Translations under genes and position numbers: made by a program
Notes under the pieces: generated by a model
Told to the model about the DNA's origin: nothing
Databases searched by the model: none
What the model saw: only the letters and a program-made list of their open reading frames with translations
In this document: positions 1 to 33,666 of the stretch, one piece after another
How positions within the stretch are numbered: the stretch's first letter is position 1
How the letters are laid out: each line of letters opens with the position of its first letter
Source: a virus
Direction: 5' to 3' (one strand)
DNA length: 33,666 nucleotides
Virus genome (UHGV): UHGV-0338553

Positions 1-540
1 ACGGGCGTTATGGCCTACGACAACACGTGGGAGAACGTTACACCCATCGACCGCAAGCAGTACACGGTCGATGCGGAGCAGATGAAGCTTATCGAGAACA
101 ACGTCTTCAACTACTTCGGAGTTAACGAGGAAATCCTACAGAACAAGTTCAACGAAGACGTGTGGAACGCCTTCTACGAATCGAAGGTTGAGCCGTTCCA
201 GCAGCAGCTTTCCCTCGTCCTCACCAACATGACCTATTCAGATCGCGAGCGTGCGCAGGGAAACGCCATCAGCTTCATGTCATCGGCCATCGACTACATG
301 AGCAACCAGACGAAGGCGACGCTGTGCCAGTCGATGACAGACCGCGGGGCGATGAACGCAGACGAGTTCCGCGCGAAGTTCGGCATGCCGCCTGTGCCTG
401 ACGGGATGGGTCAGCAGTTCGCCATTCGCGGCGAGTACATCTTGGCCGCGAACCTCGCGACGAACACGGTCGCCGCCGCGAAGGCTGCTGCCGAAGCGAA
501 CAAGAGCAACGAAAGCGAAGGTGCAGAAGATGCCGATTAG
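1..540 (+). CDS. Phage portal protein, C-terminal part (5' end lies at window end 32977..33666, same frame)
   Basis: Frame 1 is open from base 1 to the TAG at 538-540. The acidic C-terminal tail (…KSNESEGAEDAD) is typical of HK97-family portals. It is followed directly by a prohead protease gene, as in HK97-like head modules. The frame matches the open portal N-terminus that runs off the window end. Confidence 0.7.
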   Translation, partial: TGVMAYDNTWENVTPIDRKQYTVDAEQMKLIENNVFNYFGVNEEILQNKFNEDVWNAFYESKVEPFQQQLSLVLTNMTYSDRERAQGNAISFMSSAIDYMSNQTKATLCQSMTDRGAMNADEFRAKFGMPPVPDGMGQQFAIRGEYILAANLATNTVAAAKAAAEANKSNESEGAEDAD

Positions 541-1141
541 CCAAGACCGCGTGTACCGCATGTTCTCCGCCCCGCTCGCGACAGCGCCAGCGGCGGAGCA
601 TCGGAAGATATTCGACACGGACTACTACGTTGAGGGATACGCGACCACGTTCAACGACCCCTACGAACTGTGCTACGGCATCCGCGAGCAGATATCGCCG
701 GGCGTGCTTGACGGCGCAGACCTGACCGACGTGATCATGCAGTACGACCACGAAGGCATGGTGTTCGCGCGCAACCGCGCTGGGAACCTGCACATCGCAT
801 CCGATTCGCACGGCATCTTCATCGCCGCCGACCTCGGCAAGACCGCCGCCGCGCGCGAACTGTACGAAGCCATTGACGCGGGGCTTGTTGACCGCATGAG
901 TTGGGCTTTCACTGTCGCGGAAGAATCGTGGGACAACGAAAACGACCTGCGAACCATCATGCGCGTGAAGAAGGTCTACGACGTTTCGGCGGTTTCCATC
1001 CCCGCCAACGATGCCACGGCTATTTCGGCTCGTTCCTTTGCAAACGGAGTGATCGAAGGAAAGAAGAAGGCGCAGGAGCTGCGCCGCCGCCGTAAAGCAA
1101 TACAACTGAAAGCAATGATCGCAAAGGAGACAACGAAATGA
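530..1141 (+). CDS. Prohead (capsid maturation) serine protease, HK97/S78 family
   Basis: YVEGYATTFNDP…, MQYDHEG…, and a C-terminal …VYDVSAVSIPAND motif resemble HK97 gp4-like prohead proteases. A GAAGG site sits 8 nt upstream of the ATG at 530. A GTG at 521 is an alternative start. The stop overlaps the major capsid start (ATGA). Confidence 0.75.
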   Translation: MPISQDRVYRMFSAPLATAPAAEHRKIFDTDYYVEGYATTFNDPYELCYGIREQISPGVLDGADLTDVIMQYDHEGMVFARNRAGNLHIASDSHGIFIAADLGKTAAARELYEAIDAGLVDRMSWAFTVAEESWDNENDLRTIMRVKKVYDVSAVSIPANDATAISARSFANGVIEGKKKAQELRRRRKAIQLKAMIAKETTK

Positions 1142-2412
1142 ACTTCAGGGACGAACTTCGGGCGTTCTTCGCGGGCGTGCCGCTTGAGCAGCGAAACGCC
1201 GACGAACTGCGCGCCATGCTTTCCCGCATCGCCGACAACACCGACAGCGCCGACGAGGAAGCGCTGACGGAGTACGAGCAGCGCGCAAGCGAGATCACCG
1301 ACGAGATCAACAGCCGCGCCCAGGCCGCAGCTTCCGGCATCGAGCAGCGCCGCGCAGCCGTGCGCACGCTCATCGACGCTGGTTCCGCCGTGCAGATCGA
1401 CATTCCCGCCGCAAACGCCGAACCGCGCGCCTACGACGCGTCCAGCCCGGAGTACCGCGACGCATGGCTGCGCGAGATGGCGACCACGCACGACGGCGTG
1501 CGCCGCACCTACCTGTTCGGCGAGCCTACCGCAGAGCAGCGCGCCGCCTACACCATGACCACCGCCAACACCGGCGACGTCGTTCCGACCGACATCATGA
1601 ACGAGATCGTGGAGTTGATGGAAGCCGACGCGCCGCTGTACGCCGATTCGTACCGCACGTCGTTCGCCCATGTATGCGAGATCATCCAGCACATCGGAAT
1701 CGAGCAGGGCGACGCAGCGGAAACCGCCGAAGGCGCAGCGAACGATGACGAGCAAAACGCCTGGAACATCATCCAGCTGACGGGCGTTGAGATCAAGAAG
1801 CACGTCAACCTGACCCGCAAGATGGAGATTCAGAGCATCGACGCGTTCCGCTCGTGGCTCGTGCGCGAGATCGCCGACCGCATGAAGGTCGCCATCGAGA
1901 AGCACCTGTACAAGCGCCTTGACGAGGGAACGACGAAGGGCGCGAAGGCCGGTATCGTCGCGGCGAACATCCTCACCGGCACGCTGGACGATGCGGAAGT
2001 CCGCAAGGCGTTCGGACAGCTTGTCGGCGACGGCGACGTGACCGTGTACGCGAACAGCTACACCATCTGGAACGTCATCGCGGGAATCAAGGAGGATGAC
2101 GGCACGAAGGCGTTCATCCCCAATTCGATGACCGACCCGGTGACGAAAGGCCGCATCTACGGTTCGGAAGTGAAGAAGGATTCGACGCTTGCGAACAACG
2201 TCATCTACTTCGGGTATCCGAAGTCGTTGCAGGCGAACGACTTCGAGCAGATCAACGTCATGAACGACGTTGATGTGAAGAACCGCGTCCGCACCTATAG
2301 CGGCTATGCCCTTGTCGATGCCGGTTTGCGCAACCCTGCCGGATTCGTGAAGTACACCCACACCCCGGCGACCGCCGCCCCATCGACCGAATCCGGCCAG
2401 CAGGCGGGCTAA
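1138..2412 (+). CDS. Major capsid protein (HK97 fold) with N-terminal scaffold-like delta domain
   Basis: 424 aa. The N-terminal ~100 aa is coiled-coil and acidic, like a delta domain. The remainder resembles HK97-type major capsid proteins. AAAGGAGA lies 8 nt upstream. It sits immediately after the protease gene. Confidence 0.85.
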   Translation: MNFRDELRAFFAGVPLEQRNADELRAMLSRIADNTDSADEEALTEYEQRASEITDEINSRAQAAASGIEQRRAAVRTLIDAGSAVQIDIPAANAEPRAYDASSPEYRDAWLREMATTHDGVRRTYLFGEPTAEQRAAYTMTTANTGDVVPTDIMNEIVELMEADAPLYADSYRTSFAHVCEIIQHIGIEQGDAAETAEGAANDDEQNAWNIIQLTGVEIKKHVNLTRKMEIQSIDAFRSWLVREIADRMKVAIEKHLYKRLDEGTTKGAKAGIVAANILTGTLDDAEVRKAFGQLVGDGDVTVYANSYTIWNVIAGIKEDDGTKAFIPNSMTDPVTKGRIYGSEVKKDSTLANNVIYFGYPKSLQANDFEQINVMNDVDVKNRVRTYSGYALVDAGLRNPAGFVKYTHTPATAAPSTESGQQAG

Positions 2413-2417
2413 GGCAG

Positions 2418-2720
2418 ATGGAGAAGGACGGCTTGACAGACAAGGCGATGACCGCCCTGCGCATCACCGACGATGCCTTTTGCGACGAGGTTGACGGGCT
2501 GTGCAAAGCAGCCCGTCACGACCTGAAGCTGTCCGGCGTGATCGACGCGAAGGCCGATTCCTGCAATGACCCGCTGGTTGTCGAAGCGGTGCTTACGTAC
2601 TGCAAGGCGCGCTTCGGCCTGGACAACCCCGATTCCGAAAAGTATTGGGCATCGTATCTGGCTTGCGAGCGCGACATGCTCAACTCGCAGGAATACACCG
2701 TGGAGGTCGGTGAGGAATGA
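2418..2720 (+). CDS. Head-tail connector protein (gp6-like)
   Basis: 100 aa, acidic. Its position right after the major capsid gene and its size and composition are typical of Phage_connect_1 proteins. Confidence 0.55.
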   Translation: MEKDGLTDKAMTALRITDDAFCDEVDGLCKAARHDLKLSGVIDAKADSCNDPLVVEAVLTYCKARFGLDNPDSEKYWASYLACERDMLNSQEYTVEVGEE

Positions 2721-3031
2721 GCGGCTTTTCCGAAACGGCGGTGCTGGTGCATGTCACCTACGCTGAAGGCAAGAATGGGCGGCAGTTGCCCGAAAGCACG
2801 CGCAAGCGCGTGTTCGTGAACCCCTTCAGCGTGAGCGCCGCCAGCTTCAACGTGGCGGACGCGGAGGGCATGCGCCCGCGCCATCTGCTCCAGATGCGCG
2901 CATGCGACTACCACGGAGAGGAAACAATCGAGTATCGCGGCGAAGCCCTTGCGATCACCGACGTTTCGCGCGGCGGGCGCGGCGAGTTCGTGCGCCTTAC
3001 CTGCTCGCAGAAGGTGGCAGACGATGGCTAG
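2717..3031 (+). CDS. Head closure / head-tail adaptor protein
   Basis: 104 aa. Start overlaps the previous stop (ATGA). Position and size fit head-tail joining proteins. Confidence 0.5.
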   Translation: MSGFSETAVLVHVTYAEGKNGRQLPESTRKRVFVNPFSVSAASFNVADAEGMRPRHLLQMRACDYHGEETIEYRGEALAITDVSRGGRGEFVRLTCSQKVADDG

Positions 3032-3392
3032 GAAAACGAGCATCGACCGTCTTACCGCGACCATGACGGCGGTCGCCCGCGAATTCGTTGTGGAAAAGCA
3101 GCTGACGGCATCGACCGCCGTCAAGCGCATCGGACGCAAAGCAGCCGCCAACCTTCGCGCAAAATCGCCCGTCAAAAGTGGCGAATACGCGAAGGGATGG
3201 GGCATGCGGGAAAAGAAGTCGTTAGGCGTTGGAACGACGGTCGAGATCAAGAACACCGCGAAGCCGTCTTTGACGCACCTGCTCGAAAACGGCCACGAGT
3301 TGCGGCAAGGCGGCTTCGCCCCGGCCATACCGCACATCCGCCCCGCCTTCGAGCAGGCGGCTGACGAGTTGCGAAAGGAGTTGGGCGAATGA
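3024..3392 (+). CDS. Tail completion protein (HK97 gp10-like)
   Basis: ATG at 3024 with AAGGTGG 6 nt upstream. It overlaps the previous stop. The longer ORF from 2949 is rejected because it would overlap the upstream gene by 80 nt. Size of 122 aa and position fit the gp10 family. Confidence 0.5.
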   Translation: MARKTSIDRLTATMTAVAREFVVEKQLTASTAVKRIGRKAAANLRAKSPVKSGEYAKGWGMREKKSLGVGTTVEIKNTAKPSLTHLLENGHELRQGGFAPAIPHIRPAFEQAADELRKELGE

Positions 3393-3709
3393 GCGAAACG
3401 GCGGTGTTCCAGGCGCTGAAGTCAACCGGATACCCGGTGCATCTTCTCGGCGCGCACGACGATTCGAGCCTGCCGCGAATCTCCTATTCCTTCCCGTCCG
3501 CACCCGGCTTCTTCGCCGACAGCAGGACGTACAGGCCGATGGAGCGCTGCGAAGTGCGCCTGTACACCGACCAGTACCCAGACGAAGCCGCCGAATCCGC
3601 CGTTGAAACGGCGATAGGAAGGCTTGGCTTCGCCTACGCGAAGCACCGCGTGCCGATTCCAAGCGAACGAATGCACGAGACAACGTACACGTTCACAGAC
3701 CTTAGATGA
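3389..3709 (+). CDS. Tail terminator-like protein (hypothetical)
   Basis: 106 aa. ATGA overlap with the upstream gene. It sits between the gp10-like gene and the major tail gene, the usual place for a tail terminator. Confidence 0.45.
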   Translation: MSETAVFQALKSTGYPVHLLGAHDDSSLPRISYSFPSAPGFFADSRTYRPMERCEVRLYTDQYPDEAAESAVETAIGRLGFAYAKHRVPIPSERMHETTYTFTDLR

Positions 3710-3719
3710 AAGGAACGAG

Positions 3720-4310
3720 ATGGAAAAGAAAACAGGCGTGCGCTATGGCGTGCGCAACGTATACCTTGCGTGGTTTGACGAAGCAGAAGACAAGTTCGAA
3801 ACGCCCGTTGCCCTTCCGGGATGCCGGGCGCTGAAGACCAGCCCGGAAGGCGACACGAAGAAATGGTACGCCGATGACACGGTGTACTTCATCGGCCGCG
3901 CGAACAACGGCTATAGCGGCGAACTTGAACTTGCGAAGTTTGCGCTGAAGATCATGGCGGACGCGCAGGGCTGGACATACGACGAAGCGACCGGCGTGCT
4001 GTACGAAATCGGCGGCAACGTCGTTGTGAAGCCCTTCGCCCTGCTGTTCGAAGTCGAAGGCGACCTGACCAACACGCGCTTCTGCTACTACAACTGCACG
4101 CTTGACCGACCCGAACACGAATGGGGAACCACTGAAGACGAGGTGGAGCCGACAACCGAGAAGTGCGGCATTTCGATTGACCCGTACATGATCGGCGAAA
4201 CGCCCTACATCAAGGCGATGTGCGAGTTGAGCGCCACCAACGCGTCCACGTTCGACAACTGGTTCAAATCGGTGAACCTTCCCACTGCGACGAACAGCGT
4301 CGCGGGCTAA
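3720..4310 (+). CDS. Major tail protein
   Basis: ATG at 3720 with AGGAA upstream. 196 aa. Composition and length are typical of siphovirus major tail proteins (phi13 / TP901-1 type). It precedes the chaperone and tape measure genes. Confidence 0.65.
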   Translation: MEKKTGVRYGVRNVYLAWFDEAEDKFETPVALPGCRALKTSPEGDTKKWYADDTVYFIGRANNGYSGELELAKFALKIMADAQGWTYDEATGVLYEIGGNVVVKPFALLFEVEGDLTNTRFCYYNCTLDRPEHEWGTTEDEVEPTTEKCGISIDPYMIGETPYIKAMCELSATNASTFDNWFKSVNLPTATNSVAG

Positions 4311-4322
4311 GGGGGGAACGAC

Positions 4323-4655
4323 ATGCGCGAAGTAAACACCAGCAAGGACACGAAGCTGAACATCCACGCCACTTCGATGACGTGCCTGCTGTATGAACGC
4401 GAGTTCGACGGTGCCGATATCGTCACCGACATTTCATCGATGGGGGAAACGCCGAAATTCGGCATCATGCGCCGCGCCTTGTGGGCGATGGCGAAGACGG
4501 CGGCACCTTCCGTCATACCGCCCTATTCGGCGTGGATGAACGCGAACGCCGACCTCGACTACAAGGAAACAAGCTGGATGAAAGGCGTGATGGAGGAAGC
4601 GAACAGGGAGTTTTTTCGAAGCACCGCCGAAGCTTCCGAAGTCAAGGCAGGTTAG
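4323..4655 (+). CDS. Tail assembly chaperone (gpG-like)
   Basis: AAGGGGGGA RBS. 110 aa, acidic. It lies between the major tail and tape measure genes and contains a T6 run (4611-4616) near its 3' end. Confidence 0.55.
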   Translation: MREVNTSKDTKLNIHATSMTCLLYEREFDGADIVTDISSMGETPKFGIMRRALWAMAKTAAPSVIPPYSAWMNANADLDYKETSWMKGVMEEANREFFRSTAEASEVKAG

Positions 4656-4878
4656 CGAAGTCGGCGAAGCGGCGCGCAGGTATCCGTACCACTCGATGGC
4701 GTTAGGTGCGCTCGCCATGGGCTTCAGCTACGCCGACCTGTGGGAAATGCCCTTGAACGACTACCTGATCTTCTCCGCAATCACAGCAGAAGCGAATTCG
4801 GCGGCTTCGAGCGCGGGGAGAGGAAAACGCTACAGAGAAGCGACCCAAGCCGACATTGAGAGTTTGAAAAGGATGTAG
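4612..4878 (+). CDS. Putative frameshift extension of tail assembly chaperone (gpT-like, +1 frame)
   Basis: The +1 frame is open from 4591 to 4878 and overlaps the last 65 nt of the G-like ORF. The T6 slippery run sits at 4611-4616. A G/GT pair upstream of tape measure is conserved in long-tailed phages. Confidence 0.35.
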   Translation, partial: FFEAPPKLPKSRQVSEVGEAARRYPYHSMALGALAMGFSYADLWEMPLNDYLIFSAITAEANSAASSAGRGKRYREATQADIESLKRM

Positions 4879-4884
4879 AGCGAC

Positions 4885-7476
4885 GTGGCGACGAAGTACG
4901 AAGGCATAGTGATCGAACTGGGGGCTGATACGTCAGACCTTCAGTCGGCCATGCGCCAAGTCAATTCCGCCGCGTCGAAGACCCAAAAAGAACTGAACCA
5001 GATCAAGACCGCGCTGAAGTTCAATCCGGGGAACATGACGCTGCTTGCGCAGCAGACCGGCCAGCTGTCGAACAAGGTCGAGCAGACCAAAGACCGCCTG
5101 AAGGTTCTGCGCTCGCAGCTGCAAGCCATGTCCCAAGACCAAAGCAAGATCGGCACCGACGAATGGGACAAGCTTCAGCGCGAGATCATCCAGACCGAAA
5201 GCAAGCTTGAATCCTACGAAGCGCAGCTGAAGCAGGCGGAGAGGGCGCAGCAGTCGGCCAGCACGTCGCTCGGCCAGCTGTCCGCGAAGATGCAGGCGAA
5301 CGCCGACAGGTTCAGGGATATCGGCAGCAGCATACGCAACGTCGGCGTTGGCATGACCGCAGGCCTTACGGTTCCGCTCGTCGCCGCAGGCTCGCAGGCC
5401 GTCAGCACCGCCGCGACCTTCGATGATGCCATGTCGCAGGTTTCCGGCGCGCTCGGCGACGCGGGCGCGGACATGGACGGGTTGCGCACGCTCGCGCTTC
5501 AGCTGGGCGCTGACACGGTGTTCTCGGCAACCGAAGCCGGTCAGGCCATGGTCGAGTTGGCGAAGGGCGGTCTGACCGAAGCAGACATCAAGTCCGGCGC
5601 GCTCGAAGCGTCGATGAACCTCGCTGCGGCAGGCGGCCTTGAACTTGCCACCGCCGCGAACGCCACGGTTCAGTCGATGGGCGCGTTCGGGCTTGCGGCT
5701 GGCGATGCGAGCGTCATCGCGAACGCGCTCGCCGGGTCTGCAAACGCTTCGTCCGCCGACGTGGCAGACCTCACGCAGGCCATGTCCCAATGCTCGGCAC
5801 AGGCGAACCTCGTCGGGTGGGATATCCAGGACACAGCCGCCGTCCTCGGCATGTTCGCCGACGCGGGCATACAAGGCTCCGACGCTGGCACGAGCCTGAA
5901 GACCATGCTACAGCGCCTTGCAGCGCCGACCGACAAGGCGGCTGACGCGGTGGCGGAACTTGGCTTGCAGGTGCGCGACCAGGACGGCCACATGCGCAGC
6001 GCGAGCGAGATAGCCGCAGAACTGCAAACGAAACTCGGCGGCTTGTCCGACGCGCAGCGCGACGCTGCCATGCAGACCATCTTCGGCAGCGACGCGAGCC
6101 GCGCCGCCGCCGTCATGATGACGCAGGGCGCGGACGGGCTTGCGAAGTACACCGAAGCGACCCACGACGCGACCGCAGCCGAAACGATGGCGGCGGCGCA
6201 GAAGGGCGAACTGTCGTGGGCGATGGAGAACATGGAGGGCGCGATAGAGAGCGCGTCCATCGCGCTGGGAACCGCGCTCGCTCCCGCCATCCAGGCCGTC
6301 GCCGGATTCGTCGGCGACCTCGCGACGTGGTTCAGCGAACTAGACCCGTCCATGCAGACGGTCGTTGCCGTGGCGCTCGCGCTCGTCGCCGCGCTCGGCC
6401 CGATTCTGACCATCGTCGGGATGATCATCATGGCGCTTCCCGGACTGACGGCAGGCCTTTCGATGGTTGCAGGTGCGATCAGCCTTCCGCTCGCCCCTAT
6501 CGCCGCCGTCGTGGCTGCGGTCGGCGCGGTCATCGCGATCATCGTCTACCTTTGGAACACCAACAGCGAGTTCCAAGCCGCCGTCATGAACATCTGGACT
6601 GAAATCCAGAACCTGTTCGCGACGGTGATGCCGATCATTCAGCAGATATTCGAAGTGGTCTGGCCGACCATACAGGCAATCGTGACCGGCGTTCTCGACA
6701 CGATTCTTGCGGTTGTCGGAACCGTGTTCACGGCCATCGCCGACCAGATATCGACGATACTCGCGATGGTGACGGGCGTGATTCAGGGCGCGTGGGACGT
6801 GATATCGGGCATCTTCCAAACCGTTCTCGGCCTGATCGTCGGCATAGTCACCGGCGACTTCTCGATGATGCAGGACGGCATAAGCAGCATCCTGAACGGA
6901 ATCACGGGGATAGTAACGAGCGTTTGGAACGGCATCGCATCCACGATCACGAACGTGGTGAACACCATCGCAAGCGTCGTTTCCGACGTGTTCAACGGCG
7001 TGTCGAACACGGTCGGCAGCATCTTCGGCAGCATCGCCGACACGATAGGCAACGCAATAGGCGACGCTAAGAACGTCGTTTCTGACGGACTGAACGCGAT
7101 TGCCAACTTCTTCAGCGGGCTGCACCTCGAATTCCCGAAGTTCACGCTTCCGCATTTCACGGTTTCAGGCTCCTTCAGCCTTAACCCGCCGTCCATACCG
7201 ACGTTCGGCGTTGAATGGTACGCGAAGGGCGGCATCATCAACAAGCCCTCCGTGATCGGCGTTGGCGAAGCTGGCGCTGAAGCCGTCATGCCGCTGGCGA
7301 AGCTGCCCGAACTGATGGCCGAAGCGTTGCAGATGGTGCGCGGCGGCAGCGGCGGCGGCACCGTGATCGTGCAGAACATGACCGTTGGGAAGGAAAGCGA
7401 CATTCGCGGCGTAGCCCAAGAACTGTACCGGTTGGGGCAGCGCGCCGCGCGCGTGGAAGGCACGGTGTACGCATGA
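4885..7476 (+). CDS. Tail tape measure protein
   Basis: 863 aa, GTG start. N-terminal coiled coil, central Ala/Gly-rich region, C-terminal hydrophobic repeats (…IxxVxxxI…) typical of tape measure proteins. It follows the chaperone pair. Confidence 0.85.
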   Translation: MATKYEGIVIELGADTSDLQSAMRQVNSAASKTQKELNQIKTALKFNPGNMTLLAQQTGQLSNKVEQTKDRLKVLRSQLQAMSQDQSKIGTDEWDKLQREIIQTESKLESYEAQLKQAERAQQSASTSLGQLSAKMQANADRFRDIGSSIRNVGVGMTAGLTVPLVAAGSQAVSTAATFDDAMSQVSGALGDAGADMDGLRTLALQLGADTVFSATEAGQAMVELAKGGLTEADIKSGALEASMNLAAAGGLELATAANATVQSMGAFGLAAGDASVIANALAGSANASSADVADLTQAMSQCSAQANLVGWDIQDTAAVLGMFADAGIQGSDAGTSLKTMLQRLAAPTDKAADAVAELGLQVRDQDGHMRSASEIAAELQTKLGGLSDAQRDAAMQTIFGSDASRAAAVMMTQGADGLAKYTEATHDATAAETMAAAQKGELSWAMENMEGAIESASIALGTALAPAIQAVAGFVGDLATWFSELDPSMQTVVAVALALVAALGPILTIVGMIIMALPGLTAGLSMVAGAISLPLAPIAAVVAAVGAVIAIIVYLWNTNSEFQAAVMNIWTEIQNLFATVMPIIQQIFEVVWPTIQAIVTGVLDTILAVVGTVFTAIADQISTILAMVTGVIQGAWDVISGIFQTVLGLIVGIVTGDFSMMQDGISSILNGITGIVTSVWNGIASTITNVVNTIASVVSDVFNGVSNTVGSIFGSIADTIGNAIGDAKNVVSDGLNAIANFFSGLHLEFPKFTLPHFTVSGSFSLNPPSIPTFGVEWYAKGGIINKPSVIGVGEAGAEAVMPLAKLPELMAEALQMVRGGSGGGTVIVQNMTVGKESDIRGVAQELYRLGQRAARVEGTVYA

Positions 7477-8231
7477 TCTACAACGGCTTCGACTTCTCGC
7501 TGTACATGGTGGACGAGGATATCCGCGAATCCATCCTACCCGAAACGGTTGTTGACGCGCTGGACGTTCCGGGCGCGGACGGCCAGCTGTTCAATTCCGC
7601 GACGTTCGGAACGCGCGTGATCGAGATCGACGTGCGCGTCATCCGCGAGAACAGGCGCGCGCTCAACGAACTGCTGCCATTCCTGGCATCGAAGCTGCAC
7701 AGCAGAACGCCGACGAAGCTGTACACGCGCCTGCATCCGGGGGAATACTACATCGCCATGCTGACGGGGACGATAGACTTCGAAAAGTGGTTCGGAACGG
7801 GCGGCGCGACCGTCACGTTCGTCGCCTACGACCCCGTGCGCTACGTTGACGATGACCGCACCGTGGCGCTCGGCTACGCCGCGAAGGACGTGCAGATCAT
7901 GGGAACCTACCTCGCGCGGCCTATCGTCGCAATCGACATACCCGCAGCGTGCAGCTACGTCGCCGTCAGCGACATGACCACGGGGCTTGTCATGCGAAGC
8001 GAATACGCCTTCAAGGCTGGCAACCGCGTCGTGTTCGATTGCACCGTTGGAACCGACCGCATGAAGGTTCCGCTGCTCTACGCGACCGCAACGTCAACGA
8101 CCCCGACGAAGCTTCCCATCACGCCGCAATCGCGGTGGTTCGAGTTGGAGCCGGGAACGCACACCATGCGCATACTGAACGCGTCAAGCGCGGTATCGGC
8201 GACCATGACCTACGCCGAAAGAAGGCTGTAG
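7473..8231 (+). CDS. Distal tail protein (Dit, siphovirus tail component)
   Basis: 252 aa. ATGA overlap with tape measure. Position and size fit Dit / Sipho_tail family proteins. Confidence 0.6.
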   Translation: MIYNGFDFSLYMVDEDIRESILPETVVDALDVPGADGQLFNSATFGTRVIEIDVRVIRENRRALNELLPFLASKLHSRTPTKLYTRLHPGEYYIAMLTGTIDFEKWFGTGGATVTFVAYDPVRYVDDDRTVALGYAAKDVQIMGTYLARPIVAIDIPAACSYVAVSDMTTGLVMRSEYAFKAGNRVVFDCTVGTDRMKVPLLYATATSTTPTKLPITPQSRWFELEPGTHTMRILNASSAVSATMTYAERRL

Positions 8232-8233
8232 CC

Positions 8234-10396
8234 ATGGTCGAACTGCTGGTGTACGACCGCTGGGGCGCGCAGATCGGCACGGTCACGCCCATCACCTGCA
8301 CCCGCGCCGAGGAAGTCAACGGCGAGGACACCTTGACATTCACGACACCCGTCCGGTTCGAGAAGGGCGACCGCGTTGTGTTCCAAGACGGCGGCGGCGT
8401 GTGGCACGAGCACGTGGTGACCGAAACCGACGAAAGCCGCGAGGAAGCGCGCGTGCTGAACACGGTCATCGCGGAGAACAGCCTGTGCGAGACGAACGGC
8501 GACTACGTGGAAGACCTCCGCAACCAGAACATGGCCGCGTCCGCCGCGCTTGCGAAGGCGCTTTCCGTGACCAGGTGGGAGCAGGGCGCTACGTCAAGCC
8601 TTGGAAGCAAGTCGCAGAACTTCTACCACATGAGCGCCCGCGCGGCCATCAACGCGGTGGCCGAAACATGGGGCGGCGAGGTCAGAACGGAAATCAGCGT
8701 CGGGACGGCAGGCGTTTCGCGCCGCCGCGTGTCGGTCGTGTCGCGCATCGGCGGCAACGGGTACAAGCGGTTCGAGTACAAGAAAGACCTGATATCGATC
8801 AGGCGCAAGGTCGAATCTGACGATGTTGTGACGGCGCTCTACGGCTACGGCTCCGGCCTTGCGGCCACCGACGAATCGGGAGAGGAAACGGGCGGGTTCA
8901 CGCGCAAGATCACCTTCGGCGAGGTGAACGGCGGCATGAACTACGTAGCCGACAACGAAGCCCTTCTCCTGTGGGGTCGCCCTGACGGCACGCTGCTTCC
9001 CGGCGGGCTTGCGCACGTTTTCGGCGAAGTCGAATACGACGAGTGCGAAGACCCGTCCGAACTGCTTGCGCTAACGAAAGCGGAACTGCCGAACAGGACG
9101 AAGCCGAAAGTCACCTACGAAGCGACGGTGCAGGCGCTCTGCGAAGCTGGTTTCAGGTTCGAGGGCTTTTCCTTGGGCGATGACGTGCAGATCATCGACT
9201 GGGCGTTTTCGCCCGCCCTAGAGTTGCAGGGGCGAATCCTGCGCGTCGAGTGGAACTACCGCGTGCCGTCCGAAACCGTCATCACGCTTGGCAACGTCAC
9301 CCCCGCCATTTCAGACCAGATCAACAGGCAGGCTGCGGCGTTGCAGAGCATGCGCGACCATTCGGGGGCGTGGGACAAGGCGGCGAGCGCCGACGAAAGC
9401 TACATCAGCGGCGTTATAGGAGTTATCAACGCCGTCATGAACGCGACCGGCGGGTACGTCTACATGGAACCCGGCGAGGGAATAACCGTCTACGACAGGC
9501 CGGTTGACCAGAACCCGACCATGGCGATACAGCTGAACGGCGCGGGCTTCCGCATCGCGAACAGGCGCGTCGGCGACACGTGGCAATGGCGCACGTTCGG
9601 GACTGGCGACGGCTTCAGCGCCGACGAGATAAACGCGGGCATCATACAAGGCGGTTCCAACTGGTGGAACCTCGAAACCGGCGACATGCTGTTCAAACAG
9701 GGTGGCATACGCGATAGCAAAGGAAAGAACTTTTGGGACTTGGACACCGGCGAGTTCTCCTTGTCCGCCGATGCCAAGATAGGCGACAAGACCGCCGCCA
9801 AGATAGCCCAGGATGCCGTGGACGCGCAGACGCAGCGCAGCATATTCAACAAGCTGACCAACGACGGGCAGACGCAGGGCATCTACCTTTCCGGCGGCAA
9901 GCTGTACATCAACGCAACTTACCTGAAGACAGGCATCATCAGCGACGTTTACGGAAGAAACTCGTGGAATCTCGGGAGCGGGACGCTCACGACCAACTAC
10001 ATGAAAGCGAGCAACATCGACGCGAGCGGAACGTTCGAATGCGGCACGTCATCGAACCTGCTGCGGCTCATCAACGGCGAGATTCAAGGCATAGAAAACG
10101 GTGTACAGATCGGCGTTGTCGATTTTTCGGCGCATATGAGAAACGTCAGTACCGGGCAGCTTACGACCGGGTTGCAGCTTACCGGCAACAACCACATACG
10201 CATCACCACGCCGCTTATCTCCGCTGCGGCTTCGAGCAGCGAATCAACGACAACGACGCATGCGGTGACAAAAAACTGCACCCTGCACTACATAAGCAAG
10301 ATCGACCCTAACAGCGACGGGACTATCACGTGGTGGAACGCGACGCGAAACATCAATTTTGTGGACGGCTTCTGCACGGTGTGCAACTTCGACTAA
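8234..10396 (+). CDS. Tail-associated lysin / prophage tail endopeptidase (Tal-like)
   Basis: ATG at 8234, just after the Dit stop. 720 aa. The N-terminal ~370 aa resembles Tal / Prophage_tail domain proteins. The C-terminal region is Gly/Thr/Asn-rich and fibre-like. The ORF extension from 7949 is rejected because it overlaps Dit. Confidence 0.6.
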   Translation: MVELLVYDRWGAQIGTVTPITCTRAEEVNGEDTLTFTTPVRFEKGDRVVFQDGGGVWHEHVVTETDESREEARVLNTVIAENSLCETNGDYVEDLRNQNMAASAALAKALSVTRWEQGATSSLGSKSQNFYHMSARAAINAVAETWGGEVRTEISVGTAGVSRRRVSVVSRIGGNGYKRFEYKKDLISIRRKVESDDVVTALYGYGSGLAATDESGEETGGFTRKITFGEVNGGMNYVADNEALLLWGRPDGTLLPGGLAHVFGEVEYDECEDPSELLALTKAELPNRTKPKVTYEATVQALCEAGFRFEGFSLGDDVQIIDWAFSPALELQGRILRVEWNYRVPSETVITLGNVTPAISDQINRQAAALQSMRDHSGAWDKAASADESYISGVIGVINAVMNATGGYVYMEPGEGITVYDRPVDQNPTMAIQLNGAGFRIANRRVGDTWQWRTFGTGDGFSADEINAGIIQGGSNWWNLETGDMLFKQGGIRDSKGKNFWDLDTGEFSLSADAKIGDKTAAKIAQDAVDAQTQRSIFNKLTNDGQTQGIYLSGGKLYINATYLKTGIISDVYGRNSWNLGSGTLTTNYMKASNIDASGTFECGTSSNLLRLINGEIQGIENGVQIGVVDFSAHMRNVSTGQLTTGLQLTGNNHIRITTPLISAAASSSESTTTTHAVTKNCTLHYISKIDPNSDGTITWWNATRNINFVDGFCTVCNFD

Positions 10397-10410
10397 GGAG
10401 GATTCAACCA

Positions 10411-10800
10411 ATGGGCAACATCCTGTACTACCTCGCGCACGACCCTGTAGGAAATTGCGAATGGCAGGTAAGCGACTTCGATAGATCTGCGCTCGCCAAG
10501 AACGCTGAAAACAACATCGTGTTCATAGCCGTTGACGAGAGCGGCAACCGCGAGATCGTGGACGCGTCAGAGGTCGTTGAGCCGCCCGCGATGGGGGAAC
10601 CGCTTGTTCTCGTCCAGCCTGTCTACGTTGACGAGCGCATGATGGCCACGGTAGCCGTTTTCGATGCCCTTGCGGCAGACCTGTACCCGTCCGCCGCCGT
10701 AATGACCATGAGCGCCGAAGCCGCTGATTCTGCCGCTGAAGGTGGGTTCATGGCGGCGGTCGCACGACTGAAGGGACTGGTTTATGGCAAGCAAGATTAG
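10411..10800 (+). CDS. Hypothetical tail/baseplate-associated protein
   Basis: AAGGAGGA RBS 8 nt upstream of the ATG at 10411. 129 aa. Lies in the tail-fibre region. Confidence 0.5.
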   Translation: MGNILYYLAHDPVGNCEWQVSDFDRSALAKNAENNIVFIAVDESGNREIVDASEVVEPPAMGEPLVLVQPVYVDERMMATVAVFDALAADLYPSAAVMTMSAEAADSAAEGGFMAAVARLKGLVYGKQD

Positions 10801-11839
10801 CGAAGCATGGTATCTGCGCCCGCTGACCATCGACACGGCCTACCAGCGCGCCATCGAAGACATGGTGGCTTCGCCGGAGGACGCGAAGGGCAAGGGAATC
10901 GACCTGACCCTGAAGTGCAACGGCGAAGCCGTTGACACCACGGGCTGCACGGTGATTCTCGGCTGGCGCAACCTCAACTCCGGCAAGAGCAACTCGCGCC
11001 TGTTCGATGCCGTCAGCGCGGCTTCCGGTCGATGGAAGGTCACGTACCCGACCGAAATGCTGACACCCGGCGTGGTGCTTGCGCGCGTGATCATCAAGCT
11101 TTCTGCAACCGGCAGCGTCATCACGTCAAGCCGCGAGTTCAGGATAATCGTCGAACACTCCATCACCAACGACATAACGGGCGGCTCGAACGACGATCTG
11201 TCGATGTTCCAGCAGGCCGTCGCCGACCTGACGGCGACGAACGACGCGGTGGCGAAGGCCGAGACTAAGCGGGTGGAAGCCGAGCAAGCCCGCGCCGCCG
11301 CAGAGCAGGAGCGCTTGCGCGCCGAATCGATGCGCATCGACAACGAATCGACGCGCATCGATTCCGAGACGGACAGGACAACGGCAGAGAGCGAGCGCGC
11401 CGCCGCTGAAAAGACGCGCGTCGTAAACGAGGAAGGCCGAACCCGGAGCGAAAGCGAAAGGTCGCGAGCGGAAAGCGAAAGAGCAGCCGCCGAAGAAGAC
11501 CGCGTGTCCGAATTCGCCGAGTTGAAAAGCCAATCGCAATCAGCGACGAACGCAGCAGACGGGGCGGCGAGAAAGGCCAACGCAGCCGCAGACAACGCCA
11601 ACGCCGCCGCCGCAACCGCGTCGAACGTGGTCGCGGAAGCCGTCAAGGCTCTGTCGCAGCAGGACGGCGACAGCGAAGCCGCGCAGATCGACGCTTTGGC
11701 GAAGCTTCTGCGCGAAGATTACGGATGCTTCTACCTTGCGAACACCATGTGGACGAAATCAAGCGACACGACCTATGCGGCCAACACGATCACGCTCGCC
11801 TGTTCAACCTACGCAAGCGGCAATATCACACTAGGATAG
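10784..11839 (+). CDS. BppU-like baseplate / tail fibre protein with central coiled-coil repeats
   Basis: 351 aa. The N-terminal ~150 aa is BppU_N-like. The central segment is a degenerate E/R/A-rich repeat (…SERAAAE…ESERSRAESERAAAEE…). It lies upstream of the DGR target gene. Confidence 0.5.
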   Translation: MASKISEAWYLRPLTIDTAYQRAIEDMVASPEDAKGKGIDLTLKCNGEAVDTTGCTVILGWRNLNSGKSNSRLFDAVSAASGRWKVTYPTEMLTPGVVLARVIIKLSATGSVITSSREFRIIVEHSITNDITGGSNDDLSMFQQAVADLTATNDAVAKAETKRVEAEQARAAAEQERLRAESMRIDNESTRIDSETDRTTAESERAAAEKTRVVNEEGRTRSESERSRAESERAAAEEDRVSEFAELKSQSQSATNAADGAARKANAAADNANAAAATASNVVAEAVKALSQQDGDSEAAQIDALAKLLREDYGCFYLANTMWTKSSDTTYAANTITLACSTYASGNITLG

Positions 11840-11851
11840 GAGAATAAAACC

Positions 11852-12751
11852 ATGGCAGACGTGAACTACATCACCGACAAAAACGGGAACAAGGTCAACA
11901 TCGCAGACCTGACGGCGCGCACCAACGCATCGACGGCGCTGCTCGAATCGGAGTACAACCGCCAGCTTGCCGACAACGTGTACGCTGGGCGCGACATTAG
12001 CACCATCACGGCGCTTGCGAGCGAGATCGCTTCGGCAGGGAGCATCCCCGCGTTCCTGAACGCCCGCGCGAAGGCCGGAAACTTCAACGGGCTGCGCATC
12101 GGCGACTGGACTGATATCGTCCTTTCGAGTGGCGTAACCATGCGCTACCAGATAGCCGCCTTCGACCACTACTACAACTGCGCCGATGCGGCCATGGGAC
12201 ACCACATCGTCATGGTTCCGACCTCCACCCCGGCAGTCACCGGCGACTACGCCATCAACGGAAGCTACATCTACTGGAACACCACCAACACCAACAACGG
12301 AACAGCCGACGAGAGCAACCCGTATCTTGCGAGCAACCTCCACGCCTGGGAAACCGGCGTGTTCCTCCCGCTCATGCCCACGGCTTGGCAGAACGTAATG
12401 CGCAACCATCGCAGCCTTGTTGAAACGCGGTACTCGGCTTCCGGCGCGCTCACCGACAGCACAAGTTGGAAATGGGCGGACTTGGGCAAAATCTGGTCGC
12501 CGTCCGAAATGGAAGTGTACGGTTGCCCGATCTGGGGGACGAAGGGCTACGGTCAGGGCATGGACAGCCAGTTCCCGATATTCCGCGAGACGAAGAACCG
12601 CATCAAAGGTCGCATCTATTGGTGGCTTCGCTCCGTGTCGGGAGGTTCTTCGGTTAACGCGTGCTGCGTCGGCCACGGTGGCTATGCCTACTACACCTCC
12701 CCGACGTACACGTGGGTTCGCCCCTTGCCCTGCTTCCTCATTGGAGCGTAA
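11852..12751 (+). CDS. DGR target (variable) protein, probable receptor-binding / fibre-tip protein with C-terminal C-type-lectin-like variable region
   Basis: AGGAGAA RBS. 299 aa. The last ~43 codons (…GRIYWWLRSVSGGSSVNACCVGHGGYAYYTSPTYTWVRPLPCF) are the VR copy of a downstream TR. All VR/TR differences fall on TR adenines, mostly in AAC/AAT codons. Confidence 0.8.
   Translation: MADVNYITDKNGNKVNIADLTARTNASTALLESEYNRQLADNVYAGRDISTITALASEIASAGSIPAFLNARAKAGNFNGLRIGDWTDIVLSSGVTMRYQIAAFDHYYNCADAAMGHHIVMVPTSTPAVTGDYAINGSYIYWNTTNTNNGTADESNPYLASNLHAWETGVFLPLMPTAWQNVMRNHRSLVETRYSASGALTDSTSWKWADLGKIWSPSEMEVYGCPIWGTKGYGQGMDSQFPIFRETKNRIKGRIYWWLRSVSGGSSVNACCVGHGGYAYYTSPTYTWVRPLPCFLIGA
12608..12737 (+). 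repeat. DGR variable repeat (VR)
   Basis: 130 bp, with 118/130 identity to 13326..13455. All 12 mismatches are positions where TR has A and VR has T, G or C. Both copies share the GC-rich 3' end GTGGGTTCGCCCCTTGCCCTG. Confidence 0.85.
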
Positions 12752-12774
12752 GAGCCATCTACCGTATACTTATC

Positions 12775-12797
12775 TGCGCCCGCCTTGCGCGGGCGCA
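12775..12797 (+). promoter_or_regulatory. GC-rich hairpin downstream of VR (9-bp stem TGCGCCCGC/GCGGGCGCA, loop CTTGC); a second 6-bp-stem hairpin lies at 12801..12815
   Basis: A perfect inverted repeat can be read directly. It lies 38 bp 3' of the VR end, where DGR target-recognition hairpins sit in characterised DGRs. Confidence 0.4.
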
Positions 12798-12835
12798 ATT
12801 ACCCGCGAAGCGGGTCGGTTTTTGGAGGGGTGTTT

Positions 12836-13303
12836 TTGAGCGTCTACCAACGAAAGCGCAACCTGTCTGACTACGAATTCTACTCGCGCGCAATCGCGAT
12901 ACGCGTCGAGGTGAACAAGCTTATGGCATCGCCGAACGTGGTGCCGAAAAGCTACCGGCTTCTGAACGCGGTGCCGACCGTCGAGACGGCGCGTTCCATC
13001 GTCTACAACATAACGCGAGCCGACCAGTTCTTCCCGAACACGTCCTTCAACGTCCTTGAGCGCCGGAAATACCTCACGCTTGCAATCGCCGACTGCGAAC
13101 AGCTGTGCCTTGACTTCCAATGCCTGCTCGAACTCGGCCTTCCGATCAACGTGAACAGGTTCGATGCGGTGGTTGAATCAATCGAGTTGGAGATATCGCT
13201 GCTGAAGGGCGCGCGAAAGAACGTGAAGCTGGTCGGCAAGCAGAGCGCCGAAGACCTCATTGAATCGACCGCCGCCGAACTGGAAAGGCTCCGTGCGCTA
13301 TAA
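12836..13303 (+). CDS. avd: Putative DGR accessory variability determinant (Avd-like four-helix-bundle protein)
   Basis: A small basic protein encoded between VR and TR. A TTG at 12836 is preceded by GGAGGGG. The alternative ATG at 12785 lies inside the VR-downstream hairpin. Assignment rests on position and weak similarity to the S23 / four-helix-bundle family. Confidence 0.45.
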   Translation: MSVYQRKRNLSDYEFYSRAIAIRVEVNKLMASPNVVPKSYRLLNAVPTVETARSIVYNITRADQFFPNTSFNVLERRKYLTLAIADCEQLCLDFQCLLELGLPINVNRFDAVVESIELEISLLKGARKNVKLVGKQSAEDLIESTAAELERLRAL

Positions 13304-13325
13304 TGGGCGAACGTTACGCTTTGCT

Positions 13326-13455
13326 GGTCGCATCAATTGGTGGCTTCGCTCCGTGTCGGGAGGTTCTTCGGTTAACGCGTGCTACGTCAACAACAATGGC
13401 AATGCCAACTACAACTCCCCGACGAACACGTGGGTTCGCCCCTTGCCCTGATTCC
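13326..13455 (+). ncRNA. DGR template repeat (TR)
   Basis: Cognate of the VR. Contains 25 adenines, 12 of which differ in VR. The AAC AAC AAT GGC AAT GCC AAC TAC AAC stretch is in frame with the VR codons. The predicted ORFs 13260..13451 and 13303..13671 across it are judged non-coding. Confidence 0.85.
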
Positions 13456-13559
13456 GCTGAACGGCCAGACCGAGTAGGGACATGCCCGAAAGCAGAGCCT
13501 GTAGAGGAAGGAAGGCGTGACGTTCGGGCTTGGGCCCGTGAATCTGCACCCCGCGAGGG

Positions 13560-14846
13560 ATGGCGGACGCTGCTTGCATGGCGGCGCGCTTCGGCGTTCA
13601 GCGCCGTTTCATGCCATCTTCTCATGCGGATACCGAACGCTGCGCTGCAATCCGTGCGGGGTGCCTTTTGAAATCCGAGGAACGAAGGCGGGCGCGCCGC
13701 GCGCGGCGCGAGGAAAAGCGCGCGGAGAAGCGCCGCGAGCGCTTGGCATCCTGCACGATGGAAAACGTCGCCGACCTGAACAGCCTTTACCGCGCCGCCG
13801 TTAAGGCTAAGAACGGCATCGCGTGGAAATCGTCGGTTCAAAGGTACGAGAAGGACGTGCTGCGCAACATCGTCAAGGCGCGCCGCGACCTTCTTGCCGG
13901 AAACGACGTTCGGCGAGGGTTCCACGAGTTCCAGCTGTACGAACGCGGGAAGCTTCGCAACATTTCGAGCGTCCATATCTCCGAAAGGGTGATTCACAAG
14001 TCGCTGTCGGTGAACGCCCTCGTCCCGGCGCTCACGCCCTCGTTCATCTTGGACAACTCGGCCAACACGAAAGGCCGTGGCACCGACTTCGCCATCAGAA
14101 GGCTGAAGAAGCAGCTTGTCGCCCACTACCGCGCGCACGGGAAAAGCGGGTACATCCTCCTTATCGACTTCAGCAACTACTTCGCGTCCATCGCGCACGA
14201 CCCGCTGAAGGAGATCGTTCGAGCCGCGCTTGACGATGAAAGGATTGTCGCGCTGACGCACGGCTTCATCGACGCGTGCGGCGACGTGGGCTTGGGTCTT
14301 GGCAGCGAGCCGAACCAGATATGCGCCGTTGCGTTCCCCTCGTCAATCGACCATTACGTGACCGAAATGCTGGGCGTGGAAGCCTACGGGCGCTACATGG
14401 ACGATTCCTACTGCCTGCATGAATCGAAGGAGTACCTTCAGGTCGTTCTTGCGCTCATAGAGCGGAAATGCGCGGAACTTGGAATCGAGATCAACCGGAA
14501 GAAGACCCACATCGTGAAGCTGTCACACGGTTTCACGTGGCTGAAGAAGAAGATAAGCTACGGCGACAACGGCAAGATCGTCATGCGCCCATGCCGGGAA
14601 TCCATCACGCGAGAGCGCAGGAAGCTGAAGAAGATGGCTCGTTTCGTCGCTTCCGGGGACATGACCTTTGAGCAAGTCGAAAGATCGTACCAGTCTTGGC
14701 GCGGCTCGATGCTCCGGCTCGATGCGCATAAGACGGTGCTTGCGATGGACGCGCTGTTCGCGTCGTTGTTCGAATCGAAAAACCTCCCACGGGGGGGGGG
14801 TCTGATTAACTGCGCTTTCCCGGCTGCGCGGCGCTTGGCCGCATGA
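13560..14846 (+). CDS. DGR reverse transcriptase
   Basis: RT domain with LIDFSNYFASI (motif 2-like), GLGLGSEPNQ (DGR-type motif 4) and RYMDDSY (YxDD). It lies directly 3' of the TR. The start is uncertain. The ORF opens at 13560, and alternative starts are the TTG at 13668 (GGGGTG upstream) or the ATG at 13758. A G10 homopolymer sits at 14791-14800 near the 3' end. Confidence 0.85.
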   Translation: MADAACMAARFGVQRRFMPSSHADTERCAAIRAGCLLKSEERRRARRARREEKRAEKRRERLASCTMENVADLNSLYRAAVKAKNGIAWKSSVQRYEKDVLRNIVKARRDLLAGNDVRRGFHEFQLYERGKLRNISSVHISERVIHKSLSVNALVPALTPSFILDNSANTKGRGTDFAIRRLKKQLVAHYRAHGKSGYILLIDFSNYFASIAHDPLKEIVRAALDDERIVALTHGFIDACGDVGLGLGSEPNQICAVAFPSSIDHYVTEMLGVEAYGRYMDDSYCLHESKEYLQVVLALIERKCAELGIEINRKKTHIVKLSHGFTWLKKKISYGDNGKIVMRPCRESITRERRKLKKMARFVASGDMTFEQVERSYQSWRGSMLRLDAHKTVLAMDALFASLFESKNLPRGGGLINCAFPAARRLAA

Positions 14847-14850
14847 GCGG

Positions 14851-14878
14851 CGAAAACCCCTGACACGCTTTCTATCCT
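14851..14878 (+). repeat. 28-nt intergenic motif CGAAAACCCCTGACACG(C/G)TTTCTATCCT, copy 1
   Basis: 27/28 identical to 32942..32969. Both copies are intergenic: RT-to-lysis-cassette here, terminase-to-portal there. Confidence 0.7.
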
Positions 14879-14906
14879 GTTAATAGGGAAACAACAGGAT
14901 AGAAAG
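14868..14906 (+). promoter_or_regulatory. Perfect 14-bp-stem hairpin (CTTTCTATCCTGTT / AACAGGATAGAAAG, 11-nt loop) after the RT gene
   Basis: Read directly from the sequence. There is no downstream T-tract, so it is not a canonical intrinsic terminator. The 3' arm overlaps the SD (GAAAGGG) of the next gene. The 5' arm belongs to a 28-nt motif repeated at 32942..32969. Confidence 0.5.
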
Positions 14907-14915
14907 GGCGGTGCA

Positions 14916-15101
14916 ATGGATTCAGAAAACGAAGCTTCTGCCGAAATCAATTCGCTGAAGCTGCTTCTGGCGCAAACGGACTACCAGGCTCTGAAGTTCT
15001 CTGACGGCGCGATGGCCGAAGACGAGTACGCGCCAATCCGGCAGAAGCGCGCGGAGTGGCGCACGCGAATCAACGAACTTGAATCGCAAGCTGCGGCCTA
15101 G
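14916..15101 (+). CDS. Hypothetical small protein (first gene of lysis cassette; XkdX-like by size and position)
   Basis: 61 aa. SD AAGGG 8 nt upstream. Confidence 0.4.
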   Translation: MDSENEASAEINSLKLLLAQTDYQALKFSDGAMAEDEYAPIRQKRAEWRTRINELESQAAA

Positions 15102-15113
15102 CGACGTGAAGCC

Positions 15114-15467
15114 GTGATCGATCAGCTAATCAAAAACCCCGACATGATGCGCGAGATAGGCTTTTTCTGGGTCTTCGTCATCGCGCTGATAGCCGCGAGC
15201 GCCTATTTCGCGCCCGTCATCAAACAGTATCTGGTCACGAAGATCAAGAGTTCCGCCCGCATCGAACAGGTCATAGAGAACTGCACGGCGGCGGTCAACA
15301 ACAACTCCGAAGCCCTGCGGAACAACTCCGAAGCCCTGCACGCAAACAACGACGAGCGTGACACGACCGTCGCTATCTTGCGCGAACACGACCGCGCTTC
15401 AGACCTGCGTTTCCAAGAGCAGAACGCTGCGCTGACCAGAATCGAAAACAAGCTACAAGGAAGGTAA
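15114..15467 (+). CDS. Membrane-anchored coiled-coil protein (XhlA-like / holin-associated)
   Basis: GTG start. One N-terminal TM helix (FFWVFVIALIAASAYFAPV). The coiled-coil C-terminus carries a direct NNSEALRNNSEAL repeat. Confidence 0.4.
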   Translation: MIDQLIKNPDMMREIGFFWVFVIALIAASAYFAPVIKQYLVTKIKSSARIEQVIENCTAAVNNNSEALRNNSEALHANNDERDTTVAILREHDRASDLRFQEQNAALTRIENKLQGR

Positions 15468-15471
15468 ACCT

Positions 15472-15765
15472 ATGAGCGAAAACGAGAACATTGAAGTGAT
15501 GGCCGACGTTGATTCGGAGGACTTGAAGGTTTCCGGCGGCACGATCGCGCGAACCGTCGCGTTCGCGATAGTGTGGCTGAACCAGCTTTTCGTCTTCTTC
15601 GGCGCTCCCACGCTCGATATCGACACTGCGGCGCTGTACGACATAATCAGCGGCGTTGCCACGTTCTCCGTGTCCGCATGGAACTACTGGAAGAACAACA
15701 GCTGGCGCATTCCCGCCCTCGTCGGCGACGCGGTGAAGGATTCCTACGGCCATGCTGCGGACTAG
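15472..15765 (+). CDS. Putative holin (two TM helices)
   Basis: AAGGAAGG RBS. 97 aa with two hydrophobic helices. Immediately upstream of the lysin genes. Confidence 0.55.
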   Translation: MSENENIEVMADVDSEDLKVSGGTIARTVAFAIVWLNQLFVFFGAPTLDIDTAALYDIISGVATFSVSAWNYWKNNSWRIPALVGDAVKDSYGHAAD

Positions 15766-16495
15766 CAGCGCTGGGCGCTCCCACGTCCGCAAGCGCGGTC
15801 GCATCGTGTCTGACGGCCAGATCGCCGCCATATTCCTTGCGCTTCTACTCCTTTCCCTCCTGTGCGTCGGCTTGGCCGCTTGCGCCGTCCATTTCGCAAG
15901 CGGCCAACCGACAGCGAAAGAGGGCGCGGAAAGCGAGACGCTTCCCGTCAGCGATATACCCATGCCGAAGGTCATCCCGGCAGGGCGAACCATGCCGCTT
16001 TACCTGCAAGACGATGTTCAGTGGGCGCACATCGAGTACGCAGGCGACAGCACCGTTGCCGAAAGCGGGTGCGGGCTTACGTGCGCCGCCATGGCGCTCG
16101 AATACCTCACGAACCAGAAGACAACGCCGCGCGATCTGCAAGGCATCGTCGGCGACACATGCACGGTTCACGGGGTGAACGACATGGCCTTGTTCGGCGA
16201 CTACATGGAACAGGCCTACGGCCTTTCGCAATCAGAAATCTACTACGACCTGAACCAGGCCGTCGCCGACGTTGCGGACGGCTCCGTTGTCTTCGCTTCG
16301 CTGACGGGTCGCTTCGGAGATTCCACCTACGGCGGACACATCGTCGCAATATGGCACGTCGATGGTGATGCGGTATGCGTGCGCGACCCTGCTTCCGGCG
16401 CGAATTCGCAGCGCAGCTTCACGCGCGACGAGTTGGCGAACGTCGAATGGTCTTACTTCTACTCACTCACGAACGAAGGGCTTTCCTATGCTTAA
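15752..16495 (+). CDS. C39-like papain-fold cysteine peptidase with lipoprotein-type signal peptide (probable cell-wall endopeptidase)
   Basis: N-terminal LLLLSLLCVGLAAC lipobox-like signal. Catalytic-looking Cys in ESGCGLTCAAMALEYL and His in GGHIVAIWH (Peptidase_C39_2-like). Confidence 0.55.
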   Translation: MLRTSSAGRSHVRKRGRIVSDGQIAAIFLALLLLSLLCVGLAACAVHFASGQPTAKEGAESETLPVSDIPMPKVIPAGRTMPLYLQDDVQWAHIEYAGDSTVAESGCGLTCAAMALEYLTNQKTTPRDLQGIVGDTCTVHGVNDMALFGDYMEQAYGLSQSEIYYDLNQAVADVADGSVVFASLTGRFGDSTYGGHIVAIWHVDGDAVCVRDPASGANSQRSFTRDELANVEWSYFYSLTNEGLSYA

Positions 16496-17429
16496 CGGTA
16501 TCGACATTTCATCTTGGCAGACCGGCATCGACCTTTCGGTGGTTCCTTGCGACTTCGTTGTCATCAAGGCGACCGGCGGCATCGGCTACGTGAACCCCGA
16601 TTGCGACCGCGCCTACCAGCAAGCGAAGGCGCAAGGAAAGAAACTTGGCTTCTACCACTACGCGCGCGAGAAGGGTTACAAGGGCAGCGCCGCCGACGAA
16701 GCGCGCTTCTTCATCGACAGCTGTCGCAACTACTTTGGCGAAGCGATTCCCGTGCTTGACTGGGAGGAAGAACTGTCGGCAGGCGTTTCGTGGGCTAAAG
16801 AATTCCTTGATGCCGTCTACGCCGAAACGGGCGTGAAGCCGCTTCTTTACGCGAGTAAGAGCGTGCTGCGCGAATACGACTGGTCTTCCGTGGCGAACGC
16901 CGGTTACGGTCTGTGGTTCGCGCAGTATGCGAACTACAACGCGACGGGCTACCAGGATTCGCCATGGACTGACAACGGCGGCATCGGCGCATGGCCTTTC
17001 CCTGCGATGTTCCAGTATTCGAGCGCTGGAAGCCTTCCAGGCTGGAACGGCTCGCTTGATCTGAACATATTCTTCGGCGATGAAAGCGCATGGGACGCAT
17101 ACGCTTCCGCCGGTTCTGGCTCGACCGAACCTAATGCGGAGCCGGTGAAAAGCGTTGACGATATCGCCCATGAAGTCATCGCGGGGGCGTGGGGGAACGG
17201 CGACGAGCGCCGCGCCCGCCTTGCCGCTGCGGGATACGACTTCGATACGGTTCAAGGCCGCGTGAACGATCTGCTGGGCGCGAATCGGCAGCGCATCTAC
17301 ACCGTCGTTGCTGGCGACACTCTATCAGGCATTGGCGCGAAGCTGGGCGTTGATTGGCGCAGCATCGCTTCGAGCAATGGCATTTCAAGCCCGTACACGA
17401 TCTATCCGGGCGACCAGTTGACCTACTAG
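16488..17429 (+). CDS. Endolysin: GH25 muramidase + CW_7 (Cpl-7-like) repeat + C-terminal LysM
   Basis: ATG at 16488 with AAGGG upstream. The track ORF from 16362 overlaps the previous gene and is rejected. GIDISSWQ…GFYHY are GH25 motifs. SVDDIAHEVIAGAWGNGDERRARLAAAGYDFDTVQGRVNDL is a CW_7 repeat. YTVVAGDTLSGIGAKLGV…YPGDQL is LysM. Confidence 0.8.
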   Translation: MLNGIDISSWQTGIDLSVVPCDFVVIKATGGIGYVNPDCDRAYQQAKAQGKKLGFYHYAREKGYKGSAADEARFFIDSCRNYFGEAIPVLDWEEELSAGVSWAKEFLDAVYAETGVKPLLYASKSVLREYDWSSVANAGYGLWFAQYANYNATGYQDSPWTDNGGIGAWPFPAMFQYSSAGSLPGWNGSLDLNIFFGDESAWDAYASAGSGSTEPNAEPVKSVDDIAHEVIAGAWGNGDERRARLAAAGYDFDTVQGRVNDLLGANRQRIYTVVAGDTLSGIGAKLGVDWRSIASSNGISSPYTIYPGDQLTY

Positions 17430-17438
17430 AAAGGAATC

Positions 17439-17780
17439 ATGATGGCAACCAGAAAGACAACCACCGCGAAGGCTACGCCAGCAAAGGACGTAAAAGCGAC
17501 ACCGGCTGAAGCCCCGCAGGACGCACCGGTCGAGGCCGCACAGGCACCGGCTGAAGCCCCGCAGGACGCACCGGTCGAAGACCAGTACCCTGTCATCGTT
17601 TGCAGCGAAGACACGCGCATCACGAAAATCGTCCTGCGCGACAATCCATCCGTTGAGAACGATAACGATGCCTTGATTGTTCCCGTTGGGACGAAGCTGC
17701 GCGCTGTTGAGGACATGGGCGAGTGGACGAAGCTTACCCACGACCTTTTCATCATGTCCAAGTTCGTCAAGAAGCTTTAA
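17439..17780 (+). CDS. Hypothetical protein: disordered Pro/Ala-rich N-terminus with tandem repeat + C-terminal SH3-like fold
   Basis: AAAGGA RBS. 113 aa. The DNA carries a 45-bp-period tandem repeat (17503..17579) encoding APAEAPQDAPVE twice. Last gene before the terminator. Confidence 0.45.
   Translation: MMATRKTTTAKATPAKDVKATPAEAPQDAPVEAAQAPAEAPQDAPVEDQYPVIVCSEDTRITKIVLRDNPSVENDNDALIVPVGTKLRAVEDMGEWTKLTHDLFIMSKFVKKL
17503..17579 (+). repeat. Tandem repeat, 2 copies of a 32-nt core with 45-bp period
   Basis: CCGGCTGAAGCCCCGCAGGACGCACCGGTCGA occurs at 17503-17534 and 17548-17579. Confidence 0.8.
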
Positions 17781-19419
17781 GTGATACGACCAGCCCAAAA
17801 CCATGTTCAAGCATGAGTATCGGCGTTCCGTTTTCGGTGTACAACGTCTCAAAAGGATACCCGTTTGACGTTCGTTTTGACATGCGATTGGGGCACCATT
17901 TGGAAGTTTCACGAACGGCCTGTTGATCAGGCCGTTCGTGTTTTTTCAAAGCAAGTTCTATCTCATATTGCGTGCTTTCGCACGAATCAAAGTTCATCAC
18001 GGCCACGGCGGTGCTTTCATACAGCCAAACTTTAGATACAAAAGTAAGCGTGATCTGCTCGTCCGACAACGCGCCCTTCGACATATCAGAGAAGAACGCT
18101 CGGAGTTCTTCTCTGCTGACACTGTTTTGCTCGCGCTTCAATTCCTCTATGCGCTTCTCCAAAGCGCGCTCTTGCGCATCGAGCGCGGCAATTTTCGGCT
18201 TTACGTGATTAAAATCAAGGCCTTCAGCGACCGCTGACAAAAGATTGTCGCGCTGCTTTTTTACCGCTCTTATGTCTTTCCTTACTGCTTCTATGGTTGC
18301 CTTCGACTGACGTTCATCCCTAAACTGGATATGCCTGTCAATTAGATAATCAACCAGCGCGGCATCGCGTAGCATTTCGCGCACGCCTGAAACAACTCCT
18401 TGTTCTACAGTCTCTTTATTGAACGACCCCAAGCACGCCTTGCGTTTCCCCCGGCAGCTATAACGCCAGTATTCGATGCCGCTTCCGCCAATTGCGGTTT
18501 CGCCGTGCATAGGCTCTTTGCACTTGGAGCATATTAGCTTCCCGGAAAGCAGGTAGTCGGCATTCGTCTTCAAACGCCTTCTGAATCCCAACTTTTCGAT
18601 GCAAGACAGCTTTTGCGACATGCTCACAATCGCTGGCATACCGTCTTCTATGTATACAAGGGGAACGGGTCGCCCGAGATCATCAAGCACGTCATTTCCA
18701 GCTTCGTCTTTTTTTACACCCCACATATATACGCCCGCGTAGCGCACGTTCTTCAACATGCTTACAACGAAACCGTATCCGGGGTCTTTGCCGCGCGCCG
18801 TTTTCACTCCGATACTCAACAGCCAATCCAGTATCTGCTTCGGCGCTACACCCGAAAGAAAATCGACGTGGATGCGTTTTGCAATGGGCGCTTTCTCCGG
18901 GTCAAGCGTGATCTTGTCGCCATCGTGGCTATAACCGTACAACGGATAGCCCAGGTACTGGCACTTCCTAGCTTTGCCAAGCATACCACGCATCGTATCT
19001 TCCGCGCTCTGCCGTGATCTGACTTCGGCGAACAGCGCGTTCAAAGCCTTCGTGCTGGTCGCTTCGATTGACGTACCGGCGATGTTCTCTTTCACCGATT
19101 CGAAAGTCACTCCGCCGTTCTTGCGCAGCACGTGTTCGTAATAGTATTGCTCCTCGATGTTCCGCGCGAACCTATCCATCTTCCAAACAAGGATTATTTC
19201 AAACATGCCCGTCTTTGCATCCTCGATCATGCGCAAGAAATTCGGGCGGTCATCGCTTCTGCCACTCATGGCGTAGTCGCAATATTGCATCACGACAGTG
19301 TACCCGTGGCGCTCGGCGTATTTATTGCATTCATAAAGCTGATCTTCTATGGACGCATCGCGCTGTTTGTCACAACTGAATCGCGCATAGATGGCTACAC
19401 GAATTAGCTTGCGAGACAT
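17767..19419 (-). CDS. Large serine recombinase (phage integrase)
   Basis: N-terminal resolvase catalytic domain (RVAIYARFSCDKQ…SIEDQ), recombinase domain, Cys-rich zinc ribbon (CSKCKEP…CRGKRKAC), and coiled-coil motif. 550 aa. The C-terminal ~55 aa may be extension. Confidence 0.9.
   Translation of the reverse strand: MSRKLIRVAIYARFSCDKQRDASIEDQLYECNKYAERHGYTVVMQYCDYAMSGRSDDRPNFLRMIEDAKTGMFEIILVWKMDRFARNIEEQYYYEHVLRKNGGVTFESVKENIAGTSIEATSTKALNALFAEVRSRQSAEDTMRGMLGKARKCQYLGYPLYGYSHDGDKITLDPEKAPIAKRIHVDFLSGVAPKQILDWLLSIGVKTARGKDPGYGFVVSMLKNVRYAGVYMWGVKKDEAGNDVLDDLGRPVPLVYIEDGMPAIVSMSQKLSCIEKLGFRRRLKTNADYLLSGKLICSKCKEPMHGETAIGGSGIEYWRYSCRGKRKACLGSFNKETVEQGVVSGVREMLRDAALVDYLIDRHIQFRDERQSKATIEAVRKDIRAVKKQRDNLLSAVAEGLDFNHVKPKIAALDAQERALEKRIEELKREQNSVSREELRAFFSDMSKGALSDEQITLTFVSKVWLYESTAVAVMNFDSCESTQYEIELALKKHERPDQQAVRETSKWCPNRMSKRTSNGYPFETLYTENGTPILMLEHGFGLVVSLKAS
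17910..17946 (+). terminator. Rho-independent terminator for the late/lysis operon
   Basis: 13-bp perfect stem CACGAACGGCCTG/CAGGCCGTTCGTG, loop TTGAT, followed by TTTTTT. It lies inside the 3' coding region of the minus-strand integrase ORF. Confidence 0.7.
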
Positions 19420-19480
19420 GGTAGAATATCCTTGCCTTTCATTCGAAAACGAAATGTCTTTCTGGTTCGGTGATTAGGCA

Positions 19481-19515
19481 GACCCCCTGTAGCCGCCAAG
19501 CTATTGCAGGGGGTC
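19481..19515. promoter_or_regulatory. Imperfect palindrome GACCCCCTG-TAGC-cgccaa-GCTA-ttg-CAGGGGGTC; candidate attP core or terminator upstream of the integrase
   Basis: 9-bp outer arms and 4-bp inner arms can be read directly. It lies 62 bp upstream of the serine integrase start, a position and arm architecture reminiscent of phiC31-type attP sites. Confidence 0.3.
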
Positions 19516-19518
19516 ATT

Positions 19519-19806
19519 TCATTTGTACAAAACAAGGGTTCTGTACAAGATTCCAGCTTCATTATCAAACTTTATATCAACTATTTCCCTTCCCTGATTC
19601 TGAATATAGCTTAGAACCTGATCGAGTTCTGAACTATATTTTTCATCAACGGCAAGGGTTTGCGGCCTGGAAATTTTCCCATTTGAAACCAACAGCAAAA
19701 CATGCGTCAAGCCGTCTTGGGATGCTAAATTCTGCAATGCCTGCTGCGCGGCATTGTCAATTAAAGCTTGCTGCTTATCTGAACTGCCACCAAATAAAGC
19801 CATCAT
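19519..19806 (-). CDS. Hypothetical protein in low-GC lysogeny island
   Basis: 95 aa. AGAAGGG RBS. Immediately downstream of the repressor gene on the same strand. Confidence 0.45.
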   Translation of the reverse strand: MMALFGGSSDKQQALIDNAAQQALQNLASQDGLTHVLLLVSNGKISRPQTLAVDEKYSSELDQVLSYIQNQGREIVDIKFDNEAGILYRTLVLYK

Positions 19807-19815
19807 TCATCCCTT

Positions 19816-20205
19816 CTAGGCGATAGCCGCACGGCTGGAAAATGGATGATCTTGCATTTCTTTTTTCTCATACTTGCCAGATGACACCAGATCGTCCGCG
19901 TATCCAAGAAGCTTTGCCATTCCTTCATCGTTGAGCAATTTGACGGTTCGCAACAGTTTATTTATCTCGTCATCATCAACAATATCGCTACATTCAGAAT
20001 TGTTAAGTTGCCCGTACTTTGTACCAAGAATTGTATCGGTGGACACACGATAGTAGTCGGCAAGCATTGATAGCTTGTCGCCATTTAAGCTTCTGCTACC
20101 TTGCTCCCAACTTCTGTACGTGCTAAGAGCAATTCCTAAATCTGCGGCAACATCTTCTTGAAGCTTCCCAAACGATTCACGTATTTGCTTCAGATTGTTT
20201 TTCAT
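19816..20205 (-). CDS. CI-like repressor, XRE-family HTH
   Basis: Start at 20205 (MKNNLKQIRES…) with AAAGGGG RBS. HTH: …QEDVAADLGIALSTYRSWEQGSRSLNGDKLSMLADYYRVSTDTILG. Divergent from a Cro-like gene. Confidence 0.75.
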   Translation of the reverse strand: MKNNLKQIRESFGKLQEDVAADLGIALSTYRSWEQGSRSLNGDKLSMLADYYRVSTDTILGTKYGQLNNSECSDIVDDDEINKLLRTVKLLNDEGMAKLLGYADDLVSSGKYEKKEMQDHPFSSRAAIA

Positions 20206-20333
20206 CGCTGCCCCTTTCTGTGCATACGGTAACACATTTTGTCGCAGTAGTAAAACAAAACCTATTGCAGAGTGATATGTTTTGTGTTAGTCTCGATTAA
20301 GCAGTGATACAGATCGTGTTACTAGGAGCAATT

Positions 20334-20558
20334 ATGACTAATGCAATCGCAAGTGAGCGGAAACGGAAGGGTCTGACCCAAACTTCGCTGGGCAACATGA
20401 TCGGGAAAGATCGCTCCACTATCGGAAGGTGGGAATCTAACCCGCGAGTGGCAGATTGCGGCGATCTTGAAAAGCTTGCCGATATTTTTGACTGTTCGGT
20501 TGATTACTTGCTCGGCAGGACTGACGAGCGCACCCCGTCGATGCGCAAGGCGGGCTAA
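20334..20558 (+). CDS. Cro-like XRE-family HTH regulator
   Basis: AGGAG 5 nt upstream of the ATG at 20334. HTH: GLTQTSLGNMIGKDRSTIGRWES…DYLLG. 74 aa. Confidence 0.7.
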   Translation: MTNAIASERKRKGLTQTSLGNMIGKDRSTIGRWESNPRVADCGDLEKLADIFDCSVDYLLGRTDERTPSMRKAG

Positions 20559-20560
20559 CC

Positions 20561-20779
20561 ATGGATGGGCGCAAGTACGTGGCTTCCTTCATTGCTAACG
20601 CCGAAGGTGTCAAGAAGATAAAGCTGCATCTGGTAGCTGGGTCAGATACAGCAGCTGTACAGCATGCCGTCATCTATGCGACGAAGATGAACCTGTCTGA
20701 CCTGCCGAAGTTGCTACACGTCTACGAAGCCGATAACGATTGGAACGAGGGCAGGGAGATAGTGACATGCTTCGGTTAG
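20561..20779 (+). CDS. Hypothetical protein
   Basis: ATG 2 nt after the Cro stop. 72 aa. Confidence 0.4.
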   Translation: MDGRKYVASFIANAEGVKKIKLHLVAGSDTAAVQHAVIYATKMNLSDLPKLLHVYEADNDWNEGREIVTCFG

Positions 20780-21018
20780 AAATCCTTCAGACCAAGAAGC
20801 TGAATCGCAGCATCGGTGAAGCCCGTGTAGCATGGCGCTCCGTTACTGAAGGAACCACTAGTAACAAGCCCTGCCGCCGCCAGTTCGCGCATATCGTCCA
20901 ACGCTGCGGAATCGCCGTACACGAGTTCACCGTGAACGTATTCGGAAAAATCAGCGCCGCCAATGCACGCCTTCGCGATGTTTTCAAGCGTCGCCTTCGC
21001 ACTGCTGCTTACAGCCAT
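20776..21018 (-). CDS. Hypothetical protein (80 aa)
   Basis: GGAAGG RBS 8 nt upstream of the ATG at 21018. Only the 3' 243 nt of the long low-complexity track ORF 20776..21864 is kept. Confidence 0.3.
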   Translation of the reverse strand: MAVSSSAKATLENIAKACIGGADFSEYVHGELVYGDSAALDDMRELAAAGLVTSGSFSNGAPCYTGFTDAAIQLLGLKDF

Positions 21019-21294
21019 GGTGTCTACCTTCCAGAAACGATGATGGCTAAGTATAGCGCAGTGCAAATCAGATCGCGTGCGGGCATGACAACGGGCGGGC
21101 GCGGTACGCAAAATGGAGGCCAGACACTCAAAAACTGTCCTAACAAGACCGCCCCCTTTCTGGTCAGTGAAACGAACAGGGGCTTTTTGAGAGCCGACAG
21201 CAATGCTACCTGCTTCGGAACCCGTTGTCATGTTCGCACGCGATCTGATGCGTTGCGTGGCGAATGCGAGCCTTGCGACCGCCGAATATCGCCC

Positions 21295-21483
21295 ATGTGC
21301 GAATCGCTCACGAAGACAGGCGCTTTGATGTTCGTCCCCGCCTACCTGTCTTTGCTGCTTGCCATGGCTGTACCGTTCGCTCCCGGCGATGCCCTTCGCT
21401 TTCTGCTGCTGTCGCTGTGCTTCATGTTCCTCGGTGCCGGTGTCGCTTTCCTTGTCGCGTCTGATATCGTTCGGGGGCGTTAG
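21295..21483 (+). CDS. Possible small two-TM membrane protein
   Basis: The C-terminal 62 aa of track ORF 20740..21483 form two hydrophobic helices. No convincing RBS. Weak call. Confidence 0.2.
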   Translation: MCESLTKTGALMFVPAYLSLLLAMAVPFAPGDALRFLLLSLCFMFLGAGVAFLVASDIVRGR

Positions 21484-21485
21484 CC

Positions 21486-21938
21486 ATGGCTCGCAAGCAA
21501 AAGCAGAAGCGCAGCCCTTGGACAACGGCAGAACTGACGCTGCTGGAAAACCATGCCAACGAAGGCATAGACGCGTTGTCGAAGCTGCTGCCGAAACATT
21601 CAATGCAATCCATTCGCAGCACAGCATCGCGAAACGGAATATCAATCGCGCGCCGCTGGTACTGCCCGATGTGCAACCGGGAAGTGTATGTACCCCTGAA
21701 GCCATCGACGGGCTGGTGCCGCGAGTGCAGCAAGAAGCGCACCCTTGACGAGAATCAGCGCGTGAACCGCGAACTTCGGCTGCGCAACCTCGGAATTGAA
21801 ACAGAAGAACAGCGCATAGCCGATCTGGATAAGCAGATAAACACCCTCTATCAAGACAATTCAAGATTGCGAAAATCTAAGCCACAACGAAGCAACATGG
21901 GAGCCGACCAGCGCAAACATAAGGAAGGCTCAACATGA
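21486..21938 (+). CDS. Hypothetical zinc-ribbon (CxxC…CxxC) + coiled-coil protein
   Basis: 150 aa. CPMCNRE…CRECSKK. First clearly coding gene of the rightward early operon. Confidence 0.55.
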   Translation: MARKQKQKRSPWTTAELTLLENHANEGIDALSKLLPKHSMQSIRSTASRNGISIARRWYCPMCNREVYVPLKPSTGWCRECSKKRTLDENQRVNRELRLRNLGIETEEQRIADLDKQINTLYQDNSRLRKSKPQRSNMGADQRKHKEGST

Positions 21939-22099
21939 AAGATTGCGAAGTGTTCTTTCACACCCGTATCGCAGAACTGTTCGAACAATGGAAGGAGGGC
22001 GAACATGCCAAAAAAGAGAATGAGCGCCCCGCTGCAAACGAAAGCGCTCAAACACCAAAAGGCAATACATATGTTATCACACGGCGCAAGGCTTCTTAG
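21935..22099 (+). CDS. Hypothetical small protein (54 aa)
   Basis: ATGA overlap with the upstream stop. AAGGAAGG 6 nt upstream. Overlaps the next small ORF in another frame. Confidence 0.3.
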   Translation: MKDCEVFFHTRIAELFEQWKEGEHAKKENERPAANESAQTPKGNTYVITRRKAS

Positions 22100-22181
22100 C
22101 CTGACCTGCGTCGCCATCTCGGCTGCTGTCGGCGCTGTCTACATCGCCGCCGCAGTGATGGGGGGTGCGGACAATGCGTGA
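22005..22181 (+). CDS. Hypothetical small membrane protein (58 aa, one TM helix)
   Basis: GGAAGGAGGG 5 nt upstream of the ATG. High GC3 in its 3' half. TM: LLSLTCVAISAAVGAVYIAAAV. Confidence 0.4.
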   Translation: MPKKRMSAPLQTKALKHQKAIHMLSHGARLLSLTCVAISAAVGAVYIAAAVMGGADNA

Positions 22182-22359
22182 CGCGCGCATCACCTTTCCC
22201 GAAACCGAAGCTTCCGCTTGCATCCGCAAGCCAGAACGCGGCCTGAAGCACGACATGGTGCAGCTGATGCGCGACAACACCCGCCTGCGCGGTGAGAACT
22301 TCGCGCTGCGCATGGAGATCGCCCGTCTGAAGGCGCAGACCGGCGGTGATCAGGCATGA
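22174..22359 (+). CDS. Hypothetical small coiled-coil protein
   Basis: The start overlaps the previous stop (ATGCGTGA). GGGGGTG upstream. 61 aa. Confidence 0.4.
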   Translation: MRDARITFPETEASACIRKPERGLKHDMVQLMRDNTRLRGENFALRMEIARLKAQTGGDQA

Positions 22360-22676
22360 GCGAAGAAGAATACATGAACGTCATCTACAGGAAGACCGAA
22401 CAGGGCATGCGGTGCGAATTCGCCGTCCACTCCACGCTTGTACGCGAGTTCGTGGAGGAAATCATAGACAACTGCTTCGACGCGAAGGTTGAGTGCGACC
22501 CGAACTTTGCGCTGGGCTTCGCCGCAGCCATCGACGCGTTCACCCATGGCCGCATCGACTTCAGAGGTGCGGTTCCGACCGTGAACGACGCGTGGCACGA
22601 CGTGAACGACGTGACGGGCAGGCCGTGCCGCGTGACCGACTGCATGCGCGTCTACTGCGACGGGGCGGTGTCGTAG
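22356..22676 (+). CDS. Hypothetical protein
   Basis: ATGA overlap. 106 aa. Confidence 0.5.
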   Translation: MSEEEYMNVIYRKTEQGMRCEFAVHSTLVREFVEEIIDNCFDAKVECDPNFALGFAAAIDAFTHGRIDFRGAVPTVNDAWHDVNDVTGRPCRVTDCMRVYCDGAVS

Positions 22677-23878
22677 TGAAGCCTGTCGTGATAAAGCACC
22701 ATGCGGACGGCACGCCCTACGCAAGGCCGTACCTTGGCATCAACGCCGTTACCAAAGCGCCGATGCGCCCGTACAAGCGCTTCCCCGAAGCCGCCAACGA
22801 CGAGGAAGCGCAGGAAATGGCGCAGGAGTGGGTGAACACCATCGCGGCGGCTGCTGATCTGCACGTGAGCGTGAAGCTTGTTGAAATGCTCGCGCGCTAC
22901 ATCGACCGGCTTGAAGCGAACGGCAAGTCACCGAACACGATCAAGACGTACCGGTCGCTGCTGCAATGCTATGTCGCGCCGAACGTCGGCAACGTCGGCG
23001 TTGGCGAACTGAAGCCCTACATGGTCGATGGCCTGTACAACGTCATCCTGATGCGCGAGAGCCGCAAGGGCGGAACCATATCGCCCAACACGGTCATCAA
23101 GCTTCACTGGTTCCTGTCGGGAGCGTACCGCTACTTCGTCCGCGAAGGCGTGTGCGAGTTCAACCCCATGCTGTCGGTGACGAAGCCGGAACGCGATCTG
23201 ACCGAAGCCGTAGCGTTCAACGAATCGGAATTCAACGTCTTGTCGAAGGCGCTCGCGAAGGCCGTCAACGAGCCTGCGGAGAGCCGCGAAGCGATCTTCA
23301 GGCGCAACGCCATGTTCTCGGCGTACCTCGCCCTGTGGAACGGCGAGCGCTGCGGAGAAGTGCTTGCGAACAGCAAGGCCGATGCGCAGCTTTTCAGGCA
23401 GCTGATGCACATCGGAAACACGCTCGTGGAGAAGAAGGGGCATCTGTACCGCAAGCCCAAGCCGAAGTCCAAGCGCAGCCGCAACATATCCATCTACGAT
23501 GACGTGTGCGCGAACATCGAACGGCACTACGAATGGCAGGCCGAATACCTTCCCGCCGCGAAGCAGAACGACTACAACCGCATGATCTGCTGCACGGCTG
23601 ACGGCGGGCTTATGCGCCCTTCGACGGTCAGCACGGAGTTCAGCGCCCTGCTCAAAACGCTCGGCCTGCCTCGCGGCACCAGCTACCACACGCTGCGCCA
23701 TACGCACGCGACCTGGCTGCTGCTTCAGGGGGTCGATCTGAAGACCATCGCAGAGCGGCTAGGGCATGCCAACGAAGCAACCACGCTGTCGCTCTACGCG
23801 CACGTCATGCCGGGGCGCGACGAAATGGCCGCAGCGGCCTTCGCGGAAGCCGCAAAGCGGATGGGCGGTGCGCTATGA
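22676..23878 (+). CDS. Tyrosine-type site-specific recombinase (phage integrase family)
   Basis: GTG at 22676 overlaps the upstream TAG. The track ORF from 22493 is rejected. C-terminal catalytic motifs SYHTLRHTHAT and LGHANEATTLSLYAHV (R…H-x-x-R…Y). N-terminal SAM-like domain. It lies inside an operon of ATGA-coupled genes. Confidence 0.8.
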   Translation: MKPVVIKHHADGTPYARPYLGINAVTKAPMRPYKRFPEAANDEEAQEMAQEWVNTIAAAADLHVSVKLVEMLARYIDRLEANGKSPNTIKTYRSLLQCYVAPNVGNVGVGELKPYMVDGLYNVILMRESRKGGTISPNTVIKLHWFLSGAYRYFVREGVCEFNPMLSVTKPERDLTEAVAFNESEFNVLSKALAKAVNEPAESREAIFRRNAMFSAYLALWNGERCGEVLANSKADAQLFRQLMHIGNTLVEKKGHLYRKPKPKSKRSRNISIYDDVCANIERHYEWQAEYLPAAKQNDYNRMICCTADGGLMRPSTVSTEFSALLKTLGLPRGTSYHTLRHTHATWLLLQGVDLKTIAERLGHANEATTLSLYAHVMPGRDEMAAAAFAEAAKRMGGAL

Positions 23879-24831
23879 CCGACCAGCTGATGGGCATCGA
23901 CTACTTTTCCCTGTCAACGCTCATGAAGGACGATGACAAGGTGTTCGACCTGAAGTACCGCTACGCCGTGCCGGAGGGCGCTACGGGCGAAGCCTACGAC
24001 AACGACGCGGCCTTCGCAGCCTACGGGCGGTTCGTGGAACTGCTCGCGTCGATCTACCGCGAAGGGTTCTGCCTGCAAATGTCGAAGCAGACGCGTCTGC
24101 GCCTTAGCCAGCAGCTGGGGTTGGCGCTCCCGGCGTTCGACGCGTTCATTGAAACCTGCGTCGAGGTCGGGCTGTTCGATTCGTCGCTGTGGAATGCCGA
24201 ACGCGTGCTTACCTCGCACGGCATACAGACCCGCTACTTCCACGCCGTCAAGCGCCGCAAGGGCAGCTTGCCGACCGATCTGAAGCCTTTCATCCTGCTC
24301 GGCTCTAACGAATGCGAACAGGATGCAGACACGGAAGGCTCTGCAACGTCTGACGATGCGCGCACCGTGCAAACACCATGTGAACATGATGCGAACACGC
24401 TGCATACAGAATCCGACATAGAAAAGAAAAGAATAGAAAAGAATAAAAGAGGAAAGAAGAAAATAACGGCTTCTTCTCTTTCGAATTCGCTTCTTTTCGA
24501 GCCGAAGCAGCAGCCCTATCCGCTCGCATGCCTTTCATGCGCATCGGGCGACGGCCATGCGTACTTGGACGATGAAGACGCGCCGCACCCGACACCGTGG
24601 GATGCGCTCGTCTCGCGATTCGGGCATGTGACCGGCGGCATGAGCATAGAGGGCTTCGCTCGCGATGTTTCAAAGCAATGCCCAGCGGCCTGCCCCGAAA
24701 GCGACGTGCAGGTTTCGAAGTGCTTCAAGCTGCTGTCCGACGCGCTGGTGAAGTACGACCCGGCGAAGTGCGCTTCACCCACTCCGCTTGCGCTCGCGAT
24801 CTTGAAAGACAGGGTGATCGAGGATGACTAG
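23875..24831 (+). CDS. Replisome organiser / replication initiation protein (DUF4373, Lin1244-like N-terminal domain)
   Basis: N-terminus: IDYFSLS…LKYRY…AAYGRFVELLASIYREG…VEVGLFDSSLW…LTSHGIQTRY. A Lys-rich low-complexity linker (DIEKKRIEKNKRGKKK) sits at 24421-24470. Confidence 0.55.
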   Translation: MTDQLMGIDYFSLSTLMKDDDKVFDLKYRYAVPEGATGEAYDNDAAFAAYGRFVELLASIYREGFCLQMSKQTRLRLSQQLGLALPAFDAFIETCVEVGLFDSSLWNAERVLTSHGIQTRYFHAVKRRKGSLPTDLKPFILLGSNECEQDADTEGSATSDDARTVQTPCEHDANTLHTESDIEKKRIEKNKRGKKKITASSLSNSLLFEPKQQPYPLACLSCASGDGHAYLDDEDAPHPTPWDALVSRFGHVTGGMSIEGFARDVSKQCPAACPESDVQVSKCFKLLSDALVKYDPAKCASPTPLALAILKDRVIEDD

Positions 24832-25273
24832 GGCGATCAACTACAAGAAGGCTACGGGCTACGCATGCCCGACGTGCGGCGGGATGCTCGAATACCTGTT
24901 CCGCGAGGACAGGCGCGGGCGCATGCAGCGCTATGAAACGACCACGCGGCACAAGAAGCGCATTGCGCCAGACGATGTTGCGGTTGATAAAGTGCGCAAG
25001 GTTTCGGCCTACGAATCGAAGAAGGTCGGCGTTGAGTACATCCACACGGGGAAGTTCTGCTGCCCGGTCTGCAACTGCGTCATGAGCGAGGGGCAGGCCG
25101 TGGCGAAGACCTTCGCCGAAGACGAGTTTCCGCCCGACTACTACGTTTCGAGCGAACCGGTCTACGTTGACCCCGACCGCATAGCAGCAGACCTGCTTGC
25201 GATGATGCGCGGCGAGTACCGCAGCAGGTCGCCTGATGCGGCTACGACGGTACAAGGGCGGCTCGACCTGTAA
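24824..25273 (+). CDS. Hypothetical zinc-finger protein
   Basis: CPTCGG…CCPVCNC. 149 aa. Overlapping start. Confidence 0.5.
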   Translation: MTRAINYKKATGYACPTCGGMLEYLFREDRRGRMQRYETTTRHKKRIAPDDVAVDKVRKVSAYESKKVGVEYIHTGKFCCPVCNCVMSEGQAVAKTFAEDEFPPDYYVSSEPVYVDPDRIAADLLAMMRGEYRSRSPDAATTVQGRLDL

Positions 25274-25318
25274 TAGCGCCACTTGGCGGCGGCGCAAACG
25301 AATCAGAAAGGCAACGAC

Positions 25319-25567
25319 ATGGCAAACGAAACGACAATCCCGTTACTGTTCCCGGAGGAATTCAACAGCAACGCCGCGTGTCTCCTTCAGGCGGTCGAAG
25401 CAGTTGTTTTCGAAGAATGCTGCAACAACGGCTGCGTGTTCAGACGCGGCGGCGCGTTCCTGGGATTCGACGTTGAGCATCCGACCAGTTGCAGCCACTT
25501 CAAGGTTTCCGCTTGCGCTCCAATCGAATGCACCGCGTTCCAGCCCGATTGCGGCGATGCGGCATGA
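25319..25567 (+). CDS. Hypothetical Cys-rich small protein
   Basis: ATG at 25319 with AAAGG upstream. 82 aa with 8 Cys. Confidence 0.4.
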   Translation: MANETTIPLLFPEEFNSNAACLLQAVEAVVFEECCNNGCVFRRGGAFLGFDVEHPTSCSHFKVSACAPIECTAFQPDCGDAA

Positions 25568-26295
25568 GCGGCGACCGCAGCAAGATAGTCGAGCGAATCC
25601 GCAAGCTTCTCGCACTTGCGGATGACAAGGGCGCGACCGAAGCAGAAGCCGTGGCCGCAGTGATGATGGCACAGCGCCTGATGGCCGAAAACGACGTTGC
25701 AGATTGGGAACTGCACTCGATGGACGAACAGCCGATAGCTACCGCAGAAAGCGAGCCTGTGCGCAGGCGGTGGCGCTGGACGCTTGCCGATGCAATATCT
25801 TCGAACTTCCGTTGCCGATACTACCAGAATAGAAAACGCTGCGCACCGACCGGATGGAAGACCGAGTATCGCATGATCTTCTACGGATACGAATCGGACG
25901 CGAAGGCCGCAGCGCTCGCTTTCGACTACCTGTACAAGATCGGCGACAGGCTGGGATGCAGGCAAGCTGGCAAGGCGTACAGGGAGCATGGCTATTCTGA
26001 CGGAGCCTACAACGGGTTCGTCCTGGGCTTCGTCGCCGGAGTGCGCTCGGAACTTGAAAAGCAGTCGCAAGCGCTCCTGATCGTCGTGCCGCCGAAGGTC
26101 AACGAAAGCTACGAAGCGTTTTCCGTTGACTTCGGAAAGGCGAAAACCGACGTGTCGGTTGCCCGCACGTCTTTTTCCCTCGGCGCATACGAAAGCGGCC
26201 TGAAGGAAGGACGCGATGCGGTGCGTTCGCGCCGCATGGACGCGCCGGACGAAGACGGCGACGGCATGCGCGCCGTCGCGCTTCTCACCGAATGA
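25564..26295 (+). CDS. DUF2786-family phage protein
   Basis: ATGA overlap. N-terminus IVERIRKLLALADDKGATEAEAVAAVMMAQRLMAE fits DUF2786. The track ORF from 25489 is rejected. Confidence 0.5.
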   Translation: MSGDRSKIVERIRKLLALADDKGATEAEAVAAVMMAQRLMAENDVADWELHSMDEQPIATAESEPVRRRWRWTLADAISSNFRCRYYQNRKRCAPTGWKTEYRMIFYGYESDAKAAALAFDYLYKIGDRLGCRQAGKAYREHGYSDGAYNGFVLGFVAGVRSELEKQSQALLIVVPPKVNESYEAFSVDFGKAKTDVSVARTSFSLGAYESGLKEGRDAVRSRRMDAPDEDGDGMRAVALLTE

Positions 26296-26307
26296 GGGGC
26301 GGACAAG

Positions 26308-26586
26308 ATGGGTAAATACGAATTGCCACCGGATTACAAATGCCCGTACTGCGGAACCGGTCACGATGCCGACTACGACGTGTGGGAAGGCGTTGACTTC
26401 GAGGGAGAAAACGATATCGAGTGCAAGCATTGCGGCAAGACGTTCTACGTCTACCGGTCATGGATTGCCTGCTACGACGTTTACCAAGCACCGGCGGTCT
26501 GCGGCCATTGTCCCAACAGCACATACAACTTGTTAAGCGGAGATTGGTCATGCGCGACCAACGGATGCGAGAAGGTGAGTTTATGA
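26308..26586 (+). CDS. Hypothetical zinc-ribbon protein
   Basis: GAGGGG RBS. CPYCGTG…CKHCGK…CGHCPN. Confidence 0.5.
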   Translation: MGKYELPPDYKCPYCGTGHDADYDVWEGVDFEGENDIECKHCGKTFYVYRSWIACYDVYQAPAVCGHCPNSTYNLLSGDWSCATNGCEKVSL

Positions 26587-26942
26587 ACATCGACGAAAAG
26601 AGCGCGGCGCTGCACGATGCGGCGCGTCTGTGCGGGTTCGACGGCCATGTGAAGGTCATCACCTACAAGAACGAATGCTTCACGCACGCAGAGCAGATAG
26701 CGGAAACGCATATGGCAAGGCCGTTCCCTGTGAAGAATTCCTACCTGTACTGCGGCACGCTCGACACCTGCTTCTACTACGACAAGGAGAACAACGCCTG
26801 CTGCTCGTTCTCCGGCCTTGTCCGGTACGGCAGCGGCGACTACGAGCGCATGGGGACAACCGCTTCCCTCGTTCAAGCGATGCTTTTCGCGATGGACGTG
26901 ACCGCGAAATGCCAGAAAAGCGAGAAAGGGGACAGATCGTGA
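26583..26942 (+). CDS. Hypothetical protein
   Basis: ATGA overlap. GAAGGTGAG upstream. 119 aa. Confidence 0.5.
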   Translation: MNIDEKSAALHDAARLCGFDGHVKVITYKNECFTHAEQIAETHMARPFPVKNSYLYCGTLDTCFYYDKENNACCSFSGLVRYGSGDYERMGTTASLVQAMLFAMDVTAKCQKSEKGDRS

Positions 26943-27121
26943 CTACAACTAACTGGGAAAAGTACTTTGGGACACCGGCGAAGGCAAGCAGGACAACCGT
27001 GCAGTGGTACGGAAACAGAATATCGGTCGAGCATAGAGGGCATGAAGTCGTAGATCTACCGAAGCGCCGTTATAAGGCATGGCTGGAAAGCAAAAGCAAC
27101 GTCGATTGGGGTATGCGATGA
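26939..27121 (+). CDS. Hypothetical small protein (60 aa)
   Basis: GTGA overlap. AAGGGGA 6 nt upstream. Confidence 0.3.
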   Translation: MTTTNWEKYFGTPAKASRTTVQWYGNRISVEHRGHEVVDLPKRRYKAWLESKSNVDWGMR

Positions 27122-27750
27122 ATGCACCTGATGTAAAGAAAATCGTAGAAGAATGGCTTGAAGGAGAAGGGTACGAAGGGCTTTACAACGAAGCCGGTTG
27201 TGGTTGCCAGCTAAGCGAACTTGCGCTTTGTGGCGAAATGACCCAGAACTGCGAAGCGGCCTACCTGTTCGATTGCTCACGCTGCGCAAAGCGCCCGTCA
27301 TGCGATATCGCAGACGAAGAACAGCCGTATCTCATGTCAACCGACAAGGACTTCTGCGAGCCTGATTACACGGTCGCTGCACCTGCCGCCGCCTTCGCTG
27401 CGGATGGCGCGGCGCTGCCCGCCTGCGCTCCCCTGACGGTCGGTGAAGCGGTCTTCGGCGTTGACTGCGCGAACGCTCCCGACTGGTACGCGCAGGGCGG
27501 CATCGGAGAAGCGCCGGAAGATGCGCTGAAGATCGAACCGGGCGAAGTGATCATGCCGATTGCCGACATGGCGGAAGTGATAGCGAAGGCCATCGCCGAT
27601 ACCGCGCCGAAGCCCAAGCCCGCAGCGCTCGCTATGCCGCTTCCTGCAAAAGAGGTGTGCCAAAACACTGCCAAAACAGAACCGGCGAGCCGAGTGCTTA
27701 AAGAGGACAGAACCGCAGAGTACATCAGGTTTTTGGAGTACGGCGCGTAA
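27079..27750 (+). CDS. Hypothetical Cys/Ala/Pro-rich protein
   Basis: 223 aa. An alternative ATG at 27118 is coupled to the upstream stop. Confidence 0.45.
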   Translation: MAGKQKQRRLGYAMNAPDVKKIVEEWLEGEGYEGLYNEAGCGCQLSELALCGEMTQNCEAAYLFDCSRCAKRPSCDIADEEQPYLMSTDKDFCEPDYTVAAPAAAFAADGAALPACAPLTVGEAVFGVDCANAPDWYAQGGIGEAPEDALKIEPGEVIMPIADMAEVIAKAIADTAPKPKPAALAMPLPAKEVCQNTAKTEPASRVLKEDRTAEYIRFLEYGA

Positions 27751-27826
27751 GCGCGCAGCAAAGAACAAGTAATTCTTTATTTCGAGTAAGAGAAGCCATG
27801 CCCAACGAACATGGAAAGGAACGAAA

Positions 27827-28045
27827 TTGACAGTCAGATGCGACGTTTGCGGCGCTCCTGCTTTGAGAAGCGATTCGTATAGAAGAGATTGGTACAAGGT
27901 CAAGAAAGACAACTGGAAAGGGACTTTTAACGTCTGCCCTCAATGCGCAGAAGCGTGCGGGCTTGCCAAGGCGTATTCGACGGTTAGGACGACAAACGAA
28001 GCGGCATGGAAAGAAATTGCCGCGCAAGCGAAAGATGGTGAATAG
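27827..28045 (+). CDS. Hypothetical zinc-ribbon protein
   Basis: TTG start with AAAGGA upstream. CDVCG…CPQC. It is preceded by the only AT-rich gap in the early operon (27751-27826). Confidence 0.4.
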   Translation: MTVRCDVCGAPALRSDSYRRDWYKVKKDNWKGTFNVCPQCAEACGLAKAYSTVRTTNEAAWKEIAAQAKDGE

Positions 28046-28047
28046 CA

Positions 28048-28347
28048 ATGGGATACCTGAAAGAGCGCCACGGGATGACGATGCTTCCCGGAATTCCGAA
28101 GGAAGGGCAATGCCCCGAATGCGGCGTGTTCCACACGCCAGATCAGCCGCACAACCGCGACGCGCTGCGATATCAGTACGCGTTCTATGACGCGTATGGA
28201 CGCTGGCCGTCGTGGGCTGATGCCATGTCGCATTGCGCTGATGACGTTAAAGCGTGTTGGACGCGAGAACTTGAAGCGCGTGGCATCGACGTTGGCAAAG
28301 CAGCTGAATTAGAGAGCATGAACATATCAGTGAAGTTCGGAGGATGA
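28048..28347 (+). CDS. Hypothetical protein
   Basis: 99 aa. Coupled start. Confidence 0.5.
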   Translation: MGYLKERHGMTMLPGIPKEGQCPECGVFHTPDQPHNRDALRYQYAFYDAYGRWPSWADAMSHCADDVKACWTRELEARGIDVGKAAELESMNISVKFGG

Positions 28348-28619
28348 CGATGCTCCATTACGGAATCACGCAGATCGACGGCAAACCGCGCGCCGTTGTC
28401 TGCTTCGGCTTCGCAGAGGTGCGAAAGCTTATCGACAAAGGTCACCCGATCAAATTCAGGGCGTTCCACAACTCCGAATCCGCGAAGGAGTACGTCATGG
28501 AAACGTTGCGGCGTGCGGAGAACGAGCGCGAGCGGAAAAGGCTTGACGAACACCGGCAAGCGGTGTTGAGGGAACGGGAACTTGAAGAACAATCTAAGCG
28601 AAAGGGATTGAGGAAATGA
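28344..28619 (+). CDS. Hypothetical protein (weak resemblance to RNase H N-terminal / viroplasmin-type domain)
   Basis: ATGA overlap. 91 aa, basic coiled-coil C-terminus. Confidence 0.45.
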   Translation: MTMLHYGITQIDGKPRAVVCFGFAEVRKLIDKGHPIKFRAFHNSESAKEYVMETLRRAENERERKRLDEHRQAVLRERELEEQSKRKGLRK

Positions 28620-28825
28620 ACGACACCAAAGCAGAAGCGCCCGAAACGAAAGCCGCCGGATGCGGACTTGTCCTACTTTTCATCGGCGCTTTCGTGGGTG
28701 CGATAGCCCTCGGTTTCGCCTTCGGTGCGCATATAGGCTTGGCAGCATACGCGCTTTTCTGCATCGTGTGCGGCCTGCTGCTGATCGTCGCCGCCGAACG
28801 CAATGCGAAGAAAAATGCCGATTAG
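28616..28825 (+). CDS. Small membrane protein (two TM helices)
   Basis: ATGA overlap. GLVLLFIGAFVGAIALGFAFGAHIGLAAYALFCIVCGLLLIVAA. Confidence 0.5.
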   Translation: MNDTKAEAPETKAAGCGLVLLFIGAFVGAIALGFAFGAHIGLAAYALFCIVCGLLLIVAAERNAKKNAD

Positions 28826-28961
28826 CTGGATGGAATGCGAGCGCTGCCACGGGTTCTTTCCCATCAGGCGGCGGCGCGGCCACATGAGAAAGCGCGGGCA
28901 CGTGAAGACGATGTGGTGTCCGTGGTGCAAGAAGGTCACGCAGCATTTCGAACGATTCTGA
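28815..28961 (+). CDS. Possible 48-aa zinc-ribbon protein
   Basis: CERCHG…CPWCKK. Weak RBS. Not in the ORF track because it is under 60 aa. Confidence 0.3.
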   Translation: MPISWMECERCHGFFPIRRRRGHMRKRGHVKTMWCPWCKKVTQHFERF

Positions 28962-28974
28962 AAGGATTGGGAAC

Positions 28975-29169
28975 ATGGCAAAGCAACACCTGACGATAAC
29001 GCTCAATTTGGAGCCTTCTCGCCAATTCGACATGATTGCGCGCTGTCTCGGCTACGTGCGAACCGGCGACCCTTCAGCCGATGACCTGGCGAACCTGAAC
29101 AGGCAGATTGAAGCGCTTGGCATCAATTTCGATGAAAGGAGCGACGAAGATGAAGGCCGTGATCAGTAA
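28975..29169 (+). CDS. Hypothetical protein
   Basis: AAAGGA RBS. 64 aa, acidic. Confidence 0.45.
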   Translation: MAKQHLTITLNLEPSRQFDMIARCLGYVRTGDPSADDLANLNRQIEALGINFDERSDEDEGRDQ

Positions 29170-29767
29170 CCCGATGGCCGTAAAGGCCGCGGCGAACGTG
29201 GCAAACGGCGGATACTACCTGTCGTTCTTCCAGATTCGGCGCGTTGGCGATGTTGCGGAGGTGAGCGGCACGAACGGGTACGTGGTCGTGATCGCCACCG
29301 TGCCAGCGAAGTTCACGCGCTGGGGCGACGGTAAAAGCATCATCCTCGGCGGAATCGAGACACGTTCGATGATGCGCGGGATAGGCAACGCCATCAAGCA
29401 CGCGCAGCAGGTCAGCTTCGAGCGGTCGGCGCAGAACGTGAGCGTTTCGACGGTCAGCGACGGCGCAACGTTCAGCACCAGCTTCGATATCGACCCGTTG
29501 CAGTTCCCGTACAGCGTTGAGGGGTTCAAGGATGGGTACTCGTGGGACGATTGCTTGGAGCGCATCAGCGGAACCGGCGAGCCTTCCGCAGACACCGCAA
29601 TAGACCCTTACATGATCGCGACTGCCTGCAACGCGATCAAGGCTCTTGCCGTGCAAAGGGGATACCGCCTGTCGCTCCACGGCGAGTACGGTGCCATTGA
29701 GTTCAAGATGGACAACGACGATTGCATCGTCCAGGCCGTCGTGATGCCGATCAAGGACGTGGCCTGA
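29150..29767 (+). CDS. Hypothetical protein (205 aa)
   Basis: ATG at 29150 with AAAGGAG upstream. The track ORF begins at a TTG at 29108. Confidence 0.5.
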   Translation: MKAVISNPMAVKAAANVANGGYYLSFFQIRRVGDVAEVSGTNGYVVVIATVPAKFTRWGDGKSIILGGIETRSMMRGIGNAIKHAQQVSFERSAQNVSVSTVSDGATFSTSFDIDPLQFPYSVEGFKDGYSWDDCLERISGTGEPSADTAIDPYMIATACNAIKALAVQRGYRLSLHGEYGAIEFKMDNDDCIVQAVVMPIKDVA

Positions 29768-29994
29768 TGCCCGATATGGTCAACCATCCGTCGCACTACA
29801 CGGCGGGCGGCGTGGAGTGCATCGAAGCAATCAGGGCGGCTACCGGCTCGCAGTTCACCGGGTATCTATGGGGCAATGCGATGAAGTACCTGTGGCGCTT
29901 TCCGCACAAGGGAAGCGCCGTACAAGACCTCATGAAGTGCAAGTGGTACATAGACAGGCTGATCGATGAAGTAGGCGGCGAAGATGAACGATGA
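29767..29994 (+). CDS. DUF3310-family phage protein
   Basis: SHYTAGGVECIEAI…NAMKYLWRFPHKGS…KCKWYIDRLI fits DUF3310. Start coupled to the upstream TGA. Confidence 0.55.
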   Translation: MPDMVNHPSHYTAGGVECIEAIRAATGSQFTGYLWGNAMKYLWRFPHKGSAVQDLMKCKWYIDRLIDEVGGEDER

Positions 29995-30274
29995 CATAGA
30001 GGGACACAAGGAGGGAATCGCGCGCGCCGTCGTCGCAATCAGCGAAGCAACCATGTATTCCACCGCCGAGATCGTGGAAATGGCTGCGGGCCTTGCGCGC
30101 GTCGGCATGGCCTTAGGTCAATGCTTCGATGAAATACGCCGCTGCCTGACCGCCGAAGAAGGCTCTGCATACTGGCGCAGGGCGGCGAAGGCCGCTGCGC
30201 GCTCGCGCGCTAACTCGTCTAACCGAAAGCGCAGACGGCACGGACGCGCGCAACGGACGAGAGCGCGCCGCTGA
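29984..30274 (+). CDS. Hypothetical protein with Arg-rich C-terminus
   Basis: ATGA overlap. 96 aa. Confidence 0.4.
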   Translation: MNDDIEGHKEGIARAVVAISEATMYSTAEIVEMAAGLARVGMALGQCFDEIRRCLTAEEGSAYWRRAAKAAARSRANSSNRKRRRHGRAQRTRARR

Positions 30275-30582
30275 TGGCTCAACCATGGGCGAAATGGTTC
30301 TACGAATCGCCTGCTTGGAAGCACGCTCGCAAGGCCTATGCGGACACGCAGCACGGGCTTTGCGAGCGCTGCAAGGCCAAGGGTCTGATAGTGAAGGGCG
30401 ACATAGTGCATCACAAGGTGTACCTGACACAGGACAATATCACTGACACGGCCATTACACTTAGCTTTGACAACTTCGAACTGCTTTGCTTCGACTGTCA
30501 CAACAAAGAACACAACGCGAATGCGAGCATTCGCGCGGGCTTCGGTTTCGATGCGGACGGGAACGTAAGACCGATTGGCTGA
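30274..30582 (+). CDS. HNH endonuclease (terminase-associated)
   Basis: ATGA overlap. CERC…HH…CFDCHNKEH. It lies immediately upstream of the terminase genes, as in HNH-dependent cos packaging systems. Confidence 0.75.
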   Translation: MAQPWAKWFYESPAWKHARKAYADTQHGLCERCKAKGLIVKGDIVHHKVYLTQDNITDTAITLSFDNFELLCFDCHNKEHNANASIRAGFGFDADGNVRPIG

Positions 30583-30821
30583 CCTGCTTCGATAGGTCGG
30601 ACACCGGCGGCAATCCCCCCTATTCGGAAGCGTCGGCGCAGAAAAATACTCACCGTCGCCTGAAGAAGAAGAAAGATAGATTCGGTTTTTTGGAAAAGGG
30701 GGTGGTCTTGCGTGAACGAAGGGAACATTGGTATAGTTGTGAACTTTTGCGCCGCAGTTGCCGGTCGCGCCGATCACGCCGCCGCAGAAGCGCCGAAAAA
30801 AACGTTTGGTGATGTGGTCGA

Positions 30822-31223
30822 ATGAGGAAGAACCAGACGAAAGAAGAAGAAAGGGCGGCGCGCCGCCGCGAAGCCGCAGCCAAAGGCGTTCACACGCGCC
30901 GCACCAACGCGATGAACAAGAAGATGAACGCCATACTCGAAACGATGCCCGAAGACCAGCGCTTCATCGCAAAGGAGTTGGCGGACAACTTCGTGTTCCT
31001 CTCGGTGCGCATCACGGAGTTGCGCGAAGCGCTGCTGAAGCAGCCGTCCGTCATCAGCTACGACAACGGCGGCGGGCAGACCGGCTTCCGCGAGAACCCC
31101 AACATATCGGTGTACAACAAGCTGGTGACGCGCCATGCCGATCTGTGCATGAAGCTGGCGAAGCTGCTGCCAGAAGCAGCCGACGATGCGAAGGACGAAC
31201 TGGAAGCCTTCATAGGGTTGTAG
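30822..31223 (+). CDS. Terminase small subunit (P27-like)
   Basis: 133 aa. Basic N-terminus. …ELADNFVFLSVRITELREAL…GFRENPNISVYNKL…. Directly upstream of the large terminase. Confidence 0.6.
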   Translation: MRKNQTKEEERAARRREAAAKGVHTRRTNAMNKKMNAILETMPEDQRFIAKELADNFVFLSVRITELREALLKQPSVISYDNGGGQTGFRENPNISVYNKLVTRHADLCMKLAKLLPEAADDAKDELEAFIGL

Positions 31224-31224
31224 C

Positions 31225-32910
31225 ATGAAGTTCGAACGCGATTTTCTGCGGTACTTCGAGCAGGTTGAAGCTGGCGATATCGTAGTTTGCGACAAGGTTG
31301 CGAAGGCCGTCATGCGCGCCTTGGCCGAGATACGCAACCCCGGACAATGGCACTACTCCGAAGCCATGGCGGCGAAGCACATCGACTTCATGCAGAAGTT
31401 CTGCTATACGGCGGTCGGCAGCGCGCCGAAGCCGATAGCGTTCGAGCCGTTCCAGCTTTCGATCATCGCCCACGCATACGGCATGGTCGATGACCGGAAC
31501 CTGCGCAAGGTGTTCGAAGAACTGTGGATGATGGGTCGAAAGAACGGCAAAACGACGGTCGGCGCTGCCCTCGAAGTCGATGCCGAGTACAACGACGGCG
31601 AGTACGCCCCGCACATCTACAACGCCGCAACGTCGAAAGACCAGGCGATGGAAAGCTTCGAGCCGTGTTACAACATGATCAAGCTGAACCCGCTGCTGTG
31701 GAAGAAGACGAACAAGCCCAAGACGAAAGACGTAGGCAAGATCGAGTTCCCCTTCAACTTGGGGCGAATCGAGCGGCTTTCCGGCAGGCCAAACAGCATG
31801 GACGGCTTCAACGTCCATTTCGCCCTTATTGACGAGTTGGCGGCGCACAAGACGCGCGACATATACGACCTGCTGAAGCAGGGCATCCAGTCGCGCGACC
31901 AGCCGCTTGTATGGTGCATCACGACGAACGGGTTCGTGCGCCAGGGCATATTCGACTCGCAATACGAATACGCGGAGAAATGGCTTGACGGCCTGATCGA
32001 GGATGACAGCTTCTTCGCTTGGCTCTACGAACTAGACAGCAAGGACGAGTGGGAAGACCCGAAATGCTGGATAAAGTCGAACCCAGGCCTTGGAACCGTC
32101 AAGAAGGAGCGCTTCCTGCGCCAGAGCGTCGAGAAGGCGAAGAACGACCCGTCCTACCTTCCAACCGTGATGGTGAAGGACTTCAACCTGAAGGAGAACA
32201 GTTCGACCGCTTGGCTGTCTTGGGAGCAGATCGTGAACCCCTCCCGCTTCGAGTTCTCGAAGATGGGCTTCCGCTACGGCATCGCAGGATTCGACGCGGC
32301 TGAAACGACCGACCTCGCCGCCGCGTGCGTGCTGTGCATGAAGCCGGGCGATGACCGCATATACAAGAAAAGCATGTACTGGCTCCCGCAGACCGTGATA
32401 GACGAGTTCGCGGAGAGCGGCAACCGGAAGGAGCGCGACGGCGTTCCGTACACGCAATGGCAGAAGCGCGGGCTTCTCCGGGCGTATCCGGGCAACCGCG
32501 TCGAAAAGGGCGTGTTCCTCGAATGGCTCACGGAGTTGCGCGAGGAAGAAGACCTGTACACGTTCGCCATCGGGTACGACCCGTGGCATGTTGACGATAC
32601 GTCGAAGCGGAACATGGAACTGTTCGTCGGGAAGGACTACTGCATCCCTATTCGCCAAGGCGCGAAAACCATGTCAGACCCCATGTACTCGTTCAAGGGC
32701 GACCTGACGGCGAACCGAATCGTGAACAACGACCACCCCATAGACACGTGGTGCCGCCTGAACGCCGCCGTGCGCATCGACAACAACCGCAACCTTACGC
32801 TTGACAAGAAGAACAACGACAAGCGCAACCGAATCGACGGCCTTGCAGCCGAACTTGACGCGTACATCGTGCTGCTGAACCGATGGGACGAGTACCAGAA
32901 CATCATCTGA
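31225..32910 (+). CDS. Terminase large subunit
   Basis: 561 aa. Walker A MMGRKNGKTT. Terminase_1-type ATPase and nuclease layout. Confidence 0.9.
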   Translation: MKFERDFLRYFEQVEAGDIVVCDKVAKAVMRALAEIRNPGQWHYSEAMAAKHIDFMQKFCYTAVGSAPKPIAFEPFQLSIIAHAYGMVDDRNLRKVFEELWMMGRKNGKTTVGAALEVDAEYNDGEYAPHIYNAATSKDQAMESFEPCYNMIKLNPLLWKKTNKPKTKDVGKIEFPFNLGRIERLSGRPNSMDGFNVHFALIDELAAHKTRDIYDLLKQGIQSRDQPLVWCITTNGFVRQGIFDSQYEYAEKWLDGLIEDDSFFAWLYELDSKDEWEDPKCWIKSNPGLGTVKKERFLRQSVEKAKNDPSYLPTVMVKDFNLKENSSTAWLSWEQIVNPSRFEFSKMGFRYGIAGFDAAETTDLAAACVLCMKPGDDRIYKKSMYWLPQTVIDEFAESGNRKERDGVPYTQWQKRGLLRAYPGNRVEKGVFLEWLTELREEEDLYTFAIGYDPWHVDDTSKRNMELFVGKDYCIPIRQGAKTMSDPMYSFKGDLTANRIVNNDHPIDTWCRLNAAVRIDNNRNLTLDKKNNDKRNRIDGLAAELDAYIVLLNRWDEYQNII

Positions 32911-32941
32911 CCTGCTGAAACGTAAGCGCCCAATCGCCGAC

Positions 32942-32969
32942 CGAAAACCCCTGACACGGTTTCTATCCT
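32942..32969 (+). repeat. 28-nt intergenic motif, copy 2 (upstream of portal start)
   Basis: See copy 1. It ends 8 nt before the portal ATG at 32977. Confidence 0.7.
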
Positions 32970-32976
32970 ATGAACC

Positions 32977-33666
32977 ATGGGACTTTTGGAAAAGATATTC
33001 GGCAAGAAGGCCGACGAAGCGCCGCCGAAGGCAAGCGGCTACTTCTCCACGCTTTCAAGCTACGCGCCGGTCTTCACGACCTACGACGGCGGCGTGTTCG
33101 AAATGGCGCTCACGCGCGCGGCGGTGAACGCCATCGCCACGCAGTGCAGCAAGCTTGAACCGTTCGTCACCGGCGCGGCCAACCGTCAGATCGAATCTGC
33201 CTTGCGCCAGAAGCCGAACCCGTACATGGACAAGACGAAGTTCCTGTACCGGACGTGCGCCATCCTCGAAGCGAAAACGACCTGCTTCGTCTTCCCCATG
33301 CGCGATGCCTACGGAAGGATAAACGGCTTCTATCCCGCGCTTCCCTCGACGGCGGCGGCGTACTCGGTGCAGGGCGAACTTTGGTACGAGATCAGGTTCC
33401 CCAACGGCCAGAGCGTCTTAGAGCCTGCGACGAACGTCGGGGTGCTGACGAAGTTCCAGCTTGAAAACGATCTGTTCGGCGACGGCAACCGCGCAATCGA
33501 GCCGACCATGCAGCTTATCGACGCGCAGAACCAGGCGATCAACAGCGCAATCGAGAACAGCGCGAGCATCGATTGGCTGGTGAAGGTGGCCGGTCAGAGC
33601 CGACCGGAAGACATCGCCGCGAAGCGTGACGAGTTTGCAGCTGGCAACTTGAGCAAGTCGAACACC
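32977..33666 (+). CDS. Phage portal protein, N-terminal part (open to window end; continues at 1..540)
   Basis: ATG at 32977. The frame stays open for 230 codons to the last base. It is not in the ORF track because it has no stop. The sequence YFSTLSSYAPVFTTYDGGVFEMALTRAAVNAIA…FLYRTCAILEAKTTCFVFPMRD… is portal-like. Confidence 0.7.
   Translation, partial: MGLLEKIFGKKADEAPPKASGYFSTLSSYAPVFTTYDGGVFEMALTRAAVNAIATQCSKLEPFVTGAANRQIESALRQKPNPYMDKTKFLYRTCAILEAKTTCFVFPMRDAYGRINGFYPALPSTAAAYSVQGELWYEIRFPNGQSVLEPATNVGVLTKFQLENDLFGDGNRAIEPTMQLIDAQNQAINSAIENSASIDWLVKVAGQSRPEDIAAKRDEFAAGNLSKSNT

Follow-up and report, generated by a model that had tools for sequence, protein, structure and literature searches.

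A probably active diversity-generating retroelement in a temperate Eggerthella lenta siphovirus

Layout of the locus and its two repeats

The window, which is the whole stretch of viral DNA that was analysed (33,666 nucleotides; UHGV virus genome UHGV-0338553), carries between positions 11852 and 14906 a target gene, an accessory gene, a pair of direct repeats and a reverse transcriptase (RT) gene. These components of a putative diversity-generating retroelement (DGR), together with the associated RNA and DNA structures, are as follows.

11852-12751, + strand: target (variable protein) gene, 299 aa, with an N-terminal helical part and a C-terminal DUF6273/C-type lectin-fold domain that carries the VR
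12608-12737, + strand: variable repeat (VR), delimited by direct-repeat search and natural polymorphism; the positions seen varying span 12614-12710
12711-12737, + strand: GC-rich, invariant 3' end of the VR, IMH-like, without variation in 12 genomes and including a fixed C at 12733 (A in the TR)
12775-12797, + strand: hairpin H1, with a 9-bp GC-rich stem and the invariant loop CTTGC
12801-12825, + strand: hairpin H2, ACCCGC-GAA-GCGGGT, with a GNA triloop, and a run of T after it (terminator scan)
12836-13303, + strand: accessory gene, Avd-like, 155 aa, with a TTG start after GGAGG that matches the start of homologues and the gene calls of other assemblies
13296-13301, + strand: TATAAT, overlapping the accessory gene stop codon, an inferred candidate -10 element for a TR-spacer-RT transcript
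13312-13322 with 13512-13522, + strand: long-range duplex bracketing the TR, predicted by RNAalifold
13326-13455, + strand: template repeat (TR), with 25 adenines and nine AAY codons in register with the VR
13460-13684, + strand: Rfam RT-2 RNA (RF03077), DGR spacer RNA, the structured part of which ends at about 13664
13668-14846, + strand: RT gene, 392 aa in this copy, with a TTG start, motif 4 LGSEPNQ at 14298-14318 and YMDD at 14394-14405
14791-14800, + strand: poly-G tract (G10 in this copy) where the conserved RT core ends; the frame in which a short C-terminal tail is read depends on the length of the tract

The repeat search returned a single 130-nt direct repeat (12608-12737 and 13326-13455), the two copies of which are 91% identical. 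Base-by-base comparison confirmed the report of a sequence-only reading of this DNA that the copies differ at 12 positions, with A always in the TR and T, G or C in the VR. Given that 25 of the 130 nt of the TR are A, the probability that all 12 mismatches would fall on A is 1.8e-10 (hypergeometric). Eleven of them hit the first or second codon position in the 299-aa ORF at 11852-12751, the last 48 codons of which contain the VR.

The same reading had attributed all 12 mismatches to adenine-specific mutagenesis. The overall pattern holds, but one mismatch has a different origin: at 12733/13451, all 12 phage copies compared below have C in the VR and A in the TR, and a VR-C/TR-A difference of this type also occurs in relatives whose codon at that place is GGN. 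Because it is fixed in this way, the 12733/13451 mismatch marks the boundary of VR/TR homology and is not a product of mutagenesis.

Proteins and RNA structures of the element

The C terminus of the target protein belongs to DUF6273 (Pfam) and models as a C-type lectin fold that matches many CLec domains as well as TvpA, a DGR variable protein of Treponema; a sequence search of the target against the PDB found nothing. The VR, at the 3' end of the target ORF, falls inside this modelled fold, as is characteristic of DGRs, and the suggested check of the target C terminus against CLec folds thus came out positive. The proposed location in a tail-fibre module was apt with respect to receptor binding, but the region is better named a baseplate-attached receptor-binding module.

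For the accessory protein, AF2 predicted a four-helix bundle followed by a C-terminal helix (pLDDT 85.7). The best Foldseek matches of this model were 2gsc/2rld (TM 0.86), which belong to the Avd-like 23S-rRNA-IVP family, and bAvd, the accessory protein chains 8ub7_B/C (TM 0.80-0.84). An Avd-like gene between the VR and the TR, as previously proposed, is thus supported by the modelled bundle, and the placement of an accessory gene between target and TR that typifies DGRs is indicated here by position and predicted fold. Searches with the protein alone and with a 35-sequence profile against Pfam, NCBIfam, PHROGs, PADLOC and the PDB gave nothing significant. PF05635 was touched by 2 of the 35 homologues, at E 0.002, and one homologue had been named a 23S rRNA-intervening sequence protein family member by its source. 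Fold comparison was the only informative search for this protein.

The RT matches RVT_1 and phrog_1423 (E 3.6e-74), and its best PDB match is the BPP-1 DGR RT (bRT; 8ub7_A, E 1.9e-14), compared with 3.5e-5 for a group II maturase. In the alignment, the bRT residues F66, R74, I76, G182 and Q187, which were described as active-site and fingertip residues in the bRT cryo-EM study, are kept. YMDD is present in 118 of 120 RT homologues, and motif 4 reads LGSEPNQ in 111 of the 120, so that N stands in this clade where the canonical GxxxSQ has S. By PDB match and alignment, with a DGR RT as the nearest relative, the Q of motif 4 and the fingertip residues, the enzyme is of DGR type. The existence of an RT ORF with YMDD downstream of the TR therefore stands, but its supposed start at 13560 (428-aa ORF) does not: that ORF was a mechanical one, and the first 108 nt that follow the ATG at 13560 lie inside the RT-2 RNA. 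The start conserved in relatives is an NTG at 13668 (TTG in this copy), within ATG/GTG/TTG-AAC-TCC-GAG, and the N termini of relatives read MNSEERR. A third candidate, the ATG at 13758, was rejected because it is CTT in relatives.

The length of the poly-G tract ranged from G7 to G10 among 11 near-identical copies, most of which have G8, and a tract of G6-G11 was found in 100 of 100 scorable relatives. A role of tract length as an on/off switch of the RT, or in fusing it to a conserved extension, was rejected, since the tails are short and unconserved in any frame. The perfect 14-bp inverted repeat at 14868-14906, at which the interval drawn by the sequence-only reading ends, was likewise rejected as a part of the DGR, being not conserved in relatives.

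Downstream of the VR, the DNA fold of 12738-12836 had a z score of -3.4. The H1 core, CCGCCTTGCGCGG, was invariant in 14 related loci aligned, and the outer stem showed compensatory changes (GCGCC/GGCGC, GGCGA/TCGCC, TAGA/TCTA and GATGCC/GGCATC). H2 is kept in relatives with a GAA or GCA loop; it is terminator-like and a candidate DGR target hairpin. The published DGR hairpin pattern is a 7- to 10-bp GC-rich stem with a 4-nt GRNA loop, 4-34 nt from the VR, and H1 and H2, which are 38 and 64 nt from the VR and have CTTGC and GAA/GCA loops, fall outside the distance and loop parts of it.

The RF03077 match is full length (model positions 1-222) and scored 129.2 bits, the gathering score being 40; RT-2 follows the TR directly in the window and in 20 of 20 related loci scanned. 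In the duplex bracketing the TR, 94% of cells were paired, compared with 51-62% when the arms were slid, and three pairs showed compensatory change; the duplex is present in 103 loci, 31 of which have one uncompensated C.C. RNAalifold also offered GGAA in the spacer (13506-13509) as a candidate partner for UUCC at the 3' end of the TR (13452-13455), a pairing that is invariant and hence without covariation support. RNAduplex comparison of the TR 3' end with the spacer gave long pairings that were inconsistent between loci and located no priming site with confidence. The TATAAT is kept in 17 of 18 aligned loci and in 103 of 108 loci, although the last Avd residue varies; because a sigma-70 consensus scan of 11700-15000 found no promoter, it stays a candidate -10 element only.

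Natural variation and its interpretation

Evidence of activity was sought in differences between assemblies, and is therefore comparative. The near-identical set comprised 12 genomes, namely the window and eleven copies, one of them in an E. lenta chromosome. Among these genomes 24 VR positions were polymorphic, 23 of them at TR adenines, and the single off-pattern polymorphism (12679), at a TR thymine, occurred in one contig of 2.6x coverage. The TR was identical in 10 of 11 near-identical genomes, and in 10 of 10 reliable ones, the exception being a 1-nt gap in a contig of 1.3x coverage. Against the prophage in the E. lenta chromosome AP025575.1, 21 differences were found over 16,048 bp (99.87% identity); 16 of the 21 lay in the VR, all 16 at TR adenines, and none in the TR. 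The sequence-only reading had proposed read mapping, with support to come from VR polymorphism confined to TR adenines and an unchanging TR; approximated with independent public assemblies, that is the result obtained.

The same confinement is seen in the protein. The 90%-identity cluster of the target protein has 738 members. A TR adenine falls at position 1 or 2 of 14 VR codons, and across 15 full-length target variants 13 of these codons vary, while no other VR codon does; elsewhere in these proteins just 2 singleton changes occur. Among Coriobacteriia genomes with the same architecture, the VR lies about 740 nt upstream of the TR in 50 of the 51 loci with enough flank, and all mismatches are at TR adenines in 37 of those 51. 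A megablast search of 11852-14906 against 50,697 GenBank phage records gave no match, so the phage is absent from that collection. An exact-pattern scan for the VR/TR 5' core found none in IMG/VR and 3 contigs only in JGI metagenomes, one of which, a divergent relative, was excluded.

Taken from sequence comparison, these results make it highly probable (about 95%) that the element is a canonical, active DGR of a temperate E. lenta siphovirus. There is direct support for its anatomy, for the assignment of its parts to families by sequence and fold, for the A-specific, directional variation of the VR in natural populations and for the invariance of the TR.

The A-specific differences between TR and VR could instead be relics of ancestral activity in a decayed DGR. 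The unusual G10 of this copy, against G8 in most, alters the RT C-terminal tail and would fit such decay, as would four related loci (L003, L004, L005 and L017) with many non-A mismatches, which suggest that decay has occurred in some lineages. However, genomes that are 99.9% identical over 16 kb each have a different VR while the TR and everything else are the same, all ORFs are intact, and the G tract lies beyond the conserved RT core; inactivity is accordingly considered very improbable.

Far less probability still attaches to an ordinary gene-fragment duplication beside an unrelated RT (from a group II intron, a retron or a defence system), with recombination and selection as the sole sources of VR variability. 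The match to the NCBIfam model of group II maturases (E 3.6e-15) and weak PADLOC matches to defence RTs that might be cited for it are expected of any RT domain. The specific models fell far short of their cut-offs, at 55.9 bits against 300 for group II TIGR04416 and 32 against 235 for retron St85, as did the Drt models, and PADLOC gave only generic weak RT matches. An Rfam scan of the whole window found no group II intron or retron RNA, and the best solved relative is a DGR RT, in agreement with the original assignment of the enzyme. Recombination cannot confine substitutions to TR adenines and leave the TR invariant. Assembly artefact, in which mis-assembled repeat copies or sequencing error would generate the VR differences, deserves equally little credence: some contigs do have low coverage (1.3x and 2.6x), and one has the 1-nt TR gap, but a finished E. 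lenta chromosome shows the same pattern, as do contigs 20-390 kb long that come from independent studies, and collapsed repeats would yield a VR resembling the TR and would not put T, G or C at just the adenine positions.

For the active DGR, a mechanism can be proposed in which four elements, namely the RNA intermediate, cis-priming by the spacer, a part for the hairpins and an influence on host range, are inferred by carrying them over from phage BPP-1. RNA of the TR (13326-13455) and the adjoining RT-2 spacer (13460 to about 13664) would be bound by the RT and the Avd-like protein, and cDNA synthesis would begin at the TR 3' end, the TR being copied faithfully save at adenines, where any nucleotide could be inserted. 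At the 3' end of the target gene, the cDNA would then take the place of the homologous VR (12608-12737), with crossover in the invariant GC-rich end (12711-12737), probably aided by the two conserved hairpins that follow closely. Some 13 codons, most of them AAY, would thus be randomised on the ligand-binding face of a baseplate-mounted, C-type lectin-fold receptor-binding protein, and the outcome would be diversified host recognition.

A more speculative and unlikely proposal is that Coriobacteriia phages have DGRs of a mechanistic subtype of their own. In that case, a large, multi-helix RT-2 spacer would replace the BPP-1 type, and its closing helix, ending 3 nt before the RT start, may gate RT translation; the TR would be clamped by the duplex that starts 10 nt downstream of TATAAT, and the slippage-prone poly-G at the RT 3' end would be a contingency switch, by which either the element or the lysis genes that lie downstream would be tuned.

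Relation to known elements

DGRs are well understood and very common in gut phages, and as a DGR this element is nothing new in kind. It does offer an unusually clean natural demonstration: in many human gut samples the phage is 99.9% identical apart from its receptor-binding tip, which differs in almost every sample. In addition, a function is assigned to the orphan Rfam motif RT-2, and a conserved poly-G tract is flagged for DGR specialists. The BPP-1 cryo-EM structure shows a duplex that brackets the TR, and a second, sequence-unrelated example of such a duplex is provided here. E. lenta matters for gut drug metabolism, and phages able to retarget their receptor-binding protein are relevant to manipulating it.

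Relative to BPP-1, the RT resembles bRT only weakly overall (E 1.9e-14), carries a basic extension of about 30 aa at its N terminus, and has NQ in place of SQ in motif 4; the accessory protein differs from BPP-1 Avd by an additional C-terminal helix and has a pI of only 8.4. The spacer RNA is RT-2, with about 205 structured nt, whereas that of BPP-1 is RT-10, a different Rfam family, and the single GRNA tetraloop hairpin of BPP-1 contrasts with two downstream hairpins here, with CTTGC and GNA loops. Treponema denticola TvpA (PDB 2y3c) has 9% sequence identity to the target and is a bacterial surface lipoprotein, whereas the target is a phage baseplate protein. DUF6273 has previously been linked to DGR targets of gut Firmicutes phages, namely tentaclins, mtd-like targets and those of Faecalibacterium prophages (PMC10743442), and a C-type lectin-fold DUF6273 that carries the VR is common to both. 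In tentaclins, however, the DUF6273 domain is N-terminal and is followed by Ig-like domains (PMC10743442), whereas here the VR is at the C terminus of a protein that is short (299 aa) and has no Ig-like domains.

The closest precedent is the report by Buttimer et al. (2022) of DGRs in E. lenta prophages of clades 2, 3, 4, 7 and 10, with the genes mtd, avd and ert (PMC8778435). Those elements have a 130-bp TR and VR of >90% identity, and clade members are nearly identical except in the VR; experimental VR change was described for another E. lenta prophage than the window's, the clade 4 DSM2243phi4 (PMC8778435). The host species and the order target-VR, avd-like gene, TR and RT in a siphovirus tail-lysis region are shared, and the window fits that description in its 99.87% identity to the AP025575.1 prophage, with the differences concentrated in the VR. 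The identification is thus correct yet already known, this type of element in E. lenta prophages having been published in 2022 (PMC8778435); to that account, which is without them, the spacer RNA, the hairpins, the RT start and the poly-G tract are added here.

Adenine-specific variation of the repeat pair

A repeat search of the window returned a single 130-nt direct repeat with 91% identity, comprising the variable repeat (VR, 12608-12737) and the template repeat (TR, 13326-13455). Base-by-base comparison gave 12 mismatches, with A in TR at all 12 and T, G or C in VR; on this point the sequence-only reading was exact. TR holds 25 adenines per 130 nt, and the probability of all 12 mismatches falling on adenines was 1.8e-10 (hypergeometric). 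The final 48 codons of the 299-aa target ORF (11852-12751) hold VR, 11 of the 12 changes being at codon positions 1 or 2, and nine AAY codons appear in TR when it is taken in this register.

Public assemblies were compared in place of read pile-ups. Over window positions 1852-17899 (16,048 bp), a prophage on the Eggerthella lenta chromosome AP025575.1 showed 99.87% identity, with 21 differences; 16 of these were inside the 130-nt VR, all 16 at TR adenines, those outside VR were two SNPs and a homopolymer length change, and the TR did not differ. The addition of ten further near-identical contigs from independent gut metagenomes gave 12 genomes, among which there were 11 different VRs. TR adenines accounted for 23 of the 24 polymorphic VR positions, the sole exception being 12679, in a contig of 2.6x coverage, and TR was unchanged in 10 of the 11 near-identical copies, the remaining copy having a single-base gap in a 1.3x contig. 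The predicted combination of VR polymorphism at TR adenines with a constant TR was thus found, as approximated by assemblies. The 90%-identity cluster of the target protein has 738 distinct members, including E. lenta WP_244368613.1. Of the VR codons, 14 have a TR adenine at their first or second position; among 15 full-length target variants, 13 of these codons varied, with up to nine residues each, and no other VR codon did. The remaining 250 residues had two singleton substitutions only. Read from assembled sequences, this pattern is characteristic of adenine-specific mutagenic retrohoming that is directional and still ongoing, and we place the probability that the element is an active diversity-generating retroelement (DGR) at about 0.95. 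One member of the target cluster, E. lenta P0362 (WP_220149939.1), is 339 aa long owing to a frameshift inside VR, a natural allele that destroys the target C-terminus.

The mutable span observed in the 12 genomes was 12614-12710, and the remaining 12711-12737 segment was GC-rich and invariant, analogous to the IMH, the GC-rich VR 3' end of the Bordetella phage BPP-1 DGR. All 12 mismatches had initially been attributed to mutagenesis; their adenine specificity stood, but the mismatch 12733 C/13451 A was constant across the 12 genomes. Distant relatives also have C in VR and A in TR at this site, where the codon is GGN and any base would be silent. Since the difference is fixed even where any base is silent, it is read as the end of the transferred sequence. 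Separately, TR adenine 13361 (VR 12643), the last base of a GGA glycine codon, where any change would be silent, was unchanged in all 11 distinct VRs, which hints at context-dependent mutagenesis or may be due to chance.

A scan of species-representative genomes gave 438 loci, the best 80 of which were nearly all from Collinsella and other Coriobacteriia. Among the 51 loci with enough flank, VR lay ~740 nt upstream of TR in 50, and every mismatch was at a TR adenine in 37. Four related loci (L003, L004, L005, and L017) had 22 to 40 TR/VR mismatches, only about half of them at adenines, and the TR of another, L014 (3570-3698), had lost several canonical AAC adenines; these five elements are probably decaying or recombined.

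Reverse transcriptase and accessory protein

The reverse transcriptase (RT) ORF with YMDD proposed downstream of the repeats was present, matching Pfam RVT_1 (4e-13) and PHROG 1423 "reverse transcriptase" (3.6e-74). Its assignment to the DGR type, rather than to group II introns or retrons, was supported by the solved structures, among which the best sequence match was the BPP-1 DGR RT (bRT, 8ub7_A; E 1.9e-14), with a group II maturase next at 3.5e-5. A cryo-EM study of BPP-1 placed F66, R74, I76, G182, Q187, and I181 among the residues contacting the template base or incoming nucleotide; in the 8ub7_A alignment, the first five are kept in the window RT and I181 is conservatively replaced by L. 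Matches to the NCBIfam group II, retron, and Drt models were all far under their cut-offs, PADLOC gave generic RT matches only, and Rfam detected no group II intron or retron RNA in the whole window. More than 3,700 RT homologues were found at E<1e-10, and motif 4 was LGSEPNQ in 111 of 120 homologues.

The identity of the RT ORF following TR was upheld, but its start, previously placed at ATG 13560, required correction. ATG 13560 falls inside an RNA motif, RT-2 (13460-13684), and was rejected, as was ATG 13758, which reads CTT in relatives. Across the 18 aligned loci, the conserved start was ATG, GTG, or TTG at 13668, followed by AAC/AAA-TCC-GAG, and homologues begin with MNSEERRAARR; the RT gene is therefore assigned to 13668-14846.

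The accessory protein (gene 12836-13303) had no significant sequence match in any library, either as a single sequence or as a profile. AlphaFold (pLDDT 85.7) models it as a four-helix bundle carrying an additional helix at the C-terminus; the best Foldseek matches to this model were 2gsc and 2rld (TM 0.86), which belong to the Avd-like "23S rRNA intervening sequence protein" family; it also matched bAvd, the Avd of the BPP-1 ribonucleoprotein (8ub7_B/C; TM 0.80 to 0.84, probability 1.0). PF05635 was touched by 2 of 35 homologues (E 0.002), and one homologue carries the 23S rRNA intervening sequence protein name in its source record. The predicted fold (TM 0.80 to 0.86) thus supports the earlier suggestion of an Avd-like gene between target and TR.

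RNA and DNA elements around the retroelement

The elements in and around the TR-RT region and downstream of VR were as follows.

12775-12797, hairpin H1, after the target stop codon, invariant core CCGC-CTTGC-GCGG (loop CTTGC)
12801-12815, hairpin H2, after the target stop codon, CCCGC-GAA-GCGGG followed by a T run
13312-13322 with 13512-13522, predicted 11-bp duplex bracketing TR, its first strand upstream of TR (RNAalifold)
13452-13455 with 13506-13509, predicted pairing of the TR 3' end, UUCC with GGAA (RNAalifold)
13460-13684, RT-2 RNA (RF03077), directly 3' of TR, full-length Rfam match (129 bits versus a gathering score of 40)
14791-14800, poly-G tract, G10 in the window, ending the conserved RT core

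RT-2 was found at the same place in all 20 related loci scanned, where it ended ~75 nt ahead of the tblastn hit of an RT query starting at ATG 13758. Weinberg et al. reported RT-1 to RT-19 as orphan motifs located close to RT genes; they assigned only RT-10, the BPP-1 spacer, to a DGR and speculated that others of the set might serve other DGRs. Because RT-2 fills the spacer position of an active DGR, it appears to be a DGR spacer RNA.

RNAalifold, applied to TR and its flanks, predicted both pairings where the Rfam model leaves a stretch unpaired. In the bracketing duplex, 94% of cells were paired, versus 51 to 62% with the partner slid, and three pairs showed compensatory change; the duplex was recognisable in 103 loci, 31 of which had one uncompensated C.C. 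The "cPRT Stop" duplex in the DGR RNA of BPP-1 is similar. The UUCC:GGAA pairing reaches 7 bp in relatives and is invariant, so that it has no covariation support, and RNAduplex gave no consistent pairing between the TR 3' end and the spacer. As a template:primer duplex, it would place initiation beside A13451, which would fit the non-transfer of that position to VR. A perfect TATAAT (13296-13301), which overlaps the accessory gene stop codon and was kept in 103 of 108 loci, precedes the core of the upstream duplex strand by 8 nt and 13312 by 10 nt. It may act as the -10 element of a separate transcript for TR and RT; a consensus scan of this region found neither a full sigma-70 consensus nor a -35 consensus.

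Between the target and accessory genes (12765-12825), a conserved TATACT is followed by H1 and H2. The outer stem of H1 has compensating changes in four lineages, and the H2 loop is GCA in some relatives, which fits a GNA triloop. Published phage DGR hairpins have 7- to 10-bp stems and GRNA tetraloops 4 to 34 bp from VR; H1 and H2 are conserved but off this pattern in loop and distance. DNA mini-hairpins of the d(GCGNAGC) type are very stable. A perfect 14-bp inverted repeat with an 11-nt spacer (14868-14906; CTTTCTATCCTGTT / AACAGGATAGAAAG) lies between the RT stop codon and the next small ORF. It lacks a T run and was not found when 19 more distant relatives were checked; possible roles are as a binding site for a protein or as a phage-specific terminator.

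All 100 related loci retaining the MDALY/F anchor had the poly-G tract, whose length ranged from 6 to 11 and was not preserved modulo 3. The near-identical phage copies had G7 (two), G8 (seven), G9 (one), and G10 (one), and part of this variation may be homopolymer sequencing error. Tract length alters only the C-terminal tail that follows; these tails were short, with no conserved peptide in any frame, so the tract is no on/off switch of the RT core. Conservation of a GGG-codon run in a GC-rich genome suggests instead a role at the nucleotide level.

Phage genome and known systems

The window looks like the complete, circularly permuted, 33.7-kb genome of a temperate siphovirus, with the following content.

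10-540, portal C-terminal fragment, at the window start
Capsid gene, tape measure, Dit, and tail proteins
BppU_N protein and the DGR
Holin, C39-like peptidase, and GH25-CW_7-LysM lysin
17767-19419, minus strand, large serine recombinase
HTH repressor
22493-23878, tyrosine-recombinase-family protein
31225-33666 region, TerL, near the window end

Upstream of the target, the BppU_N gene encodes a charged, repetitive coiled coil (11290-11420) with ESER/AEQER-type 21-nt periodic repeats, and this region contains a 17-nt palindrome (11324-11364). The match to the integrated E. lenta prophage ends at 17899, which falls inside the mechanically called serine recombinase ORF, ~44 codons from its 3' end, so the integrase coding region may contain attP.

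Buttimer et al. (2022; PMC8778435) reported DGRs in E. lenta prophage clades 2, 3, 4, 7, and 10, with the order mtd-avd-TR-ert, and observed experimental VR change in a clade 4 prophage in chemostat culture. Their clade 7 has a 130-bp TR/VR with >90% identity, and its members are near-identical outside VR. Since the window fits this description and an E. lenta strain with a sequenced chromosome carries its prophage form, the finding is correct but already known; its interest comes mainly from the additional features, namely RT-2 in the role of a DGR spacer RNA, the TR-bracketing duplex, the two hairpins downstream of VR, and the poly-G tract. The element departs from the BPP-1 prototype in degree: the window RT has a basic N-terminal extension of ~30 aa and LGSEPNQ in place of GxxxSQ at motif 4, the accessory protein has an extra helix and a pI of 8.4, the spacer RNA is from a different family, and the hairpin pattern downstream of VR differs.

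Follow-up and report, generated by a model that had tools for sequence, protein, structure and literature searches.

The window, i.e. the whole 33,666-nt stretch of virus genome UHGV-0338553 analysed here, contains a complete set of DGR parts, namely a DUF6273 target gene, a gene for an Avd-fold protein, a template repeat (TR), an RNA of the Rfam family RT-2, and a reverse transcriptase (RT) gene (Table 1). The target gene immediately follows a BppU_N baseplate gene (10784-11839), and its product scores above the gathering threshold of the DUF6273 HMM (PF19789). The 3' end of the gene is occupied by the variable repeat (VR), and residues 255-287 were placed on a beta-hairpin and flanking loops of the C-type-lectin-fold domain; this location and published models of other DUF6273 targets suggest that the variable residues may be exposed. 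The target protein is likely a tail or baseplate receptor-binding protein, a role proposed by analogy with Bordetella phage BPP-1; it has no detectable sequence or Foldseek relation to BPP-1 Mtd (PDB 1YU0).

Table 1. Features of the DGR region, in window coordinates.
Feature	Position	Strand	Remarks
DGR target gene, 299 aa	11852..12751	+	C-terminal DUF6273 (C-type-lectin-fold) domain
VR (variable repeat)	12608..12737	+	Direct-repeat comparison; 3' end of target gene
Conserved 9-bp GC-rich hairpin, CTTGC loop	12775..12797	+	DNA fold; 24 nt past stop codon
Second hairpin and T-run, terminator-like	12801..12825	+	Hairpin also in relatives
Accessory gene, Avd fold, 155 aa	12836..13303	+	TTG start; GGAGG at 12824-12828
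Duplex 5' arm GAACGTTACGCTTT	13309..13322	+	Just upstream of TR; pairs with 13512-13525
TR (template repeat)	13326..13455	+	25 adenines; 9 AAY codons when read in the VR frame
Structured RNA, Rfam RT-2 (RF03077)	13460..13684	+	Fills the TR-to-RT spacer
Invariant GGAAGGAAGG motif	13506..13515	+	Immediately 5' of duplex arm; invariant alignment columns
Duplex 3' arm AAGGCGTGACGTTC	13512..13525	+	Inside a stretch unpaired in the Rfam RT-2 model
Reverse transcriptase, 392 aa, TTG start	13668..14846	+	Start set by homology

Avd (accessory variability determinant) proteins form a four-helix-bundle family (PF05635). The accessory protein of the window was identified by its predicted Avd fold only, and no match to it was obtained in Pfam, NCBIfam, PHROGs, or PDB with single-sequence and profile searches. 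The RT has an N-terminal extension rich in R/K as well as YMDD and the motif LGSEPNQ (N instead of S), and matches RVT_1 (E 4e-13) and phrog_1423 (E 2e-71); in NCBIfam, there were just sub-threshold matches to other RT classes. Its best PDB match is the DGR RT 8ub7_A (E 2.3e-14, versus 2.7e-5 for a group II maturase), and the bRT residues F66, R74, I76, D138, G182, Q187, and D215/216 are conserved, with I181 replaced by L. Having YxDD, an [I/L/V]GxxxSQ-type motif, and bRT as its nearest relative of solved structure, the adjoining RT is of the DGR type. Its start was set at the TTG at 13668 because upstream stop codons in relatives force the homologous site. Two other gene models were discarded: a 428-aa ORF from the ATG at 13560, which overlaps the structured RT-2 RNA, and a 349-aa protein from the ATG at 13758, as annotated in contig L002, which omits the conserved R/K-rich N-terminus. 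Corrected starts are thus available for both RT and avd (TTG at 12836).

VR and TR form a direct repeat of 130 nt with 91% identity. They differ at 12 positions, and all 12 are adenines in TR, an outcome with a probability of 1.8e-10 for random mismatches hitting 25 adenines among 130 positions. An earlier first-pass annotation had counted substitutions at 12 of the 25 TR adenines and had seen in them an adenine-specific DGR footprint; both the count and the reading are right. Its quotation of a codon block was also exact, with AAC AAC AAT GGC AAT GCC AAC TAC AAC in TR facing GGC CAC GGT GGC TAT GCC TAC TAC ACC in VR (NNNGNANYN to GHGGYAYYT). One of the 12 mismatches calls for a different explanation: at position 12733, TR has TGA and VR has TGC, the encoded Cys is identical in 14 of 14 alleles, and an equivalent A/C difference is present in every diverged family member. 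Because the Cys is constant and the A/C difference family-wide, the mismatch at 12733 is a fixed VR/TR boundary difference and not a product of mutagenesis, which leaves a true footprint of 11 of the 23 non-silent mutable adenines. The mismatch outcomes in the window are G (5), T (4), and C (2).

The mutagenised part of VR extends from 12614 to 12710 (aa 255-287). The 3' part (12711-12737) is free of adenines, GC-rich, and identical to TR save for the fixed C at 12733, and the homology ends after this difference, past the A-free segment 12711-12732. GC-rich homology closed by a terminal VR/TR difference, the hallmark of an IMH-type 3' element, is therefore found at 12711-12733, and this element may set the direction of transfer. 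Within the copied part, 23 of 24 adenines are at codon positions 1 or 2 (binomial p=7.7e-4), and their substitution never yields a stop codon, the TGA codon outside the copied part being removed. With the AAY codons, about 3.9e13 protein variants are possible, in agreement with the suggestion of the first-pass annotation that adenines were placed at these positions for diversity without stops.

Variation between genomes was assessed using 14 protein alleles and three further DNA alleles of the same phage. Over 10.9 kb, contig L002 departs from the window only in one poly-G indel and 12 mismatches, all 12 of which are in VR at TR-adenine positions, and its TR is the same as that of the window. 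TR is invariant among alleles of the same phage, so that between otherwise identical elements TR is constant and VR is variable. Among the protein alleles, 13 of the 14 non-silent adenine-bearing codons vary, versus two variable sites in the other 252 residues, and the fourteenth is varied in L005. The 90% cluster of the target protein comprises 738 sequences, with members annotated as E. lenta. The exact VR/TR pattern was found in three contigs of metagenome_contigs only; it had no match in viral_contigs, and the phage collection, queried with 10784-14900 by blastn in distant mode, gave no match either. In the wider family (71 related Coriobacteriia loci), adenines account for 635 of the 652 VR/TR mismatches, with G (303), T (173), and C (159) as outcomes, and 635 of 1484 adenines (43%) are substituted. 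VR differences at non-adenine TR positions, named earlier as evidence that would count against the reading, were looked for in the same family and make up 17 of the 652 mismatches; the DGR reading survives this check. Some members deviate from the general picture: the VR of the relative L017 is nearly the same as its TR, the E. lenta allele P0123 has a frameshift within VR, and L004 looks like a recombinant.

Taken together, it is very probable that this region forms the core of a DGR that is intact and has been active recently, and that its carrier is a temperate phage of siphovirus type infecting Eggerthella lenta. Adenine-specific directionality from TR to VR, its recurrence on identical backbones, intact parts, and two covarying structures (see below) were all observed directly. 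Recent activity is suggested by the variation seen in the population, variation that might in principle be older than the genomes sampled. An alternative proposed in the first-pass annotation is that change is confined to the AAC/AAT block by selection on one ligand-binding surface, the adenines outside being protected. In the single allele of the window, the 27-nt block indeed holds 8 of the 12 mismatches, but this does not amount to concentration, as 8 of 13 adenines are substituted inside the block versus 4 of 12 outside (Fisher p=0.24). The outside adenines said to be untouched include 12617, 12666, 12707, and 12733, which differ in this very allele, and in other alleles variation is also seen at residues 255, 256, 269, 272, 285, 286, and 287, none of which belongs to the block. 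The codon in GTT-AAC-GCG (aa 269), given as an example of an untouched site, encodes N, Y, S, R, H, or V among other alleles. Stochastic misincorporation leaves about half of the adenines as A in any one allele, and since every non-silent adenine-bearing TR codon varies across alleles, the unsubstituted ones do not mark a selected surface. Filtering at the protein level probably exists to some extent: family-wide, TAC codons change to TGC only (30, versus 0 TTC and 0 TCC), A-to-T is rare at codon position 2 (20/273) compared with position 1 (160/380), and hydrophobic NTY outcomes are depleted. As an account of the footprint, however, confinement by selection is improbable.

It is similarly hard to believe that the footprint is real but belongs to a fossil element whose old alleles have been spread by descent or recombination. 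The near-identity of VR and TR in L017, the frameshift in P0123, and the recombinant appearance of L004 would fit such a history, whereas the intact state of RT, Avd, TR, and RT-2 RNA would not. Moreover, two contigs with 100% identity across 10.9 kb of non-VR sequence are distinguished by 12 adenine sites in VR, 738 distinct sequences fall in one 90% cluster, and the DGR of a related E. lenta prophage, from another clade, was experimentally shown to diversify within four days of chemostat culture (PMC8778435). Ordinary duplication followed by divergence can also yield direct repeats of this size, and A-to-G, the change expected from A-to-I type deamination, is the most frequent one. Neither process has any appreciable probability here: divergence would have been restricted to adenines by chance, T and C outcomes occur besides G, one copy varies and the other is constant, and an RT, an Avd-fold protein, and a DGR-type RNA lie alongside. 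Both are ruled out by the substitution spectrum and the directionality, and an active DGR is the reading retained below.

Downstream of VR, the first hairpin of Table 1 is conserved, with its loop motif GCCTTG[CT]GC found 30-42 nt past the stop codon in 78 of 82 loci. Its stem shows covariation, as 88% of cells are paired versus 22-54% in slid controls (score 0.47 versus <=0.10), and eight pairs have changed on both sides. A hairpin or cruciform downstream of VR, as known for DGRs, is thus present at 12775-12797, and by its position it may be the analogue of the BPP-1 target-recognition hairpin/cruciform, with a corresponding function.

The spacer between TR and RT matches RT-2 over its full length (129.2 bits versus a gathering score of 40, E about 6e-32), and both this score and the adjacency to RT, the start of which it overlaps, place it in RF03077. 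RT-2 lies directly 3' of TR in 16 of 16 related loci scanned, in the place of the priming/scaffold RNA 'Sp' of BPP-1. The minimum free energy fold of the whole TR-to-RT RNA was no more stable than shuffled sequence (z = +0.9), and Rfam and covariation evidence was therefore used and single-sequence folding dropped. Across 35 family sequences, compensatory changes were found in a long-range duplex between 13309-13322 and 13512-13525, with 88% of cells paired versus 40-58% in slid controls and a covariation of 0.259 versus <=0.088. A blind search for conserved helices between TR and RT-2 also gave several GC-driven ones within the coding part of TR (e.g., columns 75-85 with 365-375). These were not accepted, being in competition with stems that Rfam supports and located where the sequence is under protein constraint. 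A sigma-70 promoter scan found none.

Next to the duplex, the invariant GGAAGGAAGG faces the invariant 3' end of TR, GAUUCC. When a primer:template duplex and a priming site were sought, only a conserved 4-bp GGAA:UUCC pairing was found, between the GGAA of this motif and the UUCC at 13452-13455, with both sides invariant and hence no covariation. By positional analogy to Sp47-56 of BPP-1, the motif might hypothetically serve as a candidate primer strand. There is a reasonable, though by no means secure, case that the orphan Rfam family RT-2 represents the priming/scaffold RNA of a whole lineage of Coriobacteriia-phage DGRs, with a functional unit that exceeds the Rfam model and elements that map one-to-one onto BPP-1 Sp, to which it has no similarity in sequence. 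If this is true, an independent natural system would be available for testing cis-priming and the 'stop duplex' model, and it would be explained why TR keeps A where VR keeps C.

The following mechanism is envisaged. An RNA spanning the avd 3' flank, TR, and RT-2 RNA would be transcribed, and TR would be looped out by the long-range duplex. RT and the Avd-fold protein would then prime in cis from RT-2 RNA, yielding TR cDNA with misincorporation at template adenines. This cDNA would take the place of VR in the 3' end of the tail-protein gene. Guidance would come from the A-free, GC-rich stretch that VR and TR share on their 3' side and, probably, also from the conserved hairpin downstream of VR. 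As a result, 14 codons (aa 255-287) would be recoded, giving up to about 4e13 receptor-binding variants without reachable stops. Cis-priming, the Avd role, the hairpin role, and receptor binding by the target are proposed here by analogy with BPP-1.

The element is a textbook case of an already published kind, and its novelty is low because E. lenta prophage DGRs with 130-bp VR/TR and an mtd-avd-TR-ert layout were published in 2022 (PMC8778435, Microorganisms). These DGRs, especially clade 7 (also clades 3, 4, and 10), are among the closest known systems. They have in common with the window the host species, the order target-avd-TR-RT, 130-bp VR/TR of >90% identity, a VR located 3'-terminally in a gene of the tail region, and near-identical prophages that differ in VR. 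The prophages described there carry tyrosine integrases only, whereas the window additionally encodes a large serine recombinase. That description makes no mention of RT-2 RNA, the long-range duplex, the VR hairpin, or the fixed VR/TR boundary difference. New here are the covarying duplex between the TR 5' flank and RT-2 and the covarying hairpin downstream of VR, both of which mirror Bordetella phage elements. The window also provides an annotated example with exact boundaries of the mutagenised segment, the fixed boundary base, and a link of an orphan Rfam RNA (RT-2) to the DGR reverse-transcription RNA, and the DGR marks the likely receptor-binding protein of the phage and suggests its recent diversification in human-gut E. 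lenta populations.

BPP-1 (mtd-avd-TR-brt; 8UB7 series; bioRxiv 10.1101/2023.10.23.563531) has the same gene order as the window. In both, transfer from TR to VR is adenine-specific, AAY codons are present, the accessory protein has an Avd fold, VR is followed by a hairpin, and the GC-rich homology on the 3' side closes with a VR/TR difference. The window RT retains the residues with which the BPP-1 RT contacts template and dNTP. The spacer RNAs of both also share their order of elements, i.e. a stem-loop right after TR, a conserved single strand, the duplex with the TR 5' flank, a short stem-loop, an A-rich single strand, and a larger structured domain, and the long-range duplex mirrors the avd:Sp 'cPRT Stop' duplex of BPP-1. 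Unlike in BPP-1, the target is a DUF6273 protein without detectable relation to Mtd, Avd is alike in fold only, the RT motif is LGSEPNQ instead of IGSLTSQ, and the hairpin, with CTTGC as its 5-nt loop, is situated about 38 nt past the end of the homology. The spacer RNA belongs to RT-2, another family than the RT-10 carried by BPP-1 (PMC5737381), and the host is a Gram-positive actinobacterium. The RT-2 link, the duplex, and the VR hairpin support the idea, raised by the Bordetella structures, that the architecture of DGR reverse-transcription RNA is conserved across distant phyla.

The target also differs from other DGR targets. Treponema denticola TvpA (PDB 2Y3C), a bacterial surface lipoprotein and not a phage tail protein, has 10% identity to the target and was not recovered by Foldseek with the target protein. 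The 'tentaclins' of the Faecalibacterium prophages Lelie, CP11, Roos, and Pioen are DUF6273 DGR targets of gut Firmicutes phages; compared with these, the window protein belongs to a phage of another host phylum, follows a BppU_N gene, and is short and single-domain, without Ig repeats.

The plus strand of the window carries a complete diversity-generating retroelement (DGR) cassette within a temperate siphovirus-like phage genome, in which genes for capsid, tape measure, Dit, Tal, a BppU_N baseplate protein, holin, GH25 endolysin, recombinases, and TerL were identified. The variable repeat (VR) in the target gene and the template repeat (TR) form a 130-nt direct repeat of 91% identity, with no third copy in the window. 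On recounting, 12 of 12 VR/TR mismatches fall on adenines of the downstream copy, which contains 25 of them (P = 1.8e-10 for 12 randomly placed mismatches among 130 positions all doing so). The substituted base is G in five cases, T in four, and C in two (three with 12733), and because the changes go to G, T, and C, a deamination pattern is excluded. A DGR mechanism very probably underlies this footprint.

Coordinates of the cassette and neighboring features in the window
Feature	Coordinates	Strand	Remark
BppU_N gene	10784-11839		
Target gene	11852-12751	+	299 aa, DUF6273
VR	12608-12737	+	3' part of target gene
Boundary base	12733		TR codon TGA, VR codon TGC
VR hairpin	12775-12797		downstream of VR; 9-bp GC-rich stem, CTTGC loop
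avd	12836-13303	+	Avd-fold accessory gene
ORF	13260-13451	+	63 aa
ORF	13303-13671	+	122 aa
Duplex, 5' arm	13309-13322		14 nt, immediately 5' of TR
TR	13326-13455	+	
RT-2 RNA	13460-13684	+	
Duplex, 3' arm	13512-13525		unpaired in Rfam model of RT-2
RT start	13668	+	TTG; placed by homology
Poly-G tract	14791-14800		near RT 3' end
Large serine recombinase	17767-19419	-	Resolvase + Recombinase + Zn_ribbon_recom
Tyrosine recombinase	22493-23878	+	Phage_integrase

The best solved relative of the RT is the DGR RT of Bordetella phage BPP-1 (8ub7_A, E 2.3e-14), whose template- and dNTP-contacting residues are kept (F66, R74, I76, G182, Q187, and the catalytic aspartates). At the site homologous to the RT start, relatives have ATG, GTG, or TTG with stop codons just upstream, and an R/K-rich N-terminus is common to all relatives compared. 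The poly-G tract counts 10 Gs in the window, 8 in L002 (a metagenomic contig), and 9 in L005 (a DNA allele). A change in its length alters the reading frame of the final, non-conserved RT residues alone (window ...PRGGGLINCAFPAARRLAA, L002 ...PRGGSD), and the conserved core of relatives stops just ahead of it (...MDALFxxLF); this variation is probably slippage or assembly noise, not regulation.

Clustering at 90% identity places the target protein among 738 distinct sequences, the named members of the cluster being from Eggerthella lenta. TR has 14 adenine-bearing codons that are not silent. A comparison of 14 full-length alleles shows variation at 13 of them (aa 255, 256, 269, 272, 274-276, 278, 280-282, 285, and 286), compared to two variable sites in the other 252 residues; the remaining one (aa 287) is variable in L005. 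Over 10.9 kb, L002 differs from the window by 12 mismatches, all in VR at TR-adenine positions, and otherwise only by the 2-nt poly-G length change, the TRs being identical. Of the 652 VR/TR mismatches counted across 71 loci of Collinsella, Gordonibacter, Adlercreutzia, Olsenella, Senegalimassilia, and other Coriobacteriia, 635 coincide with an adenine. As judged from these sequences, the allele diversity speaks for an active element in which every adenine codon is mutable.

The mismatch at 12733 did not arise by mutagenesis; it is a fixed, IMH/IMH*-type difference at the repeat boundary. The Cys encoded there is constant in 14/14 alleles examined, and the VR-C/TR-A difference recurs in L001 (a 65%-identical cassette), in L004 (OGYA01001892.1), and in each of the 71 related loci whose TR is recognizable, with homology ending four bases after it in these loci as well. 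As 12733 is no mutagenesis product, the footprint in the window allele is 11 of 23 non-silent mutable adenines. The first-pass annotation, which gave 12 of 25, had the number of mismatches right and took 12733 wrongly for mutagenesis.

That annotation also recognized the DGR, its AAY design, and the C-type-lectin fold, all of which hold, and quoted an AAC/AAT block of TR and VR codons exactly. Its view of this block as special is not borne out: substitutions affect 8 of 13 adenines inside it and 4 of the 12 elsewhere, which is no significant difference (Fisher p = 0.24), the latter four being 12617, 12666, 12707, and 12733 in the window allele itself, and the supposedly untouched GTT-AAC-GCG codon (aa 269) encodes N, Y, S, R, H, or V in other alleles. 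The argument for selection built on protected adenines and a special block fails, as all non-silent adenine codons vary across alleles. AAY-type codons are a textbook feature of DGRs, and the placement of adenines at codon positions 1 and 2 without reachable stops was correctly noted: the copied part of TR has 9 AAY, 2 TAC, 2 ACG, 1 ATC, and 1 silent GGA codon, from which no stop can be reached, and in the 71 loci 1474 of 1484 TR adenines are at these positions. The theoretical repertoire is ~3.9e13 proteins, computed without the TGA codon, which lies beyond the transfer boundary. A different skew was seen in the family loci L006-L085, where TR TAC became only TGC (30 cases; 0 TTC, 0 TCC) and A-to-T was rare at codon position 2 (20/273) versus common at position 1 (160/380). 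Position-2 A-to-T would create hydrophobic residues, and the skew hints at protein-level filtering; it may stem from selection disfavoring hydrophobic residues or from a context bias of the RT.

In P0123 (E. lenta WP_220149939.1, 339 aa, a cluster member corresponding to window 12671-12870), the VR reading frame breaks off after aa 274, within the AAC-AAC-AAT block, and runs on through the ORF in the window +1 frame (12661-12870). A DGR-associated indel that leaves a null receptor-binding protein could account for this, as could an error in sequencing. In L004 (reverse strand, 5238-5372 vs 5967-6101), the VR 5' half has window-type sequence and departs from the L004 TR at many positions other than adenines; the 3' half differs at adenines only. 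This points to homing that was partial (3'-anchored) or to recombination among related phages. L017 (an uncultured Collinsella MAG) has one adenine different in the 100-nt core, its VR being either freshly reset or inactive.

RT-2 RNA lies directly 3' of TR in 16/16 related loci scanned. It is one of the RT motifs found adjoining RT genes by Weinberg et al. (PMC5737381), who mapped RT-10 to the TR-RT spacer of BPP-1 and speculated about other RT motifs serving other DGRs. The two arms of the long-range duplex are paired in 88% of cells versus 40-58% in slid controls (35 distinct family sequences), with both-side changes in seven pairs. Its counterpart in the BPP-1 RNP is the avd:Sp 'cPRT Stop' duplex, with neighboring elements in the same order: a stem-loop directly after TR, which in BPP-1 binds Avd; a conserved single strand directly 5' of the duplex arm, which is the primer strand in BPP-1 and by analogy a candidate in the window (invariant GGAAGGAAGG, the GGAA of which is complementary to the invariant TR end UUCC); and, after the arm, a short stem-loop, an A-rich single strand, and a larger structured domain. 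The VR hairpin is kept in 78/82 loci, its stem covarying strongly (0.47 versus <=0.10 in slid controls), and in position it corresponds to the target-recognition hairpin of BPP-1. In L031 (Olsenella sp. Marseille-P4559), ~45-65 nt past the target stop, the hairpin loop reads GCAAGG instead of CCTTGC, as if inverted.

Both this kind of element and DGRs of the host E. lenta have been described previously. E. lenta prophage DGRs occur in 5 of 10 prophage clades; clade 7 has the order mtd-avd-TR-ert with 130-bp VR/TR of >90% identity and prophages near-identical save for VR, and activity was demonstrated in a chemostat for a clade 4 prophage (PMC8778435). DUF6273 domains are published C-type-lectin-like DGR targets (PMC10743442, PMC11792537). 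The finding is, therefore, rated as already known, and the RT-2 assignment, extended duplex, covarying VR hairpin, fixed boundary base, and corrected RT/avd starts are refinements that agree with the conservation of DGR RNA architecture claimed by Handa et al. Since the window target, unlike that of BPP-1, is no homologue of Mtd, the label 'mtd' is functional only.

In P0113 (a Coriobacteriaceae MAG protein, 510 aa), BppU_N (baseplate upper protein) and the DUF6273 target domain are naturally fused, which supports the two window genes acting together in the baseplate. The window has a large serine and a tyrosine recombinase; only tyrosine integrases were reported in the E. lenta prophage survey (PMC8778435). 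The two ORFs across TR and the RT-2 region are in all likelihood artefacts caused by high G+C; the shorter is TR in the VR reading frame and stops at the TGA specific to TR (13449-13451).
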